Source: a virus
Length of the DNA stretch: 64,000 nucleotides
Direction: 5' to 3' (one strand)
IMG/VR virus record: IMGVR_UViG_3300045988_162372
How positions within the stretch are numbered: the stretch's first letter is position 1; every line of letters begins with the position of its first letter. The position numbers and the translations under genes are program-made. Shown here one piece after another: positions 1 through 64,000 of the stretch. Under the pieces are notes generated by a model. That model had not been told where the DNA came from and searched no databases. It saw nothing but the letters and a program-made list of their open reading frames with translations.

Positions 1-713
1 TTAAAGTGGGAAGTAAACTTGTCATCACACCAATATTTGATATTCTCGATAATCTTATTTACATCTTTCATCATTACCTCCTCACTGCTATATTTTGTTT
101 CAGAATGAATAAAATAATCGTAAGCACCACTATCTTTTGTTTGCAATTCAATATGCCACGGCTGTGAAGTACCAATATAACGCCTATCAAAAACTCGTGC
201 AATAATTGCAAGTGAATGAGGGTTATCACAAGTGAAGAAAATCATAAATCTATCCTTGCAATGGCCGCAACAACTTTCTGTTGTGCATACATCTGAAATT
301 GAATTTAGCACATCACAAATCTGAATGCATTCTTTATCCATATTTCCGTCATAATTATCTTTCTTTTCTTCCATATCTTCTTTGTTTTTAATTTCTATTG
401 ATATTGTCTCATTTACCATATTATATGTAGTAATAATTGAATTATTAGTAAATATAGGCTTTACAAATACTTTGTACCGTTGCATGGTAATATTATGTAT
501 CTCCATATTACTGAAAATATAAGGTTCTCCGACCTTTTCAAGTTTCTTGAAGACAACCGATGCACCATCCAATCTACCAGAACAATCCCCTGTTATGTGC
601 CTATCTGCCAAACATCCTTTATTATTAAATCCACAATTAATACAAGTAATATCCCTAATACATTGATACCATTCACCATTGTACTCGAATATCTCTCCTA
701 TCTGGTGTTCCAT
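1..713 (-). CDS. hypothetical Cys-rich protein; 3' end lies beyond the left window edge
   Basis: Minus-strand frame is open from ATG at 713 to position 1 with no stop, so it is absent from the supplied track. Hand translation MEHQIGEIFEYNGEWYQCIRDITCINCGF... has several CxxC pairs. Confidence 0.5.
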   Translation of the reverse strand, partial: MEHQIGEIFEYNGEWYQCIRDITCINCGFNNKGCLADRHITGDCSGRLDGASVVFKKLEKVGEPYIFSNMEIHNITMQRYKVFVKPIFTNNSIITTYNMVNETISIEIKNKEDMEEKKDNYDGNMDKECIQICDVLNSISDVCTTESCCGHCKDRFMIFFTCDNPHSLAIIARVFDRRYIGTSQPWHIELQTKDSGAYDYFIHSETKYSSEEVMMKDVNKIIENIKYWCDDKFTSHF

Positions 714-753
714 AACTAACTTAATTTTAATCCTAATTTATTATCATCTATTT

Positions 754-1158
754 TCACCAATTCGGGTTATCATGGATATTTCCAATTACCGTAACAGCCT
801 TGCAAACGCTCAAAGCGCAGTAGTATTTGCACTCTGCATCAAATACGAATGATGCGCTATTACCATCCCATATGACAACTGCATTCACTTCACCGTCTAT
901 TCCAGTGTAGAAGTTAGCATATTCCAATCCTTGCACAATATCACCCTCGTATATGTCCTTACCGTTCTTATCAGACAATCCAGTGAATTGCCCGATAGTA
1001 TCTTGATTGACAAGGAAAAGCTTAACTGTATCATTTACTTCATCTTTAATGTAATACTTGCCATCTTTGCAATATAACCATCCATACACCCAAAGATTGT
1101 TGTCGATACACTTGCCCCTGAATTTTATCGTTCTCATTTTATACTCACTTTTTTCCAT
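754..1158 (-). CDS. YopX-family phage protein
   Basis: 134 aa. IKFRGK...NLWVYGW...DIYEGDIV...VIGNIHDNP matches the YopX pattern as I remember it. Confidence 0.65.
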   Translation of the reverse strand: MEKSEYKMRTIKFRGKCIDNNLWVYGWLYCKDGKYYIKDEVNDTVKLFLVNQDTIGQFTGLSDKNGKDIYEGDIVQGLEYANFYTGIDGEVNAVVIWDGNSASFVFDAECKYYCALSVCKAVTVIGNIHDNPNW

Positions 1159-1264
1159 AATTTATATTTTTTTTATATAGTTTATGTATTATTATTTGAA
1201 CAATGCAAAAATGGCCAAAAACTTGGAATTATACAAATGCTATATGTTAATATTCTACAATGAG

Positions 1265-1543
1265 TTAATATTGTGGAAATTTCTTAGCAAAATTCTTTTT
1301 AAAATATTCTTTTCTGATTATTATACGGTGAGGTGTATTCACCTCTTTAAGAATAACACATCTTATAATTATATTCTCGTCAAAAAGTACCTCAATATCC
1401 TTGATATACATATATTCTGTGTTTGGTGTATTTTTGAAATAATATGCACACTCCTTATATAACTTATTACGTTTCGTTATCATATGATAAACAAAACATA
1501 TCATTCCAATAATCCACACAGAAACAACTATAAATGGAAACAT
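1265..1543 (-). CDS. small hypothetical membrane protein
   Basis: 92 aa with hydrophobic N-terminus MFPFIVVSVWIIGMICFVY. ORF only. Confidence 0.3.
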   Translation of the reverse strand: MFPFIVVSVWIIGMICFVYHMITKRNKLYKECAYYFKNTPNTEYMYIKDIEVLFDENIIIRCVILKEVNTPHRIIIRKEYFKKNFAKKFPQY

Positions 1544-1737
1544 GTCTATTTCGTTTTTATTTCTATATATTTGTTCTTAATATACCATAACAGCATCTCG
1601 CCCAATACATCATAGTTTTTTCAATCCCATTCCCAATTCTTGCAGGTGCTGCATTTGCTGCACATCTAAAACTTGCTTTGATTTCATAATTCTTATTTTT
1701 CAAATCCGATAGACAGTTTTAATGCCATGTCGGACAG

Positions 1738-1902
1738 TTACTGCAACTTGATTGAAATTTCGCTATATATCTCTTTGTATGATGGCTTAACAATATCGTA
1801 CTTCCATCCTACAATTTCGTATATAGACGTTTCTTTGCCTATTGCAATTTTATTCCCTAATAGAATATGAATTGCATCTTTCACTCTTCGTTTAATATTC
1901 AT
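1738..1902 (-). CDS. small hypothetical protein (54 aa)
   Basis: Hand-translated MNIKRRVKDAIHILLGNKIAIGKETSIYEIVGWKYDIVKPSYKEIYSEISIKLQ. It starts 2 nt from the stop of the upstream gene and is below the track length cutoff. Confidence 0.25.
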   Translation of the reverse strand: MNIKRRVKDAIHILLGNKIAIGKETSIYEIVGWKYDIVKPSYKEIYSEISIKLQ

Positions 1903-1903
1903 A

Positions 1904-2572
1904 TCATTTTACAAGATTAAAATCATAGACAAACACATAAGGATTACTTTCCCAAGTACCCTTACCACTCACCTTATCAATAAGTTCAGCATACGATTCT
2001 TTTGGAGATGCTTTGAAGTAAATCTTACTACCGTTTGTCTTGTCGTAATTTACATAGTATTTATGTGCAACTCCATCCCATTCCAATCCTTCCTTCAAGC
2101 AATCTTCATCGCTTATGTCTTGCAACCGCTGTATGCAGACGTTGGTGATGCGGATTTGGTGGGGCATGTATATAGATTTCACATACATTTTGTTAGTATA
2201 TGCAATAGGAGGTATAGCTACATCTTTACCATCTTTTATAAAGAACAAGAACTCATCAGTGTCTCTATAAGCGTAACATTTATATCCTGCATCTTTATAG
2301 GATTGAGCAATAGCAACTATTTCACCTACCTTATATTTAGGATGATTTAATAGATAATTGAAACATTCTTTCTTTTCTGTCTCAGACATATTCTTCACTC
2401 TTAATGCAAAGTCATTTTCCCAATTCTCTATGTCTTCGTCATCCCAATCAAAATCAGGATTAACCCTTTCAAAGGCATCAGATGTCTTTATTATTCTTCT
2501 TGTCTGAGTCTTTCTACCGTCAAGCACCGCTTTCGTGAGCAAAAATTTATCATTGAACATTATCTTCTGCAT
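1904..2572 (-). CDS. hypothetical protein, possibly ASCH/PUA-like fold
   Basis: 222 aa. The N-terminal LTKAVLDGRKTQTRR weakly resembles ASCH-domain phage proteins. Confidence 0.4.
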   Translation of the reverse strand: MQKIMFNDKFLLTKAVLDGRKTQTRRIIKTSDAFERVNPDFDWDDEDIENWENDFALRVKNMSETEKKECFNYLLNHPKYKVGEIVAIAQSYKDAGYKCYAYRDTDEFLFFIKDGKDVAIPPIAYTNKMYVKSIYMPHQIRITNVCIQRLQDISDEDCLKEGLEWDGVAHKYYVNYDKTNGSKIYFKASPKESYAELIDKVSGKGTWESNPYVFVYDFNLVK

Positions 2573-3000
2573 GACATCACCTCCATTGTTGCTTCATTCT
2601 GATGCCCATTAGCAAAATACGGCTGTTGATACTCACGTCCTTGCTCATCAATGCACTCAAAACGGAAATATAAACTGTATAGACATTTTATATTGTAATC
2701 GCTAATTACTCTGCCTATATGTGACCGATGTCTTGTTCCATTACCACATTCATTTGCCATTTTATCATAATCAGGAATGGCTGCGGCAACTATATTGCAA
2801 AACACTCTCCATTGCTTTTTAACAATTTCTGCATTGCGCTGCACGTATTGGTTATATTCAAGTTCGACTTTACGACCTATTACATCGTTAATACTATTGC
2901 ATTTTGACAACAATACGTCATATTCCAATGCCTGTTCTTCGGAATCAAACCTTGTTCCGTCATTGCATTCGTAAATAGTTATCTTCTTCATAATCCTCAC
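2560..3000 (-). CDS. hypothetical protein
   Basis: 146 aa ORF with a -7 box at 3165-3172 upstream. No motif recognised. Confidence 0.55.
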   Translation of the reverse strand: MRIMKKITIYECNDGTRFDSEEQALEYDVLLSKCNSINDVIGRKVELEYNQYVQRNAEIVKKQWRVFCNIVAAAIPDYDKMANECGNGTRHRSHIGRVISDYNIKCLYSLYFRFECIDEQGREYQQPYFANGHQNEATMEVMSCRR

Positions 3001-3164
3001 TTTTTAATTAGTTTAATTACTTTCTGCAATCCTACTTCGAGAGCTTGCTCATAATTATCAAATCTTTCATATAAATTGTTTCAAGGAAACCCCACCCTTT
3101 AGGATGGGGAGGAATTTAAACTTGCCTTTTATTTGTTAAACATTTAATTTTATAATTCACTTTG

Positions 3165-3172
3165 CAAAGATA
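3165..3172 (-). promoter_or_regulatory. Bacteroidetes -7 promoter box (TAnnTTTG on the - strand)
   Basis: + strand caaagata = TATCTTTG on the - strand, about 165 nt upstream of the 3000 start. Confidence 0.5.
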
Positions 3173-3287
3173 CAAATGTTTTCGTAGAAAACAAAATTAT
3201 TTTGCAAAAATCATAATATTTTATACGTTTTTTAATTTTACCAGATATTTTTTAATATAAAAGATAAAAAAAAAACAACTCACGGAA

Positions 3288-3677
3288 ATGCTGCTTACGA
3301 CAAAGGTACATATTGACAATGGTTTTAAGGACTTCCAAGTCCTTAAAATGATGTGCTATCATTCTGCAAGAATGTACAATGTCGGTTTGTATTCCGTCCG
3401 TCAGCATTTTTTCAATACGGAAGAATACCTGTCGTATTACAACAATTATCATCTCTGCAAGACAAACGAGAATTACTCTCTTCTCATTACGGATACTGGC
3501 CAACAAATTCTCAGAATTGTGGACAGGGATATGCACTCGTTCTTCGGTCTATTGAAACTGAAGAAACTGGGCAAATATTCCAACCCGATACACTTGCCGA
3601 AGTACAAGGACGAGGAAGGTCTTATGACCTGTTACATAATCTCTATGAAAAATATTATAACTAAAAGTTGCGATTAA
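3288..3677 (+). pseudogene. tnpB: truncated TnpB (IS200/IS605 OrfB-type) N-terminal fragment
   Basis: 129 aa. ...TGQQILRIVDRDMHSFFGLLKLKK...PIHLPKYKDEEG resembles the TnpB N-terminal region (FF...PKYK). The ORF stops after about 125 aa with no RuvC or Zn-finger part. Confidence 0.5.
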
Positions 3678-3694
3678 TAATACTTTATAAACCA

Positions 3695-4207
3695 CTATAT
3701 CACTATCACTTCTTTTTGGAAATTGCTGCTTTTTTGAACAGACACATTTTTATTTAATTTTTTATATATGTTAATAGAACAATCATGAAATCTCCATAAT
3801 AATTTTAAGTCTCTAATAGCTTCAGAATTATTTATGAAATCTTCTTTCTCTTTTTCTGATAATATTACTTCTTTATCTAATTTTCTTGTATTGTAAAAAT
3901 AGTCCTTTACACGTTTAAATAGTGCATTATTTTTTTCAGAATTTTTAACAATACATTCTTCGTATAATTTTAAATCTCTAAAAATTGAATCATTATTTTC
4001 TTTAATAACTTTTTGTTCAAGAAAATCAATCTGTCTTTTTTCAGGTTCTTTATTCTGAAAAATAAATTTCATTTGTTTAACATGTAATCCGAATGAAAAT
4101 GCTAAACTATGATACATTTGTCTTTTCTTATCCATATTTAATATTTTTATTGCTTTTTCATTTGGCTCGGATATCTTAAAAGTTTTGTGTTTTTTACTTT
4201 TTTCCAT
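3695..4207 (-). CDS. hypothetical protein in a very AT-rich segment
   Basis: 170 aa, Lys/Asn/Glu-rich, with a -7 box at 4237-4244. It abuts the truncated tnpB. Confidence 0.5.
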   Translation of the reverse strand: MEKSKKHKTFKISEPNEKAIKILNMDKKRQMYHSLAFSFGLHVKQMKFIFQNKEPEKRQIDFLEQKVIKENNDSIFRDLKLYEECIVKNSEKNNALFKRVKDYFYNTRKLDKEVILSEKEKEDFINNSEAIRDLKLLWRFHDCSINIYKKLNKNVSVQKSSNFQKEVIVI

Positions 4208-4236
4208 ATGTTTATCTCCTATTTTTATTTACATCA

Positions 4237-4244
4237 CAAAGATA
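4237..4244 (-). promoter_or_regulatory. Bacteroidetes -7 promoter box
   Basis: caaagata on the + strand, 30 nt upstream of the 4207 start. Confidence 0.55.
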
Positions 4245-4582
4245 AACAAAAAAGTGATAACAAACAAATATTTGTTACCACTTTAATATATTTTATAGAT
4301 TATTGAAGACTTCTTTTACTTCTTCCAAATAACCATCAAATTGTTTTGGCTTGTTTTGGAAAATCCATTCACAACCATCTATATCTACTGCAATCCACGC
4401 CATAAGTAATCTCTTATTTAATTTTCCTATATACAACATTGTTGATTTCGTTTATATAACAATTTTCTAATGCAAATAGACGATTTAAATATAATATACA
4501 CAAATACAAGATGTTAATAATACAAAAAAATCTCACTCTCATTTGACGAAAGTAAGACCTTTTTGTTGATAGAGGATATATT

Positions 4583-4882
4583 TTAAAACCCGACATTATG
4601 CCATATCTTCATATCACCACTGTTCCCTTCTGGGTGATTAACAACTCTATCAACTTTATCCACCGCATTCTTTACCGCCTCAATTGCATTTTTTATTTCC
4701 TCGCTGTCGTCCACATCAAAATCTTGATAAAAGGCATCAATTAGTTCATCGACTGAATCCTTGAATTTATAATAAGGTTCTTCGCATTGATATTTGCTTG
4801 CCCATTCTTTTAACATCTTGGATGCTATATCTAAAACTTTCTGTTTCAAGTCAGATTCTGTTAATACGATTGTTTGTTTCAT
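4583..4882 (-). CDS. hypothetical protein
   Basis: 99 aa acidic ORF. No motif recognised. Confidence 0.5.
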   Translation of the reverse strand: MKQTIVLTESDLKQKVLDIASKMLKEWASKYQCEEPYYKFKDSVDELIDAFYQDFDVDDSEEIKNAIEAVKNAVDKVDRVVNHPEGNSGDMKIWHNVGF

Positions 4883-5025
4883 AATAATATAAAATTACTT
4901 TGCTTTGCTTTATTTTAATATAAATATTAAAACGTAAACTTATAAATAACTAAATTGTACTTCTATTGATTCTATTTCTAAGACAATCGTAACGTTTTCA
5001 TTTGAAAAAAAAAAATCTCAAATCG

Positions 5026-5433
5026 TTATTGCTGTTTCTTGCTATGTATATATTTCTTATAATATATTATTCGGGTTGGTAAACCATATTCTTTCGCCAA
5101 ATCAATCATGTGTTTTGTTCCCCTGCTTTCACCATCCCAAAATGCGATTAAGGCATCAGCAACTTTAGTCATTTCCTTATTTCTTCTGTATCCTGCACTT
5201 TTACCATATTTTTTCCAATCAGCAGGATATTCTAATACTTTCAAACCAAATTCTTCTGCAAATTGTTTGCCTATTGTATCAGTACCTCTTGCACAACCGC
5301 ATATAATCTGAATATCACAATCTTTTAATACATCTGATAATATTTTTAAACATTTCTCTTTGAGAAGACTATAATCGTAGAATTGTCTTGAACCTGCTAT
5401 GATTACTTTAAATATTGGTTTATTATTTTTCAT
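5026..5433 (-). CDS. SLOG-fold protein (DUF2493-like)
   Basis: 135 aa. VIIAGSR...ICGCARGTDTIGKQFAEEFG...ADWKKYGKSAGYRRNKEM...ALIAFWDGESRGTKHMI matches the DUF2493/SLOG pattern as I remember it. Confidence 0.6.
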   Translation of the reverse strand: MKNNKPIFKVIIAGSRQFYDYSLLKEKCLKILSDVLKDCDIQIICGCARGTDTIGKQFAEEFGLKVLEYPADWKKYGKSAGYRRNKEMTKVADALIAFWDGESRGTKHMIDLAKEYGLPTRIIYYKKYIHSKKQQ

Positions 5434-5953
5434 TTAATTTTTCCAAAACATAATCAACAATTCTTTCAACTGATTTCTCATTTTTAACGCACTCGTAACT
5501 AATATCATACCTTTCAAGGATCGCCTTTACATCCTTATCAATTTGTTTTGCTTCATCAATAGTTTGTAGTCTTCCCTCAACCTGATAATCATTATTTCTT
5601 TCAATAAAGAATAATTTATTGTTGAAACGATTGTATTGTTCTATTATAAAATCATTAAAATAATCTGATTTTTCTTTATTATAATATATTGAAAGTAATA
5701 AAGGACTATCAGTTATAATAACATCTACTTTATCTTTTAAACGCCATATTTTATGGAATTGTTTGCCAAAAATATATATCTGGTCATCCATTGTCTTAAA
5801 TGATTCTTCCCAAACCTTATCTTTTGCAAATTCAAGAGCCATTTCGCAATTAATTCCTTTCTTTTTCAATTCGTAAAATACACCACTTGCAGTCGTTGAT
5901 TTCCCCGAACCTGGGCCACCAATTAGGTTAATAATCAATGTATTGTCTTTCAT
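5423..5953 (-). CDS. P-loop NTPase / nucleotide-kinase-like protein
   Basis: 176 aa with Walker A GGPGSGKST near the N-terminus. Confidence 0.6.
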   Translation of the reverse strand: MKDNTLIINLIGGPGSGKSTTASGVFYELKKKGINCEMALEFAKDKVWEESFKTMDDQIYIFGKQFHKIWRLKDKVDVIITDSPLLLSIYYNKEKSDYFNDFIIEQYNRFNNKLFFIERNNDYQVEGRLQTIDEAKQIDKDVKAILERYDISYECVKNEKSVERIVDYVLEKLNEK

Positions 5954-5958
5954 TTTAT

Positions 5959-6390
5959 TTATAAATTTAAATCGTTTAATACTTTTTCCACATTTCTCCT
6001 AAAAATTCCAACGTAATAATCAGATACACCTTCTGGGAAACGTTGGCTTAATTTTACACATTCCTTCTCTAACGTTTCTCTTGCATTTAACTGTGCTTGT
6101 TCTTTGGTAAAATGGCTGCACTCCCAATCAATTACCATCGCTTTCCAATCCATTTTCTTTTCGTTGAAATAATGGTCTAACCAATATTCAATATGATGGT
6201 TGTTATGATGCCGATGCCATCTTTGTACATCTGGATAAACCATGAATATCTTTAACCACGGCTTTTCAATATCATGGAAAAGATATTTGAATTTCCAACA
6301 TTTAAGATTCAACGCTGTCATTTGAAAAGCACACCAATGAGCAAACCAATATTTGAAACTGCTTCTTTCTTCTTTTGTAAACATAATCAA
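5959..6390 (-). CDS. hypothetical His-rich protein
   Basis: 143 aa. HDIEKPW and WHRHHNNHH hint at metal binding, but no family was recognised. Confidence 0.45.
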   Translation of the reverse strand: MIMFTKEERSSFKYWFAHWCAFQMTALNLKCWKFKYLFHDIEKPWLKIFMVYPDVQRWHRHHNNHHIEYWLDHYFNEKKMDWKAMVIDWECSHFTKEQAQLNARETLEKECVKLSQRFPEGVSDYYVGIFRRNVEKVLNDLNL

Positions 6391-6818
6391 TTACTTTTTT
6401 CCGTTTCTTTTGCGTATTCAGTATATGTATCAAAAACATATTCAAAATTTTCTACATAATCAGGGAATTTCAATATTAACTTAGGGTTGTTTAAAACTTT
6501 GTTATAAACTTTCTCTCCGCAACCAACAATATGCGCACACAAATCCCAAAAGCCGTCATCACTAACACTTAGCACTTCACTATTATTCGGAAAAGCATAT
6601 TTATCACCATATTTTAGCAAAGAATATTCTTTCACCTTGTCTTGCAATATTTCTCTAAACGCTTTTGCATAATGTTTTGCTTCAATAATATCGTCATTGG
6701 TTAATTTCATTTTCTTGAAAATCTCTTGTGCCAAACTGTATCTTTTCTTGGTTTGCAACTTGCACATATTTGGCCAATCCAGTTCTTTAACTAATTCCCA
6801 AAATATATTCTTGTTCAT
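6387..6818 (-). CDS. hypothetical protein
   Basis: 143 aa with a 4-nt overlap to the downstream gene. No motif recognised. Confidence 0.5.
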   Translation of the reverse strand: MNKNIFWELVKELDWPNMCKLQTKKRYSLAQEIFKKMKLTNDDIIEAKHYAKAFREILQDKVKEYSLLKYGDKYAFPNNSEVLSVSDDGFWDLCAHIVGCGEKVYNKVLNNPKLILKFPDYVENFEYVFDTYTEYAKETEKSN

Positions 6819-6822
6819 GTGT

Positions 6823-7311
6823 TTAATTTTGTTTCTTATTTAAAATCTTAATTACTTCATCGGCTTTTTCTTTCGTCAAACCACCATAATAGGCATCACA
6901 ATTGACAAAATTGTCTTTCTGTTCATATAACATATCAATATCGTCATCAATGATGCAATAGCTCTCTATTTTATCTTCTGGATGTTTATCAAGGTAGTCC
7001 TCCATATATTTCTTAATTTCCAATCCTCTTATTGTACCCAAATATGGAGTTATCTCAAAATCTAATGGACTACCTCTAAAACCTACATTCTTTAGAATGC
7101 TTCTTAAACCATCAGTATGTCTCCAAGAGCTTGATATGACAGTCTTAGCACTTGTCTCCTGAATGATTCTCATATATTGCTTAACAGCTTCTGGGTCAAA
7201 TTCTGATAAAGGATATGGTCTTACATCTCCACTCTCCGCACGTTTCCTATAATACGTTTCTGAATTAAAGACTCCATCCACGTCAATGAATATAATCTTA
7301 ATTTTACTCAT
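6823..7311 (-). CDS. HAD-superfamily phosphatase (RNA-repair-associated HAD type)
   Basis: 162 aa. IIFIDVDGVFN (DxDG motif I) and VISSSWR resemble the HAD domains found in RNA-repair proteins. Confidence 0.55.
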   Translation of the reverse strand: MSKIKIIFIDVDGVFNSETYYRKRAESGDVRPYPLSEFDPEAVKQYMRIIQETSAKTVISSSWRHTDGLRSILKNVGFRGSPLDFEITPYLGTIRGLEIKKYMEDYLDKHPEDKIESYCIIDDDIDMLYEQKDNFVNCDAYYGGLTKEKADEVIKILNKKQN

Positions 7312-7327
7312 CTCTTTTTTACCCTTA

Positions 7328-7558
7328 TTATATACTCCACAAAACTCTTTTGTCTTCTATATTATCAATTGCTTCAAAACTTGAATCAGTCATTGGTGTC
7401 CATTCCCCGTGTTGTACTGAAAAATCAACTGTATCAATTGATAGGTAAACATCTGTTACATTGTTTACCCCGTTTTCCTTTAAGAAACGGATAATTCTAT
7501 TTACGACTTCTGTATGCAAGTCTTTCCACTTTTCTTCAAGTTCGTTTTTCGGTGTCAT
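7328..7558 (-). CDS. hypothetical protein
   Basis: 76 aa ORF. Confidence 0.45.
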   Translation of the reverse strand: MTPKNELEEKWKDLHTEVVNRIIRFLKENGVNNVTDVYLSIDTVDFSVQHGEWTPMTDSSFEAIDNIEDKRVLWSI

Positions 7559-7584
7559 AACCCTTATAGTATCTGATTTATGTA

Positions 7585-7860
7585 TTATCTAATGAAATTC
7601 CACTTTGAAATTGTAAAACTATAATCATATTCATCATTTCTACATTTCTCAAATGAAGAATATGTCAATATATCTTTTCTTTCTGGTGTTACAATTATAA
7701 TTGTTCCCTCTTTGGGTAGCTCATTAACTTCCAAAGGCAATGCTTTGATGATTATATCTGAAAAACCTATCTTATCATCAGCATTTTCATTATAAAATAC
7801 CTTTGGCTCAGTATAATCTTCGACAATGAAATGTCTGTCATTTATTATTATCTCTTTCAT
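7585..7860 (-). CDS. hypothetical protein
   Basis: 91 aa ORF with a -7 box at 7893-7900. Confidence 0.5.
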   Translation of the reverse strand: MKEIIINDRHFIVEDYTEPKVFYNENADDKIGFSDIIIKALPLEVNELPKEGTIIIVTPERKDILTYSSFEKCRNDEYDYSFTISKWNFIR

Positions 7861-7892
7861 GAACGTAATATTGCTATTTTAAATTATCATCG

Positions 7893-7900
7893 CAAAGATA
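7893..7900 (-). promoter_or_regulatory. Bacteroidetes -7 promoter box
   Basis: caaagata, 33 nt upstream of the 7860 start. Confidence 0.55.
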
Positions 7901-7945
7901 CTACAAATTAACCATATTACCAAATAACATCTTAACTAAAGTTGG

Positions 7946-8811
7946 TTAATAATTCGTAATGAAGACCTCATCTGTACTTTTAGACTTGTTTTTTGCATGG
8001 TAACTGCAATTTCCGTAGCTATGATTAAAATGATGTACGTTATACTTCTTTGACCATTCAATCAACATTTCATTCTTGTTTCCCTTGTTTTCAAACACAT
8101 TGGATAAACCAAATCTTATTTCTCTTTCATTGAGATTATCCAATAATTCATATAATTGTCTCTCCTGTGTTTCATTCCATCCGTCCTGCTCATTGTATGA
8201 GGCACAAGTTATCAAATAAGGTGGGTCGCAATATACATAATCATCCTTTGACAACTTATCAACCTTTAATTCTGTGAAAGATTTATTTGTAAATATTACA
8301 TCTTTTATTGTCTTATGGAAATTAATCAGATTCTGTTCTATTGTCTTATTAAATTGACTTCTATTCTTTCCAAACGGCATGTTATATTCGCCTTTTGAAT
8401 TAAACCTTATCTGATGATTAAATGAGTAACATATCAAAACGAATAAGTCTATTGGATCTTTTTCTGTACTTTTATTATACATATTCCTGAAAACATTATA
8501 GCTTTCCTGATTATCTATTGTAAGATTATATTCCTCTATTTTGGAATATATTTCCTTTAAAATGTCATCAAGTGCCCTTGTCTGAAATGTCTTAAATATA
8601 TCAATAACTGACCCGTTAATGTCATTGGCTATACGTTTCTTGGCATTGACATTTGCAACTACATTTCCACCACCAGTAAATAAATCTACAAACGTATTTA
8701 TTTCATTTTTATGGGGGGGGGGAGTAAAATTATTGGTAATAGCTGTGGTAGCAATTTGTATTTTCCACCTGTGTAATTGAGTGGTGATTTAATCAATTTA
8801 TTTCCATCCAT
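7946..8811 (-). pseudogene. dam: Dam-type N6-adenine DNA methyltransferase, frameshifted at a G10 tract
   Basis: N-terminal frame from ATG 8811 reads MDGNKLIKSPLNYTGGKYKLLPQLLPIILLPPP and then hits a stop. One extra G would continue into HKNEINTFVDLFTGGGNV (AdoMet motif) and join ORF 7946-8482, which carries CDPPY. Confidence 0.7.
8713..8722. repeat. homopolymeric G10 (C10 on the coding strand) tract inside dam
   Basis: Counted directly: at gggggggggg ag. This is the frameshift site. Confidence 0.9.
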
Positions 8812-8829
8812 ATATTCTTTATTTTTCTG

Positions 8830-8837
8830 CAAAAATA
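8830..8837 (-). promoter_or_regulatory. Bacteroidetes -7 promoter box
   Basis: caaaaata, 19 nt upstream of the dam ATG at 8811. A second candidate box, caaatgta, lies at 8978-8985. Confidence 0.45.
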
Positions 8838-8877
8838 CAACAAGTTTTACTTATAAACAAATATACTATGTTAAACA

Positions 8878-8915
8878 AAATAAAAATACCACCGTATTTC
8901 ACAACAAAGTGGTAT
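8878..8915 (-). terminator. intrinsic terminator after the DGR RT
   Basis: - strand: ATACCAC...GTGGTAT (7-bp stem) followed by TTTTTATTTTG. Confidence 0.6.
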
Positions 8916-9026
8916 CATGATTTAGGCTTTTACCAAGTTCTAACAACAAAAGATATTTGACTATGCCTTTAATATTGCAAATGTACTACCTTTGTGTTAA
9001 ACTGCAAAATATTTTCTTGACTTTTT

Positions 9027-10232
9027 TCAATCTTTTATCTCAAAAACGTCTTTAGCAGTAACTTGTTTCGGCTTTTCTTTCCTGTTTATCTTTTCATATT
9101 TCTCATCAATAATTATCAAATCTTTCCATTTGTCAAGTAGACCTGAATTATTAAGAAAGAATTTCCTTATGTTGTAAGTGTTATAATGCTTCATATAACC
9201 AATATACGAGTTAACGGTCATTATAAGTTTATCCAATCTCTTTTCATCAGGATTATTGAATAAGTTTCTCAATTTATAATACAATGAACCTTTTGTTCTA
9301 TTCAAAACATATATTCTATTGGGTTTTATAACACTTCCAATAAACTGCACACCTTTTGTATAATGTTGAAAATATCTTTTATTTGGATGAATTGTCAATT
9401 TCAATTCCCTTTGGGCAAATTCAATTATCTTGTCCACCGAACTTTTCAATTTCTCTTTATCCGAGGATACTATCATAAAGTCATCAACATATCTGCCATA
9501 ATATTTAAAACCAAGCGTTTCCTTGATAAATCTATCGAGTTTTGTCAAAAAGAAATTGGCAAAAATCTGTGATGTCAAATTACCAATGGGTAGTCCTCTT
9601 TCATATCCTACATTAAACAAACTCTTATTGGAGTCTAATTTAGCCCATAACGACTGGTCACCTCTTTTCTCGCAATTTAATTCTGGATGATGTAGAACAA
9701 TCTGTTTGCATAATTCCCTAAGTTTCTCTTTCTTCCTATCATTTTCATAATATTCCACAATAAAATCGTCTATCATATCAGCCAATAACTGCTTATTAAT
9801 GCTCATAAAGAACGACTTTATATCCATCTTTAAAATCCAAGCATCCTTTGTATAATTCTCGGTACATTCCTTTATATACTCAAACATTGTTTTAACGCCA
9901 TACAATACACCCTTGCCCTCCATACACGAAAAGCTTTCTTTGATAAAATATTTTTCAAAATATGGCATTAATTCCTTGATGACAAGATGGTGTACAATTC
10001 TATCCCTGAAATCGGCAGCAAATACCTCACGATAAACTGGAAATGTAACAACAAATGCTATTGACTTACCAATTTCGTATGTTCCATCGTTAATATCATC
10101 ACATAAACGTGTGACTTTTTCTATATAGTCAATTTCGAACTCTCGTGCATTACTTGTATTTCTTTTGTTCTTAATACAATCTTCATACGCCTCGAAAACC
10201 TCACCGTAGCTAAAACAATATGCTTTTGCCAT
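9027..10232 (-). CDS. DGR reverse transcriptase
   Basis: 401 aa with YVDDF catalytic motif and the DGR-typical LPIGNLTSQ motif. It lies immediately downstream of a TR. Confidence 0.9.
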   Translation of the reverse strand: MAKAYCFSYGEVFEAYEDCIKNKRNTSNAREFEIDYIEKVTRLCDDINDGTYEIGKSIAFVVTFPVYREVFAADFRDRIVHHLVIKELMPYFEKYFIKESFSCMEGKGVLYGVKTMFEYIKECTENYTKDAWILKMDIKSFFMSINKQLLADMIDDFIVEYYENDRKKEKLRELCKQIVLHHPELNCEKRGDQSLWAKLDSNKSLFNVGYERGLPIGNLTSQIFANFFLTKLDRFIKETLGFKYYGRYVDDFMIVSSDKEKLKSSVDKIIEFAQRELKLTIHPNKRYFQHYTKGVQFIGSVIKPNRIYVLNRTKGSLYYKLRNLFNNPDEKRLDKLIMTVNSYIGYMKHYNTYNIRKFFLNNSGLLDKWKDLIIIDEKYEKINRKEKPKQVTAKDVFEIKD

Positions 10233-10270
10233 ATAGTGTTTATGAATTAATTATTTTATACATAAATAAA

Positions 10271-10295
10271 GGTTGGCTGTAAATTATAGCCAACC
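10271..10295 (-). other. hairpin in the TR-RT spacer (candidate DGR RNA spacer structure)
   Basis: ggttggct / agccaacc, an 8-bp stem with a 9-nt loop, between TR and the RT start. Confidence 0.5.
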
Positions 10296-10350
10296 AAATC
10301 ATCCTTTTTGGGGATTAATTTCTGTAAAAAAACAGCCTGTGCATTTTATA

Positions 10351-10475
10351 ATCAAAGGAAGGACGCACGTAATTGCTATTCCACTTATTGTTCCAATTGT
10401 TCAGATTCGCATTGTTCGTATTGCAATTCCAAGCATTCGTGGAGCTATTCTCGGCAGAAGCCCAGTAATTCGTAC
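10351..10475 (-). repeat. DGR template repeat (TR)
   Basis: 125 nt align without gaps to 11221-11345. All 21 mismatches are T on the + strand (A on the coding strand) in this copy. Its translation is Asn-rich (NSSTNAWNCNTNNANLNNWNNKWNSNYVRPSF). Confidence 0.9.
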
Positions 10476-10646
10476 ATTGTGCTATCTGGAATACATCAAT
10501 CAAGACATATTATTAACGACCCTTTCGAGCTGTGTAGCACCCTTATAAAATTTCGCCGAATGGGATTCGGTAATCTTTCACAAGCTTCGGTCTCTCCTGT
10601 TTGCATGATTTTCTAATCACTTAACGCAAAACAAAACTCTGCCTTT

Positions 10647-11036
10647 TCAATGATAAATAGTTTCTTGTTTTGAAAAATTTGCGGTTTTTTCGGTAAAACC
10701 TCTCCATTTTATGAATTGTTCATGTATATTTTTCATCAATGGGTAAATGTTGGAAAATTCCTTTGCACTTAATAGCTTTAAATCTATACATAATTTCATG
10801 CACAACTTTATATTCTCAAAATAACACTGGAATTGTTTCATATATTTTAATCTCTCTGACATATTCTCCGTAGTGTTAATTATGTTAATCAAAGACAACA
10901 TTCTAATTGCAGATCGTTTTGCTTCTTCACCAATTATATATTTATAAGATTTATTAATTTTATTTATTTTCGGTAATAATAATTTTACCATCTCATAGGA
11001 GTCAACAAAAATCTGTAGTTTTGTATAATGTCCCAT
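10647..11036 (-). CDS. avd: DGR accessory variability determinant (Avd-like four-helix-bundle protein)
   Basis: 129 aa, helical and basic, in the canonical position between target and TR. Confidence 0.7.
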   Translation of the reverse strand: MGHYTKLQIFVDSYEMVKLLLPKINKINKSYKYIIGEEAKRSAIRMLSLINIINTTENMSERLKYMKQFQCYFENIKLCMKLCIDLKLLSAKEFSNIYPLMKNIHEQFIKWRGFTEKTANFSKQETIYH

Positions 11037-11084
11037 AATACTTGTTTCATTTTTTATTTTTATTATTTATGTGGAAATTAAAAG

Positions 11085-11115
11085 TTCTATGCGCTCGCTA
11101 CACTCACGCATAGAA
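11085..11115 (-). other. hairpin between the DGR target and avd
   Basis: ttctatgcg / cgcatagaa, a 9-bp stem with a 13-nt loop. Confidence 0.5.
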
Positions 11116-11138
11116 ACTTCAGCCTTTCATTACAATTA

Positions 11139-11162
11139 ATTGTGGGGATTTATCCCCACAAT
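11139..11162 (-). other. near-perfect palindrome/hairpin 43 nt downstream of the target stop (terminator and/or DGR homing-associated hairpin)
   Basis: attgtggggat tt atccccacaat, an 11-nt inverted repeat. Confidence 0.6.
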
Positions 11163-11205
11163 AAACAAGCGTTGCTTGCTAAATACGCTTAAGGCTAATA
11201 GAGGC

Positions 11206-13848
11206 TTAATCAGCCTCAATAGCAAAGGAAGGACGCACGTAATAGCTACCCCACTTAATGCCCCAAAAGCCCAGAAGCGCATAGTTCGTACCGCAATGCC
11301 AAGCATACGTGGAGCTACCCTCGGCAGAAGCCCAGTAAGTCGTACCATCTCTCATTGGATAGCAATTTCCTGTAGTATAACCACCTTCACCTGCAATAAT
11401 CTTATCACATGCTTTCTTTATAAGATACATTTGAGTAAATTGATCCCATAAATCTGCTCCGTCAGGTAAGAAACAACGTTTATTGGCAACACTACCAGAA
11501 CCGTGTGATGTAAGATTGTACATATTTACGAATTCCACTGCATCATACTTATCAGTACCAGTCTTCAAGTAGCCACTTTCTGCTGTATATGTCGCCATAC
11601 TTTTATCTACACGCCAATCATTGATAGCCTTTGTATATGCTTCACCATTATAACGAGTGGTATTTCTAGTTGCTGTTGCACCTTCTTCATCCCATGTAAA
11701 TTTATTGTAGCCAACTTCTACATTTGATGTATTGGTAATCGTTGTGATATCCTCAGCATTTACTTGTCCATTCGTCCACTGTCTTGTAGTGTCGTTTAAT
11801 ACAGTTGCATAAATCTTATGAACCGCACCACCCGCATCACTTGCAACTACGTTGCCAGCACCATTTGCAATAGTCGGTGTTGAAACAGTAGGATTAATAT
11901 AAGTATCTGCATACACAATACCAATGGGTACATTACTTGAACTATATTTATAGTCTTTAGGATCTACCATCGTGTTATCGGCAAGAACAATTGCACCAAC
12001 TTTACCTTCAGAGAATTTTCTGTTGCCATCACCTCCTAATTCAAGACAAACAGTATTATTATCGGAAAGATTTGTTTTTGCAAAAGCACCATACCATCTT
12101 TGAATACCTTCATAAGTATTCCAATCAGGATTAGCTTCTGGAAGAGCAGATGCAAGTGCTGTACATCCGCCAAAAATGCCTCTTGCATTAGCAACCTTCA
12201 AGTTTGCAAGACAAGTTGCAGGAATTGAAGTAAGACTTGTGCAGTTACCAAACATTCTTTCCATCATAAGGTTTTTACCAGTCATTGCTTCAAGCAATCC
12301 ACTAGGAATTGAAGTAATACCGCTACCATAGAAAGCATCTCTACAGTTAATATTATCTGACTTGATATTATAGAAAGCATCAGAAGCAAATCCTGTAATA
12401 CCCTTACAGTTGTAGAAAGCCTGTCTCATATCAGTTAATTTACTTAAACCTCCAATAAATTCTCTATCAACTGTACCAGTGATCGATGTACAACCATAGA
12501 ATAAACGATATATAGTCGTTACATTAGGACAATCAGCGAACAAATCAGATGAAATCTCACCATTCATTTTTGAACAATTTGCAAATACTTCTGACGCATT
12601 CGTAAGTGCTGTTAACCCTGCAAACATTCCAGTAGGTATTGAGCCAGTCATATTGGTATTATAAGCAAACATACCTGCTACGGTTGTTACGTTAGGACAA
12701 CCATCAATTATTTTAATAGGTATAGGCTCTGTTAATCCTGTGCAATCTCTAAAAGTATAAGAAAAGTCTGTTGCTTTTTCACATCCACTAAACAATCCTT
12801 TATTAGTATTTGCATTAAACGGCAAACTCTTTAATGAAGTACATTTTCTAAATGCATATGAAAAACTGGTAACATCAATGAACGAGTTAGTAGTGTCATA
12901 CATAGGGATATCAGCTAGTTTACTACATCCTCTAAATGCTGATTCCATATTTGTAAGCAATGTATTACCCCACGCAATAACAGCAATTAAATAATTTCTC
13001 ATTGCATAATTGTCACTATTAACGATATTAGTACCATCAGAATCCTGAACATATTCACCATCTTCAACCCAATTGGATTGATCATCGCCTTGTGTATAAA
13101 TTCTCTTGTAAGTACCATTGATAGTTACGTCATATACACCTGCACTTGCATAAGTATGCCAAATAGCTGCTTTATTATCAGCATAAGATTTTGCTTCATC
13201 AAAAATGCATTCAGGACTACCATCACCCCAGTCAACCGTATAACTATAAGTTGCTGTTGTACTTGGTTCAAAACTACCATCATCGCCGACTGACATTGTT
13301 GAGATACCGCTCTCTGTAACGCTATAGCCTAAATTTTCAGCAGCAGCTATGAATTCAGCAGCTTCTTCTTCCGAAAGATAATTATCAATATCATTCATAG
13401 GAATAGTAAAGTTACCATCCATGATGGTATTCCCATATACATCCTGAATTAAATGTTCACTATAATCTGGCTCATTATCTACAGGTTCTGCTGTATCGCC
13501 AGGATTTAAGTCCATAGTTGCAGGATCCATAGCAATAAGTTCTTTTGCAATCGTATTTAACGTTGCACCATTGTTACCTGCTACACCAAACTGCATAGGA
13601 AGTACAACTGTACGTTTGTATGTCGTTGTAGCTTCTGGAATTTGGAATTCCAACACCATAGCGTTGGCACTTTTCAAACGTCTGATAAGTTCTGCATAAC
13701 GGGCAAATGTTTCCGTATCACTCACATTAGTAATACCATTAAAACGCAACGCATTTGCAATATCTTCTTTTGAGCTTGCAATATTTGCCTTTGCACCTTC
13801 AAGCTCCTGATATACAGCTTCAAGTTTTGTTTTTATTACGTTCGACAT
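11206..13848 (-). CDS. DGR target: putative receptor-binding/tail-fibre protein with BspA-type leucine-rich repeats and a C-terminal variable lectin-like domain
   Basis: 880 aa. The central part has repeated F..C..L..I/P units (FRGCSKLADIP, FRKCTSLKSLP, FGNCTSLTSIP). The C-terminus ...YWASAEGSSTYAWHCGTNYALLGFWGIKWGSYYVRPSF is encoded by the VR. Confidence 0.85.
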   Translation of the reverse strand: MSNVIKTKLEAVYQELEGAKANIASSKEDIANALRFNGITNVSDTETFARYAELIRRLKSANAMVLEFQIPEATTTYKRTVVLPMQFGVAGNNGATLNTIAKELIAMDPATMDLNPGDTAEPVDNEPDYSEHLIQDVYGNTIMDGNFTIPMNDIDNYLSEEEAAEFIAAAENLGYSVTESGISTMSVGDDGSFEPSTTATYSYTVDWGDGSPECIFDEAKSYADNKAAIWHTYASAGVYDVTINGTYKRIYTQGDDQSNWVEDGEYVQDSDGTNIVNSDNYAMRNYLIAVIAWGNTLLTNMESAFRGCSKLADIPMYDTTNSFIDVTSFSYAFRKCTSLKSLPFNANTNKGLFSGCEKATDFSYTFRDCTGLTEPIPIKIIDGCPNVTTVAGMFAYNTNMTGSIPTGMFAGLTALTNASEVFANCSKMNGEISSDLFADCPNVTTIYRLFYGCTSITGTVDREFIGGLSKLTDMRQAFYNCKGITGFASDAFYNIKSDNINCRDAFYGSGITSIPSGLLEAMTGKNLMMERMFGNCTSLTSIPATCLANLKVANARGIFGGCTALASALPEANPDWNTYEGIQRWYGAFAKTNLSDNNTVCLELGGDGNRKFSEGKVGAIVLADNTMVDPKDYKYSSSNVPIGIVYADTYINPTVSTPTIANGAGNVVASDAGGAVHKIYATVLNDTTRQWTNGQVNAEDITTITNTSNVEVGYNKFTWDEEGATATRNTTRYNGEAYTKAINDWRVDKSMATYTAESGYLKTGTDKYDAVEFVNMYNLTSHGSGSVANKRCFLPDGADLWDQFTQMYLIKKACDKIIAGEGGYTTGNCYPMRDGTTYWASAEGSSTYAWHCGTNYALLGFWGIKWGSYYVRPSFAIEAD
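11221..11345 (-). repeat. DGR variable repeat (VR)
   Basis: It ends 12 nt before the target stop codon. The 3' 23 nt (11221-11243 region, acgtgcgtccttcctttg on the - strand) are identical to the TR and GC-rich, like an IMH (initiation of mutagenic homing) element. Confidence 0.9.
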
Positions 13849-13890
13849 AATTTGATAAAAATCTATTGTTATTATGTTATTATTTTATAA

Positions 13891-14478
13891 TTAGATGGTT
13901 AATTGAGAATGTATCTCTTGCGCACGAGGCATCAATGTGCCATCAATATAAGATATTGCTTCATTGATTTCTTGCTCAACAGCACCTACTCTATTCTCCA
14001 ACGCTTGCAGGTTTTCGATTGCGCCACCAGTCATCTCGCTGATTTTCTGATTAAGCACAATACCTTGTGCGGCAGACAATGCAACATCACTTGAATTGGT
14101 TGTAAGGTTGTTAGCGACACCACCATTAGCTGCATTGTTTAATTTTGTATCCAGTTCTGCCTGTTGTGCGGTAGAAATAGGTTTGTCTACGTCTGATGTG
14201 TTATCCACATTCCCAAGACCAACTTGTTCTTTGGTCACACCGTGAGGATTGTCATTACGTGCTTCATGCATAGCAAGAGATTCGCCGATTGTCTGCATCA
14301 TACCGTTTATCAATACACTTACTACTTCATCATCGGCATTCTTTGTGGATAGTGTTTCAACACCAGAAGCGTAGTTGATAGCAATCTCACCATAATTCAA
14401 TTGGTCTGCGGTAGGTATTTTAGGATTTCCATCCTCAAGTACTACATTGCTTCGTTTGTTTAAAACTGTTCTACTCAT
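13891..14478 (-). CDS. tail-fibre-associated protein
   Basis: 195 aa. NPHGVTKEQVGLGNVDNTSDVDKPISTAQQ is the common phage tail-fibre repeat motif. Confidence 0.6.
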   Translation of the reverse strand: MSRTVLNKRSNVVLEDGNPKIPTADQLNYGEIAINYASGVETLSTKNADDEVVSVLINGMMQTIGESLAMHEARNDNPHGVTKEQVGLGNVDNTSDVDKPISTAQQAELDTKLNNAANGGVANNLTTNSSDVALSAAQGIVLNQKISEMTGGAIENLQALENRVGAVEQEINEAISYIDGTLMPRAQEIHSQLTI

Positions 14479-14514
14479 TGATTACTTTTGATTTTTAATA
14501 AATTAGATTATTTT

Positions 14515-14862
14515 TTAGACATTATCTTCACACCATTTGATACGTGCCTCTAATGCACTTGTATCTTGTGCTTGCCAAGCATCTATTGTATTATTCATTG
14601 AATAGCCTTGTGCCGCACTCCACGGAACTTGTGATAGATCAATACTCTGGCTTTCCTCTGTGGAATTGTAGATGTCAGAGATGTCCATTTTCTTTGATAG
14701 TGCCTCAGACAATGCTGTGGAAATAGGTTTGTTTGCGTCTGCAACATTCTCAACCTTGTCCAGACCCCATATTTGTGCGTTTGTTACCTCATGAGGATTA
14801 CTTGCAGCAATATGGGCATCATACTGTGTTTTTAATTCGTTAGGGTTTAATGGCATTTCCAC
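14515..14862 (-). CDS. tail-fibre-associated protein
   Basis: 115 aa carrying the same motif in variant form: NPHEVTNAQIWGLDKVENVADANKPISTAL. Confidence 0.55.
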   Translation of the reverse strand: MEMPLNPNELKTQYDAHIAASNPHEVTNAQIWGLDKVENVADANKPISTALSEALSKKMDISDIYNSTEESQSIDLSQVPWSAAQGYSMNNTIDAWQAQDTSALEARIKWCEDNV

Positions 14863-15331
14863 TTTTTTTAATTGTTATTATTCATAAGATTTCTCTTTTT
14901 CATCTAATTTCGGCACAAAAATAGAAAGAACCAACAAACTATTATATGCCTTCTATGAATTAATAGTCTATCAGCCTTTGCAATTTATATGGAGGTACGA
15001 ATGCCATTCCATATTTATATGCCGTCATGTATGAAACTGGTAATAACCACATAAGACTGATAATAATCAATCATTCATATATAAATATTGTGTTTTGACG
15101 AGAAATAATCAAGAAATCTTATAAAATATTCGTTTATTTTTTTAGTAACAATGAGTAATTCCAAGCATCAATAATATAATATTTTCAAGTAACTGATTAT
15201 ACATTAACGCTTTCTCACAATATTTATATTTCAGTTCAATATATTTGATATATAATTTCTCTTTAAGCATATATTTTCTTTTATTCTTTTCTATTATTAT
15301 ATACTTCACAATGTCTATTTTCAATAGTAAC

Positions 15332-15372
15332 AAAAAAAAAACGTGCGATGAAAATTAATCCCACCACACGTT
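15332..15372 (-). terminator. intrinsic terminator
   Basis: - strand: AACGTG...CACGTT stem followed by a T10 run. Confidence 0.6.
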
Positions 15373-15400
15373 TATAATGAATGATTATCAAATAATAATG

Positions 15401-15607
15401 TTATCTATTGTCATTCATCCATTTAATTGACTTATAGAGTTCGTTTATTGTCTTATCCTTAAAATGACTTTTTGAACTGATTTCTTTTATTAAACCCAGT
15501 ACCGTATCATTATGTGGATTATTCTTGTAGATTTTCTTGATTATATACTTTCGTTTCTCATCTGTCGTTTTCATATTTTCTTTTTTTCTATTTAATTTCT
15601 GTGCCAA
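15401..15607 (-). CDS. hypothetical protein
   Basis: 68 aa basic ORF. An alternative start is at 15574. Confidence 0.4.
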   Translation of the reverse strand: MAQKLNRKKENMKTTDEKRKYIIKKIYKNNPHNDTVLGLIKEISSKSHFKDKTINELYKSIKWMNDNR

Positions 15608-16469
15608 ATTCTATTGCTTTTGCATAAACCTCATCATTTTTCAAGTCAATATCCCCAATGGATGCCATACAATCCTTGAGAATGGTCATTTTCTTGCATA
15701 TCTCAGGCTTGTATGTAACAATATCCTTGATACTCTCCTTTACACAAAAGTCAGTTGCCACACCACAAATATAGACTTTATCATATGTGTTTAATTTATC
15801 TAACAATTGGGTATTCAAAGTGGTATCATTTGTTTCATTCTTAAATTCTACTGGCGCATAGAAATCACCTTCCACTTTCTTTGAAAGTATTTCTTCAGAT
15901 ATATTGCCTATTGTTGGAATGTTTGTTGTTTCAAGAATATAAGGTGTATATATGCATCCATCCGCTACGCTATATCCTGCCAATGGGATTTCTGCTTTGA
16001 ATATTGAATAATGTTCTGTATAAGGATTTGTTCCTTTCTTAATATATTCCACATTATCTTTATTCTCCAAAACTTTCTTTAACTCATTACATATTTCACA
16101 TCCCCATGTGTTTTCTACGCAATGTGGAGGCCATGCAATCAATTTTTTACCTTTTTTCTCCAATTCTTTCAGGTAAGCAATAAGATATGCCTTATAATAA
16201 TGCGCTCGTACTTTTTTGCTTAACACATCATCCAATGTTATCTCGGTAAACGGTTCAACGTGCTTGTTCTCGCTATCATACCAAAACTCCGTACTTGCAA
16301 TATTATTCTTTGGATGATAATCCCTTGAAACAAATATCTTATCAACATCATTCTCTTTTAGAAAATTTGCAATATTTTTTGCTACCTTATCTCCATTGGG
16401 AACACAAAGACTTCCATTTTTATGAATGAAGTCATTCTGCATATCAATTATGACAATTGCTGTTTTCAT
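15588..16469 (-). CDS. pncA: nicotinamidase / isochorismatase-family hydrolase
   Basis: 293 aa. VIIDMQNDF, DYHP, WPPHCV and ICGVATDFCV match the PncA catalytic pattern (Asp, Lys, Cys). Confidence 0.7.
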   Translation of the reverse strand: MKTAIVIIDMQNDFIHKNGSLCVPNGDKVAKNIANFLKENDVDKIFVSRDYHPKNNIASTEFWYDSENKHVEPFTEITLDDVLSKKVRAHYYKAYLIAYLKELEKKGKKLIAWPPHCVENTWGCEICNELKKVLENKDNVEYIKKGTNPYTEHYSIFKAEIPLAGYSVADGCIYTPYILETTNIPTIGNISEEILSKKVEGDFYAPVEFKNETNDTTLNTQLLDKLNTYDKVYICGVATDFCVKESIKDIVTYKPEICKKMTILKDCMASIGDIDLKNDEVYAKAIEFGTEIK

Positions 16470-16475
16470 TATTTT

Positions 16476-16754
16476 TCAGATTATAATTAAATTGTTAAAC
16501 ATATCTTTCAATTCAGTTAACGAGATAATCTTTGAATTTTCAGTATTCATAATATCATCAATTTCATTCTTGTCAATAATAACCTCATTGTTTTGTATTT
16601 CAATTAGTGTTACGTTGTTTTCATGTCTAATATACACACAATCGACAAGGACTCCTTTTATGCTATTAATATCCTTAATAATATAAATGAATTTCTCATT
16701 TTCATTTATATCAGTCAGGATTATATGTAATATATTATCGTTCCTTACTACCAT
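16476..16754 (-). CDS. hypothetical protein
   Basis: 92 aa ORF. Confidence 0.45.
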   Translation of the reverse strand: MVVRNDNILHIILTDINENEKFIYIIKDINSIKGVLVDCVYIRHENNVTLIEIQNNEVIIDKNEIDDIMNTENSKIISLTELKDMFNNLIII

Positions 16755-16822
16755 TGCGATTTATGTGGCATATCTTTTATACAACTATACCCATAACATA
16801 AGTATATGATAGTAATATTTTC

Positions 16823-17050
16823 TCAAAGTTTTTTCAAATTGATTATCTTGATTGGGTCTTGTTCCACTTTTCTCGTTGCGTAATGATAGATAACCACTAT
16901 TGAATCGTTAACTTTTATAACGTTAACATACCTATCTTCATATATGATATTCTTCCTCTGCTCCAGCCTTACTCGTTTAACGTCTTCATCTATACAAGAT
17001 GAAAAAGTAAACAAAGAACATAATACTATTAATGTAATTATTTTTCTCAT
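16823..17050 (-). CDS. small lipoprotein
   Basis: 75 aa with a MRKIITLIVLCSLFTFSSC lipobox-like signal. Confidence 0.5.
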   Translation of the reverse strand: MRKIITLIVLCSLFTFSSCIDEDVKRVRLEQRKNIIYEDRYVNVIKVNDSIVVIYHYATRKVEQDPIKIINLKKL

Positions 17051-17509
17051 TTATTTATTTGCAATCTTTTCAATCATATTATACAACTCCTCACCAATCT
17101 GGTTTTTGAAGTACCTTCCTTTTACAAAATCATTATATACTTGTTTTCTAATACGTTTCCTCGTCTTTCCATCAGCATATTGAGGGCAATTCGCCATAAC
17201 TAGAAAATCAAAATACCTGTTGATAATAATAGTTGCTGCCTGTGTCCTTGAAAGTTTAATGTTTGTTGCCCTTGCAAAGGGTGTTTCAATTGTTTTACTC
17301 ATTGTGTTGTCATTCATTTCTTTAATTGCTGACTTTCTAAACAATAAATCAAAATAATTATCATACCAATTGCCAAGAGATTTGATTGCTGCATCTATTA
17401 TGACTTTCTTTTTTTCATCAACTGGCTTCTTGTTACCATTTTCATCAAGGGTAACGAAAGGTATTCTATAATATTTGGTAAAATATTCCTTATATTCTTT
17501 TCTATCCAT
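17051..17509 (-). CDS. hypothetical protein
   Basis: 152 aa ORF abutting the downstream gene. Confidence 0.55.
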   Translation of the reverse strand: MDRKEYKEYFTKYYRIPFVTLDENGNKKPVDEKKKVIIDAAIKSLGNWYDNYFDLLFRKSAIKEMNDNTMSKTIETPFARATNIKLSRTQAATIIINRYFDFLVMANCPQYADGKTRKRIRKQVYNDFVKGRYFKNQIGEELYNMIEKIANK

Positions 17510-17530
17510 AATATATCTATATTTTTCTGA

Positions 17531-17920
17531 TTATTTTTGTTTCTTATCTCTAAAATTTGCATTAAATAAGTTCAATGCTTCAGACATACAAGCGATAAAA
17601 GTCGATTTATGTAATATGCTCCAACTTTTATCAACTAAAAACCAAGAGCCGTCATCTTCTCCCAATACTGCCGTGAAATAAGATTTATTTTTCTTGTCAA
17701 AGATGATTGCAACTCCTGTCTCATATAATGTCAATGCATACGCCCTTACTGTCTCGGTATCTTCATAATATCTTGCAACAATTCCTCCTTTCTCCATTGC
17801 ATGTTTGTAGCCTTTATAGACTTTGCCATTGTTAACAATGGAAATCTCTTCATAATCATCACTTTCTGGTGACCATGCCGTATCCTCTCTGATTATTCTG
17901 TCAATTTCTTGCCTATTCAT
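17531..17920 (-). CDS. hypothetical protein
   Basis: 129 aa ORF. Confidence 0.55.
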   Translation of the reverse strand: MNRQEIDRIIREDTAWSPESDDYEEISIVNNGKVYKGYKHAMEKGGIVARYYEDTETVRAYALTLYETGVAIIFDKKNKSYFTAVLGEDDGSWFLVDKSWSILHKSTFIACMSEALNLFNANFRDKKQK

Positions 17921-17926
17921 ATGTTC

Positions 17927-18208
17927 CTAATTATGCTCGCTCGTATCTGTTTCTTCTCCAAATATCTCAACAGCCATCTCTTTTGCTGATTTTTCACCCT
18001 TTCTCCGATGCATTTCACACATTCCATGTCCATCCCTTGAAATGTGTATAAGACCATCGTCAGACTCATCTTTGAACACACCACAATAATAACCCATCGG
18101 AAAATTGTCAACCACAAGTAGATAACGATGAATGCAATTACAACAACAATCACCATTATCTACCCATGATTTTCGACAATCCTTATCTGTGTAACTATTG
18201 ATTAACAT
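17927..18208 (-). CDS. hypothetical Cys-rich protein
   Basis: 93 aa with CCCNC...GMCEMH. Preferred over the overlapping alternative frame 17917-18156. Confidence 0.45.
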   Translation of the reverse strand: MLINSYTDKDCRKSWVDNGDCCCNCIHRYLLVVDNFPMGYYCGVFKDESDDGLIHISRDGHGMCEMHRRKGEKSAKEMAVEIFGEETDTSEHN

Positions 18209-18227
18209 AAGACAATAAATTCGACCA

Positions 18228-19277
18228 TTAAATCTTGTCTTTCAAGAAATCCTTTTCAAGAACATCCTGCCCAAGATTTTCAACCATTGTTTCCCAAGTC
18301 AAATCATCAGCAATCGTGGTATCAATCCAATCGGCTATATAATAAAGTTTGTTCGAACCTGCAATCACACCGAAAAGTATAGGGTCTTTCGCCTTGTCAA
18401 CCTCTTTCTTCTTCTCAGCAGGTGTCATCTCAACAGCGTTTCCTTGTGGATCATAATGAAGGATTACATAATTGTCAAACACTTCAAGCATATCAACTTC
18501 TATCTTCTTCTTGATGATATCCAACGGAATTGTTCTTACATAATTAGCAATGTAATCCAAAGACAATGCTTTAGGACAATTCTTTGCGAATTTCACAAGT
18601 GTTTCCTCTGTAAGAACCCTATACATTCCCTTTGCATAGAGAATGGACTCGTATTTATTGATAATCAAGTTTTCAAACAGTTTTTCTTTCAATGCGGCTT
18701 GTCCAGTCTTCTCAGTATAACCTATACAAGCAACATATTCATTCAAACGGTTACGGTATTTGTTAGCTTCTTCACTACTACTCAGTTTCACATCTGCAAA
18801 GAATTTAACCACATCGAATTTCTGTATTGTTTGCTTCTCCTGTTTTTCTGCATTCTTTTTTCTGAAATATCTTTTTACTGTATTCCATAAGGTTTCTTTC
18901 TCAGGATGCTTACTCTCCCATCTGTCAACAGAAAGTACAAAGTTGTTTGCACTCATTGTAGTTTTCTCAATGTTATGACGCATCTTATCCGATAGTGTCA
19001 AGTTAAAATCCGTCATATTTTCTTTTGCATTATTTGCAAAATAGTCTCTCAACGTTTCATAGTTGATTTCAGCTAACTTGTTATCAAGCACCGTAAAGTC
19101 TTGAAGTGACATATTCTGATTAAACTCAGAATTGTACTGTTTATCCTTCTTTTTCGACGCTTTCTTCTCAGCCATTATTTTATACTTTGGAAGATCTTGA
19201 TCAAGTTTAATTGTATCAAGGAATAAATTAACCCTTGTCTGTTCTTCGTTCAAAATAGGAATTTTCTTTTTTGCCAT
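18228..19277 (-). CDS. hypothetical protein
   Basis: Start moved to MAKKKIP (19277), because the track start at 19313 overlaps the -7 box at 19311-19318. Confidence 0.6.
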   Translation of the reverse strand: MAKKKIPILNEEQTRVNLFLDTIKLDQDLPKYKIMAEKKASKKKDKQYNSEFNQNMSLQDFTVLDNKLAEINYETLRDYFANNAKENMTDFNLTLSDKMRHNIEKTTMSANNFVLSVDRWESKHPEKETLWNTVKRYFRKKNAEKQEKQTIQKFDVVKFFADVKLSSSEEANKYRNRLNEYVACIGYTEKTGQAALKEKLFENLIINKYESILYAKGMYRVLTEETLVKFAKNCPKALSLDYIANYVRTIPLDIIKKKIEVDMLEVFDNYVILHYDPQGNAVEMTPAEKKKEVDKAKDPILFGVIAGSNKLYYIADWIDTTIADDLTWETMVENLGQDVLEKDFLKDKI

Positions 19278-19310
19278 AATCAATTTAATTTTTAAAGTTT
19301 TTCTTTGCTG

Positions 19311-19318
19311 CAAAGATA
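19311..19318 (-). promoter_or_regulatory. Bacteroidetes -7 promoter box
   Basis: caaagata, 34 nt upstream of ATG 19277. Confidence 0.55.
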
Positions 19319-19431
19319 TAACAAATACCTGAATTATAGAAGTATTTTAATGTAAAAAATGTTAAAGAAGAGCAATCTTTCTTATATAAGACTACTCTTC
19401 TTCTGAAAATAAAATAATAGATTTATATTTT

Positions 19432-19674
19432 TTAATTATTCAATCTCACACATTCATTTGGAGGTAGGACTTCAAATGCTGATTCATCAAATGACCCATA
19501 TGTGCCAAATTTTATTCTTCTGCTGTTTGTTTCATTCATCACAACAGTACCCATATCTTCTTCGCTGAATAACACCACATAAGCCTTTCCATCAATAAAA
19601 TTTCTTCCCAAATAGGGATATTTTTTGGGTGTAATATTCTTATCGTTTGTCGCCATACTATTATTAAATATCAA
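19432..19674 (-). CDS. hypothetical protein
   Basis: 80 aa with a 4-nt overlap to the upstream gene. Confidence 0.5.
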   Translation of the reverse strand: MIFNNSMATNDKNITPKKYPYLGRNFIDGKAYVVLFSEEDMGTVVMNETNSRRIKFGTYGSFDESAFEVLPPNECVRLNN

Positions 19675-20225
19675 TATTTAAGATTATCCATTCTATGCAT
19701 CAAATCAGCCGCATCACTATAATCCTTTTTCTTTTTTACATCAACTGATGCCTTGTCTTTCAAAGTTTCAATTGCCTTCAAGAAAGCATTATTAAACTCG
19801 TCCTCAGTACATTTGTTCTCGAATATGTCACTAAGGGTTATATATGATGACATACTACTAACTCTCAGAACGTGTTCGTCATTTACGTTTTCTATAACAC
19901 TCACTATGTCGGCAACAACAGCATTATGCCTAAAATCTGAAACCGATAGAATCTTAATGTAACGTTTGGACTGATTATCTTTATTGCATAGACAAGTATC
20001 TACCAAATTAACATTGTTCTTGATAATATATGCTTGATATGCACTCTCTTTCGCTTCACGTAGTGAATGGAGTGCATCATAAATCTCGTTTTGTTTCTTG
20101 TCATTTTCCTTTAACAAGATTATATTGGCATTGATTTTCTCATTCAATTCTTCAATAGACATATCATTTATGCCCTTACTGCAACTTTTTGTATCACATA
20201 CTTTTGCACAAACTTTATCACTCAT
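19671..20225 (-). CDS. hypothetical protein
   Basis: 184 aa ORF. Confidence 0.55.
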   Translation of the reverse strand: MSDKVCAKVCDTKSCSKGINDMSIEELNEKINANIILLKENDKKQNEIYDALHSLREAKESAYQAYIIKNNVNLVDTCLCNKDNQSKRYIKILSVSDFRHNAVVADIVSVIENVNDEHVLRVSSMSSYITLSDIFENKCTEDEFNNAFLKAIETLKDKASVDVKKKKDYSDAADLMHRMDNLKY

Positions 20226-20266
20226 TTTTAATATAATTTATATAAATCGTTATTATTTATGCTATC

Positions 20267-21463
20267 TCAATCTTGGAAATGCTTTATTCCGCCTTCATAA
20301 TCATTTATAGCGCAATCATTTCCCTCACATTCCTCATCCCAAGATTTGAAATGACGAATGGTTGATTTTCCATAATCATCATCTGTTGAAGATGATACAA
20401 AATCAGGAAAATGGTCTGAAGTCATACTTGTATTACATGAATCCGTAAAAGATTTTCCTATATTATTATTGAACTCATACATTTCTTCAAAACTTTTCAA
20501 TGCTTCTGCTATTGTTGTAGTTTCACTGATAAGCTTAGAATGCATAAAGTTATAAAAACTCTCATATTTCTCTTTATTATCCTTTTTCATAGGTTTATCG
20601 TCTTCATTTGTTTTAATATTATATTTTACTTTCAATTCATCATTATATTTTGTATTATTTCTTTCATAATGGCTCAAATATTGTATTATATTCTGTATTT
20701 GTTCTTTCTTTAATTCATTTAATATTTCAGAATTTTCAACAACATCTAAGAACATATGATTCTTTGCATTCCTAACAAATATCCTGCAAAGTTCGTATTG
20801 GGTTATTGTGTCTTCTGGTGCAGTAAAAACGGTTCCAATATTTGACAGAAACGTTTCTATGTCTGGAATGACTTCCTTAACAATCACGGAACTATCTCTA
20901 ACAGTAAAAGCAAAATTGCGTAATAAGCCAAAAATGATGCCAATTTGCGAATAATATAATTCTTGCCATTTTGGAATTGTTAGCTTATTGGATACATAAT
21001 AATCTTTTAACGCTTTATTTAAAAGAACAAATCCCTCCATTTGCTCCCTTATTTTCATATTTAAATCCAAATAGGCTTCTTGTTCTAACTTGCCATCTGT
21101 CAACATTACTTTAAATGTATAATTATGTATGTAAATGCTCTTAAATCTATATATGTCTTTTCCTTTCCTATAAAATTCAGACATCTTATCAGAATTTATT
21201 TGCAAAAACATATCATTTTTTTCTTCTGCGAACTTTTCCAATTCGAATTTAATAATTGCAATATGTTCATCTATCTTATTCTCTGTTTCCTTCCATAAAT
21301 GTGATATTTCTACCGTTGAACGTTCAAGTGATGTAAGCTCTCTTTCCTTATATTGAGAGAACAAATCATGATAGAAGTTATCATTGACAAATTCTTCATA
21401 ATTAGAAGATGGCTTCGGTATCATAGCCTCCGTACTTGCCATATCATTAAAAATTTCTTCCAT
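20267..21463 (-). CDS. hypothetical protein
   Basis: Start moved to MEEIFNDM (21463), because the track start overlaps the -7 box at 21492-21499. Confidence 0.6.
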   Translation of the reverse strand: MEEIFNDMASTEAMIPKPSSNYEEFVNDNFYHDLFSQYKERELTSLERSTVEISHLWKETENKIDEHIAIIKFELEKFAEEKNDMFLQINSDKMSEFYRKGKDIYRFKSIYIHNYTFKVMLTDGKLEQEAYLDLNMKIREQMEGFVLLNKALKDYYVSNKLTIPKWQELYYSQIGIIFGLLRNFAFTVRDSSVIVKEVIPDIETFLSNIGTVFTAPEDTITQYELCRIFVRNAKNHMFLDVVENSEILNELKKEQIQNIIQYLSHYERNNTKYNDELKVKYNIKTNEDDKPMKKDNKEKYESFYNFMHSKLISETTTIAEALKSFEEMYEFNNNIGKSFTDSCNTSMTSDHFPDFVSSSTDDDYGKSTIRHFKSWDEECEGNDCAINDYEGGIKHFQD

Positions 21464-21491
21464 GTTTAATTGTATTTCTTTTTTTATACTG

Positions 21492-21499
21492 CAAATATA
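21492..21499 (-). promoter_or_regulatory. Bacteroidetes -7 promoter box
   Basis: caaatata, 29 nt upstream of ATG 21463. Confidence 0.5.
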
Positions 21500-21542
21500 C
21501 AACTTTCCAAACGGACTTCCAAATTATTTTGAAGAAATTTAT

Positions 21543-22604
21543 TCAAATTAATGCACTATCATACTCATTTACAACATCAAAAGCTTGTCTGAACTCTTTC
21601 ACTCTATCCATTTCATCGCAATGTGTAAGTTCAAGTTCAAATTTATATCCTTTAGCATCATTGTTTATCCTATTTTTTAAGGATGAGATGTCTAATTTGC
21701 CATATCTAAAAATACCTTGATTTTCATTATAATGGTTTGTCCTATCCTCTTTTATATCTTTTGATAACTCTTGTCTTTGCGTATGATTTTCCATCTCACC
21801 ATCACCGTGCCTAGTAAGATACGGTCTGGTTACATAATGCGCTGTAACTTCTTCAACGTTCTTAATTTGTTTTACTATTTCCAAAGAATATGCTATACCA
21901 GTATTAGACGGCGTAGTATCAGCAGTATCTTTCCCTGTATCAGAAAGTAATAATCCTTGACCATTTTCAAAGATTAAGTTCTCATATTCAAGAGTGTCAA
22001 TAGGCTGTACAATTGTTTTCTCTTTCATGAAATAACAATCATTGATAAAATGCTTTTGCAGAACTACAGAATTCCAAATAGGTAGCCATGCGCCTCTTAT
22101 CGTCAATTCTTTCTCATAGTATGCCTTAACCTTATTAAGATAGGCTATCTTATCGTCTAACCTAATGAACTCATCAAATAATAAATTTAACCCACTATTC
22201 CATCTTCTTATAGTATTCCAGATTCCCATTCCACAAGAAGCCTTTCTTTTTCTTTGCTGTTCAGAAATAAGGTTTGCCAACGCATCATAAGGAGTTGACC
22301 ATCTACATCTTGCATCCCTATATATGCGTTTTGGCTTTACAATGAGTGAATTGTATTCATTCACAAATTGGATAGGGTTAAGAATAAAAAAGCAAGAATA
22401 ATAATTGTCAGCACCGTAATATGTTCCAGCTCCAAAATGTTGGAATGTAATATTTCCATCTTCTGTTAATATAGAATGCCCCCTTTGAGAACCCCCATTA
22501 GTAAGGACATTCAATACATTGTTAGAACACTTACTATATCTTGCAACTACAGTACCTTTACCTTCATCACCATAATTTGCTCCAATTACTATCCTTGCTT
22601 TCAT
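21543..22604 (-). CDS. short adenylosuccinate-synthetase-family enzyme (PurA/PurZ-like)
   Basis: 353 aa. GDEGKG P-loop, GGSQRGH (compare GGxNAGH) and FENGQGLLL (compare FEGAQG). About 80 aa shorter than bacterial PurA. Confidence 0.65.
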   Translation of the reverse strand: MKARIVIGANYGDEGKGTVVARYSKCSNNVLNVLTNGGSQRGHSILTEDGNITFQHFGAGTYYGADNYYSCFFILNPIQFVNEYNSLIVKPKRIYRDARCRWSTPYDALANLISEQQRKRKASCGMGIWNTIRRWNSGLNLLFDEFIRLDDKIAYLNKVKAYYEKELTIRGAWLPIWNSVVLQKHFINDCYFMKEKTIVQPIDTLEYENLIFENGQGLLLSDTGKDTADTTPSNTGIAYSLEIVKQIKNVEEVTAHYVTRPYLTRHGDGEMENHTQRQELSKDIKEDRTNHYNENQGIFRYGKLDISSLKNRINNDAKGYKFELELTHCDEMDRVKEFRQAFDVVNEYDSALI

Positions 22605-22607
22605 ATA

Positions 22608-23480
22608 TTACCATCTTATTTCATCTTGTTCGTTAATCATTGTTTCAGTCTTACTTACAGATGTTGTATTATTGACTGATTCAGAAATACACTCTTCAAT
22701 TGTCTGTGCAAGATTGTTAACAGTTGAAGTCTTGAAATGAGTTCCAAGTAGCTGTCCGAATGTATTCTCAATCTCGTTTTTATGCCACCTATAGGAATCT
22801 CTCGGACTATCTACAGCAATATGGAAAACGTCATACTTTTCGCATACTTGTGAATATAATTCTTTCGTTTCGACATCTTTCTGTTCCGTTCCGTTAGTTG
22901 CAGCATTCAAATTTCTGTAAGGCAAATAAGGATTCAACGGCTCATCACCCATTGTAATGATAATACCCTTTCTTCCTTGCTTTTCAAAGCAATCCAACTT
23001 GGCATGTTTCAACCCCATATACCATGCGGCAGTATAACTTTCGTAGTTATTTCCTCCACCACCATGTTCCATATAAATCTTGTCAAGAGATTCGGCAATT
23101 CTAATATCACTTTCAAACTGTGACATTTGAATAGGTGCATCATCATATGCCAAATCGCCAATACCCATTACACAGAACTCAATATCTGTAAACTTCTCGT
23201 AGAGATTCTTGATAATCACACCAAGAGCCGATGCTACCTCTGAGCAAGCCTCTCCCATTGAACCAGTCACATCCAATGCAAGAATAACTGGAATTGTATT
23301 GGGATGCTCATCACTATTGCAACACTCCCTGATAGAGAATTTCTTTGGGTCTAATGACTCATCAATTCTTGTGGCTTTATATTCCTGACCACTAACTCTA
23401 CCAGTATCTTTATCATAACTTCTGCCAAGCGAAGTTGAATAAACTGCAAAACTACGACTTGAAAATGAACCTGCTCCCAT
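22608..23480 (-). CDS. von Willebrand factor A (vWA) domain protein
   Basis: 290 aa with the MIDAS (metal-ion-dependent adhesion site)-like motif ILALDVTGSMGE. Confidence 0.6.
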   Translation of the reverse strand: MGAGSFSSRSFAVYSTSLGRSYDKDTGRVSGQEYKATRIDESLDPKKFSIRECCNSDEHPNTIPVILALDVTGSMGEACSEVASALGVIIKNLYEKFTDIEFCVMGIGDLAYDDAPIQMSQFESDIRIAESLDKIYMEHGGGGNNYESYTAAWYMGLKHAKLDCFEKQGRKGIIITMGDEPLNPYLPYRNLNAATNGTEQKDVETKELYSQVCEKYDVFHIAVDSPRDSYRWHKNEIENTFGQLLGTHFKTSTVNNLAQTIEECISESVNNTTSVSKTETMINEQDEIRW

Positions 23481-24073
23481 TATTCTTCCTCCTCACTATC
23501 TTCTGTATTATCTTCAACATCAAAATCAAACATCCCTTCAAAAGGATTATTCTTGTTTCCCATAAACATCGACATTGCCATCATCTGTCCAAGCCCGCTG
23601 TTGGTATTGCCTGAATTTCCACCCATCATCTGGCTGAACATCATCATTTTCATCATATTTCCAAGGCCCTTACCGTTCTTGAAGGAATTGCCAAACATGG
23701 ATACAATCTTTCCATAGAAATATGTGCTGCCCATAAAAACATGTCTTTCAGGAACAACCTGACGAACCTCACTGTTTTCGTAATCAATCACTGTGATAAT
23801 CTTCTTATCAACGGCAGTAACACACTTAGGCTTGCCACCTACAAGAATAATATCGCCAACTTCTACTTTATTAGTAGGAATAACGAAAAACATTTCATCA
23901 CCAACGTTGAAACAGAAATTAGTAACATTGGTAAGCGTTCCTTTTGTTACATTGTAAGTTTTATAACCATTGCTGCACTTGACTGCAATATTACCATTCA
24001 TTGTCAAACGGCACATACCAGGTGCAACCTTTCCAAACATGCCGTTAAAACTACTTTGCAAATTTTCTAACAT
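23480..24073 (-). CDS. hypothetical protein with a Met/Gly-rich low-complexity tail
   Basis: 197 aa ending ...GNMMKMMMFSQMMGGNSGN...DSEEEE. Its stop and start overlap the vWA gene. Confidence 0.55.
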   Translation of the reverse strand: MLENLQSSFNGMFGKVAPGMCRLTMNGNIAVKCSNGYKTYNVTKGTLTNVTNFCFNVGDEMFFVIPTNKVEVGDIILVGGKPKCVTAVDKKIITVIDYENSEVRQVVPERHVFMGSTYFYGKIVSMFGNSFKNGKGLGNMMKMMMFSQMMGGNSGNTNSGLGQMMAMSMFMGNKNNPFEGMFDFDVEDNTEDSEEEE

Positions 24074-24115
24074 AAGTCTTAAATTTTAAGTGTATAATTG
24101 AATTTTTTATCACTG

Positions 24116-24123
24116 CAAAGATA
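24116..24123 (-). promoter_or_regulatory. Bacteroidetes -7 promoter box
   Basis: caaagata, 43 nt upstream of the 24073 start. Confidence 0.55.
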
Positions 24124-24178
24124 CTACTTTTCTTTTTTATATCCAAGGTTTTATCTTAAAAAATTGTTAAAAATAACA

Positions 24179-24637
24179 TTATTTTTTAAGAAGACTTCCA
24201 AGAACTTTGGAAATAATTTTACCGTTTGCTGATGGATATTTTTCTTTAACAATATTCATAAGTGGTTTCATATCTTTCATCGAAAGACTTTCTCCTGCTT
24301 TCTTGGTGAGGATATATGCTGATATACAGCCTCTCGTGTATTCTTCGATTTCTTCATCAGTCGGTTGTTCTGGAACAAACTGTTTGATAACATCAATTTC
24401 TTTTTGCTCATTATCAGCCAAATCCTTTCTTCCACCATCAATATATTGACGAATAGAGTCTTCCCTTTGTGACAGCATTTTCAAAAGAATTTTTGTTTCA
24501 GATATTTCATCCAAAGTAACACCATCTTTTTCTGCTTTTACCATCTCTGATTTAATCAGTTTCAAAACATTAAGCAATTCAATGTTTCTTTCCTTCATTG
24601 CATTTGCAATGAGTTTATCAATTTCTGTGTGTAACAT
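24179..24637 (-). CDS. GatB/YqeY-domain protein
   Basis: 152 aa with a layout typical of YqeY-like proteins (LKLIKSEM...SQREDSIRQY...GKIISKVL). Confidence 0.55.
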   Translation of the reverse strand: MLHTEIDKLIANAMKERNIELLNVLKLIKSEMVKAEKDGVTLDEISETKILLKMLSQREDSIRQYIDGGRKDLADNEQKEIDVIKQFVPEQPTDEEIEEYTRGCISAYILTKKAGESLSMKDMKPLMNIVKEKYPSANGKIISKVLGSLLKK

Positions 24638-24651
24638 AATCTTTTTATAAT

Positions 24652-25095
24652 TTAAAAATTAATCGAATAATCTAATTTTGCTCTACTATTAAGATGTACA
24701 ATAATTCTATAATCATTTCTCGCTTCTTTCGGGTAAGTCGTTTTCAGAAATTCTTTTACTTCCTTATTACCAAACAAACAAAGAACCAAAACTCCACTAT
24801 CAGTCTTGGGCATTGAATCTTCTTTAAACAGACAGATGAAATTATATTCATCATTAATATTTTCCCTAATATAAGAAGAAATCGGTATTAAAAACTTCTT
24901 CCCATTTGTTTCAATGATAATACCTTGTTCATAAGGTATTTTTGAGGCATATTTCTTAAGCGATTCATTTTTGTCGTCTCCGATAAAGAAGCATAACACA
25001 TCTTTTCCACTACCTGTCAACTGATAAATTTTTAATTCATTAGATTTACCTGTTGATTCTTCATATTCGTCATAAAAGCAAATATTTGTAAACAT
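24652..25095 (-). CDS. hypothetical protein
   Basis: 147 aa ORF. Confidence 0.5.
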   Translation of the reverse strand: MFTNICFYDEYEESTGKSNELKIYQLTGSGKDVLCFFIGDDKNESLKKYASKIPYEQGIIIETNGKKFLIPISSYIRENINDEYNFICLFKEDSMPKTDSGVLVLCLFGNKEVKEFLKTTYPKEARNDYRIIVHLNSRAKLDYSINF

Positions 25096-25120
25096 ATCAT
25101 ATAAATTTTATAATATTTTC

Positions 25121-25288
25121 TCACTTTTTCTTCTTAATTATAGGAAGATTGCCTTGTCTTTTATAATAACACAGATCACACATATTCCTTGCAACTGTCA
25201 TTCTATATCCTCGAATACTATAATAAGTGTTTGTTACATTGCATATAGGGCATTTCCATGCTTTGTGACAATAATCATTTCTTATCAT
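25121..25288 (-). CDS. small zinc-ribbon protein (55 aa)
   Basis: Hand-translated MIRNDYCHKAWKCPICNVTNTYYSIRGYRMTVARNMCDLCYYKRQGNLPIIKKKK. Overlaps the cca stop by 14 nt and is below the track cutoff. Confidence 0.4.
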   Translation of the reverse strand: MIRNDYCHKAWKCPICNVTNTYYSIRGYRMTVARNMCDLCYYKRQGNLPIIKKKK

Positions 25289-26672
25289 TTTTAAATTGTT
25301 TAATTTTATTCAATAATTCTTCCTTTGTTATCTTTGGATTGACAAACGCAAATTTCATTAGCCAATACAAACATTCCTTAACCTTTGCGCAGGGTTCAAT
25401 TCCTAACGCTTTCATTACATCATTGCCATTTACAGGTAATTTATAGTTTCCCATGCTCATACCTTCCTTCTTAAACTCTTCCAAACGTTTAATAATATTC
25501 TCTACCTGACTTGGCATACAATATTCAGGACTATGAGCATTGTTATCAGCATCAATCAATTCAAGGCACTTCATCATATTGTCCCCAAGTTCATATTGCA
25601 TTTTCCTGAGTGTCTTGTCTTTCATATGGTTACAATTATCCCCAAAGTTTTTCGTTCTCATGTGGTTTTTAACCAAAATCTGCACTGTTTTAATGAAATC
25701 ATTGGAATACTTCAAACGTCTGAGAATTGTATCGCACATCTCAGCAGAAACAAGTTCATGCTTATAGAAATGTACATTGCCATTATCATCAACAGTTCTT
25801 GTCTTGATTTTACCGATATCATGCAATAATGCTGCCATACGAAGTTGCAAATCATTCCTTGTATTCTCAACAACTTTCAATGTATGTTCCCAAACATCTC
25901 CAAAATGGTACTTGTTTTGACTGAGATTATAAGTTTTTTCCAATTCAGGAATAACATATTTCATTGCACCAATGTCTTTTATAAGGTTCAATGCCATTAC
26001 AGGATTATCGCAAACAAGCATTTTATTAAATTCATCTTGAATACGTTCTTTGGTAATAATTGAAAGTCTATCCACATTTCTTTTCATACCCTCAAAGGTT
26101 TCTTTCTCTATTTTCCATCCATAACGACTTGAGAAACGACACACCCTAAGTATCCTTAAAGGATCATCCAAAAATATCACGTCGGGTTCACTTGTTGTTC
26201 TAATTATATGATTTTTAATGTCACTATAACCCCTATCAGTTAAATCCAAATATACATTCTTTGAGATATCATAATACAAGGAATTAATTGTTAAATCTCT
26301 CCGTTTGCAATCCTCTTCAATACTTCCAAATACAACTTCTGGATTACGACTATTTTTATCCTTATATTGTTCCTTTCTTGTCTGCACAACTTCCAATTCA
26401 ATATCAGGAAACGCCGCCAATTGAAACATTGCAGTACCGTATGTAGGATATACAACTGGTTCATGTGTGAGCAACTTTTCTTTATATAACCAATTGGCAA
26501 AGTCAATACCTCCATCAGGCAAATCAATACAAAGGTCAATATCTTTTATTTCGTGTCCTAAAATCTCATCACGGACACATCCACCAACTGCAAAACAGTG
26601 GTTTTCAAACAAAGTGCCTTCAATAATGTCTTGAAGATAATCACATATCTGTATGTATAATTCGTGTGCCAT
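25275..26672 (-). CDS. cca: tRNA nucleotidyltransferase (CCA-adding enzyme) with HD domain
   Basis: 465 aa. GGCVRDEILG...DIDL polymerase-beta head motif and LLHDIGK HD motif. Confidence 0.8.
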   Translation of the reverse strand: MAHELYIQICDYLQDIIEGTLFENHCFAVGGCVRDEILGHEIKDIDLCIDLPDGGIDFANWLYKEKLLTHEPVVYPTYGTAMFQLAAFPDIELEVVQTRKEQYKDKNSRNPEVVFGSIEEDCKRRDLTINSLYYDISKNVYLDLTDRGYSDIKNHIIRTTSEPDVIFLDDPLRILRVCRFSSRYGWKIEKETFEGMKRNVDRLSIITKERIQDEFNKMLVCDNPVMALNLIKDIGAMKYVIPELEKTYNLSQNKYHFGDVWEHTLKVVENTRNDLQLRMAALLHDIGKIKTRTVDDNGNVHFYKHELVSAEMCDTILRRLKYSNDFIKTVQILVKNHMRTKNFGDNCNHMKDKTLRKMQYELGDNMMKCLELIDADNNAHSPEYCMPSQVENIIKRLEEFKKEGMSMGNYKLPVNGNDVMKALGIEPCAKVKECLYWLMKFAFVNPKITKEELLNKIKQFKNDKK

Positions 26673-26704
26673 TATTCTATTATAAAATTTTCAATATTGT
26701 TACA

Positions 26705-27229
26705 TTATCCACCGTAAACAAATATCACATTATTTTCCCAATCAAATATCTTGTAGATGAACATATAGTTAGCAATTTCTTCAATCCAAGTATAAGGATA
26801 ACATATCCTCCACTTATATTCATCAGCAATACGAGTTTCAAACACATGGTTCAATGTATCCAATTCGTATCTGTAACTTCTAACGAGTTCTTCTTTAACT
26901 TTTTCTTCATCCTTATACTTTTCTTTGAATTTCTTTTCTGTATCCATCACATTTCTTACAGCAAGCTCTATAAGATTCTTGAATTGTTCTTTGTTCATCT
27001 TGCCGTAGAAACAATCTTCTTCTATATTTAAACTTGCATTGAATAATCGGCTAACATATTTCTCATCTTCATTCAGAAGAGTTGGCATAAGACTATAAGC
27101 CGTATCATATAACATTTGTTCTTTATTTAAATCCTCTTCATAAGAAAATAATTCTTCATCAGATTTAACAGTCTGAACTTTATCTGCTAAAGTTTTAGGT
27201 ATATTATAAAAACTTAATCTAAATCCCAT
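26705..27229 (-). CDS. hypothetical protein
   Basis: 174 aa ORF. Confidence 0.55.
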   Translation of the reverse strand: MGFRLSFYNIPKTLADKVQTVKSDEELFSYEEDLNKEQMLYDTAYSLMPTLLNEDEKYVSRLFNASLNIEEDCFYGKMNKEQFKNLIELAVRNVMDTEKKFKEKYKDEEKVKEELVRSYRYELDTLNHVFETRIADEYKWRICYPYTWIEEIANYMFIYKIFDWENNVIFVYGG

Positions 27230-27236
27230 ACATATA

Positions 27237-27563
27237 CTATTTTAAATTCATTGTTCCCCATAACCATTCATTATAGGGAATGTTTTTAGCCTTATTAAAT
27301 TCATCAATATCTTTATAAATTTCTTTTTCATCAATATCATTAGGGACAAATTCAATCTCACACGGTTTTGTAATTGGCCCAAACATATTGCTTTCAACAA
27401 TATGGCCAAAATACAAGGGAGCAAAAGCTGCCATTTGTTCAAAAATGACATATTTTGGGTTAGTATCACTAAACATAATATTTTCTTGAATTGGAATACA
27501 CCAATGAAATTTGTTGGGCTTTAATCTAAAAACTTTTCCTATATCTTCTGTCGTAAGTATCAT
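27237..27563 (-). CDS. hypothetical protein
   Basis: 108 aa ORF. Confidence 0.5.
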   Translation of the reverse strand: MILTTEDIGKVFRLKPNKFHWCIPIQENIMFSDTNPKYVIFEQMAAFAPLYFGHIVESNMFGPITKPCEIEFVPNDIDEKEIYKDIDEFNKAKNIPYNEWLWGTMNLK

Positions 27564-27565
27564 GT

Positions 27566-28897
27566 CTATTTCAATTTTAATTGTTCTTTTCTGATGTTGA
27601 TCAGCAAATCATTTACAAATTCAACGTCAATATCTTCTGGGAGAGTAGATGCAGCAATAGCTTCATCCATTACCTTTTTACGTTCATCAAGCATTGATAT
27701 TACTTCATCATACTCATACTTATGATTTTTTACATCAAGCAAAAATTCTCTATCTATTCCACGTCTATTAACTATGAAACCCTTACCTTGTGCAATCTCC
27801 GTACACATTGCAATAAGTCTGAAAGCATGTGATACATTCTTCGCATCATAATTTTTATTCAAATTGCTTTCATAACGTACTGGATTACGATGTTTTTCCC
27901 AATCTTTATAATCCCGATAATCAATACAATGCTTCTGATAACCTGTCTGATTGTAACTAACCCAACAGATAGGTTTTTCTCCTTTTGAAACAGAGGAAAG
28001 GCGTAGTTCGTTAGACATTCCATCTTCACCTACCATTCCTTTGTAACCAATAGGTATTTGCTTATTGTACCAATTACACAATTGTAAAACATTATGTATA
28101 TCATAAAAATCTCTAATGAAATCCACCAAATTACAGAGCTGTTTTATACGATATTTACGAAGTAAATCCTCATTTTCCCCACTTCCTTTTATTTCAGCAA
28201 CAATATCTTTCATTTCATATTTGTATATTTCATTATAAGCGTTGTCTTTCTGAAAGATATTACTCAAAGTAAGTAAATCTATTTCTTCATTTAAAAAGAA
28301 ATTTCCCCAATCATAGTAACATCCATACACGTCATGCATATTCGGAATATTCACAAGTCCGCAATATTGCTGTTTCAACCCTCTATGTTCCAACCAATTT
28401 TTAATGTTGCTACTACCTTGATTGTAAAAGGTATAAACAAAATCAAGAGGCTCAAGACGTTTTGTTACTGGGTTTACAATCTTCTTATTCAAACCTCTAC
28501 ACTTGCGTATTTGTTCAACCGCATATCCCCCAAAAGGTTTAAAGCATTGCTTGGTTATGAATTTATCCCTATATTTCTTAAGCTCTGTCATAATGGGATG
28601 TTCATATAATACTGCATTTCCATCCGCAAACAATGCTTCGAGAACAGTGGGGTTACTCTTAAGTAAAAGTAACATGAATTTGTTTAACTCATACCACATA
28701 ATATCATTAGTTTCATTATGTATCTCACTTTGATAATCCAATCCTAGACCAATAAGTTGCTCTGCTGGTGCTAAGTATACGCCTCCATAGTCTTCATCGG
28801 AAGATGGTGTACTAAGACCATATAAATGTGAACCTCTGCGGAACTCATATAACAATAAACCTTGTTTTTTAATGTCTTCAAATGTATATTTCTTCAT
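27566..28897 (-). CDS. RlaP-like nucleotidyltransferase (RNA-repair-associated pol-beta family)
   Basis: 443 aa. The N-terminal RGSHLYGLSTPSSDEDYGGVY matches the predicted nucleotidyltransferase (RlaP) signature as I remember it. Confidence 0.55.
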   Translation of the reverse strand: MKKYTFEDIKKQGLLLYEFRRGSHLYGLSTPSSDEDYGGVYLAPAEQLIGLGLDYQSEIHNETNDIMWYELNKFMLLLLKSNPTVLEALFADGNAVLYEHPIMTELKKYRDKFITKQCFKPFGGYAVEQIRKCRGLNKKIVNPVTKRLEPLDFVYTFYNQGSSNIKNWLEHRGLKQQYCGLVNIPNMHDVYGCYYDWGNFFLNEEIDLLTLSNIFQKDNAYNEIYKYEMKDIVAEIKGSGENEDLLRKYRIKQLCNLVDFIRDFYDIHNVLQLCNWYNKQIPIGYKGMVGEDGMSNELRLSSVSKGEKPICWVSYNQTGYQKHCIDYRDYKDWEKHRNPVRYESNLNKNYDAKNVSHAFRLIAMCTEIAQGKGFIVNRRGIDREFLLDVKNHKYEYDEVISMLDERKKVMDEAIAASTLPEDIDVEFVNDLLINIRKEQLKLK

Positions 28898-28900
28898 ATT

Positions 28901-29206
28901 TTAATTCTCTTTTTTAAGTTCTTCGATTTTCTGTTGTAATATTTTCACTTCAAATTCGGCAACATTTAATTTATTTTGTAACCATTCCAATTTAGATTCT
29001 TTTTCTTTACCAACCTCAACAAATATAGCTTCCTCACTATTGATATCCGTGCAAATATATCCTTTGGAATTGACTGGTACAGCATCACAATTGTCTTCCA
29101 ACGCACACCCTGCACAACGCCATTCTTCTTCATATGGTTTACAAACCATATAATCTTTTCCATTAAGAGTTATAATATCCCCTATTTTATAATCTGTTGT
29201 TTTCAT
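28901..29206 (-). CDS. hypothetical Cys-containing protein
   Basis: 101 aa with a -7 box at 29225-29232. Confidence 0.5.
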   Translation of the reverse strand: MKTTDYKIGDIITLNGKDYMVCKPYEEEWRCAGCALEDNCDAVPVNSKGYICTDINSEEAIFVEVGKEKESKLEWLQNKLNVAEFEVKILQQKIEELKKEN

Positions 29207-29224
29207 AATTTTCTAATTCTACCG

Positions 29225-29232
29225 CAAATATA
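29225..29232 (-). promoter_or_regulatory. Bacteroidetes -7 promoter box
   Basis: caaatata, 19 nt upstream of the 29206 start. Confidence 0.5.
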
Positions 29233-29276
29233 CAAAAAAATTCCCATAACTCGAAAATTATAGGAATTAAATTATG

Positions 29277-29666
29277 TTAAAACCAAATATGTATTTCGTC
29301 ATTTCCTTTTTTATCACCTGAATGATAAAAATCTGTCATCTTCCCATTGATTGCACCGTAGCCCATTCCGTCATCTTGGAGTATCAAAGGAACAGTATCT
29401 AGGAGTTCGTTATCATTTTCAATATAAAATCTATCATTTTTCTTATCCTCCTTGAAACCGATATTCATTAACCCTTCTCTTAATGTGATATGAGGAATTA
29501 GAAATCCTTGAAAATCAAAATCAGCTTCAGTTAAATCCTCAACTTTTCTATTACCAAGTTTATAACCGTCTGGATATTTTGCGATTGATTTTTTTGTTTC
29601 CTTAAGCCATTTCGGTTCTTTTTTCTTCTTTTTCTTTTTCATCTCTTTCTTTAATTCTGTAAACAT
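29277..29666 (-). CDS. hypothetical protein
   Basis: 129 aa with a Lys-run N-terminus. Overlaps the upstream gene by 65 nt (41 nt if the start is at 29642). Confidence 0.45.
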   Translation of the reverse strand: MFTELKKEMKKKKKKKEPKWLKETKKSIAKYPDGYKLGNRKVEDLTEADFDFQGFLIPHITLREGLMNIGFKEDKKNDRFYIENDNELLDTVPLILQDDGMGYGAINGKMTDFYHSGDKKGNDEIHIWF

Positions 29667-30168
29667 AATACTCTGCCATCAATGCCACGCATTCAGCTTC
29701 CAAGTCAATGTTTTGCTCTTTTAATTTCTCACAATCTTCCTGTGTTATATCGTGAATTGTCTTATTGTTTAATACTTCTTTGATTGTGTTATAAATATCC
29801 AATTCCACTAACTTATTATAATGGTCTTTGGCCATATACTTCAACATCTCAACACAAGTGTTGTCATTGATAATCTTTTCGAAAAAATCAACATCAAAGT
29901 CATTAATTTCTTTATAATATGGATCCATTATAACTCTCCGAATTATTGGAAAGATTACAACTGAAAAATCACTAAATGGAAAAATATCATCAACATATTT
30001 ATCTTCATTGATAAGTTTCTTTGCCATTGTATGCATTGCTTTTGCCACACATTTCTTTTTGAAATTATCTTCAATTCTATCCAAAAATCCTAATCTGTTC
30101 CAAAAATCAACAATTTCCTCGTCTGTATTGCAATCTTCAAATTTTAAATCTTTCACAAGTTCTATCAT
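29602..30168 (-). CDS. hypothetical protein
   Basis: 188 aa ORF. Confidence 0.55.
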   Translation of the reverse strand: MIELVKDLKFEDCNTDEEIVDFWNRLGFLDRIEDNFKKKCVAKAMHTMAKKLINEDKYVDDIFPFSDFSVVIFPIIRRVIMDPYYKEINDFDVDFFEKIINDNTCVEMLKYMAKDHYNKLVELDIYNTIKEVLNNKTIHDITQEDCEKLKEQNIDLEAECVALMAEYYVYRIKERDEKEKEEKRTEMA

Positions 30169-30232
30169 AATGTTCTAATTTAAATTGTTTATATATTATA
30201 AGATAACAAATCAACACAATAATATCAAGCCA

Positions 30233-30967
30233 TTAACCCTTATAAAAATCATATCCAAATAACGCAAAATCCCCTTTGCAAGGATCATCTGGAAATATTT
30301 CTTTCAGTCTATCGGTTATTTCCACAACGGTTTTCCAATCATTACTTTTCCTATTTGTCAAACCTAATTCTCTTGCTGTATTCCCAACATGAACATCAAG
30401 AGGTATATACAATTCCGAACTTTCCACTCCGTTCCATATGCCAATATCAACTGGTGAATCTTTTCTAACCATCCACCGTAGAAACATACACATTCTCTTA
30501 CAAGCACTGGTTGGCATCACAAACTTCTTCGACTTTGAACATATTTCTTGTAATTTATATGGTAATTCCTTGCCCTGATGTAGCCAATGTTCGGCAAGGA
30601 ATTCTAACTTTCCATAACAGTCATATGTCTCAAATAAAATGCCAAATATTCTATGCAAATCCTCATATTTAACAAACCGATAAAAAACATCGTTATTGTC
30701 TTTGAATTTTTCATATTTCCGATTCATCAACCATTCATAAGGTTTCCCTTCAAACATATCATCAATCACTTTGCACTTCTTGACAATTTGTTTCCTGTTA
30801 CCAAACGCAAGATAGGCACTTATAAAACCACTGACTTCTATGTCTTGTATTTTAGTGTATTGTCTGGGAAATATGATAGGATCTTCTTTGAAATACTCCA
30901 TATCTTCATATTTCTCAGCCAACTCTATCAATAATTGTTTTCTATCGTATTCTTGTAGATAATACAT
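30233..30967 (-). CDS. TIGR02757 (DUF2400) family protein
   Basis: 244 aa. FKEDPIIFPRQY...DIEVSGFISAYLAFGNRKQI matches my memory of the family N-terminus. Confidence 0.55.
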   Translation of the reverse strand: MYYLQEYDRKQLLIELAEKYEDMEYFKEDPIIFPRQYTKIQDIEVSGFISAYLAFGNRKQIVKKCKVIDDMFEGKPYEWLMNRKYEKFKDNNDVFYRFVKYEDLHRIFGILFETYDCYGKLEFLAEHWLHQGKELPYKLQEICSKSKKFVMPTSACKRMCMFLRWMVRKDSPVDIGIWNGVESSELYIPLDVHVGNTARELGLTNRKSNDWKTVVEITDRLKEIFPDDPCKGDFALFGYDFYKG

Positions 30968-31178
30968 TGTCTGTAATATGTTTTAAGTGTTCTGAAATCC
31001 GTATATTTTCCATTATCCTCGGCAAATATTGGTCAAGCAATTCCAATGTCTCTTTATGGTTAACATCCATATCAAGATTCCAATATATTCTCTTCCGTAC
31101 TTCCAGGTGTTCGTTTTTAAGATATTTATCAACGAATTCTTGAAGATTTTGATATAGTATTTTGTCTTGATTACTCAT
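30942..31178 (-). CDS. hypothetical protein
   Basis: Start placed at MSNQDKILYQ. The track start at 31208 is the alternative. Confidence 0.4.
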   Translation of the reverse strand: MSNQDKILYQNLQEFVDKYLKNEHLEVRKRIYWNLDMDVNHKETLELLDQYLPRIMENIRISEHLKHITDNVLSTRIR

Positions 31179-31339
31179 AAAAATCTTTCTTCTTAATAAG
31201 TGTCTCATTATATTCTTTCCAACTTTTCCTTTTATTCAAAAATGTTATCGGTACATCCTTTGCTGATGGGAATAAAGTTAAAGATATAAAGGGGCTAACA
31301 TCACATTAACTCCTTTATATCGTTTTATGTGGTTATTTA

Positions 31340-32413
31340 TCACTTCTTAAAGAAGAGAACTACTCTATTCCAATTGTTTTCCGTGTATGGCTGTTCAGCA
31401 TCGCCAATGCCTTCAGTTTCAATTCTATTAGCGTCAATACCGAATGTGTTTACCAATACTTTCTTAACAGATTCTGCTCTCTTGGTAGACAACATTTTAT
31501 TATAAGAGGTTGAACCAGTTTTCTTATCTGCATAACCTTTCAAAACAATGTTAAGTGTAGTATCGTTCTTCATCGCTTCTGCAATGCAGCTAAGATTTGC
31601 CATCTGTACCTCGTCAACCTTGTATTTGTTGATTTGGAAGGAAACGACATTGGGAAGCGTAGGAGAAACGTCTTTGGTACTGATATAAACAGTATCATGT
31701 ACTGCCTTTGCTTTTTCAAGACTATCAGCCAAAGATTGATTAGCTGCTCGTAAATCATTAATCTTCCGATTCAACGCATTATATTCAACAGGATCAATTA
31801 CATTGACAAACTTGAAATTATGTGTGCCATTTGAATTCTTAAATTTGTAAGTTACACCAACTGATAAACTAACATATGAATGATCAATCGCTTTATCAGG
31901 AAGATAGGTATATGCAGGAATAATATTTAATTGCCAAGCCTTCTTTTTATCGAAGTTCCAATTAATTTCTACGCCGCCTTTTACAGCTACACTATTGCTG
32001 ACATAATCATAGGTATGAAACCATCCTGTACCAAGTACACCAACAAACTCCCAATTTCTCGGCTCTCCCCTATATCCGCCAAATATATTTGAGAAGTTAA
32101 ACAAAGCGTCAACTCCGAGCATTGTATGGTCTACAACTGTCTTCCCCAACTCGGAGAAACCTCCTTCCAATTCAATCTGCGCTCCGATATTAGGATTGAA
32201 ATATTTTCCAAATTTAATCGTTGCCATCGGATTGATGTTGGGCCAAAATGCATTAGTCTGGTGATGATTTTGCAAAGACCAACTTCCGCCTCCATAAACG
32301 CCAATAAAAGCGTTGTCATACCATTTACTGTCTTTAACATCTGTCTGCAAGGTCTGCGCATTTACATTCATACACAGAATTGCTGAAAGAAACAAAAACA
32401 AAATCTTCTTCAT
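31340..32413 (-). CDS. OmpA-family outer-membrane protein with signal peptide
   Basis: 357 aa. Signal MKKILFLFLSAILCMNVNA and a C-terminal OmpA-like domain (LKGYADKKTGSTSYNKMLSTKRAESV...NRVV). Confidence 0.7.
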   Translation of the reverse strand: MKKILFLFLSAILCMNVNAQTLQTDVKDSKWYDNAFIGVYGGGSWSLQNHHQTNAFWPNINPMATIKFGKYFNPNIGAQIELEGGFSELGKTVVDHTMLGVDALFNFSNIFGGYRGEPRNWEFVGVLGTGWFHTYDYVSNSVAVKGGVEINWNFDKKKAWQLNIIPAYTYLPDKAIDHSYVSLSVGVTYKFKNSNGTHNFKFVNVIDPVEYNALNRKINDLRAANQSLADSLEKAKAVHDTVYISTKDVSPTLPNVVSFQINKYKVDEVQMANLSCIAEAMKNDTTLNIVLKGYADKKTGSTSYNKMLSTKRAESVKKVLVNTFGIDANRIETEGIGDAEQPYTENNWNRVVLFFKK

Positions 32414-32459
32414 AATTTTTTACTTTTTTATAATTTTAAATTGTTTATTTTTAATACCG

Positions 32460-32467
32460 CAAAGATA
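32460..32467 (-). promoter_or_regulatory. Bacteroidetes -7 promoter box
   Basis: caaagata, 47 nt upstream of the 32413 start. Confidence 0.55.
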
Positions 32468-32524
32468 CGGTAATTTTTCTATTCGACAAAATAATTCCAA
32501 AGAAATCTACTAATTTTCTTATCT

Positions 32525-32749
32525 TTAATACTTTTTTACATTGAATCTATCTTTCAATTTCTCCAAATCTGTTTGTGTAATTTCCTTGTCATTGCTCTTA
32601 TTCTTTTCTTTCTTTGGTTTATCCTCAATCTTGTCCTTATTGAATTTTCTACTCAATGCTTGCACCCTTTCAGAAGCACAAAACGGACATTCTTCACCAC
32701 TGTAATAAAAATGATGGATACTGCAATACTTTTTAATGCTGTCAGTCAT
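32525..32749 (-). CDS. small zinc-ribbon protein
   Basis: Start placed at MTDSIKKYCSIHHFYYSGEECPFC, avoiding overlap with the upstream gene. Confidence 0.45.
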   Translation of the reverse strand: MTDSIKKYCSIHHFYYSGEECPFCASERVQALSRKFNKDKIEDKPKKEKNKSNDKEITQTDLEKLKDRFNVKKY

Positions 32750-32789
32750 AAGAATAAAAGTTTTAAATGAAATTTGTATATATGTAAAA

Positions 32790-33260
32790 TTACTTTTTAG
32801 GAACAATGCCATAGGCAATACAGCCCATTCTAATATCATTATTAACATTCTTACCATCGTAGATAATCTTATCTCCGAATATAGAAATGACTTCTGTGCC
32901 TGTTGGAAGCAATGGAAACAACCACAATGGAATAAGCATCAGTCCCTTTGTATTTAAATACTTTTGTTTCTTTTCCTTGAATTCCTCTTCTGTAATCTTT
33001 TCCTCTTTAAACAAATTTTCAAGATAATTAATGTCTTCCTTAATATCATCATCGTTTGCCCATTTTCCAAAACGCAGTTCCTCACAATCCTTAGCTGTAA
33101 GGTTTGCCCAATCAATGTATTGTTGCAAATGGCTATGAGCCTCACTAAGTGCTGAATTAACGTCTTTCCTTGCAAAAGCATCAGTCCATTTCGAATACTG
33201 CTGTTGCTCGGTAACTCTATTCATTACCCATGTCAGAATGTCAATAATTTCTTTCTTCAT
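32790..33260 (-). CDS. hypothetical protein
   Basis: Start placed at MKKEIIDIL (33260), just downstream of the upstream gene's stop. Confidence 0.5.
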   Translation of the reverse strand: MKKEIIDILTWVMNRVTEQQQYSKWTDAFARKDVNSALSEAHSHLQQYIDWANLTAKDCEELRFGKWANDDDIKEDINYLENLFKEEKITEEEFKEKKQKYLNTKGLMLIPLWLFPLLPTGTEVISIFGDKIIYDGKNVNNDIRMGCIAYGIVPKK

Positions 33261-33280
33261 ATTATAACTTTTATAATGTT

Positions 33281-33961
33281 TTAATTTTCCTTTGATTCTT
33301 TGATAAAATATCTTTTGATTACCAGATTCAAAATGCTGAAAATACAAGACTTCTTATACATTTCTTTTTTCTCTTCTTCTGTCAATGTGAATTGATAATC
33401 TGTTTCATGGCGATATTCTCTCTTATTGTCTAATATTTCTTTTTTCTTTGCGCTTCTTTTATATAAAATATCTGAAACATTTCTGAATGGTTGATGAAAC
33501 GTAACAGTATCTCCGTTTGAAAGTCTTATCTTATAAGATACAAATATTTCTTTATCATCTCTTTCCTCAGACCATTCTTCTATAATTCTGTCTGAGAACA
33601 TTCGTAAATTAAGTATGAACTGTTTTTTAATATCATAGAAGATCCTGCTTTCTTTCGGAGTAAATCGTTTCTCTTTAATATAGGCATTTACTTCTGCACA
33701 TAGCAATATCGCCCTGTCTATTATATCATCATTGATTTTGTATTCAGCCACTTGAGATAATAGAAATGGAAAATATTCATTTATCTTTGTCGGTACAATA
33801 GGCTTTCCGTTTATTTCAAATAAACGATGTACATTTTCATATATGATTTTCCTTATATGTTCCCTGTATTTAATTGTTCCTTTATCCATTATTACAGATG
33901 ATGAAGGATTAAACACATATGCCATTATCCAATCTGTAAAATATTGCTCTATAGCATCCAT
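33281..33961 (-). CDS. hypothetical protein
   Basis: 226 aa with a -7 box at 33992-33999. Confidence 0.55.
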   Translation of the reverse strand: MDAIEQYFTDWIMAYVFNPSSSVIMDKGTIKYREHIRKIIYENVHRLFEINGKPIVPTKINEYFPFLLSQVAEYKINDDIIDRAILLCAEVNAYIKEKRFTPKESRIFYDIKKQFILNLRMFSDRIIEEWSEERDDKEIFVSYKIRLSNGDTVTFHQPFRNVSDILYKRSAKKKEILDNKREYRHETDYQFTLTEEEKKEMYKKSCIFSILNLVIKRYFIKESKEN

Positions 33962-33991
33962 AAGATTTTTATTAATTTTGATTTAACGATG

Positions 33992-33999
33992 CAAAGATA
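33992..33999 (-). promoter_or_regulatory. Bacteroidetes -7 promoter box
   Basis: caaagata, 31 nt upstream of the 33961 start. Confidence 0.55.
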
Positions 34000-34032
34000 G
34001 AATATTATCAGTGTTCTACCAAATATTTTTAG

Positions 34033-34410
34033 TTAAAAAATGATAACATATAGGATTTTCAATATGAAATACAATATGATGGCAACAACATTGAAATATA
34101 TGCCATCTGTATCAATCGTATCATTTGGTATATAATTATCTGATTTCCAATTCTCTCTAAAACTCTTAAAATCAGGAATATTGATAGTAAACCACAATAT
34201 CTTTACTTGTTTAATTGGTATATAACAATGTATAACTTCTATGACAGTTCCTACGAACAAGCCAAATATAATACTTGTCAATATACCCATTCCAAGTATA
34301 TCGAAAATAAACATAAAGATGAGTGTTCCAACAAATAGCCATACCTGATGTTTTGTCGCATTTTTGAATATTTGCCAAATTTTCTTGATTTTATTTATAA
34401 TTTCAGACAT
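34033..34410 (-). CDS. membrane protein (3-4 predicted transmembrane segments)
   Basis: 125 aa with long hydrophobic runs (VWLFVGTLIFMFIFDILGMGILTSIIFGLFVGTVI). Confidence 0.5.
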   Translation of the reverse strand: MSEIINKIKKIWQIFKNATKHQVWLFVGTLIFMFIFDILGMGILTSIIFGLFVGTVIEVIHCYIPIKQVKILWFTINIPDFKSFRENWKSDNYIPNDTIDTDGIYFNVVAIILYFILKILYVIIF

Positions 34411-34458
34411 TATTATATAGTATAAAGATTGTAAATTATAGTATTTTATAAATAGTCT

Positions 34459-34785
34459 ATGAAACGAGGAATTGTGTATCTAATATATGACTCATCACAA
34501 AATTTATATAAGATTGGTGTCACAAAGGGGACTGGTGAGAAACGTCTTAAACAATTACAAACAGGTAATGCATCTGAATTGCAAATCATCCACACTCACG
34601 AAACTGAATTCCCTTATCGTCTTGAAACGATGCTGCATAATAAGTTCAAAAACAATCAAATATTAAATGAATGGTACGAATTACCAATTGAAATTGTACT
34701 TAACTTTAAAACGGTCTGTATCGAAACAGAAAACATCATTAATATAATGAAAGATAACTATTTCTTTGCTAAGAATCTTCGTTAG
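34459..34785 (+). CDS. T5orf172 / GIY-YIG-like domain protein
   Basis: 108 aa. GIVYLIYDSSQNLYKIGVT...RLKQLQTGN...NEWYEL matches the T5orf172 pattern. It is one of the few + strand genes. Confidence 0.55.
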   Translation: MKRGIVYLIYDSSQNLYKIGVTKGTGEKRLKQLQTGNASELQIIHTHETEFPYRLETMLHNKFKNNQILNEWYELPIEIVLNFKTVCIETENIINIMKDNYFFAKNLR

Positions 34786-35164
34786 TTTTATTCCTTTTTT
34801 CCTTGATTTTATCAATAGCCTCTTTGATTGCCCTTTGCTTCAGCTTCTTTGCTATTACATCCCCATGGCATAAATCTCCTTTATGACAATAACAACCAAT
34901 GTAGATTGTGTCATATTTCTTATATGCCTCATACATCCTATCCCATTCGTCTTGAAATTGTTTGTTTAATTTCAACATTTCATTGAAATATAATTCATAT
35001 AGCTGTACTGCTTCTTCTCTCGAACCCACAACATACTTAGCTAAGGTTTTCTTACTTTTAATATGTGTATATGGATTACTCATTACGTTGGGGCGAGAAA
35101 CATCAAAACTGTTCTCTCCACTATGTTCCTCTTCCAATTTGCAGTATCTAACTACTTTTGCCAT
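34769..35164 (-). CDS. DUF4326-like protein
   Basis: 131 aa with IGCYCHKGDLCHGDVI near the C-terminus. Confidence 0.45.
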   Translation of the reverse strand: MAKVVRYCKLEEEHSGENSFDVSRPNVMSNPYTHIKSKKTLAKYVVGSREEAVQLYELYFNEMLKLNKQFQDEWDRMYEAYKKYDTIYIGCYCHKGDLCHGDVIAKKLKQRAIKEAIDKIKEKRNKTNEDS

Positions 35165-35230
35165 ATTGCACGTTTTATTTTGAAAAAGTTATCCCTACCT
35201 TTGTCATGATAGGGATAACCGTATAAATAA

Positions 35231-36037
35231 TCATTTCTTTATCTTGCTTAAATCCAAAAATGTGGAAGTATTTCCACCAGTAATAACTGTTGGTACTGTT
35301 CCATTCCATTTATCTATCCACATTTGTTGTAGGATTTGTGGAGTTAAGGCTTGCGACTTCAATTCATTGGCTTCCTTTTCTGCTCTTGCCTTTACTAATA
35401 CCTTCTCGGCTTCTGCTTTAACGACTTCCAGCTCGTTTTGCGCTCTTTGGGCTTCTTGAATAGCTGCTGTTTTAGCTGTTACTGCATCCACAATTGACTG
35501 AGGATATTTCAATCCCGATGTTAACTGCTCCAATTGAAAATTTTCTTTACTAAGTGATGCAGATAAATAACTCTCAATAGCTTTTTCGATGCTATCCCTG
35601 TGACTTACAATATAATCAGTCGTAAATGTATTTAATTGTATTCTAAAAGCATCTTTAATATAGTTATAAAGTGTTGTATTTATCACTTCCTTTAAATCCT
35701 TTCTATATTTCTTAAATATCTGAGGTGATTTACCGTCTATGATTTTTAAAGATACTGTAGGATCCACAATAAATTCAGAACCATCTTGTGCATTAATATT
35801 GAATGGTTCATAATCTATTGTTTGAACGTAAGCAGGATATTCATATATCTCAGTTGTTATTGGATTATACCATATAGTTCCAGTTACTAAAGAAACATCA
35901 TCTACTCCCTTGTTCGAACCATACTTATTTACCTTAATTCCCTCATAACCTGCGTCGACACGTTCATAACAGGAACTCAAACTTGCCGTCATTAAAACAG
36001 CACAAATCAAATACAAAATTTTTTTCAATTTCAACAT
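35231..36037 (-). CDS. SPFH/band-7 (prohibitin-like) lipoprotein
   Basis: Start placed at MLKLKKILYLICAVLMTASLSSC (lipobox). The body and C-terminal coiled coil (AQRAQNELEVVKAEAEKVLVKARAEKEA) are typical of SPFH proteins. Confidence 0.6.
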   Translation of the reverse strand: MLKLKKILYLICAVLMTASLSSCYERVDAGYEGIKVNKYGSNKGVDDVSLVTGTIWYNPITTEIYEYPAYVQTIDYEPFNINAQDGSEFIVDPTVSLKIIDGKSPQIFKKYRKDLKEVINTTLYNYIKDAFRIQLNTFTTDYIVSHRDSIEKAIESYLSASLSKENFQLEQLTSGLKYPQSIVDAVTAKTAAIQEAQRAQNELEVVKAEAEKVLVKARAEKEANELKSQALTPQILQQMWIDKWNGTVPTVITGGNTSTFLDLSKIKK

Positions 36038-36069
36038 AATGATAAAACTATTAAAGTTAAAAATAATAT

Positions 36070-36276
36070 TTATTCTTCTTTTCTCCACAAATTTCTTATA
36101 TTAAGAAAACATCTTGTTTTATAAGATACAAATAACATTATCACCATCAAAAATATACCAACAATATTTTCAATTGTATTTGCTGCTGTTATCATCGACA
36201 ATCCACTATTGATCACAAACAATAGTATAATAACCCACACTACAAATAGCAATACGTCTAAAAACTTAATCTTCAT
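36070..36276 (-). CDS. small membrane protein
   Basis: 68 aa with two hydrophobic segments. A further 42-aa membrane ORF lies at 36266-36394. Confidence 0.4.
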   Translation of the reverse strand: MKIKFLDVLLFVVWVIILLFVINSGLSMITAANTIENIVGIFLMVIMLFVSYKTRCFLNIRNLWRKEE

Positions 36277-36409
36277 CTTCGTTTTTTCCTTTCTTTAATT
36301 TTCCTTGTTTATAGTACAAATAATCCCTAAACATCCAATATGTGTAATAACATATTACCCAAACGCAAACAATACATGCAATACATAACCACATAATTCT
36401 CAAAATATA

Positions 36410-36925
36410 TTAGTTTGCCAAATGTCTTTTACTCACAATACCTTCCATTACCGAGTCATTTCCATCTATTGCATAATCAACATCTTTGTTGTATTCAAAT
36501 GGAGGTCTTTCATATAAGAAGCAAACGCTTGTTAAAATACCATCCAATGATGTTTCCCTAAAACTACCATAAGGTATATGATATCGCTGCAATATTCTTT
36601 CTACTCCTTTTAAATCCTTGCTGTCACTGGCATTGAGAATGACTATTGTTTTATTATATTTTGCCCACGCATCATATAGCTCAGACTGTTCTTGATTTTG
36701 TAATTGATATTCCACAATTGAATGTGCTGCTTGTATTCCTTTTTGTATCGGACTTAATTGTTTCAAAACAATGCAGTACATCTTTAATAAATCTACTTGT
36801 ATATCTACGTCCATCTCTGTATTATATATGATTTTAAATTTTGCTTTTAATTTCTTTTGTTTATCAACCTTTTCTAACCCGATATTCTTTAAATCCACTA
36901 TGCATATATCTTCACATTGTGTCAT
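36410..36925 (-). CDS. peptidyl-tRNA hydrolase PTH2-like protein
   Basis: 171 aa. LSPIQKGIQAAHS...KTIVILNASDSKDL...LTSVCFL resembles the PTH2 fold pattern (GK.AAQ.AH ... KVVL). Tentative. Confidence 0.4.
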   Translation of the reverse strand: MTQCEDICIVDLKNIGLEKVDKQKKLKAKFKIIYNTEMDVDIQVDLLKMYCIVLKQLSPIQKGIQAAHSIVEYQLQNQEQSELYDAWAKYNKTIVILNASDSKDLKGVERILQRYHIPYGSFRETSLDGILTSVCFLYERPPFEYNKDVDYAIDGNDSVMEGIVSKRHLAN

Positions 36926-36966
36926 TTAAAAATTAAACATTTAACTCTCTTATTATTTTAACACTG

Positions 36967-36974
36967 CAAAGATA
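36967..36974 (-). promoter_or_regulatory. Bacteroidetes -7 promoter box
   Basis: caaagata, 42 nt upstream of the 36925 start. Confidence 0.55.
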
Positions 36975-37052
36975 CAACAAAAATTTCATACTTGCAAGCG
37001 AATTAATATAATTTTATAGATATTTATCATTATAGATGATATTATTGAAAAT

Positions 37053-37448
37053 ATGGAAGGAAAAGTTATCATAGAAAATTATATAAGAAGCGTTGTCAAT
37101 GACTTCATCCAAGACGTGAAGAAAGAGAGTGCAATAAGAAAAGTTATCAGAAAAACTGTCAATGAGATGCTTGACAAAATAAATGAAGATAAGGCTGATA
37201 GCAAAGAGGGGGATAGTGAAAGTATGCGTATCAAACGTAACACTGTAATGAAACTATTGCGTAATGACAGATTAAAGGTTTCTAAATTTGCTTATGATAT
37301 TTGGCATCCAAAAGACCAATCTGACAAGGATACCGCACGTTCTTTGTTTTCCAAAAAGGTGAATGGAACACCTGATGCTGATGGGAATGTTAGGGAATTT
37401 ACCGATGAAGAAATTTCCAAGTTGTATAAATTGTTAAGAGGAACTTAA
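37053..37448 (+). CDS. hypothetical protein
   Basis: 131 aa + strand ORF. Confidence 0.5.
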   Translation: MEGKVIIENYIRSVVNDFIQDVKKESAIRKVIRKTVNEMLDKINEDKADSKEGDSESMRIKRNTVMKLLRNDRLKVSKFAYDIWHPKDQSDKDTARSLFSKKVNGTPDADGNVREFTDEEISKLYKLLRGT

Positions 37449-37543
37449 AAAACTTGTATAAATTATATTTTTGTCTCAAAAGAAAAAGTGGGTTATCATT
37501 TTGTCCTGATAATCCACTTTTAGTATATTATATAAGGCGATTT

Positions 37544-37924
37544 TCAACTCTCATCTTCAACTCTGTGCCATATATGTTGATAATCCTTGCATACATACTT
37601 TCCTACCGTCAACCCTCCTTTCAAACAGAATTGATGTAGGATTTCTTCAATATTTAAAAGATTCTCATTGATATATTTATCCAACTCCACCATATAAAGC
37701 TGTGCCTCTTTTTCGTATAGAGTACCATTCTCCATATCTTCTTCTGTTCCTGGAACTGCCTTGTCTGTCAATCCCAAAATAAGTGCCATCTGTTCATATT
37801 TGTAAGTACCGCCATAGAGGTTGTCTTTCGCAATACCTACCGTTTCATCTGTCAATGCTTGTACATTCAGATTTCTAATTAGTTTCAAATGGTCTTCTGT
37901 TAAATTCACATATATTCTTGCCAT
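37544..37924 (-). CDS. hypothetical protein
   Basis: 126 aa ORF. Confidence 0.5.
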   Translation of the reverse strand: MARIYVNLTEDHLKLIRNLNVQALTDETVGIAKDNLYGGTYKYEQMALILGLTDKAVPGTEEDMENGTLYEKEAQLYMVELDKYINENLLNIEEILHQFCLKGGLTVGKYVCKDYQHIWHRVEDES

Positions 37925-37933
37925 AATTGTATC

Positions 37934-38812
37934 CTATTTAAATTTGTTTATTTTTATGTGCTGCATTTTTTCAATACTAATTTTTATAATCTGTCTTACC
38001 CGTTCCTTTGTAAGCCCAAACATATCAGCAATTGTTTCAGGTGTTCGTTCTTTATGTTCAATTCCAAAGAAGTATTTAACAACTTCCCTATCTCTTTCTG
38101 GAAGATGACTCAATAGGAATTTTATTAAACTGCTTTTACTATCCTCTTCAATATATTCCTCAACATTGTTGCTTGCAGTCTTATTTGCAAATTCCCCAAC
38201 TAATTCATAATCGACATCATCCTCAACAGATGTAGTGAGGGGTGAATCAATGGATTGAATGGTGTATTGCATTAAGTCTTCTTTATTCGGAATAGTAACA
38301 TTATATTCCTTTTCAAGAATTTCAACCAACTCTTCCTCTGTTGGATATCTATTATGTTCTCCAAAGAATTTCTCCCTGCCTTTATTTGCATATTGATATA
38401 CTTTTTGAGCATTTACGGGCTGTATGGTACGTTCTTTTTCTATAAGGTAATTGTTTATATATTTCCTTATCCAAAAAACAGCATACGTGATAAAACGTCC
38501 TTTAAAACTTAAATCGTAATTATCAATTGCAGTCATCAATCCGATATTTGCCTCATTTATCAAATCAAGCAAATTGTTCTGATTTGAAAAACGTCTTGCA
38601 ACAGAAGCGACAAATCTTTGGTTACACATTACCAATTTTTGCTTTGCTTTCTCCCTTTCCTTAGAAGAGTTACTGTTTCTTGCAATTTCTAATAACTTCT
38701 TTTCCTCATGTATGTTTAACAAAGGATAATCTCTTATATCATTAAAATATGCAAGGGTAACTTCATTTCTATTCCAATAATTGCTACTTTGGACTTTACA
38801 ATCTACTATCAT
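37934..38812 (-). CDS. sigma-70 family RNA polymerase sigma factor
   Basis: 292 aa. Region 2 (RFITYAVFWIRKYINNYL) and region 4.2 helix-turn-helix (TPETIADMFGLTKERVRQI). Confidence 0.8.
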   Translation of the reverse strand: MIVDCKVQSSNYWNRNEVTLAYFNDIRDYPLLNIHEEKKLLEIARNSNSSKEREKAKQKLVMCNQRFVASVARRFSNQNNLLDLINEANIGLMTAIDNYDLSFKGRFITYAVFWIRKYINNYLIEKERTIQPVNAQKVYQYANKGREKFFGEHNRYPTEEELVEILEKEYNVTIPNKEDLMQYTIQSIDSPLTTSVEDDVDYELVGEFANKTASNNVEEYIEEDSKSSLIKFLLSHLPERDREVVKYFFGIEHKERTPETIADMFGLTKERVRQIIKISIEKMQHIKINKFK

Positions 38813-39354
38813 TGTTTACGTTTCAAGATTACCATACTTCTGTTATTCTCATCACGTGGCATATTTTCTGGAATTGCCACATCTTCCATATATGTAATGA
38901 ACTTATACAAGCAAGTCTTTGATTCTTCACGTCTAGTAAGTTCCCTACCTTTCATAGTCAAAACAACTTTTACCTTATTCCCGTCCTTAATAAACTCTTT
39001 CGCCTTATTTACTTTAATAAGCAAATCATGTTCAGAGATATTGGTATTAAGCTGTACTTCTTTCAAGACTGATGTAACTTTCTTCTTAGCTTTCGCTTGT
39101 TTCTTCAACTCGTAAAGATATTTAGAATAATTTTCCATTTTTACAATTGCAGGTCTCGCTTTTCCATTGATTTCAATCAAATCAAGCTCATTCTTATCTG
39201 CAATTCGCTTTGCCTCTTCCAAAGAAACTACCTTATTAAATCCTTCCTCATTAATTGGACTGTAAATAAGTCTTACTATATCATACCCAGTAATATCTTC
39301 ATTGATACGAGGTTCATTAAAAGTCACATTCTTTTTTGAAAAATTGTTTGCCAT
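38809..39354 (-). CDS. infC: translation initiation factor IF-3
   Basis: 181 aa. INEDITGYDIVRLI..., LDLIEINGKARPAIVKMENYSKYLYE, then a Lys-rich linker and the C-domain VKVVLTMKGRE. Collinear with bacterial IF-3. Confidence 0.75.
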   Translation of the reverse strand: MANNFSKKNVTFNEPRINEDITGYDIVRLIYSPINEEGFNKVVSLEEAKRIADKNELDLIEINGKARPAIVKMENYSKYLYELKKQAKAKKKVTSVLKEVQLNTNISEHDLLIKVNKAKEFIKDGNKVKVVLTMKGRELTRREESKTCLYKFITYMEDVAIPENMPRDENNRSMVILKRKQ

Positions 39355-39403
39355 ATTGCTTTATTAGTAAGTTAAATAATAAAATTCAGTAATTTATAAA
39401 ATG

Positions 39404-39985
39404 TTATTTTTCTGAGAGATACATCTTCTTGAACATATCATCTTTCATACTCCACAATTTTTGATATTTCTCGTAATCTGTATCCTTAAGTCTAGTTATT
39501 TTTTCTTTTTGTAATTTTATTTCTTTCATTCTGTCCAATTGTACATAATCATAAACATCCAAGTCCATTCCTTTTGTACAATCTTCCATTATTCGTAAAA
39601 TTTTATCTTTATCCCCATTTCCGTCAAACAATGAATTACCTAAAACAGTTGTTGCAACTTTTTTACCCTTAAATTCGGCAGTAGCCGTCCTTAAACAATT
39701 CTCAAGAGCATCATAATCAAGAAATACTCGATTTTTGTTTGGATAATTACAGATATACATTAAAGAAATCGTAGGATTATCGTTCTCTTCAATCGTAAGC
39801 CTTGTACCCATCTTTCTAAAATCTCCGTATCCTGTTGTATCGTTTTTCTTGTCAATATATGGGTATTTCATTCTCATTTTTGATTGAAAACCGTTAGTAA
39901 GCATACAATATATGCTTGTACCGACTAAAATTACATCGTAATCATCAGTTTTCCATATCAAATCTTCATTTGTTATAATCTTCAT
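39404..39985 (-). CDS. hypothetical protein, possibly macro-domain-like
   Basis: 193 aa. YDVILVGTSIYCMLTNGFQSKMRMKYP weakly resembles macro-domain N-termini. Confidence 0.3.
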   Translation of the reverse strand: MKIITNEDLIWKTDDYDVILVGTSIYCMLTNGFQSKMRMKYPYIDKKNDTTGYGDFRKMGTRLTIEENDNPTISLMYICNYPNKNRVFLDYDALENCLRTATAEFKGKKVATTVLGNSLFDGNGDKDKILRIMEDCTKGMDLDVYDYVQLDRMKEIKLQKEKITRLKDTDYEKYQKLWSMKDDMFKKMYLSEK

Positions 39986-40418
39986 TTCTTTTCAATAATT
40001 TTTGATAAAAAATCAAATGAGTTTCATGTGTCCTACTCTCTAACTCTTTATATGTCATCCATCTATATCTATCAATTTCAGGGGTTTTACCATCTTCTGT
40101 AAAATTTGAATGACATTCGTTAGGGTCGATATTAGGGTATTCTAAACCAAAGGCAATTGCTGTCTTTCTTGGATTTTGAAGAACACTTCCAAGAGGTATT
40201 AAATAGCTACTTTGGCAATCTTTCATCGAAAGACCAGTTTCTTCTTTAAATTCTCTTATTGCGGCATCCACCCAATGTTCATCTCCTTCTGTACCACCCT
40301 TTAGAAACGCCCAATAATCAATGTTTTTCCATCTTTCGCCTCCTGGATGTCCTACAAAGAACTCCATCTCATTGTTTTTATTCACTCTAAAAGGAATGAT
40401 TCCTGCTGAATATTTCAT
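39966..40418 (-). CDS. NUDIX hydrolase
   Basis: 150 aa with NUDIX box GGTEGDEHWVDAAIREFKEETGL. Confidence 0.8.
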   Translation of the reverse strand: MKYSAGIIPFRVNKNNEMEFFVGHPGGERWKNIDYWAFLKGGTEGDEHWVDAAIREFKEETGLSMKDCQSSYLIPLGSVLQNPRKTAIAFGLEYPNIDPNECHSNFTEDGKTPEIDRYRWMTYKELESRTHETHLIFYQKLLKRNEDYNK

Positions 40419-40425
40419 ATATTAT

Positions 40426-41547
40426 TTATTTAAAATTTGACGATTTTTTAAGTTCATAAATCTTATTCAGTTCATCGGATGATATTGTTCTTGGCATCTT
40501 CTGTCTGATATAAATGTGTAAATCTCCATATGTTCCATTTGTTTTTGGCATACCAAGTCCTTTTAATATATAGACATTTCCGTCTGTTGTTCCTTTATTG
40601 ATATCAAATTTGTGCATTTTGCCATCAATGCCCTTAACGGATTGCTTCTCTCCTATAATACAGTCTAATACTGGTACATCAATAAGCGTAACCAAATCAT
40701 ACTGATTATTAGGATCAATATCAAAATCTTTATGTTTTGCAATTTTGAATATTATTATAAGGTTTCCGATATCACCATCAGCACGTTCACAATAATTACC
40801 GCCACCTACTAATGGCATATATGCCCCATCACAACATCCTGATGGAATTTGAATATTCTTTGTAACTGTTTTCCTCTCTAAACCAGTTCCATGACAATAA
40901 CTACAAGCATTCACAATATACTCTCCCGTGCCATGACAAGTAGGACAAGTCGTTGTTTGCTGCATTACAGCAAAACCTGTACGAGAAGTCTTTATAATAT
41001 ATCCTTTTCCTTGACAAGTAGGACAAGTTTCCACTCTTCCGTTCTTTCCTAAACCACTTCCATGACAGTGTGAACAAGGTTCGTTTCTTTCGTAAGAAAA
41101 TTTTTTTGTTGCATGATTATATATTTCTTCAAGTGTAACTGTTAAATTTAGTTTAATATCCTTCCCCTTACGCTTCTCATATTTGAAATTTGCCCCATCG
41201 TCAAACGGATTGAACGGATTAAACCCAAAACCTTTGAAAAAATTATCAAAATCCATTGTACTGAAACCACTAAATCCACTATCAAAGGTTGCATTTTCAT
41301 CACCAAACTTATCGTACTTTTCCTTTTTCTCCTTATCCGAAAGGACTCCATAAGCTTCGGCAATTTCTTTGAATTTTTCCTCGGCTTCTTTTTTTTCTTT
41401 CTCAGATTTACCTGCATAACGATCTGGGTGGAATTTAAGGGCTAATTTTTTCCACTTCTTTTTAAGTAAAGAATCGAAATCTTTTCCTTTAAGTTTCTTT
41501 TCTTCATCTGTTATACCTAATATTTTATAATAGTCTTTCTTTGCCAT
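40426..41547 (-). CDS. dnaJ: DnaJ (Hsp40) co-chaperone
   Basis: 373 aa. J-domain (DYYKILGI...HPD) and four CxxCxGxG zinc-finger repeats. Confidence 0.9.
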   Translation of the reverse strand: MAKKDYYKILGITDEEKKLKGKDFDSLLKKKWKKLALKFHPDRYAGKSEKEKKEAEEKFKEIAEAYGVLSDKEKKEKYDKFGDENATFDSGFSGFSTMDFDNFFKGFGFNPFNPFDDGANFKYEKRKGKDIKLNLTVTLEEIYNHATKKFSYERNEPCSHCHGSGLGKNGRVETCPTCQGKGYIIKTSRTGFAVMQQTTTCPTCHGTGEYIVNACSYCHGTGLERKTVTKNIQIPSGCCDGAYMPLVGGGNYCERADGDIGNLIIIFKIAKHKDFDIDPNNQYDLVTLIDVPVLDCIIGEKQSVKGIDGKMHKFDINKGTTDGNVYILKGLGMPKTNGTYGDLHIYIRQKMPRTISSDELNKIYELKKSSNFK

Positions 41548-41568
41548 ATTCTTTACTTTTCAACGCTG

Positions 41569-41576
41569 CAAATTTA
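41569..41576 (-). promoter_or_regulatory. Bacteroidetes -7 promoter box
   Basis: caaattta (TAAATTTG on the - strand), 22 nt upstream of the dnaJ start. Confidence 0.45.
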
Positions 41577-41609
41577 TAGTTTTTATCTGTATTGCCAAAA
41601 TTATTATAG

Positions 41610-42752
41610 TTAATTATTATTAATATCTTTCATTGTTTCGTCGATACTATGATATACTTTTTCCCCGATAAAAAAATCATATTCTTTTAAGTTTGTAAAA
41701 TAAAGTAATTTAATATGATTCTTTCTACATAATTCTAATTTTGTAATATCTCTTTTATATAAATTATTTGTATGTCCTTTATCAAAGAATTTAACATATT
41801 TAAAATGCTGTACCCCTTGACATTCAATAGCTATATTATACTCTGGCAGATAAAAATCTAAACTAAGTTGACTTCTTCCTTGTTTCAAAAAAGAAGGCCT
41901 ATATTGATAATCATAGGCAATATTATTATCAGTTAAATAATTCATCCATTCTTTTTCCATTTTTGATAATTTACATTTAGGACAACCCTTGCCTTGTATG
42001 TGGTCATAAGCAATTTGTTCAAATTCACCATGAATAGGGCAAATAATCTTGACTTTATTATAATATCCGTTATATTGTGTTAATGAATAGTCATATCTAT
42101 TATGGTGAACTGCTCTTGCTTTTGTTATCCAATCCTCATTTGATGTCATTAATTTTTTATAGCTTTCTTCTTTTCTGCATTCAGGACATCCATAACCATT
42201 TAATGCTTTATATGCTAAAACTTCAATTTCTCCATGTATAGGACATATTAATTTTATTTTTTTCTTACTATTGATATAATTTACTTTGGAATAATCATAT
42301 TTGTTACCATATATCTCTTTTAATTTTTCTTTTACTTCTTCATTTGAAAATGAATTTTTACAATGAACAATATGGCTTGCACATTTTTTACAACCATACC
42401 CTAGTAAATGAGAACATGCTTTTTGCCAAAACTCACCATGAATAGGACAAATAATGCAAATTTTATCTGTTATTTTATCAAAATTTACTTTTGAATAATC
42501 GTATTTATCACCATGTTTTTCTCTTGCTCTCTTAATAAAATCTTGATATGTGATTTTTCTTCCATCAACAGAACATTTATGACAGCCGCATCCTTGTAAA
42601 TGGGAATGTGGCAAAACCCAAAATTCTCCATGAATAGGACAAATAATGCAAACTTTTGTTTTACTATTGATATAATTTACTTTGGAATAATCATACTTAT
42701 CGCCATGTATTTCTTTAGCTTTTTTAATAAAAATATCAGTATTCAGTCTCAT
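41610..42752 (-). CDS. homing-endonuclease-like protein: four Zn-ribbon repeats plus a C-terminal Vsr/PD-(D/E)xK-like nuclease
   Basis: 380 aa. Four repeats of GDKYDYSKVN...ICPIHGEF...GxGCxKC, then LSLDFYLPEYNIAIECQGVQHF. More AT-rich than the flanking dnaK and dnaJ. Confidence 0.55.
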   Translation of the reverse strand: MRLNTDIFIKKAKEIHGDKYDYSKVNYINSKTKVCIICPIHGEFWVLPHSHLQGCGCHKCSVDGRKITYQDFIKRAREKHGDKYDYSKVNFDKITDKICIICPIHGEFWQKACSHLLGYGCKKCASHIVHCKNSFSNEEVKEKLKEIYGNKYDYSKVNYINSKKKIKLICPIHGEIEVLAYKALNGYGCPECRKEESYKKLMTSNEDWITKARAVHHNRYDYSLTQYNGYYNKVKIICPIHGEFEQIAYDHIQGKGCPKCKLSKMEKEWMNYLTDNNIAYDYQYRPSFLKQGRSQLSLDFYLPEYNIAIECQGVQHFKYVKFFDKGHTNNLYKRDITKLELCRKNHIKLLYFTNLKEYDFFIGEKVYHSIDETMKDINNN

Positions 42753-42834
42753 AATTCTAATATATTATATATAATAAATATATAATAATTTCAAAAAACT
42801 TGATACTTGAATACTGATATATTAAAATTAACTT

Positions 42835-44766
42835 TTATTTTGCATCTTGAACTTCTGCATCGCTATCATCTGTGGGATTACTCGTATTTGCTGATGTGTG
42901 ATCGCTCGTATTTGAAGCAAAATTTCCAAATATGTCATTAAACGGATTACTTTCACCCGTTTGTTGAGAATTGTTTCCATAAGCCTTAGATGTAATTCCA
43001 TACCACCTATTATTTATATCATTCTCAACATTGGAAAGATTGTTATAATCTGAATTTTTCTTCATATTATTCAGCTCTTCAACCTTTCCGTTAAAGAAAT
43101 CCTTATCCTCTTGTGAAAGTTTGCTATCATATTCTTTCATGCTGTTTTCAGTCTGATAAATCAAACTCTCACAGCGATTTTGTTTATCGGCTTGTTCCTT
43201 GATTTTCTTATCCTCTACCTCATGTTCTTTTGCTTCTTGCTTAATACGCTCGATTTCTTCTTGAGACAAAGAATTATTGTTTTCAATGGTAATATGCTGT
43301 TCCTTACCAGTTGCCTTATCAGTTGCAGAAACAGTCAAAATTCCGTCTGCATTTAAATCAAATTTCACAACAACCTGCGGAACGCCTCTACGTGCTGGCA
43401 TAATACCATCTAAACTAAATATACCTAATGATTTATTATCCTTTGCCATTGTTCTTTCACCCTGTAAGACGTGAATTTGCACACTAGTTTGATTATCCGC
43501 TGCTGTTGTGAAGACTTGTTCTTTTGTGCAAGGAATAGTTGTATTAGCTTCAACCAATGTGGTCATTACGCCACCCATAGTTTCAATACCTAATGTTAAT
43601 GGTGTTACATCAAGTAATAAAATGTCAGAAGCATTCGAACCACCTACGATTGTATTAGCCTGGATTGCAGCACCTTCCGCAACTGCCAGATCAAGATTTG
43701 CACTCTTAATAAGTTTTGTACCAAATTCACTTGTTAGTCTCTCTTGTACATAAGGAATACGGCAAGAACCGCCTACCAAAAGAATGCCATCCAAATCACT
43801 TGCATTGATATTTGCTTTCTTCAAAGCTTCCTTACCACAATTGATAACCTTATCTACATACGGGGCAATCATTTGTTCAAACTTAGCTTTTGTAAGAGTT
43901 GCGGTAAGATGGAATGGGGTATTGTCTTTTACACCAATATAAGGAATGTTAATCTCCGCAGAAGGTGAACTACTTAATTCAATTTTAGCTTTTTCAGCAG
44001 CTTCAATTACACGACTCATGGCTTGGCTATCATTGGTAATGTCTACACCATTTTGTTCTTTACAAACATCAACAAGCCACTGTGCTACTATTTTATCCAG
44101 ATCACTACCACCAAGATATACATCTCCATAAGAAGAAAGTATTTCAACTACTCCATCTGAAATATCAGCAACTGAATTATCAAGCGTAGAACCACCATAG
44201 TCAACTACCATATATTTTCCACCCTTTTTCATATCAATATTAGATGCAAGTAGTGCGGCTGTCGGTTCTGCAATAATTCTCAATACATTTAATCCTGCCA
44301 ATTCACCTGCTTGTTTTGTTGCTTGTCGTTGAGCGTCATTAAAGAATGCAGGAACTGTGATTACAGCGTCAGTAATAGTTTCTCCTGTATAATCCTCTGC
44401 AATTTTTTTCATTTTCTGAAGAATCATAGAAGAGAGTTCTTCTGGTGAATATTCTCTACCTTCAATTGATACACGAGGTACGCCATTTCTATTAACTACA
44501 TCATATTGTACATGCTTGATGTGTTCTTTGATTTCATCATAAGTTCCACCCATAAAACGCTTAATCAATACAACCGTTTCTTTGGGATTTACTACTTTTT
44601 GCCTGTTCGCAGCAGCACCTACTTTACGTTCACCATTCTTAATCATAATCACTGATGGTGTTGTTCTACTACCTTCTTCATTTACGACTACGACTGACTT
44701 GCCATTCTCAATAATGGCGACTTCTGACAGGGTACTACCCAAATCAATTCCTATAGCTTTAGACAT
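42835..44766 (-). CDS. dnaK: DnaK (Hsp70) chaperone
   Basis: 643 aa with IGIDLGST, DYGGSTLD and VLLVGGSCRIP motifs. Full-length Hsp70. Confidence 0.95.
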   Translation of the reverse strand: MSKAIGIDLGSTLSEVAIIENGKSVVVVNEEGSRTTPSVIMIKNGERKVGAAANRQKVVNPKETVVLIKRFMGGTYDEIKEHIKHVQYDVVNRNGVPRVSIEGREYSPEELSSMILQKMKKIAEDYTGETITDAVITVPAFFNDAQRQATKQAGELAGLNVLRIIAEPTAALLASNIDMKKGGKYMVVDYGGSTLDNSVADISDGVVEILSSYGDVYLGGSDLDKIVAQWLVDVCKEQNGVDITNDSQAMSRVIEAAEKAKIELSSSPSAEINIPYIGVKDNTPFHLTATLTKAKFEQMIAPYVDKVINCGKEALKKANINASDLDGILLVGGSCRIPYVQERLTSEFGTKLIKSANLDLAVAEGAAIQANTIVGGSNASDILLLDVTPLTLGIETMGGVMTTLVEANTTIPCTKEQVFTTAADNQTSVQIHVLQGERTMAKDNKSLGIFSLDGIMPARRGVPQVVVKFDLNADGILTVSATDKATGKEQHITIENNNSLSQEEIERIKQEAKEHEVEDKKIKEQADKQNRCESLIYQTENSMKEYDSKLSQEDKDFFNGKVEELNNMKKNSDYNNLSNVENDINNRWYGITSKAYGNNSQQTGESNPFNDIFGNFASNTSDHTSANTSNPTDDSDAEVQDAK

Positions 44767-44880
44767 ATTTTAATTTCTTTAATTTATACTTTATTATTAA
44801 TAATTTATATGAAAATTTTTATAAGAAAGAGAAAGGAACTAAGTTTTGTCTTAATTCCATTCCTCTTATTTCTTTTTTTT

Positions 44881-45282
44881 TTATTTAACAATACTTGTAA
44901 TTGCTTCAAGTTTGTTCTTATATTGCATTACACTATCTTGCAATTGTTTATTTGTTTCACTAAGTTTCTTCACACTTGCCTCAAGCTCTTCAATACGCTT
45001 CTTATAGTCAGTTTCGTTTTTATCGCATCCACACTTGCAAGTGTCGTTTGATTTATCAGAAAACTCTTTTCTCTCATCAAAACCTTCGTTCTTTACACAC
45101 TTACCATTCTTGTATTCCTTGTCACTGTGTGTAACGTGCTTGCCATTTTCGTATTCATCGTAAACACTTCTGAAATAGGTTTCATTTTCTTTCTTATCTT
45201 CATTATCAGAAGATTTTCTGCTCTCACTTACTTCGCTTATTACGTCCATAAAGACATTCAAAAGTTCTTCAAATTTAGTCAT
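44881..45282 (-). CDS. hypothetical coiled-coil protein
   Basis: 133 aa. Not recognisably GrpE. Confidence 0.5.
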   Translation of the reverse strand: MTKFEELLNVFMDVISEVSESRKSSDNEDKKENETYFRSVYDEYENGKHVTHSDKEYKNGKCVKNEGFDERKEFSDKSNDTCKCGCDKNETDYKKRIEELEASVKKLSETNKQLQDSVMQYKNKLEAITSIVK

Positions 45283-45370
45283 ATCTTTATTCTTTTTATC
45301 AAGTTTATAATTTAACTTTCACTATCTATATATACAACAGTCGTGCCAAACTTATTAAACTGACAAAATG

Positions 45371-47491
45371 TCAGAATTTAGAAACAATATCTTTATAATA
45401 AGATTCTTCATTGTCAATATTCCCTCTTGTCTTCTCACTTACCAAATTATAGAATTCCTCCATCTTCGTTTTTGGCAGTACAGAGTTTTCCGAAAGATAT
45501 TTTGCTGATGCTTTCAACATTTTCAACCATTCATAACTTTTGAATGTTGAACGTACTTCATTCCAACATTTATCAATGGTTTGTTTAATTTCTTTATCAA
45601 TATCATCTTGATTAGTTGGTTTAAATATACTTCCACAATCTGTTGATTTTACATCATTAAGATAAGTGGTAACAAGTGAGCTATTACCTAAAAGATAATC
45701 TCTTACATAACGTGAAGCTAATGTAGTTGCCTTACGCAAATCACTAGAAGCACCAGTTGTCAAGTGTTCCCGTCCAAATATGACTTCTTCTGCAACATAT
45801 CCGCCCAATGATACTTTAATCATATCAAGTATTTCTTTTGCAGATTGAGGTCTGTCATTTGGTTTTATTTCAGGCATCATAAATCCACCCGAATTAACGT
45901 CAGTAGTTACTGAACGAACAGATTTAGGCATCTTATGAAACAGTTTTGCATACATTACAAAATGTCCAGATTCATGAACTGCAACTAATGCTTGTGTATC
46001 ATCTTTCTTGCTCTCACGCAAAATTTCAACCCTTAGTTTTTCCTTGAATTTATATCTTCCTACCTTTGTATCATCCTTATACACTTCAGCATAAGTATAT
46101 CCTCTTGAATGGGAATATTTAATAGTGTCAATTGTCTGACCTTCTTTGTAAGCTTTCTCAATAACAAAAGGTAATTTACTTCTTACTATTTCCTGAACTG
46201 TTGAAAATACAGGACGTGTACCATGTGTAGGAAATACACCTTCTTTATACAAGATATTGTTGATACTCTTATCGAAAACAAGTTTGTAACCAGTTTCCCT
46301 TAATGTAACATCAGCATATTTATCCAACTGCAATTGAATAATCTTCTTAAAGGTTTCAGAAGAAAAAGAAGGATAAATCACGTGTATATTCCCCAAACGT
46401 GCAATTTGTTCATTTCTGAAACGTCTTTTCAATGCTTCCTTAATATCTACAATTGTTAACTTTTTAGTCATTTCGTGAAATTGGTCAGGTGACATATCTG
46501 GATTTACATCAAAACTGATACGGTATGCTTCATCCAAATTTGCAATCACAAAGATAACTGAATCTTTGAAATTAAGTGTATAACCTTTCTGATAATATTC
46601 AGAACATTCATTAACCAACATGAATATTTCATCAATATTCATTGTCTTAATCATATTATGGAAATCTATTTTATCAATTTGTTTTCTCGTTCTATCATAA
46701 TACTCATAAATCCTTTCAAGATAATGATCTCTAATAAACATTTCATTACTCGAATTAATACTATCAGCAATTAAAACTGGTCTATCATAACCACAATCAC
46801 CTTCAATATATTCGCCTCCTTTTGGGTTTTTTTCTTCCTTCAGATGAAAATTAAAAAAATTTCCAAATGTTTTCTTTTCATATTCACCAAATCCTTTCAG
46901 ACATTCATCGGCATTTACCCATACTCCATTTTTTAATTGAATAGGTGTCTGTCTGTTGATAATCTCCATATATCTCATAAGACGAAGCATGGAACGTACA
47001 TTGCCATAATTATGCTTCTTCTCAAGAATACCAGTATCTAACAATTCCCAAAATGTTTTCAAACCACTTTTCTTATCCTTTTCGCATCCTGTTTCATCTA
47101 ATGTTGCTGCATATTGGAATTCATCGTAAATGAACATGCGATTTGAACGTTCGCTTGAAAGTTGCTCTTCGATAGTATCTTCGATTTCCCATGCATTCAT
47201 TTCGTCTATCTGTGCGAAGTTAAAATAAACGTAATCTCTTTCGATTTGCAAAAGTTCTGAAATACGTTTAACTAATTGTGTCTTTCCGCAGCCACTCATT
47301 CCAAACAGATTGATAATCATAGGACGTTCCTGCAATTCAGGAAACAAAAACCATGTTCTCAAATTATCCATAACTGTATCAATTTGATAGTCAATACCAA
47401 CAAATTCTTTTTTCAACTGTACAATGGCATCATTAATCAATTGATTTTTAGCGTTAACTTTCTCAATGTCAATCTTAATATTATTTTCCAT
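45371..47491 (-). CDS. soluble AAA+ ATPase / M41 (FtsH-like) zinc metalloprotease fusion
   Basis: 706 aa. Walker A GMSGCGKTQ, HESGH zinc motif and FtsH-like GGYVAEEVIFG...TTGASSDL. No N-terminal transmembrane segments. Confidence 0.7.
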   Translation of the reverse strand: MENNIKIDIEKVNAKNQLINDAIVQLKKEFVGIDYQIDTVMDNLRTWFLFPELQERPMIINLFGMSGCGKTQLVKRISELLQIERDYVYFNFAQIDEMNAWEIEDTIEEQLSSERSNRMFIYDEFQYAATLDETGCEKDKKSGLKTFWELLDTGILEKKHNYGNVRSMLRLMRYMEIINRQTPIQLKNGVWVNADECLKGFGEYEKKTFGNFFNFHLKEEKNPKGGEYIEGDCGYDRPVLIADSINSSNEMFIRDHYLERIYEYYDRTRKQIDKIDFHNMIKTMNIDEIFMLVNECSEYYQKGYTLNFKDSVIFVIANLDEAYRISFDVNPDMSPDQFHEMTKKLTIVDIKEALKRRFRNEQIARLGNIHVIYPSFSSETFKKIIQLQLDKYADVTLRETGYKLVFDKSINNILYKEGVFPTHGTRPVFSTVQEIVRSKLPFVIEKAYKEGQTIDTIKYSHSRGYTYAEVYKDDTKVGRYKFKEKLRVEILRESKKDDTQALVAVHESGHFVMYAKLFHKMPKSVRSVTTDVNSGGFMMPEIKPNDRPQSAKEILDMIKVSLGGYVAEEVIFGREHLTTGASSDLRKATTLASRYVRDYLLGNSSLVTTYLNDVKSTDCGSIFKPTNQDDIDKEIKQTIDKCWNEVRSTFKSYEWLKMLKASAKYLSENSVLPKTKMEEFYNLVSEKTRGNIDNEESYYKDIVSKF

Positions 47492-47517
47492 ATATCTAAT
47501 AAAATACTTTTACTTTT

Positions 47518-48258
47518 CTATTTCCAAAAACAGTATAAACAAGAATTTTCACATCTATGTGGTTTACCTCTCAACAATTCAGTTTTATTTGCAGGACAAT
47601 GACAAGATTTTCTCTGTTCTTTATTACCAACCAATGTGATTTTCTCCTTAAGTCCTAATATATCAATGTCTTTTTGCGATAAACAAGAAATGCTTTCAAT
47701 ATCAGGCTCTCCGCATACCTCCACATCAAAATTGAAATTGCTCCCGTAAGCCTTTAATATTTTATATATTTCAAGTCTGTCCTGCAAAGGGGCGTGAAAT
47801 GTGTCATAAGGTATCGGTAATCCTTTATCAGTGAATCTTTCTTTGACGTGTTTGTACATATCAAGAATTGAAAATCTAACCCTTGTTATCTTATCACCTT
47901 TAAATGCTTCAATTACATTTATCATTGTTTGTTTTCCTTTTTCAGTAGGAATACAAGGATCAATTCTCAAGACTACTTGACTAATAGGAAATCCTTTTTC
48001 TATTAACTGTAAAAATTTCTCATGTGTTTGCTCAATAGTAGGAACAAATGGCTCAAGAACAGTAGAACCATAACCCGTACAAGTAAGATGAAGAATTATT
48101 TTATCTTTATTTTCAATCAATTTCTCAATCAGTTTATCCGTTAGGCGTTTTGTGATAATAATATTGCAATCATACAAATTATCAAACGCTGACAAGTTAA
48201 ATGCTATCTCACCTGCTTCGGTGATTCCACATCTTTGTGTTTTATCTGCTATTGCCAT
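47518..48258 (-). CDS. DUF1848-like protein
   Basis: 246 aa with a C-terminal Cys cluster CHCPANK...HRCENSCLYCFW. Confidence 0.4.
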   Translation of the reverse strand: MAIADKTQRCGITEAGEIAFNLSAFDNLYDCNIIITKRLTDKLIEKLIENKDKIILHLTCTGYGSTVLEPFVPTIEQTHEKFLQLIEKGFPISQVVLRIDPCIPTEKGKQTMINVIEAFKGDKITRVRFSILDMYKHVKERFTDKGLPIPYDTFHAPLQDRLEIYKILKAYGSNFNFDVEVCGEPDIESISCLSQKDIDILGLKEKITLVGNKEQRKSCHCPANKTELLRGKPHRCENSCLYCFWK

Positions 48259-48278
48259 ATTAATAGAAATTAGTGTAT

Positions 48279-49253
48279 TTAAAACATGCAGCTTCCTTCC
48301 ATTGTATCCAAAATAGAGAAGTTAGTTGGGATAACAATAGGCATCTTCTTACGTTTAAAATCGCTTTTCACGTAACGGGAAACAACTTTATCTACCATTT
48401 CCTTATTATATTTCTCGTACAATTTCTCGATATAACTTGTAAAAGAGCTTGCATCACTAAAATAAACAACCGTTTGAAGAATGTCATCCACTTGGTTATA
48501 ATTATCCGCACCTATCTGTTCCAAATCACTGTTTGAAATTCCAAGACCGTCTGTAGGAGTAAGTCTGATGGATGCCCACAATGCATTATACATCTTTTCA
48601 TATGTATGAGACAAAGTGATATCATCATCTATAAGATTTTCCGCTTTCTTTTTGTATTCATATGCGATATATTTCGCCAACTGATATACTTCAGTTTTCC
48701 ATAAACCTCCAATAGGATTGAAATCCCCTTGATCCCCGTGAATTGTGAAGAAACCAAGATAATGTTCTGTGAGGTTATCTGTATCAATGACAAGACCCTT
48801 ATTGATACCTGCCAAATTGTACAAATAAGTCATTCTAAGACGTGCTTGAATATTACCATTTGCAATAGGTGTCTGATTTTCGGATCTATCTTCAATACCC
48901 TTATACGAGAAACCCTTTACTTTTTTATCTTCTTCATGCTCTACTATTTCCCCAAGCATATTTTCGTAAATCCATGAAAGATTTACAACACGAAAATCAT
49001 CGCAAAATGCGTTACCTACAAGTTTTGAAGCATCATATTCTTCACTATGCATTACTTGATTTTTAATAGGAAGACTTCTACCAATAAATTTAATTTGTCG
49101 ATTACTCCTTAGTGACACCTCATGACAAATGGCGGCACAAACTGTTGAATCAATACCACCACTAATACCTAACACCATAGAATCTAAGCCGTTTGACACA
49201 ATGTAATTTTCAGTGGTCTCAATCAAGTGTTCAAATACTTTGCTATTTTCCAT
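48279..49253 (-). CDS. nadE: NAD+ synthetase (NadE-like, PP-loop ATPase)
   Basis: SGGIDS PP-loop in LGISGGIDSTV. Start moved to MENSKVF because the track start abuts the -7 box at 49283-49290. Confidence 0.7.
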   Translation of the reverse strand: MENSKVFEHLIETTENYIVSNGLDSMVLGISGGIDSTVCAAICHEVSLRSNRQIKFIGRSLPIKNQVMHSEEYDASKLVGNAFCDDFRVVNLSWIYENMLGEIVEHEEDKKVKGFSYKGIEDRSENQTPIANGNIQARLRMTYLYNLAGINKGLVIDTDNLTEHYLGFFTIHGDQGDFNPIGGLWKTEVYQLAKYIAYEYKKKAENLIDDDITLSHTYEKMYNALWASIRLTPTDGLGISNSDLEQIGADNYNQVDDILQTVVYFSDASSFTSYIEKLYEKYNKEMVDKVVSRYVKSDFKRKKMPIVIPTNFSILDTMEGSCMF

Positions 49254-49282
49254 AATTTTTTGTATTACTAATTTAGACACTG

Positions 49283-49290
49283 CAAAGATA
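49283..49290 (-). promoter_or_regulatory. Bacteroidetes -7 promoter box
   Basis: caaagata, 30 nt upstream of ATG 49253. Confidence 0.55.
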
Positions 49291-49334
49291 CGGTAATGTT
49301 CTTATATCTCCAAATAAATAATAATTAATTTTTG

Positions 49335-49697
49335 TTAATTTGATAACAATTTTTTAATATCAAAATTCTTTACCTTAACAGCAATAACTACACCAATATC
49401 TTTCATTACATAGATACGACAATAAGCGAACTTCGGTTGAAGTACCTTTTCCACCTCATATTTAAAATCATTGAATACATTAAGGATATCTGCTTTCTTT
49501 GCCTTAATAGCTTTCTTGTCATCAACATCTAATGCAAATTGACAATATTCAAAATCATCCATATCATAAGATTTTTTATCTTGGTTACTTGCCTCAATCA
49601 CAAATCCCTCATCTTCGATAAGATTATAAGTAGTGAATAACATCTTTTTAAATGGATTATTTAACAATTGTTCCATTAATTTATTTTTCGTAATCAT
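49335..49697 (-). CDS. hypothetical protein
   Basis: 120 aa ORF. Confidence 0.5.
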   Translation of the reverse strand: MITKNKLMEQLLNNPFKKMLFTTYNLIEDEGFVIEASNQDKKSYDMDDFEYCQFALDVDDKKAIKAKKADILNVFNDFKYEVEKVLQPKFAYCRIYVMKDIGVVIAVKVKNFDIKKLLSN

Positions 49698-49816
49698 GTC
49701 ATTAAAATTTTTATCTAATTTATTATTCTATTAAAAATAAAACAAACGCAAAACAAAATAATTGCTCTGCGTTCAAAATCCTTTTTGACATATTGGAATA
49801 CTTAACTTATTTTAAG

Positions 49817-49887
49817 TTGCGGCACCATGAATCGAACATGGATCTGAAGATTATGAGTCTCCCGCTTTACCTTTGAGCTATACCGCA
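49817..49887 (-). tRNA. tRNA-Met or Ile2 (anticodon CAT), elongator type
   Basis: Acceptor TGCGGTA/TGCCGCA, anticodon arm GGAGA-CTCATAA-TCTTC, T arm CCATG-TTCGATT-CATGG. No encoded CCA. Confidence 0.8.
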
Positions 49888-49935
49888 ATTTCTATTATAA
49901 ATAGTACATATCTCTAAAAATACTTTTTTTCTAAG

Positions 49936-50007
49936 CGGTCTATAAGAGAGTCGAACTCTTGTCTTAGCATCGACAGTGCCACATCCTAACCGTTGAACGA
50001 ATAGACC
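49936..50007 (-). tRNA. tRNA-Asp (GTC)
   Basis: Acceptor GGTCTAT/ATAGACC, anticodon loop CTGTCGA, T loop TTCGACT. Confidence 0.8.
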
Positions 50008-50009
50008 AA

Positions 50010-50152
50010 ATTAAGCAGAGAAAGGGTTAAGTTGGTGTCTTATAAACGATTATTACTGGAATCGAACCAGTTACCCTATATACCCAAAATATATGCTCTA
50101 ACCTAATGAGCTAAACAATCCGAAGTAACCAACTTTGTCACTACTGCTTTAT
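50010..50152 (-). ncRNA. clamp module A: bipartite leader/trailer stem enclosing tRNA-Pro
   Basis: Leader ATAAAGCAG-TAGTGA-CAAAGTTGGT-TACTTCG. Trailer ACCAACTT-AACCCTTTCT-CTGCTTAAT. The two helices (8 bp, and 8 of 9 bp) flank the conserved loop. Confidence 0.6.
50047..50120 (-). tRNA. tRNA-Pro (TGG)
   Basis: Acceptor GATTGTT/AATAATC (one G-U pair), D arm GCTC-ATTAGGTTA-GAGC, anticodon arm TATAT-TTTGGGT-ATATA, T arm ACTGG-TTCGATT-CCAGT. Confidence 0.8.
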
Positions 50153-50162
50153 ATTTTAAATA

Positions 50163-50283
50163 AACTCAAAGAAAATTAAGACAGCGTTTTGATTTCGACA
50201 GGAATCGAACCTGTAACACAAACCTTGGAAGGGTTTTTATCTACCATTGATATACGAAGTATCTGTCTTCTCACTATTGAGTT
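50163..50283 (-). ncRNA. clamp module D: bipartite stem enclosing a tRNA-Gly-like body
   Basis: Leader AACTCAA-TAGTGA-GAAGACAG-ATACTTCG. Trailer CTGTCTT-AATTTTCT-TTGAGTT. Both helices are 7 bp. Confidence 0.6.
50190..50261 (-). tRNA. tRNA-Gly (TCC)-like with a defective acceptor stem
   Basis: D arm TATC-AATGGTA-GATA, anticodon arm AAACC-CTTCCAA-GGTTT, T arm ACAGG-TTCGATT-CCTGT, 3' acceptor CGAAATC. The only 5' partner is the clamp's conserved TACTTCG (5 of 7 pairs). Confidence 0.5.
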
Positions 50284-50306
50284 ATCTCTTTATTTCTTTC
50301 ACATTG

Positions 50307-50314
50307 CAAATGTA
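50307..50314 (-). promoter_or_regulatory. Bacteroidetes -7 promoter box for the distal tRNA cluster
   Basis: caaatgta (TACATTTG on the - strand), 24 nt upstream of module D. Confidence 0.5.
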
Positions 50315-50458
50315 CAACTTTATTTCGAAACTACCAAATATTTTCCAAACTTTTTACAAAAAAAAATCAATCATCTTAATTTATATGATTGAATTTCATA
50401 AGTAACCATTAATGTTAATTCTTAACTTCCCCACCCTCAAACAGAAATTGGAGCATCT

Positions 50459-50551
50459 TTAATTCCAATTTCCGTACTTCATTATTCTTTCACCGTTAAT
50501 GACCATTCCCTCATATATGAGGTTAAGGACTTTCTTAATTACCTTCTTCAT
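50459..50551 (-). CDS. possible micro-ORF (30 aa)
   Basis: Hand-translated MKKVIKKVLNLIYEGMVINGERIMKYGNWN. Its ATG overlaps the stop of the upstream micro-ORF (TCATGA). Confidence 0.2.
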   Translation of the reverse strand: MKKVIKKVLNLIYEGMVINGERIMKYGNWN

Positions 50552-50691
50552 GACTTCTTCGAAATTGAATAATTATCATAAATGTAAGGCGGTATTGTAC
50601 AACTAGGATATATGCAGTTATTAGCATATTGTTTAAAATACCATTTCACGGCTCTTTTTGTTAAATTAAACATCTTTTTCATAACTTTCAT
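50548..50691 (-). CDS. possible small ORF (47 aa)
   Basis: Hand-translated MKVMKKMFNLTKRAVKWYFKQYANNCIYPSCTIPPYIYDNYSISKKS. Confidence 0.25.
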   Translation of the reverse strand: MKVMKKMFNLTKRAVKWYFKQYANNCIYPSCTIPPYIYDNYSISKKS

Positions 50692-50841
50692 CTTTTAAGA
50701 ATTAAATTAAATTATTATTAAAGTCTACATTTTCATTCATTACACCAATAAATATATGTCATTCATAAAAAATATGTTAAATAACATATTTTATTGATAC
50801 AAATCAATAAGACTAAAATAATGAATTATTATTTATTCTTG

Positions 50842-50928
50842 CGGAGAGCGGTGTACTCGAAACACAGACAAGCATTATGTCCGAAGCAACTTAGCAGGTT
50901 GTCCCTACACCTCGTAGGTTCACTCTCC
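50842..50928 (-). tRNA. tRNA-Ser (GCT), long variable arm
   Basis: Acceptor GGAGAGT/GCTCTCC, anticodon loop CTGCTAA, long variable region, T loop TTCGAGT. Some stems are imperfect. Confidence 0.65.
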
Positions 50929-51066
50929 AAAAATGACAGTTCCTATCCACACCCTAACTGTCAAAGGATAACTGGGATACGCTCAGTACAAGGTTTTCGA
51001 CTTGTTATCAACAAGACCTCAGTGTTACGTTGCTCCGTCTAACTAGTATTGTAGAGCTTCATGTTG

Positions 51067-51154
51067 CGGAGGCGGAAGGATTCGAACCTTCGGTACGCTC
51101 ATCACGCACGACGGTTTTCAAGACCGTTGCATTAAACCACTCTGCCACACCTCC
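51067..51154 (-). tRNA. tRNA-Ser (TGA), long variable arm
   Basis: Acceptor GGAGGTG/CGCCTCC, anticodon arm ACGGT-CTTGAAA-ACCGT, T arm GAAGG-TTCGAAT-CCTTC. Confidence 0.85.
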
Positions 51155-51370
51155 AATTTTACGCTGCCAATAGATAAACAGCTTACAGATATTCATCTAG
51201 TTTTTCTTCTACGTTTCAAAAACTTGATACTCGCCTGTTTCCTCACATTAACTAAAAACTACGTTCAGAGTAACGTTACCTCTCTATATCCGACAATTAA
51301 GGGTGTCAGAACATACCATACATTTTTGTAACTGTGCAATGTATAAAACATCCAGGTTCTCTATTTTATA

Positions 51371-51444
51371 GGGGGAAAGGTAGGAGTCAAACCTACTTCT
51401 GAAGAGCCACAATCTTCCATTCTAATCGTTGAACTACAATCCCC
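51371..51444 (-). tRNA. tRNA-His (GTG) with encoded G-1
   Basis: Anticodon arm GAAGA-TTGTGGC-TCTTC, T arm GTAGG-TTTGACT-CCTAC, an extra 5' G opposite C73. Two U-U mismatches in the acceptor stem. Confidence 0.6.
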
Positions 51445-51470
51445 ATATTAACTTTCTTTATCTCATTATG

Positions 51471-51541
51471 AGGCTCGTATTGGAGTTAAACCAATTTAAA
51501 CGGTTTTGCAGACCGCTGCATGTTCGACCTGCCCACGAGCC
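51471..51541 (-). tRNA. tRNA-Cys (GCA)
   Basis: Perfect acceptor GGCTCGT/ACGAGCC, U73, anticodon arm GCGGT-CTGCAAA-ACCGT, T arm ATTGG-TTTAACT-CCAAT. Atypical D arm. Confidence 0.7.
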
Positions 51542-51552
51542 ATTTTGTTAAG

Positions 51553-51625
51553 CATAGGCGGCACGACTCGAACATGCGACCAATGGTTTTGGAGACCATG
51601 ATTCTACCAACTGAATTACGCCTAT
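51553..51625 (-). tRNA. tRNA-Trp (CCA)
   Basis: Acceptor ATAGGCG/CGCCTAT, anticodon arm ATGGT-CTCCAAA-ACCAT, T arm GCATG-TTCGAGT-CGTGC. Confidence 0.8.
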
Positions 51626-51816
51626 GTATTAAATGTATTTTAAATAGAAATAACAGCTTGCTGCCCTTATTAATGCCTTACTCCGCAAGATAATAAAATT
51701 ATGTTTGAAATTAGGAAAGGAGGTAAATTGTATTCAAACATCTCGATTTTCACCTGATAGGGAGGATGACTTTAATTTGCAACCTATCAAAACATTATCG
51801 GCTTATTATTCTTCTG

Positions 51817-52290
51817 TTATTCTATTGTGATTGAAATCTTCTCACCTATTTCATGTACTTCTGTTAATTTTTCCATCAGCTCATGAAAGGTTGCTGTTGA
51901 ATTGACAACTTGCCCTTTGATTTTATTTTGACCAACAAGTAAACAGCCTAATGTATCTTCTGGCTTATTCCCAACATGGATTAAAACACCTTCATAACCA
52001 GGAACATTCATCAATCTTGGCAACTTTCCATCATAAGGTTTTGCCCAACTTCTATCTTTGAATTTAGGGCTTACAACATCCATATTGATTTCATAAGTTC
52101 CTGTCGGAATTGCTGTTTGACCATATACTTTCTTTTTCTTGATTTCCTCAATGGCCATATCGTTGGATAAACCTCTATCAACATCTTCAAGAGTGTCACA
52201 TTCGTAAACACCATCAACATACAATTTACCAATGGTATAAGTTTTTTGTTTTGCTATTCGTTTAAGTAATAATTTCATATTGCCATTCAT
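51817..52290 (-). CDS. DUF5675-like phage protein
   Basis: 157 aa. KRIAKQKTYTIGKLYVDGVYECDTLEDVDRGL and GCLLVG match my memory of this phage family. It is embedded in the tRNA island. Confidence 0.45.
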   Translation of the reverse strand: MNGNMKLLLKRIAKQKTYTIGKLYVDGVYECDTLEDVDRGLSNDMAIEEIKKKKVYGQTAIPTGTYEINMDVVSPKFKDRSWAKPYDGKLPRLMNVPGYEGVLIHVGNKPEDTLGCLLVGQNKIKGQVVNSTATFHELMEKLTEVHEIGEKISITIE

Positions 52291-52333
52291 TTTTTTTTTT
52301 GATTATTAATAAATAGCACTATGAAATCGAAAG

Positions 52334-52407
52334 TGTACCCACCGTGACTCGAACACGGGACTCTCACATTAAAAGTGTGATACTCTAACCAACTGAGTTA
52401 TGGATAC
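52334..52407 (-). tRNA. tRNA-Lys (TTT)
   Basis: Acceptor GTATCCA/TGGGTAC, D arm ACTC-AGTTGGTTA-GAGT, anticodon arm TCACA-CTTTTAA-TGTGA, T arm CCGTG-TTCGAGT-CACGG, A73. Confidence 0.85.
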
Positions 52408-52413
52408 TTATTG

Positions 52414-52487
52414 TGGAGCGTGTGAGACTCAAACTCACGACCTTCTGAGTGCAAATCAGATGCTCTCGTCAACTGAGCTAACGCCCC
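52414..52487 (-). tRNA. tRNA-Ala (TGC)
   Basis: Acceptor GGGGCGT/ACGCTCC with the G3-U70 identity pair. Anticodon loop TTTGCAC. Confidence 0.85.
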
Positions 52488-52496
52488 AAGGGGTTG

Positions 52497-52583
52497 TAGC
52501 CGAAGCGGGACTCGAACCCAGCACGGACATTACTGCCCAAGGGATTTTAAGTCCCTCATGTCTACCTATTCCATCATTCGGCC
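52497..52583 (-). tRNA. tRNA-Leu (TAA), long variable arm
   Basis: Acceptor GGCCGAA/TTCGGCT, anticodon arm AGGGA-CTTAAAA-TCCCT, T loop TTCGAGT, A73. Confidence 0.8.
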
Positions 52584-52593
52584 AAATTATATA

Positions 52594-52911
52594 TTAGAAA
52601 TACATATATTCAAATTCTTCATTCAATGGTATATTCTTACCTATTAAATCAGAACGTCTTATTTTTCTTCCTAATCCTTCTTCCATACATTTATAACAAA
52701 GATATAAATGTTCGTCTTCGATATTGCTCATTCTATATCCTGCTCTTACATGATGTTCTTCATATCTTTGTTCCGCTTCTTTTTCATATTTTTCAAGATT
52801 TAATTTTTTAACCACCTCTTTCCACCTGTTATCATTCAACATTGGAGATTGGCAATCACCATATAAAAATTTTCTGCCACAATTTTTGCATATACATACT
52901 GAACTTTTCAT
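52594..52911 (-). CDS. small zinc-ribbon protein
   Basis: Start moved to MKSSVCICKNCGRK, because the track start would overlap tRNA-Thr. Second Cys pair: CYKC. Confidence 0.5.
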   Translation of the reverse strand: MKSSVCICKNCGRKFLYGDCQSPMLNDNRWKEVVKKLNLEKYEKEAEQRYEEHHVRAGYRMSNIEDEHLYLCYKCMEEGLGRKIRRSDLIGKNIPLNEEFEYMYF

Positions 52912-52932
52912 ATTTTTTAATCTATTGATTTG

Positions 52933-53006
52933 AGCCTCTGGTCGGGTATGATCCGACAACCTCCTGATTACAAATCAGGTGCAACTACCAATTGTGCTAC
53001 AGAGGC
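52933..53006 (-). tRNA. tRNA-Thr (TGT)
   Basis: Perfect acceptor GCCTCTG/CAGAGGC, anticodon arm CCTGA-TTTGTAA-TCAGG. The T arm GTCGG-ATCATAC-CCGAC has an unusual loop. Confidence 0.7.
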
Positions 53007-53011
53007 AATTA

Positions 53012-53096
53012 AAGATAAAGAAAATCATCAAGAGTTTTGTAAAGTTCCATAATTCTCATATTTTTCACGAAGTATCTCTTGAATCACTATTATCTT
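53012..53096 (-). ncRNA. clamp module E: bipartite stem with only a 33-nt non-tRNA insert
   Basis: Leader AAGATAA-TAGTGA-TTCAAGAG-ATACTTCG. Trailer CTCTTGA-TGATTTTCT-TTATCTT. Both helices are 7 bp. Confidence 0.55.
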
Positions 53097-53106
53097 ATAT
53101 TTTTAA

Positions 53107-53230
53107 GGATAGAAGTTGGATTCCAACCAACAAACCGCACTTACCACGAGCTTCACGACCATGCTCTCGACTTTGCATTTCTGCTTTCAGATGAACTGTC
53201 ATTAGGTCGTTTTACCATCATTTTCTATCC
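53107..53230 (-). ncRNA. 124-nt tRNA-like RNA of unusual architecture
   Basis: Perfect 8-bp terminal stem GGATAGAA/TTCTATCC. A T-arm-like hairpin GTTGG-TTGGAAT-CCAAC abuts the 3' strand, with a D-arm-like GCTC-GTGGTAA-GTGC just upstream. A 6-bp helix ACGACC/GGTCGT encloses 44 nt. Confidence 0.45.
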
Positions 53231-53236
53231 TCTTTG

Positions 53237-53308
53237 TACTCGGTACGAGAATCGAACTCGTATTTTAAGAATGAAAATCTTACGTCCTAACCGTTAGACG
53301 AACCGAGC
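53237..53308 (-). tRNA. tRNA-Glu (TTC)
   Basis: Acceptor GCTCGGT/ACCGAGT, anticodon arm TAAGA-TTTTCAT-TCTTA, T arm ACGAG-TTCGATT-CTCGT. Confidence 0.8.
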
Positions 53309-53445
53309 ATAAAAATCAACCTTTTTACATTGATATATTAGGTTAAATGCGCACTTCCTATATTACCAAGAGGTAAACGTTTGATTAGGTTACTCGCAAA
53401 CCCGTAGAGAACATCCAATCCTCGCTGTCTCTCTTTTCCGCAGCG

Positions 53446-53530
53446 TTGGGGTGGTGAGATTCGAACTCACTCAGCCTTTACGACAACAGATTTACAGTCT
53501 GTCCCAGCTCTCCCACTCTGGCGCACCCCA
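53446..53530 (-). tRNA. tRNA-Tyr (GTA), long variable arm
   Basis: Perfect acceptor TGGGGTG/CACCCCA, anticodon arm ACAGA-CTGTAAA-TCTGT, T arm GTGAG-TTCGAAT-CTCAC. Confidence 0.85.
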
Positions 53531-53540
53531 ATTTATTTAG

Positions 53541-53614
53541 TAGGCATACTTGGACTTGAACCAAGGATCTCTACATTATCAGTGTAACGATTTAACCAAC
53601 TAATCTATATGCCT
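53541..53614 (-). tRNA. tRNA-Ile (GAT)
   Basis: Acceptor AGGCATA/TATGCCT, anticodon loop CTGATAA, T arm CTTGG-TTCAAGT-CCAAG. Confidence 0.8.
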
Positions 53615-53997
53615 ATAAATTTTATTAATATTGTAAGCAAGGCACAGGTTTGTCTACAAGCCTAACCACTAATACCTACACCCTTATGGTCTTACCACTT
53701 GGACTTGTTTTCTGCATGGAATAATCCACCGTTTTTAGTTTCAACTTACAATATTAATAAGCATAGCCTTTGTTATTCTTTTTACAGTGTCTATATCGTA
53801 TTATTGGTAACTCGTTCGACCATGACTAACCAACTATATTTTTCTAACCAAATAATACGCTTAATTATAAAATGATAACATTAACGTAGTATATTTACCA
53901 CTCTATAATACGACTTAACTGTCAATTATAAATTATACATATATACACACCATAACTACGTCTTTCAGTGATGAAGTTTCACTGCCCTATTGTGTTG
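53615..53997 (-). ncRNA. ORF-free structured spacer with three stem-closed domains
   Basis: Closing helices: ttaatattgtaag/cttacaatattaa (53626-53758, 13 bp), cgtattatt-gg/ccaaataatacg (53797-53859, about 12 bp), acgtagt/actacgt (53884-53961, 7 bp). Confidence 0.35.
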
Positions 53998-54072
53998 TGG
54001 ACATTCCTTGAATCGAACAAGGTTAAATGGATTTTCAGTCCATCGCAATATCACCAGACCTGCCCAATGTCC
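53998..54072 (-). tRNA. tRNA-Phe (GAA)
   Basis: Perfect acceptor GGACATT/AATGTCC, anticodon arm ATGGA-CTGAAAA-TCCAT, T arm CCTTG-TTCGATT-CAAGG. Confidence 0.85.
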
Positions 54073-54083
54073 TTAAAAAATAA

Positions 54084-54230
54084 ATGTAAAGAGAACAATT
54101 AAAGTTTGTGTTAAAATTAAAAGTTCTGCAAACTTTCGTGTATACCATTTCACCACATATCCGAAAATTGAGGATATGGTCGGAATCGAACCGACAAAAT
54201 CGAAGTAACAAACTTTTCACTACTTTACAT
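54084..54230 (-). ncRNA. clamp module B enclosing a circularly permuted tRNA-Cys(GCA)-like body
   Basis: - strand order: leader ATGTAAAG-TAGTGA-AAAGTTTGT-TACTTCG; ATTTT; T arm GTCGG-TTCGATT-CCGAC; 3' acceptor CATATCC; 9-nt loop TCAATTTTC; 5' acceptor GGATATG; D arm GTGA-AATGGTAT-ACAC; anticodon arm AAAGT-TTGCAGA-ACTTT; trailer ACAAACTTT-AATTGTTCT-CTTTACAT. Confidence 0.6.
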
Positions 54231-54232
54231 AG

Positions 54233-54304
54233 AGCAGGTGAACAGAATCGAACTGTCATCCTCTGCTTGGAAGGCAGACGCACTAACCGTTGTGCTACAC
54301 CTGC
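54233..54304 (-). tRNA. tRNA-Gly (TCC)
   Basis: Perfect acceptor GCAGGTG/CACCTGC, anticodon arm TCTGC-CTTCCAA-GCAGA, T arm GACAG-TTCGATT-CTGTT. Confidence 0.85.
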
Positions 54305-54311
54305 AAAAAAT

Positions 54312-54454
54312 AACAATAGAGAAACTTCAAAACAGTTTTTTGTATTATCAATTCTTAAAAGGAATTTGCTCTAACCGACTGAGCTAATCTGAATATCAGA
54401 TGATGGACTCGAACCACCGCTTAACGAAGTAACTGTTTTATCACTACTATTGTT
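54312..54454 (-). ncRNA. clamp module C enclosing a circularly permuted tRNA-Lys(TTT)-like body
   Basis: - strand order: leader AACAATAG-TAGTGA-TAAAACAGT-TACTTCG; TTAAGC; T arm GGTGG-TTCGAGT-CCATC; acceptor hairpin ATCTGA-TAT-TCAGAT; TA; D arm GCTC-AGTCGGTTA-GAGC; anticodon arm AATTC-CTTTTAA-GAATT; trailer AACTGTTTT-GAAGTTTCT-CTATTGTT. Confidence 0.6.
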
Positions 54455-54457
54455 TTG

Positions 54458-54528
54458 CGGGAGTAGAAGGAATCGAACCTTCACCTAATGATTAACAGTC
54501 ATTTGCTCGACCTTCGAGCTATACTCCC
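54458..54528 (-). tRNA. tRNA-Asn (GTT)
   Basis: Perfect acceptor GGGAGTA/TACTCCC, anticodon arm AATGA-CTGTTAA-TCATT, T arm GAAGG-TTCGATT-CCTTC. Confidence 0.85.
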
Positions 54529-55212
54529 AATTGTGTTTCCTCTATTATCACAACAGTAGAAACACTTAAATAGTTACTACCATAAAAAATTCATAAAAAT
54601 ATCAATTATGTGTTGTTACACCAAAATCAATATAATGCTGTAAATCCCTTTTCAGTTCAACTGGTCACTTTCATAACCAATAGCTCTACAACATTTGAAC
54701 CGTACTCCTGATTATACAAATTTATTTTAGTTATAAGTGCAAGGTTTTTATATCATCAGTTTGTGTACAAGTTTCTTTTAACATTTATCGGACTAAGTTG
54801 CGTTTCTTCCTATCACCAGAAGGCGTTAATAGATCCCGTGCGCAGATACTCATTATATGATAGCTACTCTCAAGCCTACATTTAATTGATAATTTTTATT
54901 ATATTCCCCTAACAGCACTCCTGTCAATCACTCCATCCTAAAGGTTAGAGCTTGAGCAAAGGGGATTAACCCTTTGACATGGCATATTGACAAAGGCTCT
55001 TACATGGTCTTGGAAACACCAATTCCACTTGCGTTCATAATAGACTGTTGCCCTCTTCAATATTATTAGAAGGTTCAAGATTTCTGGTTTGGGAATTAAG
55101 CTACTGTAAACCTTTGTTCGCTTTTCGTTATATTAAGTTGTTCCAATATGTCAAAGAACTCATCTTGCTTTTATCTTTGTCAAAATCTCAACTGCAACCC
55201 TTGTTTTGATTT
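54529..55212 (-). ncRNA. about 680-nt ORF-free, promoter-driven region (candidate large structured ncRNA)
   Basis: No ORF of 60 aa or more on either strand. It looks less AT-rich than ordinary spacers here. A -7 box sits at 55220-55227, and there are many local helices (for example CAAAGGG-TTAATC-CCCTTTG and GTGTTTC...GAAACAC). Confidence 0.4.
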
Positions 55213-55219
55213 GACATTG

Positions 55220-55227
55220 CAAAGATA
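55220..55227 (-). promoter_or_regulatory. Bacteroidetes -7 promoter box
   Basis: caaagata at the head of the 680-nt noncoding region and the tRNA array. Confidence 0.5.
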
Positions 55228-55288
55228 CTGCAAGTTTTTGAAATCTCCAAATTTTTATTGTTAAAAATTGTAGAATTTTCAAATTTTG

Positions 55289-55363
55289 TTGGGATTGAAG
55301 GAGTCGAACCTTCCTTTTCAGATCCAAATTCTGACGTAATCAAGACCGATATACGAAACCCCA
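55289..55363 (-). tRNA. tRNA-Gln (TTG)
   Basis: Acceptor TGGGGTT/AATCCCA, anticodon arm TCAGA-ATTTGGA-TCTGA, T arm GAAGG-TTCGACT-CCTTC. Long D loop. Confidence 0.7.
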
Positions 55364-55393
55364 ATCTTTTTCAAAGAACTCTTCTTTATTTTG

Positions 55394-55484
55394 TCAGGAT
55401 GGAGGGATTCGAACCCCCGTTTGACTGTTACATCTACTCTCCTGCTCCCAAAGCAGGCATGTTGACCTACTACACCACATCCTG
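55394..55484 (-). tRNA. 91-nt tRNA with Pro anticodon (TGG) and a 22-nt unpaired variable-region insert
   Basis: Perfect acceptor CAGGATG/CATCCTG, D arm GTGT-AGTAGGTCA-ACAT, anticodon arm CCTGC-TTTGGGA-GCAGG, insert AGAGTAGATGTAACAGTCAAAC, T arm GGGGG-TTCGAAT-CCCTC, A73. Confidence 0.55.
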
Positions 55485-55505
55485 TTTATTTTCTTTTTCA
55501 CTCTG

Positions 55506-55513
55506 CAAAGATA
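55506..55513 (-). promoter_or_regulatory. Bacteroidetes -7 promoter box
   Basis: caaagata, 22 nt upstream of the 91-nt tRNA. Confidence 0.55.
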
Positions 55514-55544
55514 CAAACAATTTTTGAAACTACCAAATATTTTC

Positions 55545-56048
55545 TCAAAAATCTTTTGTTCTTTTTCTTATTTCACAAACATCATATCCAAGCAACCCTT
55601 CATTATAACTTTCCACGTAATATACTATCCATTTATCGTAGTAATCCAATCTTGGAAAGAACGTATCAGCATCATTAACCCTTTTCTTTATTCTTGTAAG
55701 ATATATCTTATCCACAATATCCTTTTCAAGTGCTTCCTTGTAAATACTTCCACCACCTATAATATATATGTCTTTTTCATATTCCTTTGCTTTCTTCATT
55801 GCTTCTTCAAGACTGTGAACCCATATCAGATTTCCTTCGTCTTTATTGTCACTTCTACTGACAACAATGTTTATTCTATCTTTCAATGGTTTTCCAATAC
55901 TTTCATATGTTTTTCTTCCCATAATGACTACATTACTAGTCGTTAATCTTTTAAAATTTTGCATATCTTCTTTCAAATGAAAGAGAAGTTTGTTATCTTT
56001 TCCTATTGCATCATTCTCGCTTACCGCTACTATAATAATTGTTTCCAT
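55545..56048 (-). CDS. folA: dihydrofolate reductase
   Basis: 167 aa with IVAVSENDAIGKDNKL, VIMGRKTYESIG and IIGGGSIY motifs. Confidence 0.85.
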   Translation of the reverse strand: METIIIVAVSENDAIGKDNKLLFHLKEDMQNFKRLTTSNVVIMGRKTYESIGKPLKDRINIVVSRSDNKDEGNLIWVHSLEEAMKKAKEYEKDIYIIGGGSIYKEALEKDIVDKIYLTRIKKRVNDADTFFPRLDYYDKWIVYYVESYNEGLLGYDVCEIRKRTKDF

Positions 56049-56157
56049 AATCCTTTTTAAATTTTAATTACCATTACTAAATAAAGAAAGCTGTAAATTA
56101 AACTTTTTCTTTGTTTACTTACAGCTTCTGGGAATATATGTTGATTGAATTGAGGAC

Positions 56158-56322
56158 TTAATTTGTCATTTTTCGTTTTATTCCTTTCGCTGCTTTCAAC
56201 TTTTTATTTTCTGACCATGTGGGTTGTAATGGTTGATTTGCATTAAAACAAGAAATTTCATAATGATAATTTCCATTACCATTATAACTAAAACATCCGT
56301 ATGTAAATTGTTTACTGTTCAT
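56158..56322 (-). CDS. small hypothetical protein (54 aa)
   Basis: Hand-translated MNSKQFTYGCFSYNGNGNYHYEISCFNANQPLQPTWSENKKLKAAKGIKRKMTN. Confidence 0.25.
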   Translation of the reverse strand: MNSKQFTYGCFSYNGNGNYHYEISCFNANQPLQPTWSENKKLKAAKGIKRKMTN

Positions 56323-56863
56323 CTGTTTTTTCTTGTTTCTTCGTCTATTTCAAAATATAAATATATCAAACTTTTCAAAAGTTATCAATATTTTTAAAAA
56401 AATCATAATAAAAATAAAAAATATTGGGTATAGCAGCCATGTACAAACCATATAGTCAAGAAATATACTAACTAAACTACCTCATGGATTTCATCTTCCT
56501 TTTATGCTTTCATTCATTAAGCAATAGAAGAATTTAACCTTTCAGTTTTAAGGTTTCAGCCTTAATGGGGAAAATAAACGATATCAAATCTACACTCTCC
56601 CAAAAACTTTAACCTTTCAGGTTTGATATTTAATCTTTAAGCCTTGAGCTTTTCTGTTCAATCTGTCCAGAAAAATAGTCTTAACTATAATTCTCAAAAG
56701 TCTTAAAATATTATATTATCTAACCATTCAAAATTATTAACCCAAATCTTGAAAAGGGATTCCTTGTTTAAGGGTTTTCGCTATAACCAATATTTTTTTG
56801 TTCAATTGAAGTCATCCTATAAAGGATGACCTCTCTTATATATTAAACACTTCTCACAGTCTT

Positions 56864-57487
56864 TTACACCTCAACAGTTACAGTTGCATTTGCCTCAGAT
56901 AAAACAGCGTCTACCTCTGTCATAAAGCCGTCAATCTCGTTTCTCAGAGTTTCCAACTTCTGTTTTAGATTAATCGGGTCTACTGCCTTGATTGCGTTTG
57001 TTTCGTTGTAACTCTTTGTCAGAGCCTCTACTGTGCTTGCGTCCGCCTTTGAACTATCTTTACCAGTTGCACTAAGGATAAGGTTGTTCAACTTTTCCTC
57101 GTTAGTTCTACTTTCATTTTCAAACTTTGCGAGATACTCCTGATATAGACGATTCAAACGCTTGTATTCAAGCTCCTTATAAGAAATTACAGTCTTGTAG
57201 TCGATAGCCTCGGCAATTGTCATTGCCATTCCATTAACTATTACTGTATGTGTTGCATTCGCCAAAATCAAAGCCCTCTTCAAGTCATATCTACGTTGAA
57301 TAAGTGCTTCAAGAGACTCTACATCTGCCTTTGCATTAGATGTAAATTCATCTTCTGATACAGGTTTCAAGAACTTATCACCTTTCTTAATGCCAATCAC
57401 ATCAAGTTTGGCAACACCATTATTGATTCTCTTATCAAGAGTTTTCAACTCACTCAACACTCTGTGCAATGTCATCTTCTGTGTCAT
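56864..57487 (-). CDS. coiled-coil protein, possibly DIP1984/septicolysin-like
   Basis: 207 aa with a helical pattern (LHRVLSELKTLDKRI ... ILANATHTV ... MTIAEAIDYK). Weak recollection of the family. Confidence 0.3.
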   Translation of the reverse strand: MTQKMTLHRVLSELKTLDKRINNGVAKLDVIGIKKGDKFLKPVSEDEFTSNAKADVESLEALIQRRYDLKRALILANATHTVIVNGMAMTIAEAIDYKTVISYKELEYKRLNRLYQEYLAKFENESRTNEEKLNNLILSATGKDSSKADASTVEALTKSYNETNAIKAVDPINLKQKLETLRNEIDGFMTEVDAVLSEANATVTVEV

Positions 57488-57532
57488 AACAAAAAACTTT
57501 AAATGTTAAACCTAATATTTATTTTCTTTTTG

Positions 57533-57606
57533 TACCCCAAGTTGGATTCAAACCAACGGCCCACATCTTAGAAGGATGTTGCTCTATTCAACTGAGCTAT
57601 TGGGGC
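57533..57606 (-). tRNA. tRNA-Arg (TCT)
   Basis: Acceptor GCCCCAA/TTGGGGT, D arm GCTC-AGTTGAATA-GAGC, anticodon arm ACATC-CTTCTAA-GATGT, T arm GTTGG-TTTGAAT-CCAAC. Confidence 0.85.
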
Positions 57607-57626
57607 ATCCTTTTTCTTTCACGTTG

Positions 57627-57634
57627 CAAAGATA
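57627..57634 (-). promoter_or_regulatory. Bacteroidetes -7 promoter box
   Basis: caaagata, 21 nt upstream of tRNA-Arg. Confidence 0.55.
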
Positions 57635-59134
57635 CTACTTATTTTTGATACAGCCAAATTTTTCATCATAAAAATTTGTTAAAAAGATATTTTTTCTTTC
57701 TTTCCACTTGAAATTCAAGTATTTTTCCAATTCTTTGGTTGTAAAAGTTGAAAAACCTCCGTTCTTGTATCTTCCAAGAGAATGTATATAGTTTACAAAC
57801 TCGTTACTGTTTATAGTTTCTTCAACGAACTGCCTTACCTCACTACTTCTAAAATCATCCTTGGAAAGGATATAAAAACCGCTATATATCCCTGTTTCGC
57901 TACAACAATAATGTAATTTAATGTCTTCCCTTGTTTTTATCAAGTTGTTTATTGCATATTTGTTCTTGTTTACATCATTAATTGCCTGACTTCTTCCATA
58001 AAGATACCAATTTTCCTTTGCTGTATCAACTTTTAACTCGTATGCTTTTCGCAAGAGTATGTTTTGAATAGGGATACTCAATTCTTCAAATTTCAAAGGT
58101 TTTCCTTCCTTGTCATAAGGGTATATTATGCTTTGAAGTATATTTTTTGATGCCTTTGTACAAAATATCATGTTGGGGTCTCCCAAGAAACCTGCCATTT
58201 CAGACATTTTACCAATAAACAATTTGTCGTTAAGTGTAGCAAAGCCGTTTTTTACAGTAAACACTTTATCTGTTGCTTCTATATCATCAATATGCCTCAA
58301 TATACTTAATATTTCATTACATTTGAAGTAAAAATTTGATTTATCGCCAATTTTATATTCTTTCAATAGTGCATTATTAACTTCTTTACATATTCCCTCT
58401 TCATTAAAAGTATATACCTTTGTAGTTTCATTATGAAACCAATTACCAAGTTCTGTTATCATTGTAAAAGTAGTGGCTTCATTGAATACCTTTTTATGCT
58501 GCATATCGGTAATTGATATAATACCATCTTTCTCTAAGAGCCATTCCCTGAATTGTTGTGCATAAAGACTGGTAGTCCATGAGCTTGGTGTAATGTATAT
58601 GAGTTTTCCTGTATGTTTCAGCATTTTAATCCCAATCCAAAAGAACATCACATAAGAATCAAATGTACCTTTCGCATCTCCACATATCTGCTTGTATTTC
58701 AATCGTTTTTCTTGTGATAAATCATGAATTTTGCAATACGGTGGATTACCTACAACAAAATCCATTAATTTATACTTATTTAAACAATCAACAGTATCTG
58801 CATTACATATATCCCATTCAACACCTGTAATACTATACTTTGCTGCAACACTATTAAGTCTTAAAACTGTCTTTCTACATAGATTACTATCAATCTCAAT
58901 ACCATGAATATATTTTTCAAGACCTTTCTTTAATTCGTTTTTTGAAATATTCCTATCCAATATACCATGTTTGATATACCTATCAACAATTTCTGCAAGA
59001 AAAGCACCATCTCCACAACTATTATCAATAATGTGTTTATCATGTATATCTGCTGACGGTCTATACCCTATTTTGTCAAGCATCATATTGACTACCCAAT
59101 CTGGCGTAAATATTTGTTCATTGTGCATAACCAA
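57635..59134 (-). CDS. N6-adenine DNA methyltransferase (Eco57I-like gamma class)
   Basis: 499 aa. The N-terminal FTPDWVVNMM, DNSCGDGAF (AdoMet motif) and VGNPPY catalytic motif. Confidence 0.75.
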   Translation of the reverse strand: MVMHNEQIFTPDWVVNMMLDKIGYRPSADIHDKHIIDNSCGDGAFLAEIVDRYIKHGILDRNISKNELKKGLEKYIHGIEIDSNLCRKTVLRLNSVAAKYSITGVEWDICNADTVDCLNKYKLMDFVVGNPPYCKIHDLSQEKRLKYKQICGDAKGTFDSYVMFFWIGIKMLKHTGKLIYITPSSWTTSLYAQQFREWLLEKDGIISITDMQHKKVFNEATTFTMITELGNWFHNETTKVYTFNEEGICKEVNNALLKEYKIGDKSNFYFKCNEILSILRHIDDIEATDKVFTVKNGFATLNDKLFIGKMSEMAGFLGDPNMIFCTKASKNILQSIIYPYDKEGKPLKFEELSIPIQNILLRKAYELKVDTAKENWYLYGRSQAINDVNKNKYAINNLIKTREDIKLHYCCSETGIYSGFYILSKDDFRSSEVRQFVEETINSNEFVNYIHSLGRYKNGGFSTFTTKELEKYLNFKWKERKNIFLTNFYDEKFGCIKNK

Positions 59135-59241
59135 TCATTCTTACATTTTGATATTTCAATTATATTAAAAATTAAAAGTTGGTTATTATACAAACATTTA
59201 CATCCATATGACAACCAACTTGCATTCGAAATTTTCAGTGC

Positions 59242-60909
59242 TTAAATTTCAATCGCTTCTATTTCTTTCAAGATTGCACCAAAGCCCTTAGTATTGGACT
59301 TGATTACATCAAAGATGTTTGCACTCCATCCTGCAATATTCAAAACACGTTCTGGTTTGTAGAACACATTATTTCCCCTGGTGTTGTGTATATCTACTAC
59401 AATGATATTGCAAAGAGGATTAATCTTTCTGAATTGTTTTATCAAATCTTGGAATGTTGCACTTCTTTCAGTTCCACTTGTCCCGTACCAAGACGTAGAA
59501 CCGCTTGAGCCAATTTGACAATCTGAAAAGACAATGATGTTGTCAATTTTCTTCTTTTCTCTTACAGCTTGTCTAAAGAAGTCATAAATACCTTGCTCAG
59601 TTCCTCCACCACAGTTTGCACCTTTATCAAACGACCTCTTGTTGAAATCAAGCAATCTTTGGCTTCTATCAATTTTTACTGGGATAAGTCTGTCACCAAA
59701 CAATCCAATATATACATTCTTCTGACGGTATGCCATCATACTTCCAAACAAATTGCCAATCATAGCAGTAGTTGTTTTGGAAAACGCTGACACTCTTGAA
59801 CTTCCACCACCATCCCCGCGTACCGATCCCGAATGATCAATCAATATTGCAGTATTTCCTTCCAATTCTGGAATATTCTGACAAGAAATCTGCAATGCAT
59901 CTTCAATTGCATCCAGTACCTTTTCCTTCAATTTAGCAAACTCCGTAGCGGTTATTGTCTGATTGTTGTAATCTTCCTCAAATGCAATAGAGGTATCACT
60001 CTTTTTATCAGAAAAACTCATCTTTTCGATTTCCTCGTAAGCTGTTGCGAAACGGAAAGGAAGCAATCTTGAATTCAAGACAGCGGTTTCGTTTGTCAAC
60101 TGTGCGCAAGCATCATCTACGCTCTTAGGCGCATAAAGAATAATGTTTCTCAGATTTCTCAAGAGATTCATTATAGGCATACCCTTAACATTAGACAATA
60201 CGTTTTCGATTGCCTCTTTCTTGGCAGCTTCTTTCTCTTGCACACTCTTCCCTTGTGTCTTTTGTCCTGCCTTTGTCATTTCCTTTTCCAACACCTTTGA
60301 GGCATACAGTCCTGCAAGTGATTCACCATTGACAAGGTTGTGATAAGCCTGTTGGTTTCTCTGTGTCCCCTTTGGATGGAAAAGATTAACCAAATCAAGC
60401 ATTTTAACCTGACGACTGTTCATCTTGTACTTATCAATCTGATAAACATCCAAACGCTCCAATGCAGTCTTAAAACCTTTCTTGATAGCATTAGGTATTT
60501 TTCTGATTTTCTTCAAATCCATCTTGTTCTGAACAGCATAGGCTGACAGAATTTCAGACATATCATCTGGACGAACAACAATCTTATTGTAGAATCTCTT
60601 CGACCATTCTGTACCAGATGCTCTCTTTGCAATTGTTGCTGCAATCAAATGTGATACTGAACGTAGATTTCCTTCATTACGCACGTATAGTGCCAACTTT
60701 GCGGCGAACAAAGGATCCACCTCGTTCAACTTGTTCACAATTCTGTTTACAACTTCCTTTTCTGTCTCGTAATAATGATCACCAGACAAGAATGTTGTCA
60801 TACAAGTTGATACCAACTCTTCTTTTGCTGAAAGTTGATATGCGTTCTCACCCATTGCATTTACTACTGTAGGCTTTACGCCTTCTGCTTTTGCGTTGTA
60901 CTTACTCAT
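59242..60909 (-). CDS. rsr: Ro60 ortholog (TROVE domain + vWA domain)
   Basis: 555 aa. The N-terminal NAMGENAYQLSAKEEL...FYE...DPLFAAKLALYVRNEGNLR is TROVE-like. The C-terminal vWA has the MIDAS motif LIDHSGSVRG. Confidence 0.7.
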   Translation of the reverse strand: MSKYNAKAEGVKPTVVNAMGENAYQLSAKEELVSTCMTTFLSGDHYYETEKEVVNRIVNKLNEVDPLFAAKLALYVRNEGNLRSVSHLIAATIAKRASGTEWSKRFYNKIVVRPDDMSEILSAYAVQNKMDLKKIRKIPNAIKKGFKTALERLDVYQIDKYKMNSRQVKMLDLVNLFHPKGTQRNQQAYHNLVNGESLAGLYASKVLEKEMTKAGQKTQGKSVQEKEAAKKEAIENVLSNVKGMPIMNLLRNLRNIILYAPKSVDDACAQLTNETAVLNSRLLPFRFATAYEEIEKMSFSDKKSDTSIAFEEDYNNQTITATEFAKLKEKVLDAIEDALQISCQNIPELEGNTAILIDHSGSVRGDGGGSSRVSAFSKTTTAMIGNLFGSMMAYRQKNVYIGLFGDRLIPVKIDRSQRLLDFNKRSFDKGANCGGGTEQGIYDFFRQAVREKKKIDNIIVFSDCQIGSSGSTSWYGTSGTERSATFQDLIKQFRKINPLCNIIVVDIHNTRGNNVFYKPERVLNIAGWSANIFDVIKSNTKGFGAILKEIEAIEI

Positions 60910-60961
60910 AACTTCTCACTGTTTTAATAGTTATTAAAAAGAAATTTTCCAAATCACACTG

Positions 60962-60969
60962 CAAAAATA
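60962..60969 (-). promoter_or_regulatory. Bacteroidetes -7 promoter box
   Basis: caaaaata, 53 nt upstream of the rsr start. Confidence 0.5.
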
Positions 60970-61003
60970 CGACTAATTTTTGATATTACCAAATATCTAA
61001 TAG

Positions 61004-61300
61004 TTAATTTTTCTTATTGTATAAAATAAAATCAATTTTATCCATTAACCAAAGAATAATATCATCTTTTTTAGGGGCTGAATATAATGAATAATGCCAT
61101 CCATGTACACCTGCCCATATTTTATTTATATTAAAATTAAACTTATTTGAAAATCTATATAATTGCTTTGTTTTGACATCATAAGCACAATCAGTTTCTT
61201 CTGAATAATTTAAAATATGTGCTAACATTTCAGCTTGTTCAAAAGTGACATACATGTTATCACAATTATCCACTAATACCGTATTATTTTGCTTTTCCAT
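61004..61300 (-). CDS. hypothetical protein
   Basis: 98 aa ORF. Confidence 0.5.
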   Translation of the reverse strand: MEKQNNTVLVDNCDNMYVTFEQAEMLAHILNYSEETDCAYDVKTKQLYRFSNKFNFNINKIWAGVHGWHYSLYSAPKKDDIILWLMDKIDFILYNKKN

Positions 61301-61317
61301 TGTTGCCTTATTATTAT

Positions 61318-62142
61318 TTATTTAATATATAAGCTTTCATAAACAATACTATCATTTGACTTTCCTATAGTCCTTTTAAAGGAACTGTTTCCACTTTTGA
61401 TATATAAATGTTGGGAATACAAGTCTGAAGGCACTTCGTATGTATTATCAACATTTCCACTTATCCCATCATAGGACATGGCATATTTACATTTCAATCC
61501 TCTCATCCATTTCCACATTTTATCATTCTCAAACCCACCAAGATACATTCCTTTCGTATTTGCATAAGGTGGATCAAGATATATAAAATCATTCTCATTC
61601 GGTTCTATATACTCATAGGAGCAATTAATGAATGTAACATCATATCTATTCAATAGTTCACTCCATTCACGAATAATCTTGTCAAGTTTCTCAGGTAATA
61701 TTCCATTTCTTGTAATATGGAATGAATTGTTAAACTGACCATTCTGATTATATCTAGGCATACCGTTTGTCGTTGTTCTCATAATGAACATAAAATCTAA
61801 CGGATACTTGGTTTTATTAAATCTTTCCCTTACTTTTTCAAAATATAACTTTTTCCTTGTCTTATCATCATCCATATTTAACTCATTCCATAATAAGCTG
61901 TAATGTATGGAAACATCATCGGGATTTGATTTAATCAGTCGCCATAACTCTATCAGTTCAGTATTTAGGTCTGAACAAATATATCTGTTTACTTTTATAT
62001 TGCTTTCAAGGAGTGTTCTCAATACAGAGCAGCCACCACAGAAAGGCTCATAATATGTGTCAATTTCGTTTGGAAAATACTTGATTATCTCACTTGCTTG
62101 AGAGCGTTTGCTTCCGCTCCATTTAATTACTGGTTGAAACAT
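61318..62142 (-). CDS. dam: Dam-type N6-adenine DNA methyltransferase (intact)
   Basis: Start moved to MFQPVIKWSGSKRSQ, because the track start overlaps the -7 box. YEPFCGGCS AdoMet motif and LDPPY. Confidence 0.8.
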   Translation of the reverse strand: MFQPVIKWSGSKRSQASEIIKYFPNEIDTYYEPFCGGCSVLRTLLESNIKVNRYICSDLNTELIELWRLIKSNPDDVSIHYSLLWNELNMDDDKTRKKLYFEKVRERFNKTKYPLDFMFIMRTTTNGMPRYNQNGQFNNSFHITRNGILPEKLDKIIREWSELLNRYDVTFINCSYEYIEPNENDFIYLDPPYANTKGMYLGGFENDKMWKWMRGLKCKYAMSYDGISGNVDNTYEVPSDLYSQHLYIKSGNSSFKRTIGKSNDSIVYESLYIK

Positions 62143-62158
62143 GATTTGTATTTTTCTG

Positions 62159-62166
62159 CAAATATA
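62159..62166 (-). promoter_or_regulatory. Bacteroidetes -7 promoter box
   Basis: caaatata, 17 nt upstream of ATG 62142. Confidence 0.5.
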
Positions 62167-62354
62167 CAACTAATTTCTGTAATAACCAAAAATATTTATA
62201 GTTAAATAATATATAATAACTTATCACTTATAATGTTTACTTTTCTAAAGGAATTATGGCAAATGGTTAAAATGCTGTTTTCATCCAAACCGAATGACTC
62301 TAATGAACTGAAACTGTTAGCTATGCACTGTTTTCCTTTCAAGGCTATAAATAT

Positions 62355-62756
62355 ATGATGTGGTGCGGAAAGATGATTTATCGTAAAAAGAACGAAGAAA
62401 GAATATTATCGGAGATTAATACTCCCTCTTTTCTTAAAAATAAAACACATGAAACAACACATTTGAAACAAGCTCAAGTAAAAGGAAGAAATTCATGGTT
62501 GAGATACTACCTTATCTATGTATGGGAGTGGATTAAAGGTAATCCTATCACTAGCCCTGCAAGCTCCGCATACTACACGATACCGTTTGAAATGGAAGCA
62601 TACGCCAATGAGGAAGACCCTAACTATCCTCTGAATTATGATGGTAAATATCTACATTGTTATAATATCAAAAATAGAAAGAAAACATATCGTAAATATG
62701 GTAACAGTCGTGCATGGAAAGAATATATCAAAACTATTGAAAAAACCATCGAATAA
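62355..62756 (+). CDS. hypothetical protein with an HExxH motif
   Basis: 133 aa. HETTH in KTHETTHLKQ could be a metallopeptidase motif. Weak. Confidence 0.4.
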   Translation: MMWCGKMIYRKKNEERILSEINTPSFLKNKTHETTHLKQAQVKGRNSWLRYYLIYVWEWIKGNPITSPASSAYYTIPFEMEAYANEEDPNYPLNYDGKYLHCYNIKNRKKTYRKYGNSRAWKEYIKTIEKTIE

Positions 62757-62805
62757 GACTATTTATTATAGATGAATAAAGACTGTTTAAAATAGAATAT
62801 AAATT

Positions 62806-63216
62806 ATGCAAGTAAAAGAGATATGTGACGCAGTAACAAGGCTTTACCTGTATGCTGACAATACAAAATTTATACATTATAGCACCCCCAAGAACCACAT
62901 GCACAAATTATGTGATGAAGTTCGTGATGAGATTTTAAAATTTGTCGACGAACTTGCCGAAAGTTGTTTCGGTTTTCTTGGAAAGCCCTCTTATGGAGAT
63001 TTTTCAATCAAAACTGATATTACTACAAGTGATGATTTGAGAAACCTTTGCGATAGTTGTATGGGGGTTGTTGCTCCTATTAGAACTGAATGTGAAAAAG
63101 ATGAAAAACTCTCAGGTATTGTTTCCATTATTGACGATTTTTATCAATATCTAGGTAAGGCAAAATTCCTCTGTACTTTTGATAAATTGTCTAATAGTGA
63201 TAATGCTAAAGAATAA
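62806..63216 (+). CDS. hypothetical helical protein (weakly Dps/ferritin-like)
   Basis: 136 aa ORF. The similarity is only impressionistic. Confidence 0.4.
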   Translation: MQVKEICDAVTRLYLYADNTKFIHYSTPKNHMHKLCDEVRDEILKFVDELAESCFGFLGKPSYGDFSIKTDITTSDDLRNLCDSCMGVVAPIRTECEKDEKLSGIVSIIDDFYQYLGKAKFLCTFDKLSNSDNAKE

Positions 63217-63238
63217 TCAAAATAAATTATATTATAAG

Positions 63239-63379
63239 ATGCCCTGCAATTGTAAAAAACGTGTTGTCAAGACACAACCTAAAAAAATACAAAAAGCACC
63301 CCCTAAGAAACCTGATAGCAATGGAGGCGTATCTCAAACAAGTACAATAAGACGTATTATAAGAAGGACTGGTAGATAA
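63239..63379 (+). CDS. small basic protein (46 aa)
   Basis: Start placed at MPCNCKKRVVK. Followed by a terminator hairpin. Confidence 0.35.
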   Translation: MPCNCKKRVVKTQPKKIQKAPPKKPDSNGGVSQTSTIRRIIRRTGR

Positions 63380-63397
63380 TTCTATCAGTCCTTTTTT
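63365..63397 (+). terminator. intrinsic terminator
   Basis: aggactg / cagtcct, a 7-bp stem with a 14-nt loop, followed by TTTTTT. Confidence 0.6.
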
Positions 63398-63568
63398 ATA
63401 ATCTATTATTCTTTTGATTTATTATTTCCATCTTTTACTTCATTTTCAAACTCGTTATTTAAAACCGCTGATTCTGCCATAAGATAAGAATCCATTGTTA
63501 CTTCAGCTTCACTCGCTACAGCTGAACGATATAATGTAGTTGCAGTATTAAGGTAATGATATACGTGT

Positions 63569-64000
63569 TCACCCAGTAATGGGTTCACACGATTTATTAT
63601 CTTGACGTTTCATAGGGTGACTTGTGTCATTGCCCTCACCGTCCGTGTTTATCCCAGTTACCTCTGGGATTTTATTTTCTACCGCAACCTGCGCTTGCGG
63701 ATGCAAGCCAAAGTTGCGTATGTTTATTGCCGCATTCACATCCCTGTCGTGGCTTGTGCCACATTTGGGGCAGACCCAATTTCTGTCTTTCAATGTCAGG
63801 TCTTTCTTGACATATCCGCAACAAGAACAAGTCTTACTGCTTGGCTCAAACCTGCCAATGAATATCACGTTTTTCCTGTTCCACTCAGCCTTGTATGCAA
63901 GTTGCCTTACAAATTCATTCCATGCAACACTTGAAATTGCGTTTGCCAAATGATGATTTTGCATCATCCCTTGCACATTAAGGTTCTCAAGGCAGATTGT
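63569..64000 (-). mobile_element. tnpB: TnpB (IS200/IS605 OrfB) C-terminal part; 5' end lies beyond the right window edge
   Basis: The frame is open to position 64000. [11 protein letters not shown] (RuvC-II Glu), CSCCGY...[18 protein letters not shown] (zinc finger + RuvC-III Asp). Confidence 0.8.

Follow-up and report, generated by a model that had tools for sequence, protein, structure and literature searches.

Our comparative analysis indicated that positions 54529-55212 of a gut jumbo phage, read on the minus strand, would constitute the 5′ non-coding portion of a sub-operon of phage tRNAs, and that the structured modules within it (M2, M3, and M4) could be stable trans-acting RNAs matured from a tRNA precursor, an explanation to which we give about an even chance. 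Positions refer to the window, that is, the whole 64,000-nucleotide stretch of viral DNA that was analyzed. The alignments clearly pointed to a non-coding stretch that is not mere spacer, with base pairing under selection on the promoter-sense (minus) strand. At the level of the aligned sequences, M2 was shown to have the properties of an autonomous RNA family of ~100-130 nt, with an H-type pseudoknot, a multi-helix junction, and invariant junction nucleotides.

The locus, its promoter, and its coding content

Two minus-strand genes, tRNA-Gln (55288-55363) and tRNA-Asn (54457-54528), flank the ORF-free stretch of about 690 nt, which lies in an array of 21 tRNAs. The features of the locus outside the three modules are as follows.

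55220-55251, minus strand: promoter of the Bacteroidota type, with a -33 TTTG (55251-55248), a 20-nt spacer, and a -7 box, TATCTTTG (55227-55220)
55137-55161, minus strand: M1 leader motif, GAGUUCUUUGACAUAUUGGAACAAC, near-invariant across all relatives
54533-54565, minus strand: hairpin GUGUUUC-N19-GAAACAC, read from the sequence, 4 nt upstream of tRNA-Asn
54457-54528, minus strand: tRNA-Asn(GUU), the transcription unit's first tRNA (ARAGORN; 69.1 bits with the Rfam tRNA model)
54339-54450: YrlA-like Y RNA, matched by the YrlA model, 80 nt beyond the stretch
59242-60909, same strand as the stretch: TROVE/Ro60 gene

A preliminary description of this DNA had placed a -7 box at 55220-55227, pointing into the stretch, and the minus strand indeed reads TTTG-N20-TATCTTTG from 55251 to 55220. 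The pattern TTTG-N18-22-TAnnTTTG matched 17 times in the window (expected, 4.1 ± 2.0), with 17/17 matches on the minus strand. Further copies of the motif were located upstream of tRNA-Pro (55506-55537) and tRNA-Arg (57627-57658), and the next matching promoter downstream was at 50307-50338. Approximately 80 nt around the promoter were kept in relatives and were also repeated within the window. The stretch had been described as standing at the head of the tRNA array, which we correct here, since tRNA-Arg, tRNA-Pro, and tRNA-Gln precede it in the same orientation; it stands at the head of the largest sub-operon defined by promoters, not of the whole array. In the distant relatives L088 and L091, M1 was also found after the promoter, shortly upstream of tRNA-Asn, and an M1-like sequence, GAGUUCUUUGA, occurred upstream of tRNA-Gln in the window. 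The hairpin at 54533-54565, which the preliminary description had listed as GTGTTTC-19-GAAACAC, was retained in close relatives (L034, L036, L079, and L083), with the 3′ arm only in L076 and a different hairpin in L002.

Neither strand of 54529-55212 holds an ORF of at least 60 aa, in agreement with the preliminary description, although its figure of about 15 aa for the longest minus-strand peptides was too low. A 46-aa ORF (54938-55078; TTG start) was found on the minus strand, falling within a strain-specific insert and missing in relatives, and the longest plus-strand ORF comprised 53 aa (55048-55209). No ORF in the stretch was conserved among the relatives compared. The composition was, as previously noted, less AT-rich than that of typical spacers, with a GC content of up to 0.40 at 54800-55100 vs 0.23-0.30 in many other spacers. 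The folding-energy z-score was -2.86 for the minus strand and -1.99 for the plus strand (20 shuffles only); by itself, such a score is weak evidence, and the real support came from covariation. Relatives with DHFR identity down to 65% retained the Gln-Asn spacer in the form of conserved blocks between variable hairpins. The G-U pairs of the modules were compatible with the minus strand only; M3 G-U pairs such as those at columns 52-95 and 69-77 would be mismatched on the plus strand.

These observations leave a very small probability for a functionless spacer (decayed tRNA genes or recombination debris) or a small-protein coding sequence. Many indels among relatives, one strain-variable piece, and a modest MFE z-score would be in keeping with such a spacer. 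However, compensatory changes exceeded both controls in all three modules, M2 was conserved across phages without other similarity in the surrounding DNA, no conserved ORF was found, and neither the tRNA model nor the YrlA model had a match inside the stretch (none within 54529-55287; the YrlA model matched 54339-54450 only).

Structure and covariation of M2

The helices of M2 and the insert that it carries in the window were assigned as follows.

54896-55125, minus strand: M2, a pseudoknotted RNA motif (covariance model R1, 86.7 bits, E 1.7e-15)
55123-55120 with 55101-55098, minus strand: helix H1
55114-55108 (AAGGUUU) with 55083-55077 (AAAUCUU), minus strand: pseudoknot
55094-55091 with 54908-54905, minus strand: helix H2
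55086-55084 (CAG) with 54915-54913 (CUG), minus strand: helix H3
Remaining helices of M2: H4, a variable hairpin, and H5, normally tipped by H6, which is replaced here by the insert
54922-55042, minus strand: 121-nt strain-variable insert, replacing the tip hairpin H6

The preliminary description had proposed a check for conservation and covariation in homologs, and M2, M3, and M4 all exhibited compensatory base-pair changes. Among 8 M2 sequences, 96% of cells were paired, and both-side changes were present at 13/26 pairs; shuffling gave 3.0 ± 1.5 such pairs, and slid controls gave 2-4. With 19 distinct sequences, the paired share was 95.2% of cells, a percentage inflated for the nested helices because the alignment (A9) had been fitted to the model for them, and both-side (compensatory) changes were observed at 18/32 pairs. 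These amounted to 75 cells with both-side changes; shuffles had 18.4 ± 4.4 and slid controls 6-11. H1 and the pseudoknot lay outside the search model, yet they covaried: 5 distinct rows had G-C in place of A-U, and CG, UG, AU, GC, and UA all occurred as the inner H1 pair.

Two resemblances of M2 to known RNAs were considered and set aside. The strings GAAMAAAGG and CAGAAACC recall the P4 region of RNase P RNA, a likeness from which no claim is made; the order of the strands is different, and the RNase P models gave no match. The pairing of an M2 hairpin loop into the junction after the next helix recalls the pistol ribozyme, and the Pistol model gave no match.

Distribution of M2 and its genomic neighborhoods

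M2 was present in 21 full-scoring copies from about 12 unrelated phage lineages (87-135 bits; window, L033-L038, L076, L077, L079, L083, L086, and L094-L105) and stood alone in at least 10 unrelated lineages, its sources being gut, rumen, and marine phages. Shorter variants (23-45 bits) were detected in Vibrio phages Va1 and pv27, phage KZY1, and Flavobacterium phage immuto; the variants in cultured phages carried no annotation or were covered by spurious calls of a "hypothetical protein". A blastn search of INPHARED with window positions 54400-55400 returned tRNA-Asn matches only, and a clean M2 copy as the query led to the cultured phages. A scan of JGI metagenomes by DHFR yielded one close relative, L043, in which the similarity stops before tRNA-Pro, plus unrelated marine DHFR loci. 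There was no second M2 copy in the window, and L002 held only a weak, possibly decayed M2 at 10033-10133 (26.6 bits). Exact M2 strings were absent from the full texts searched, a comparison that did not extend to the 10,006 phage RNA candidates catalogued in PMC10690425.

M2 copies were often found in or beside tRNA clusters. A same-strand tRNA followed M2 directly in L098, and its distance from M2 was 75 nt in L100 and 65 nt in L102. In the window clade and L104, such a tRNA was no more than about 400 nt away. The pv27 variant lay within an annotated tRNA array, and the immuto variant was directly 5′ of tRNA-Cys. Some copies (L094, L096, L099/L101, and L105) had no tRNA within 2-10 kb, so tRNA-linked maturation cannot be universal. 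Comparison of the DNA around the copies revealed no protein family common to M2 neighborhoods, and phages sharing M2 had no other similarity in the flanking DNA compared.

The modules might instead act in cis, as a structured leader setting the transcription or processing of the downstream tRNAs through attenuation/antitermination, as a riboswitch-like element, or as a folding/processing enhancer. We regard this as possible but considerably less probable than action in trans. The stretch is directly 3′ of the promoter and 5′ of the largest tRNA run, and M2 is usually 5′ of same-strand tRNAs. A U-run directly after the closing helix H2 in L094, L103, and L100 is consistent with a leader and would also fit a role in transcription termination, M2 ends 15 nt upstream of AAGGAGG-ATG in L096, and the invariant unpaired nucleotides around the pseudoknot resemble an aptamer core. 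However, the sequence downstream of M2 varies among tRNAs of different identities, unrelated small ORFs, and a convergent gene; a tRNA-like helix, not a promoter, precedes M2 in L097 and L099; the H2 of the window clade has no U-run after it; and in the window, M2 is separated from the first tRNA by M3 and M4.

M3, M4, and the strain-variable insert

The two remaining modules are located between M2 and the terminal hairpin.

54771-54885, minus strand: M3, two hairpin domains (RNAalifold; model R2, 134.6 bits)
54600-54701, minus strand: M4 (covariation and alignments)
54700-54695 (GUUCAA) with UUGAAC, minus strand: M4 helix a
54694-54687 (AUGUUGUA) with 54642-54635 (UACAGCAU), minus strand: M4 helix b
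Other parts of M4: a variable hairpin, the conserved CUGAAAAGGGAUUU, and a GUGU-AACA-ACAC hairpin

Compensatory changes in M3 (8/28 pairs in RNAalifold) exceeded both controls, and its length was constant in the six lineages carrying a complete M3. The M3 sequence GUCCG pairs with CGGGA, and the change from GUCCGA to GUCGGA together with a compensating partner change indicates that the pairing, not the sequence, is conserved. A Ro60-binding helix in M3, suggested by the strings GUCCGA and CUUGA, was ruled out on account of this pairing and its compensation. M4 helix b formed 8-9 bp in four sequence versions from five lineages. The GTTCAA/TTGAAC helix named in the preliminary description proved to be part of M4 and recurred in most relatives. 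All four helices of that description exist, but two of them (CAAAGGG/CCCTTTG and AGAGC/GCTCT) belong to the strain-specific insert, not to the conserved core. M3 and M4 were confined to the window phage clade plus one rumen relative. Since L002 retains M3 and M4 without M2 at the site and L076 is without most of M3 and all of M4, no module is essential at this position.

The insert folds into four hairpins, including CAAAGGG-UUAAUC-CCCUUUG. It is absent from 99%-identical strains, was missing in 9/10 loci with identical DHFR, and was present in L037, L077, and L078. An intergenic element of another phage (L001, 4932-5052) was 95% identical to it, and an 18-mer scan for the hairpin CAAAGGGTTAATCCCCTTT returned 30 loci, all chance matches except L001. 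An IS200/IS605 or TnpB origin was rejected, as the insert has neither terminal inverted repeats nor a target duplication. For an ORF at 3288-3677 that looked TnpB-like by eye, Pfam returned nothing, and comparison with the TnpB of L076 showed no similarity. The insert shows that a large cargo is tolerated at the tip of one M2 hairpin.

Comparison with known RNA families

No Rfam 15 family was found for M2, M3, or M4 when the window, its relatives, and the minimal M2 were searched. The families proposed for checking in the preliminary description (ROOL, GOLLD, raiA, group I intron, RNase P, and tmRNA) had no Rfam 15 model matching the stretch, even at E ≤ 10, and membership in them was rejected. 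For ROOL and GOLLD, no match was obtained at the gathering score or at E ≤ 10 in window positions 54300-55500, nor at E ≤ 1 in L034, L083, L002, L086, L094, and L095. Chance-level matches were limited to DUF2693 (E 0.72) and HEARO (E 9.9) in the window and to Dicty_Class_I (E 3.7) and MAT2A_E (E 3) on the minimal M2 (L094, 3965-4100).

ROOL and GOLLD are located beside phage tRNA islands (PMC12286853), a location shared by the stretch and by the M2 copies in L098, L100, L102, L104, pv27, and immuto. The two Rfam families, linked with the Breaker laboratory and examined by cryo-EM (PMC12286853), are likewise non-coding RNAs of phages or prophages, with several pseudoknots and variable peripheral domains and without an associated protein gene. 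Homo-oligomeric nanocage assembly is a further feature of ROOL and GOLLD. However, there is no sequence or structure match, and the conserved unit, M2, is only ~100-130 nt long and occurs alone. The large-ncRNA hypothesis of the preliminary description was thus upheld in that the region is non-coding, structured, and tRNA-adjacent, but one single large RNA was not borne out, as the three modules are separate in evolution. We consider it improbable that M2, M3, and M4 constitute one large ornate RNA of ~600-700 nt, a functional analogue of ROOL/GOLLD that is perhaps self-assembling and has variable peripheral domains. The window clade preserves the M2-M3-M4 order, and an ORF-free region of ~1040 nt in the rumen contig L095 (1960-2999) holds M1, an expanded M2-like part, M3, and M4. 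In GOLLD itself, the 3′ region is conserved and the 5′ region variable, and tRNAs are sometimes included (PMC12286853). Against a single RNA, M2 stands alone in at least 10 unrelated lineages, L002 keeps M3 and M4 without it, and neither the ROOL nor the GOLLD model matches; few lineages carry all three modules together.

Small pseudoknotted theta ribozymes are likewise situated beside tRNA genes in gut Caudoviricetes infecting Bacteroidota (PMC10879173) and provide a precedent for an M2 that might be a self-cleaving ribozyme trimming tRNA precursors, the role proposed for these HDV-like RNAs. Consistent with such a role, M2 is a small pseudoknotted RNA whose junction nucleotides are invariant, and it repeatedly adjoins tRNAs or tRNA-like helices. 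The comparison nevertheless makes this unlikely, more so than the single large RNA. The M2 helix order is unlike the nested double pseudoknot of HDV (P1, P1.1, P2, P3, and P4), and M2 cannot form P3 because only 7 nt (AAACCAG) separate the H2 5′ strand from the pseudoknot 3′ strand. In addition, M2 has no fixed position at the 3′ ends of tRNAs, being found on either side of tRNAs and 0 to about 400 nt away, and the minimal copy matched no Rfam ribozyme model, HDV-type models included, even at E ≤ 10.

The neighboring Ro60 (TROVE) gene on the same strand and the YrlA-like RNA at 54339-54450 raise the question of whether the modules are further Y RNAs that the phage Ro60 binds and that work with the YrlA-like RNA two genes downstream. 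Y RNAs are small structured RNAs amid tRNA-like elements, and the bacteria studied have at least two Y RNAs near rsr, some of which escaped bioinformatic detection (PMC4201824). This relationship is about as doubtful as a ribozyme, if not slightly more so. A TROVE gene accompanies M2 in the window clade, but none was present around 11 other phage loci with a full-scoring M2 (~2-14 kb each), and the distant relatives L088 and L091 keep TROVE without M2-M4. Y RNAs carry a GNCGAAN0-1G motif near the 5′ end (PMC4201824), which is not conserved in M2: its 5′ region reads AGCGAAC, AGUGAAC, AGGGAAA, GUUGAAC, or UGAGAAA (GCGAA, GUGAA, GGGAA, UUGAA, or GAGAA at the equivalent positions), with GAA alone invariant. 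The motif is not conserved in M3 and M4 either. The tRNA-like domain of YrlA comprises a T-arm, an acceptor-like stem, and a D-arm; M2, M3, and M4 differ from YrlA/Y RNAs in lacking such a T-arm/D-arm domain as well as a terminal stem that encloses a large loop. The 5′ and 3′ ends of M2 do not form a long terminal stem, and the compensated GUCCGA to GUCGGA change in M3 argues in the same direction.

Proposed maturation and significance

According to the explanation that we favor, in which the modules are matured from a tRNA precursor and act in trans, the promoter at 55220-55251 would drive the whole unit. The transcript would comprise, in order, M1, M2, M3, M4, the terminal hairpin, tRNA-Asn, the YrlA-like Y RNA, and further tRNAs. 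Enzymes of tRNA processing may help free the modules from the precursor, with RNase P presumably cutting the 5′ end of the downstream tRNA and 3′-end nucleases cutting after an upstream tRNA or tRNA-like helix. The freed modules could then act in trans as stable RNAs during infection, and the invariant junction nucleotides of M2 might make contact with a protein or ligand. In phage T4, two small stable RNAs of the tRNA cluster, "species 1 and 2" (rnaC and rnaD), are cut from the same precursors as the tRNAs. The modules would resemble them as small stable RNAs inside a phage tRNA cluster; rnaC and rnaD are not known to share the M2 fold. More speculatively, M2 might represent a new catalytic or ligand-binding RNA class (a small ribozyme or aptamer) in the tRNA islands of Bacteroidota and Vibrio phages, one that processes, protects, or regulates the phage tRNA supply and that, together with M3 and M4, makes up a new ornate tRNA-island RNA; we advance this tentatively, with no more confidence than a cis-acting leader.

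Enigmatic RNAs have been described from phage tRNA islands before, among them GOLLD, ROOL, and theta ribozymes. To these the locus adds a compact family of ~100-130 nt, whose pseudoknot is supported by covariation and whose junction sequences are long and invariant. The presence of M2 variants in cultured Vibrio (Va1 and pv27) and Flavobacterium (immuto) phages makes direct experiments possible. Assemblies at about 194x and 405x coverage are also available. The locus also adjoins a phage Ro60/Y-RNA pair and thus offers a way into jumbo-phage RNA management during infection.

Promoter-proximal non-coding sequence in the tRNA array

The stretch at 54529-55212, on the minus strand between tRNA-Gln and tRNA-Asn, is a promoter-proximal non-coding region with three RNA modules whose structure is under selection; among them, M2 represents a widespread phage RNA family absent from Rfam 15. 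The features concerned were as follows.

59242-60909, minus strand: TROVE/Ro60 gene (Pfam E 2.5e-17), ~5 kb upstream of the YrlA-like RNA
55545-56048, minus strand: DHFR gene
55288-55363, minus strand: tRNA-Gln, bounding the spacer under study
55251-55220, minus strand: promoter TTTG-N20-TATCTTTG, read from sequence
55137-55161, minus strand: leader motif M1
54896-55125, minus strand: module M2
54771-54885, minus strand: module M3
54600-54701, minus strand: module M4
54533-54565, minus strand: hairpin
54457-54528, minus strand: tRNA-Asn, the other bound of the spacer
54339-54450, minus strand: YrlA-like Y RNA (Rfam RF02553, 33.3 bits; gathering score 69)

The genome looks like that of a gut jumbo phage, since contigs encoding a DHFR identical to the window's were 71-368 kb long, included human-gut samples (those so named came from ENA and Logan), and encoded, upstream of this DHFR on its own strand, a Dam-type methylase, TROVE/Ro60, an Eco57I-type methylase, and tRNA-Arg. 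The window contained 21 tRNA genes (minus strand, 49816-57606) and promoters of the Bacteroidota type; the pattern TTTG-N18-22-TAnnTTTG had 17 matches, all on the minus strand, compared with 4.1 ± 2.0 in shuffles. Many of these sites (e.g., 3165-3195, 49283-49314, and 60962-60993) shared a longer sequence of ~60-80 nt. The preliminary description had placed a promoter-driven stretch at the head of the tRNA array. The promoter does point into the stretch, but tRNA-Pro and tRNA-Arg are likewise preceded by matches to the pattern, and downstream no further match occurs before 50307-50338. What the stretch heads is therefore the largest promoter-defined unit, not the whole array. As described, there was no ORF of at least 60 aa in 54529-55212, and all four helices named were present in the sequence; the longest minus-strand peptide, given as about 15 aa, was 46 aa and lay inside a strain-specific insert. 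Minimum free energy folding was mildly unusual (z = -2.86 for the minus and -1.99 for the plus strand; 20 shuffles), and energy by itself would not carry a claim of structured RNA.

Two further peculiarities of the array were observed. A second stretch without a minus-strand ORF of at least 60 aa (50339-51065, minus strand; GC up to 0.47) is flanked by tRNA-Ser and by the 50307-50338 promoter, and its segment 50840-50929 matches 10909-11001 of the relative L002, where a tRNA-Sec-like Rfam match of 37 bits was found. The tRNA-Pro(UGG) gene (55393-55484, minus strand) is 92 nt long with an extra arm of ~19 nt, unusual for tRNA-Pro; the closest relatives carry the same form, and L002 and the relative L076 a 74-nt version.

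Modular anatomy in related phages

Gln-Asn spacers were taken from phages with DHFR 65-100% identical to the window's. The spacer was present in every such relative retrieved (401-760 nt), and its conserved blocks alternated with hairpins that varied in length; relatives farther removed (DHFR 59-60%) had the promoter, the leader motif, and then tRNA-Asn, with nothing else. M2 was missing from L002, and L076 retained only a remnant of M3 and no M4. L076 also carries a full-length TnpB gene (975-2582, plus strand; OrfB_IS605 with a Cas12f1-like TNB domain), its insertion site lying between the methylase and the 207-aa gene. Two loci (L077/L078) were 99.3% identical to window 54201-55600 across the spacer including the insert, yet their DHFR protein was only 86% identical, which points to recent recombination between related phages.

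M3 was of identical length in the six lineages having it complete, with two hairpin domains and compensatory changes in 8 of 28 pairs. Read from the plus strand, several of its invariant G-U pairs become C-A, so the RNA strand is the minus strand. M4 comprised a helix b of 8-9 bp (AUGUUGUA/UACAGCAU, AUGUUAUA/UAUAACAU, AUG(A)CCAUA/UAUGGCAU, AUUAUGUAA/UUACAUAAU), a GUUCAA/UUGAAC helix interleaved with it, a variable hairpin, and an invariant CUGAAAAGG. Matches to R2, the covariance model of M3, were confined to the window clade, the rumen contig L095, and a remnant in L076. L095 (CACYXI010000001.1, rumen MAG RUG12352; 286.6 kb) was assigned by binning to an uncultured Bacteroidales bacterium; the genome is probably that of a jumbo phage, not of a bacterium. 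Its ORF-free region of ~1040 nt (1960-2999, minus strand) contained M1, an expanded M2-like part, M3, M4, further GC-richer sequence, and a tRNA-like T-arm at the end. That the modules would form one large ornate RNA is a less likely rival reading, with this joint occurrence to be set beside the separate losses in L002 and L076.

Structure and covariation of M2

In eight M2 sequences, RNAalifold predicted nested helices with 96% of cells paired and two-sided changes in 13 of 26 pairs (3.0 ± 1.5 in shuffles; 2-4 in slid versions). Exact-pattern scans built from the invariant strings located M2 in IMG/VR contigs otherwise dissimilar to the window in flanking DNA, by comparison of neighbourhood proteins, and R1, the covariance model of M2, recovered 21 copies at 87-135 bits. 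Hairpin H1 and a 7-bp pseudoknot, formed by the AAGGUUU of its loop with the AAACCUU of the junction following H3, neither part of R1, were added to an alignment of 19 distinct rows, in which 95.2% of cells paired, 18 of 32 pairs showed double changes, and 75 cells carried them (18.4 ± 4.4 in shuffles; 6-11 in slid controls); here the nested helices, being aligned to R1, are favoured by the model, which has no bearing on H1 and the pseudoknot. In five distinct rows a pseudoknot A-U pair was replaced by G-C, and at another position of the pseudoknot the window had G-U. H2 occurred as UCCC/GGGA, CUUU/AAAG, GAAUCC/GGAUUC, CAUUAC/GUAGUG, GCUAAC/GUUAGC, and AAUCUUC/GGGAGAUU. Long unpaired runs were invariant or nearly so (GAAMAARGGUUU, CAAACCAGAAACC, ACAGNCCA, AGGAGUGCUGUUAG). 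That M2 would be a ribozyme is a less likely rival reading.

Window-type sequence at 54923-55070 was found in only one of 10 identical-DHFR loci (L037, which matches the window at 100% identity); the remaining loci had 37 nt there. Relative to L076, which has the same H4 allele, ~120 nt replaced the 13-nt tip of the H6 hairpin, with H5 and all invariant strings intact. A different, longer H6 was present in L098, another M2 locus, so change seems to be tolerated at the H6 tip. The insert (54922-55042) was 95% identical to 4932-5052 of L001, a 216-kb phage contig, where it lies between two opposite-strand ORFs; exact-pattern scans of IMG/VR found no further copies. Differences between the copies keep one hairpin paired in the M2 sense only (A.A to U.G, U.G to C-G).

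Known RNA families and genomic context

At the gathering score, Rfam 15 detected only tRNAs in the whole window, and at E <= 10 nothing credible inside the stretch (DUF2693, E 0.72; HEARO, E 9.9); six related or M2-bearing loci and a minimal M2 copy likewise gave no credible family. The preliminary description had anticipated a structured ncRNA beside tRNAs correctly in kind, and membership in GOLLD or ROOL, which it named as examples, was not found by these covariance-model searches. The sole notable match was the YrlA-like RNA just beyond the stretch, between tRNA-Asn and tRNA-Gly, with a clear permuted tRNA-like T-arm, acceptor-like stem, and D-arm. It is kept in relatives, and in one of them (L086) the TROVE gene follows it immediately; Ro60 together with YrlA is already known in phages (PMC4201824). 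That the modules would be extra Y RNAs is a less likely rival reading; TROVE was absent from the flanking DNA examined (about 2-14 kb per locus) at M2 loci outside the window clade.

A called tRNA on the same strand followed M2 directly in L098 and after 75, 65, and 374 nt in L100, L102, and L104; in the window, 162 nt separate M2 from tRNA-Gln upstream and 367 nt from tRNA-Asn downstream. T-arm/acceptor-like minihelices, seen by eye and not called as tRNAs, abut M2 in L097, L099/L101, and L103, the sole tool support being a weak match in L099 to the tmRNA model's 3' end. No tRNA occurred in the flanking DNA examined around M2 in L094, L096, and L105. BLAST with a clean M2 copy revealed shorter variants, ~98 nt long and scoring 23-45 bits against R1, in cultured phages, namely six Vibrio phages of 191-196 kb (Va1 and pv27 among them), phage KZY1, and, more divergent, Flavobacterium phages of the immuto group. 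These retain the 5' region, the pseudoknot strands, H2, H3, and CUGUUAGG, and the Vibrio and KZY1 copies have a conserved AAUACCCAUUAAGAUCG where the H5/H6 arm would be. The variant lies within the annotated tRNA array in pv27 and directly upstream of tRNA-Cys in immuto. The GenBank 'hypothetical protein' CDS calls over the M2-like RNA in pv27 (L107 2999-3211) and Flavobacterium phage immuto_2-6A (L108 2984-3085) are probably spurious.

No family was common across lineages among the ORFs neighbouring M2. That no gene is shared across the M2 loci speaks against M2 being a dedicated cis-regulator or having a fixed protein partner encoded nearby; for the modules of the stretch, a cis-acting leader is a less likely rival reading. 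M2 recurs next to tRNAs or tRNA-like helices, before or after them, which is consistent with an RNA whose ends the tRNA-processing machinery produces. The modules of the stretch may be co-transcribed with the tRNAs and released with the help of tRNA-processing enzymes, after which they would act in trans.

What the first reader, a model, noticed from the sequence alone, without database searches (positions are those of the whole stretch)
59242..60909. Phage Ro60 (TROVE-vWA) ortholog with candidate Y-RNA-like partners 5 kb away
Bacterial Ro60 (Rsr) binds Y RNAs. The bacterial and phage Y RNAs (YrlA type) combine a long stem made from the 5' and 3' ends, holding the Ro60 site, with a tRNA-mimicking domain. 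As I recall, the acceptor-like helix of that domain is closed by a loop.

Modules B and C, and the 124-nt element at 53107-53230, have that general logic: a terminal stem from both ends, an internal conserved loop, and T-arm then capped acceptor then D-arm order. No other Y-RNA candidate sits next to rsr itself.

The window also carries other RNA-repair-associated genes: HAD phosphatase 6823-7311, RlaP-like nucleotidyltransferase 27566-28897, CCA-adding enzyme 25275-26672, and a PTH2-like protein 36410-36925. Together this suggests an RNA quality-control or tRNA-repair toolkit, possibly countering host tRNA-targeting defence.
Basis: partly seen in the sequence, partly recalled or inferred. Interest (0 to 1): 0.7.

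Follow-up and report, generated by a model that had tools for sequence, protein, structure and literature searches.

The report
Huge-phage Ro60 with divergent Y RNAs
A huge phage encodes a Ro60-type RNA-binding ring protein, and its tRNA gene array holds five small RNA genes with a shared, divergent version of the Ro60-docking stem that carry nothing, a rearranged tRNA mimic, or a whole tRNA-like body, which extends a known protein-RNA partnership in a new direction.

Summary
The 555-aa ORF at 59242-60909(-) is a real Ro60-family protein. It has a TROVE domain (63.6 bits), a vWA fold with an invariant MIDAS motif, and its top 12 structural matches are all Ro60. It matches PHROG 850 end to end, and the nearest solved relative is Thermus phage phiLo Ro60.

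Five RNA modules (M1-M5) lie on the same strand, 4.8-9.2 kb downstream, inside the tRNA array. They share a "clamp": stem1, a bulged U, URGUGR opposite UUUCY, stem2, then UACUUCG. A refined structural scan of the window plus relatives finds 84 modules on the TROVE strand and 1 on the opposite strand, with strong covariation.

In relatives the modules sit directly beside the TROVE gene. Rfam's YrlA model aligns its Ro60-binding stem onto the clamp. The modules are therefore divergent YrlA/YrlB-type Y RNAs that lack the GNCGAA motif and fall below Rfam's threshold.

M1 and M2 carry permuted tRNA mimics, M3 only a short loop, and M4 and M5 full cloverleaves. The M4 anticodon differs between orthologues and U33 of M5 is not conserved.

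Verdict: a new variant of a known kind, with a correct core interpretation.

The parts
59242..60909 (-). rsr-like gene: a 555-aa Ro60-family protein with a TROVE/HEAT domain (about aa 20-300) and a vWA domain with MIDAS residues D358, S360, S362, T437 and D463.
   Evidence: ORF. Pfam TROVE 63.6 bits. PHROG 850 E 1e-36 over the full length. phiLo Ro60 9KOP/9L5Y at E 4e-10 by phmmer and 1e-13 by profile. Foldseek top 12 matches are all Ro60. MIDAS residues invariant.
60962..60993 (-). Bacteroidota-type promoter motif (TTTG-N20-TATTTTTG) upstream of rsr. The same promoter type precedes module plus rsr in L004 and L005.
   Evidence: Motif scan: 17 matches, all on the minus strand, against 4.1 expected. 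Comparison with the L004/L005 upstream sequence.
59176..59221 (-). Terminator-like hairpin (AAGTTGGTT...AACCAACTT followed by a T-rich run) downstream of rsr. No clamp is present here.
   Evidence: Read directly from the sequence.
54312..54454 (-). M1, a YrlA-type Y-RNA-like gene.
- Clamp: stem1 AACAAUAG/CUAUUGUU, UAGUGA at 54441-54446, stem2 AAAACAGUU/AACUGUUUU, then UUACUUCG.
- Cargo: T-arm 54402-54418, capped acceptor hairpin 54387-54401, D-arm 54368-54386, anticodon-arm-like hairpin 54350-54366 with loop CUUUUAA.
- Position: between tRNA-Asn (2-nt gap) and tRNA-Gly (7-nt gap).
   Evidence: Rfam YrlA full-length match at 33.3 bits, E 4e-4 over 13.5 kb. The MFE fold reproduces the clamp with z = -2.7. 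Orthologues in 10 or more loci show a covarying AS hairpin and a compensatory change in the extra hairpin.
54084..54230 (-). M2, a second YrlA-type module.
- Clamp: stem1 AUGUAAAG/CUUUACAU, UAGUGA at 54217-54222, stem2 AAAGUUUGU/ACAAACUUU.
- Cargo: T-arm 54179-54195, capped acceptor CAUAUCC...GGAUAUG, D-like arm GUGGUGAAAUGGUAUACAC, and an extra hairpin.
- Position: between tRNA-Gly (1-nt gap) and tRNA-Phe (11-nt gap).
   Evidence: z = -2.3. Orthologues at 82-100% identity have an AS hairpin that changes sequence while keeping its pairing.
53012..53096 (-). M3, a minimal (YrlB-like) module. Clamp: AAGAUAA/UUAUCUU, UAGUGA at 53084-53089, UCAAGAG/CUCUUGA. The cargo is only 41 nt by the stem-2 boundaries (about 33 nt after the AUACUUCG junction) and A/U-rich. 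It lies 5 nt upstream of tRNA-Thr.
   Evidence: Conserved in L154 and L158 at 94-96%. It has the same class of short cargo as the modules that bracket the TROVE gene in L011 and L013-L016.
50163..50283 (-). M4, a clamp (AACUCAA/UUGAGUU, UAGUGA at 50271-50276, AAGACAG/CUGUCUU) enclosing a cloverleaf tRNA-like body.
- ARAGORN calls it tRNA-Gly UCC at 50190-50261.
- The 5' strand of its acceptor stem is the conserved UACUUCG junction itself, and only 5 of 7 positions pair.
- It has its own promoter at 50307-50338.
   Evidence: (tRNA model 51.8 bits). The orthologous cargo carries the anticodon UCC, GUU, UUC or UUU in different relatives while the clamp is conserved. Promoter.
50013..50149 (-). 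M5, a clamp (AAGCAG/CUGCUU, UAGUGA at 50138-50143, AAGUUGGU/ACCAACUU) enclosing a full cloverleaf (tRNA-Pro UGG, 50047-50120). The body has a 7-bp acceptor stem and starts right after UUACUUCG. M5 lies 5 nt upstream of tRNA-Asp.
   Evidence: (58.9 bits). The anticodon UGG is kept in all 6 sequences compared (window plus 5 orthologues), but position 33 is U, G or A. A second free-standing tRNA-Pro(UGG) lies at 55393-55484.
50307..50338 (-). Bacteroidota-type promoter motif 24 nt upstream of M4. It would drive M4, M5, tRNA-Asp and tRNA-Met.
55220..55251 (-). Bacteroidota-type promoter motif heading the unit that runs from an unclassified structured RNA through tRNA-Asn, M1, tRNA-Gly, M2 and tRNA-Phe.

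Best explanation
The gene encodes a phage Ro60/Rsr-family ring protein (TROVE HEAT repeats plus a vWA/MIDAS domain). Its RNA partners are most likely the five clamp RNAs M1-M5.

The clamp:
- It is a terminal helix made from the 5' and 3' ends of each RNA.
- It is interrupted by a conserved bulged-U helix and an asymmetric loop: 5' U-R-G-U-G-R opposite 3' U-U-U-C-Y.
- It ends in a YUAY-like UUAC(UUCG) junction.
- This is the positional homologue of the Ro60-binding stem of bacterial YrlA and YrlB.

Inferred mechanism:
1. The RNAs are transcribed together with the tRNAs from Bacteroidota-type promoters.
2. Cleavage of the abutting tRNAs by RNase P and RNase Z trims the RNAs to size.
3. The clamp docks on the outer surface of the Ro60 ring.
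4. The variable cargo presents a tRNA-shaped handle. The cargo is nothing, a circularly permuted tRNA mimic, or a whole tRNA-like cloverleaf.
5. The handle recruits tRNA-binding or RNA-degrading factors to Ro60 during infection. PNPase does this in the Deinococcus, Salmonella and phiLo RYPER complexes. The factors could also be tRNA repair or processing enzymes.

Shown here: the protein family, the conserved RNA structure, its strand specificity, its genomic linkage to TROVE genes, and its homology to the YrlA stem.

Inferred only: binding, processing, the identity of the effector, and any anti-defence role.
For: Protein:
- Pfam TROVE 63.6 bits.
- PHROG 850 over the full length, E 1e-36.
- phiLo Ro60 is the only PDB sequence hit, and it is colinear through the MIDAS region.
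- The Foldseek top 12 are all Ro60 (phage, frog, human, Deinococcus) at probability 1.0. E-values then drop about 4 orders of magnitude to isolated vWA domains.

RNA structure:
- The signature occurs 5 times in the window against 0.03 expected.
- The strict structural scan finds 39 modules on the TROVE strand, 1 on the reverse strand, and 0-1 in each of five shuffles.
- The refined scan finds 84 against 1 in 643 kb.
- RNAalifold recovers stem1 with 8 of 9 covarying pairs. It also reveals an R-Y pair that I had not selected for: A-U 17 times, G-C 12 times, never broken.
- The covariation score is 1.20, against 0.26 in shuffles and at most 0.25 when the partners are slid.
- G.U outnumbers A.C by 33 to 7 when both are allowed.

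Linkage to TROVE:
- Modules bracket the TROVE gene in L011 and L013-L016: one ends 26-33 nt before the start codon and one begins 10-50 nt after the gene's end. ARAGORN found no tRNA genes in these loci.
- Modules lie directly upstream of TROVE in L004, L007, L009, L010, L012, L017-L020, L022, L059, L065, L076 and L084. Those TROVE proteins are only 25-65% identical to the window's.
- In a scan started from the RNA signature, 7 of 120 mostly chance matches carried a TROVE gene. In all 7 the signature was on the TROVE strand and upstream of the gene.

Homology to YrlA:
- Sub-threshold YrlA matches of 33-53 bits (E as low as 5e-9) lie upstream of TROVE in L004, L059, L065 and L076; those in L004 and L059 overlap a clamp module.
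- In L059 the YrlA model aligns stem1, the 5' loop, stem2, the 3' loop and CUAc onto the clamp, UAGUG and UUAC.

Precedent:
- Phage YrlA genes lie near Ro60 genes (PMC4201824).
- phiLo Ro60 binds two upstream Y-like RNAs and forms a complex with host PNPase (PMC12135203).
Against: - No binding data exist for this protein or these RNAs.
- In this window the modules are 4.8-9.2 kb from rsr and in separate transcription units. That is outside the 4-kb criterion of Chen et al.
- The GNCGAAN0-1G/CGAA motif thought to contact Ro60 is absent from the clamp.
- The best Rfam YrlA score is 33 bits against a gathering score of 69.
- The structural model of the protein is of low confidence (pLDDT 60.5, TM 0.33-0.41), so the ring architecture is not demonstrated.
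- M4 and M5 score as good tRNAs, so they could simply be tRNA precursors.
- No PNPase, RtcB or RNA ligase was found among the 35 window ORFs tested.
Confidence: 0.72

Rival explanations
1. The clamps are processing signals, not Ro60 ligands. They would be RNase III-type sites or other transcript punctuation or stability elements, like the irregular hairpins that flank T7 early genes. They would separate tRNAs and mRNAs in long transcripts, and their nearness to the TROVE gene would be incidental.
For: - The clamps are long, imperfect helices with an internal loop.
- They are packed 1-13 nt from neighbouring tRNAs.
- They bracket a protein gene on both sides in L011 and L013-L016.
- In the window they belong to different transcription units from rsr.
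Against: - In each locus of about 21 kb from the 52%-identity clade, the only two modules flank the TROVE gene and none of the roughly 20 other genes.
- The same adjacency recurs in many independent lineages, down to TROVE proteins only 25% identical to the window's.
- Rfam's YrlA model aligns onto the clamp and cargo as a single RNA.
- The cargo is a conserved tRNA mimic, not a spacer.
Confidence: 0.1
2. M4 and M5 (and similar modules in relatives) are ordinary decoding tRNA genes. Their precursors happen to have extended leader-trailer helices. Only the YrlA-like and short modules would be Ro60 partners, or Ro60 would act on M4 and M5 only briefly as a pre-tRNA chaperone or quality-control factor.
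For: - The tRNA model scores 58.9 bits (M5) and 51.8 bits (M4), within the range of the other tRNAs in the array.
- M5 has a complete 7-bp acceptor stem.
- Its UGG anticodon is kept in all 6 sequences compared, the window plus 5 orthologues.
- The phage encodes a CCA-adding enzyme.
Against: - U33 of M5 is G or A in three orthologues.
- The M4 acceptor stem pairs at only 5 of 7 positions, and its 5' strand is the conserved junction motif.
- The M4 cargo carries four different anticodons in close relatives. Two of those relatives (L153 and L154) encode the identical TROVE protein.
- In the loci checked (the window, L001 and L012), each clamp-borne anticodon is duplicated by a free-standing tRNA in the same locus.
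- The clamp is identical in kind to the clamp of the modules that carry no tRNA.
Confidence: 0.15
3. The modules are small mobile DNA elements: MITE-like units with terminal inverted repeats, or cassettes linked to homing endonucleases. They would spread within tRNA arrays without any RNA function.
For: - Stem1 and stem2 are inverted repeats around a variable cargo.
- The number and position of modules vary between relatives.
- Homing-endonuclease ORFs are inserted in the arrays of relatives.
Against: - The stem sequences differ between copies while pairing is preserved, with up to 6 pair types per position.
- G.U is favoured over A.C by 33 to 7.
- Orientation is strictly tied to the TROVE and tRNA strand, 84 to 1.
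- The conserved parts are the unpaired loops, not the repeat arms.
Confidence: 0.03

Closest known systems
Rsr (bacterial Ro60) with YrlA Y RNAs of Salmonella, Mycobacterium and mycobacteriophages (Chen et al. 2014, PMC4201824; Rfam RF02553)
   Same: - A TROVE-vWA protein with small RNAs on the same strand.
- A terminal 5'/3' stem made of two helices with an asymmetric internal loop.
- A YUAY motif at the top of the stem.
- A tRNA-like domain in the order T-arm, capped acceptor stem-loop, D-arm (M1 and M2).
- The Rfam model aligns over its full length.
   Different: - UAGUG with a bulged U replaces GNCGAAN0-1G.
- Scores are 33-53 bits against a gathering score of 69.
- M1 and M2 carry an extra hairpin that resembles an anticodon arm, so the clamp emerges from the position of the variable region.
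- There are five copies, scattered in a tRNA array 4.8-9.2 kb from rsr, rather than one or two copies within 4 kb.
- Some cargos are unpermuted cloverleaves.
Thermus phage phiLo Ro60 with Yrl1 and Yrl2 (PMC12135203; PDB 9KOP, 9L5Y)
   Same: - It is the closest solved protein (E 4e-10 by phmmer, 1e-13 by profile, and the top Foldseek match).
- It is phage-encoded.
- Two Y-like RNAs lie just upstream of its gene, as in most relatives of the window phage.
- Its RNAs have a stem, bulge, stem layout.
   Different: - The structural alignment shows about 19% identity.
- The phiLo Yrls were identified through a CGAA motif and have no reported tRNA-like domain.
- Binding and a PNPase complex were shown experimentally for phiLo, whereas nothing has been tested here.
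Salmonella YrlB and metazoan Y RNAs (a minimal stem plus loop)
   Same: M3, and the short-cargo modules that bracket TROVE genes in L011 and L013-L016, consist of only the docking stem and a small loop. Their helix contains a single bulged pyrimidine, as does the Ro60 site of animal Y RNAs.
   Different: The sequence of the site differs: UAGUGA/UUUCU here, GGUCCGA/UUGACC in animals. Whether the bulged U plays the role of the bulged C9 of animal Y RNAs is unknown.
ROT/TROVE proteins noted in jumbo phages as part of an RNA-repair repertoire alongside RlaP, CCA-adding enzymes and tRNA arrays (Iyer et al. 2021, PMC7824862)
   Same: The same combination of genes is present in this window: TROVE, RlaP, HAD-SAK, a CCA-adding enzyme and a large tRNA array.
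   Different: That survey reports the protein only and does not describe the RNA partners. In this window the genes are dispersed, and no RNA ligase was found.
Circularly permuted tRNA genes, for example in Cyanidioschyzon merolae (recalled from memory, not tested here)
   Same: M1 contains all four tRNA arms in permuted order: T-arm, acceptor, D-arm, anticodon-like arm.
   Different: In M1 the acceptor is closed by a loop, and nothing suggests circularisation or maturation into a functional tRNA. The resemblance is only topological.

Membership tests
Ro60/Rsr protein family (TROVE + vWA ring) | N-terminal TROVE (HEAT-repeat) domain | tested here: met
   Pfam PF05731 at 63.6 bits against a cutoff of 23, E 2.5e-17. 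The profile match to phiLo Ro60 spans residues 20-294.
Ro60/Rsr protein family (TROVE + vWA ring) | C-terminal vWA domain with a MIDAS motif (DxSxS...T...D) | tested here: met
   D358, S360, S362, T437 and D463 are invariant in 16 homologues. The model shows an alternating beta-alpha pattern over residues 353-506. Isolated vWA domains are the next Foldseek matches after Ro60. Pfam VWA_2 reaches only 15.2 bits against a cutoff of 27.
Ro60/Rsr protein family (TROVE + vWA ring) | A closed ring architecture that superposes on solved Ro60 structures | tested here: inconclusive
   The Foldseek top 12 matches are all Ro60, at probability 1.0 and colinear over 530-575 columns. However, TM-scores are 0.33-0.41 and rmsd is 17-21 A, because the AF2 model is weak (pLDDT 60.5, pTM 0.59).
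Ro60/Rsr protein family (TROVE + vWA ring) | Orthology to cellular Rsr/Ro60 (closest relatives are cellular Ro60 proteins) | tested here: not met
   Sequence and profile searches of the PDB reach only phage phiLo Ro60. Xenopus, human and Deinococcus Ro60 are not reached. No NCBIfam model matches. The protein belongs to phage family PHROG 850. It is a family member but not a demonstrated ortholog.
Ro60/Rsr protein family (TROVE + vWA ring) | Binds Y RNAs or misfolded RNAs | not testable with these tools
   This needs RIP-seq or EMSA.
YrlA-type Y RNA (Rfam RF02553; Chen et al. 2014) | Encoded on the same strand as the Ro60 gene | tested here: met
   All five window modules are on the minus strand with rsr. 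Across all loci the count is 84 to 1 in favour of the TROVE strand.
YrlA-type Y RNA (Rfam RF02553; Chen et al. 2014) | Encoded within about 4 kb of the Ro60 gene | tested here: not met
   The window modules lie 4.8-9.2 kb downstream of the rsr stop codon. The criterion is met in relatives, where modules lie 30-1600 nt from the TROVE gene: L004, L007, L009-L020, L022, L059, L065, L076 and L084.
YrlA-type Y RNA (Rfam RF02553; Chen et al. 2014) | Reaches the Rfam gathering score of 69 bits | tested here: not met
   M1 scores 33.3 bits. M2-M5 have no YrlA match. The best relative, L059, scores 52.7 bits.
YrlA-type Y RNA (Rfam RF02553; Chen et al. 2014) | GNCGAAN0-1G motif near the 5' end (the putative Ro60 contact) | tested here: not met
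   The homologous position holds (R)UAGUG(A/G) in every module. No conserved CGAA is present in the clamp.
YrlA-type Y RNA (Rfam RF02553; Chen et al. 2014) | A terminal stem formed by the 5' and 3' ends and interrupted by an internal loop | tested here: met
   All 15 pairs are maintained in 29 distinct modules, and 14 of them show changes on both sides. RNAalifold supports stem1 independently. The MFE folds reproduce the clamp. The YrlA model aligns its stems onto the clamp.
YrlA-type Y RNA (Rfam RF02553; Chen et al. 2014) | A tRNA-like domain in the order (V)-T-AS-D, with conserved T and D loops | tested here: met
   M1 and M2 only: the T-arms have a UUCGAnU loop, the AS hairpin of 6-7 bp covaries, and the D-arm is UAGCUCAGUCGGUUAGAGC. 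M3 has no such domain. M4 and M5 carry an unpermuted cloverleaf instead.
YrlA-type Y RNA (Rfam RF02553; Chen et al. 2014) | A YUAY motif at the junction of the stem and the V region | tested here: met
   UUAC is present in M1, M2 and M5 and aligns to the model's CUAc. M3 and M4 have AUAC, so the first position is a purine.
Decoding tRNA (for the M4 and M5 cargos) | A cloverleaf that scores above the tRNA model threshold | tested here: met
   Rfam tRNA scores are 58.9 bits (M5) and 51.8 bits (M4) against a gathering score of 29. ARAGORN calls Pro-UGG and Gly-UCC.
Decoding tRNA (for the M4 and M5 cargos) | U33 and the anticodon identity conserved among orthologues | tested here: not met
   Position 33 of M5 is U in the window, L142 and L001, G in L154 and L146, and A in L145. 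The M4 anticodon is UCC, GUU, UUC or UUU in different orthologues.
Decoding tRNA (for the M4 and M5 cargos) | Processed to a free tRNA, aminoacylated, and used in translation | not testable with these tools
   This needs tRNA-seq, acid-gel northern blots and polysome analysis.

The most novel reading that the evidence does not exclude
The clamp is a universal Ro60 docking adaptor, and huge phages mount interchangeable tRNA bodies on it. The bodies are permuted mimics or whole cloverleaves, and their anticodon loops are swapped over very short evolutionary distances. M4 carries UCC, GUU, UUC or UUU. The first module of the L009 group carries GAU, UUU or UCU with almost no other change. The resulting Ro60-tRNA-decoy particle would bait, sense or sequester the host's anticodon nucleases or other tRNA-targeting defences, or it would hand damaged tRNAs to the phage's RlaP, CCA-adding and HAD-SAK enzymes. 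The anticodon swaps would then track the specificity of the local host defence.
Probability: 0.15. Interest if true: 0.85.

Novelty: new variant of a known kind. Interest (0 to 1): 0.6.

Why it matters
Ro60 and Y RNAs have been studied for forty years because of lupus and Sjogren autoimmunity, yet what they do in bacteria and phages is still unclear.

- This clade offers dozens of natural variants of one docking stem, with mix-and-match cargos and a docking motif different from the canonical CGAA.
- That makes two questions directly testable: what Ro60 recognises, and what the tRNA-like handle is for.
- Current Rfam thresholds miss a widespread group of phage Y RNAs. All 84 modules found here fall below the gathering score.
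- Some "tRNA genes" called in huge-phage arrays by ARAGORN or tRNAscan are probably parts of Y-like RNAs. This affects estimates of phage tRNA repertoires and arguments about codon usage.
- If the swapping of anticodon loops reflects conflict with host tRNA-cleaving defences, it would link Ro60 to phage counter-defence.

Tried and rejected
1. **Clamp-only covariance model.** Model R1 was built from the register-fixed alignment A2. It could not span the 20-110-nt cargo and returned only noise (best E 1.7). None of the five true modules was found.
2. **Lenient duplex-energy scan.** It gave 139 forward hits against 109 reverse and 106 shuffled, so it had no discriminating power. The strict structural definitions replaced it.
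3. **MAFFT alignment of short modules.** It misaligned stem2, so RNAalifold recovered only stem1 and the R-Y/G-C extension. Stem2 was therefore assessed on a register-fixed alignment. That makes the percentage paired circular, although the diversity of pair types is not.
4. **Similarity to deposited phages.** Megablast of the rsr region against GenBank phages found nothing.
5. **NCBIfam.** No model matched the protein.
6. **Larger sample of the anticodon-switching module.** An exact-match scan of viral contigs returned only the four contigs already held, so the anticodon-variability observation rests on few sequences.
7. **A 3'-side CGAA partner for the conserved UUCG.** It is present only in M4 and its orthologues, so it is not a general feature.
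8. **The 124-nt element as a sixth module.** Rejected.
9. **RtcB, RNA ligase, PNK or PNPase in the window.** None was found among the 35 ORFs tested. Smaller ORFs were not tested.
10. **Identity of the phage.** The listing of cluster members returned no accession or name for the NCBI-sourced member.


Full report
**The observation**

The ORF at 59242-60909 on the minus strand is real and encodes 555 aa. It carries a Pfam TROVE domain at 63.6 bits against a cutoff of 23.

The vWA domain is weak by sequence (VWA_2 15.2 bits against 27). Three other results support it:
- a complete MIDAS signature (D358-x-S360-x-S362, T437, D463), invariant in 16 homologues of 69-90% identity;
- an alternating strand-helix pattern in the predicted model;
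- isolated vWA domains as the next-best structural matches after Ro60.

The protein matches phage family PHROG 850 ("RNA-binding protein") end to end at E 1e-36. By sequence, the only solved relatives are 9KOP and 9L5Y. These are the Ro60 homologue of Thermus phage phiLo (PMC12135203).

An AlphaFold2 model from a shallow alignment is mediocre (pLDDT 60.5, pTM 0.59). Even so, its twelve best Foldseek matches are all Ro60 proteins: phiLo, Xenopus, human and Deinococcus Rsr. They have probability 1.0 and are colinear over 530-575 columns. Everything after them is about four orders of magnitude worse. TM-scores of 0.33-0.41 mean the ring itself is not demonstrated.

I conclude that the protein belongs to the Ro60 family. 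"Ortholog of cellular Rsr" is not shown.

**The RNA candidates**

All 21 tRNA genes lie on the minus strand between 49816 and 57606.

At gathering thresholds Rfam finds only tRNAs. A permissive scan finds a full-length YrlA match at 54339-54450(-), at 33.3 bits and E 4e-4. It shows a clear T-arm, a capped acceptor hairpin and a D-arm.

Reading the array revealed a second module with the same layout, and a shared 5' string. The pattern TAGTGA-N6-16-ACTTCG occurs five times in the window. All five copies are on the minus strand and inside the array, against 0.03 expected by chance.

Each copy has the same anatomy:
1. stem1, 6-8 bp;
2. UAGUGA;
3. stem2, 7-10 bp;
4. (U/A)UACUUCG;
5. the cargo;
6. 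the 3' strand of stem2;
7. a loop of 8-10 nt ending in UUUCU;
8. the 3' strand of stem1.

The five modules are:

| Module | Window coordinates (-) | Cargo |
|---|---|---|
| M1 | 54312-54454 | T-arm, capped acceptor, D-arm, extra hairpin |
| M2 | 54084-54230 | T-arm, capped acceptor, D-arm, extra hairpin |
| M3 | 53012-53096 | 41 nt (boundaries), A/U-rich |
| M4 | 50163-50283 | cloverleaf called tRNA-Gly(UCC) |
| M5 | 50013-50149 | cloverleaf called tRNA-Pro(UGG) |

In M1 the extra hairpin looks like an anticodon arm: 5 bp with the 7-nt loop CUUUUAA.

**Is the clamp real?**

A protein-based scan of viral contigs gave 20 loci whose TROVE proteins are 26-78% identical to the window's. They come from contigs of up to 434 kb. 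More than 1,400 protein homologues exist, and near-identical copies occur on contigs of 350-370 kb.

- A strict structural definition found 39 modules on the TROVE strand, 1 on the reverse strand, and 0-1 in each of five shuffles.
- A refined definition found 84 against 1 in 643 kb.
- RNAalifold, run on MAFFT-aligned short modules, recovered stem1 independently, with compensatory changes at 8 of 9 pairs.
- RNAalifold also showed that the second base of the motif pairs with the last base of the 3' loop. UAGUGA goes with ...CU and UGGUGA goes with ...CC. The counts are A-U 17, G-C 12 and none broken, and this pair was not among my selection criteria. The first U of the motif is therefore a single-base bulge in a continuing helix.
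- On 29 distinct modules, all 15 pairs hold with up to six pair types per position. The covariation score is 1.20, against 0.26 in shuffles and at most 0.25 in slid registers.
- When G.U and A.C were allowed equally, G.U outnumbered A.C by 33 to 7, as expected for an RNA read from this strand.

**Link to the TROVE gene**

In this window no module lies beside rsr. There is only a promoter upstream and a terminator-like hairpin downstream. In this respect the window phage is the exception.

- In L011 and L013-L016 (about 52% protein identity) the gene is bracketed by two short-cargo modules. One ends 26-33 nt before the start codon and the other begins 10-50 nt after the gene's end. No tRNA gene was found in these loci, which extend 8-10 kb on each side of the gene.
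- In L004 a YrlA-type module ends about 55 nt before the ATG.
- L007 and L018 have three tandem modules upstream. The L009 group (L009, L010, L012, L019) has two or three.
- L017 has one module 60 nt upstream.
- L020, whose TROVE protein is only 26% identical, has a UUGUGA...AUACUUCA clamp with T, AS and D cargo just before its ATG.
- I also ran the test in the other direction. A scan of viral contigs for the 14-base RNA signature returned 120 stretches, most of them chance matches. Seven carried a TROVE gene of 25-62% identity. In all seven the signature was on the TROVE strand and upstream of the gene.

**Homology to YrlA**

Next to these divergent TROVE genes, Rfam's YrlA model gives sub-threshold but highly significant matches:

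| Locus | Score (bits) | Note |
|---|---|---|
| L059 | 52.7 | E 5e-9 |
| L065 | 44.8 and 33.2 | two matches |
| L076 | 43.7 and 37.4 | two matches |
| L004 | 34.5 | |

The L059 alignment maps the model directly onto the clamp:

| YrlA model element | L059 clamp |
|---|---|
| stem1 cggCga / ucGccg | AAGGUA / UCCUUU |
| 5' loop AUGCu | GUGAU |
| stem2 uggGgaa / uucCcca | GAAAAAG / CUUUUUC |
| 3' loop aAaAcUuG | AACUUUUC |
| CUAc | UUAC |

So the clamp's UAGUG occupies the place of the GNCGAAN0-1G motif, which Chen et al. proposed as the Ro60 contact. The clamp's UUAC is their conserved YUAY (PMC4201824, sections read).

The modules are therefore divergent members of the YrlA/YrlB kind of Y RNA. 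They fail three formal criteria: the motif, the Rfam gathering score and, in this window, the 4-kb distance.

**Cargo classes and their evolution**

There are three classes:
- short loops of 18-58 nt, like YrlB;
- permuted tRNA mimics, like YrlA;
- cloverleaves that ARAGORN calls as tRNAs.

Orthologues from close relatives were obtained through the look-up of encoding contigs and compared.

- **AS hairpin of M1 and M2.** It changes sequence while keeping 6-7 bp. Examples are AUCUGA/UCAGAU, AUUGCAG/CUGCAAU and AUUAUCC/GGAUGAU.
- **Anticodon-like hairpin of M1.** It shows a compensatory change in L146.
- **M4.** The clamp is conserved, but the cargo carries UCC in the window, L153 and L158, GUU in L154, UUC in L142 and UUU in L001. 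L153 and L154 encode the identical TROVE protein. The 5' strand of the M4 acceptor stem is the conserved UACUUCG junction, and it pairs at only 5 of 7 positions.
- **M5.** It keeps UGG everywhere. Position 33, which is U in nearly all decoding tRNAs, is U in three sequences, G in two and A in one.
- **L009 group.** The first modules of L009 and L019 differ only at the anticodon (GAU against UCU) over about 125 nt. L012 has UUU.
- **Redundancy.** In the loci checked (the window, L001 and L012), each clamp-borne anticodon is duplicated by a free-standing tRNA in the same locus.

Together these points argue that the cloverleaf cargos are tRNA-shaped handles or decoys rather than ordinary decoding tRNAs. 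This is not proven. The sample is small, and an attempt to enlarge it found nothing new.

**Expression and processing (inferred)**

A Bacteroidota-type promoter motif, TTTG-N18-22-TAnnTTTG, occurs 17 times in the window, always on the minus strand, against 4.1 expected. The relevant sites are:

| Promoter site (-) | Drives |
|---|---|
| 60962-60993 | rsr |
| 55220-55251 | the unit containing M1 and M2 |
| 50307-50338 | M4, which starts 24 nt downstream |

The same promoter type precedes module plus rsr in L004 and L005.

The modules abut tRNAs closely. The gaps in nucleotides are:
- tRNA-Asn, 2, M1, 7, tRNA-Gly, 1, M2, 11, tRNA-Phe;
- M3, 5, tRNA-Thr;
- M4, 13, M5, 5, tRNA-Asp.

RNase P and RNase Z cleavage of the neighbouring tRNAs would therefore release the modules with defined ends.

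**Mechanism**

By analogy with Rsr-Y RNA-PNPase complexes, and with phiLo Ro60, which binds its two upstream Y-like RNAs and forms a ternary complex with host PNPase (PMC12135203), I propose the following:
1. The bulged-U helix docks on the Ro60 ring.
2. The tRNA-shaped cargo recruits a tRNA-binding or RNA-degrading effector.
3. The short-cargo RNAs act as gates or competitors.

Nothing here shows binding, the effector or the biological role.

- **The 124-nt element (53107-53230).** It lacks the clamp motifs and has no Rfam match. Its T-like hairpin sits at the 3' end, next to the terminal stem. It is absent from the syntenic relatives. Its single homologue (L141) lies elsewhere in that genome, and the alignment shows many differences in both strands of the terminal stem there; pairing there was not checked. 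It is not a credible partner.
- **The "toolkit".** HAD_SAK_2, RlaP, the CCA-adding enzyme and a marginal PTH2 are confirmed. A YqeY-domain protein lies near the CCA enzyme. These genes are 22-52 kb from rsr, which itself sits between two DNA methyltransferase genes. No RtcB, RNA ligase or PNPase was found among the 35 ORFs tested. The idea agrees with the published view that some jumbo phages combine TROVE with RlaP, CCA-adding enzymes and tRNA arrays to counter attacks on tRNAs (PMC7824862). In this window it remains inference.

**Novelty**

Already known:
- phage Ro60 genes;
- phage YrlA RNAs (22 phages in Chen et al. 2014);
- a structurally characterised phage Ro60-Yrl complex;
- the presence of TROVE in jumbo phages.

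New here:
- a widespread sub-family of Y-like RNAs in huge, probably Bacteroidota-infecting phages, invisible to Rfam at its thresholds;
- a different conserved docking motif;
- up to five copies embedded in a tRNA array;
- a modular cargo that includes complete permuted tRNAs and unpermuted cloverleaves with fast-changing anticodons.

I rate it a new variant of a known kind, with interest 0.6.

Noticed in passing
window 54532-54922 (-), within the ORF-poor stretch 54529-55219: A conserved non-coding region with its own promoter (55220-55251) lies directly upstream of tRNA-Asn and M1. It is 75-99% identical in a dozen relatives. RNAalifold on 6 sequences predicts 81 pairs, 17 of them with compensatory changes. 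No Rfam family matches. It is probably an unclassified structured RNA of 400-690 nt.
   Followed up: partly
window, 17 sites on the minus strand (for example 60962-60993, 57627-57658, 55506-55537, 55220-55251, 50307-50338, 49283-49314): The motif TTTG-N18-22-TAnnTTTG occurs 17 times, all on the coding strand, against 4.1 expected. It is the Bacteroidota promoter consensus (recalled from memory), so the host is probably a member of the Bacteroidota.
   Followed up: partly
L005 9800-9950, compared with L004 9793-9944: In L005 the YrlA-like module of L004 is replaced by an unrelated segment of about 120 nt, apparently structured, that lacks the UAGUGA motif. It lies between the same promoter and the same TROVE start region. 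It may be a different kind of RNA partner.
   Followed up: no
window 9027-10232 (-) and 11206-13848 (-): A reverse transcriptase (RVT_1, 70.9 bits) lies next to an 880-aa DUF285/BspA-type LRR protein. This may be a diversity-generating retroelement and its target gene.
   Followed up: no
window 59176-59221 (-): The arms of the terminator-like hairpin downstream of rsr (AAGUUGGUU/AACCAACUU) have the same sequence as stem2 of M5. This could be coincidence or the remnant of a module that once lay beside rsr.
   Followed up: no
window 55393-55484 (-): The free-standing tRNA-Pro(UGG) is 92 nt long, so it carries an insertion of about 18 nt compared with a normal tRNA. Relatives also have oversized tRNA-model matches of 152-154 nt in L004.
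   Followed up: no
L008 17282-18007: In this relative a tmRNA gene (tag peptide GKKTYALAA) is followed immediately by two short-cargo clamp modules.
   Followed up: no
L141, L142, L154 and L158, about 18.1-21.6 kb: ORFs of homing-endonuclease type (HNH_3, NUMOD) are inserted at different places in the tRNA/Y-RNA arrays of near-identical phages. This helps explain why the spacing of the array varies.
   Followed up: no
window 35231-49280 (-): This is a cluster of auxiliary genes unusual for a phage: a Band_7/SPFH protein, a sigma-70 factor, DnaJ, DnaK (664 bits), an FtsH-like AAA+/M41 protease, DUF1848 and NAD synthase. DHFR lies inside the tRNA array at 55545-56048.
   Followed up: no
L009 5914-6039, L012 8663-8789, L019 1461-1586: These near-identical clamp-cloverleaf modules differ almost only at the anticodon triplet: GAU, UUU and UCU. 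L009 and L019 have no other difference over about 125 nt. The sample could not be enlarged.
   Followed up: partly
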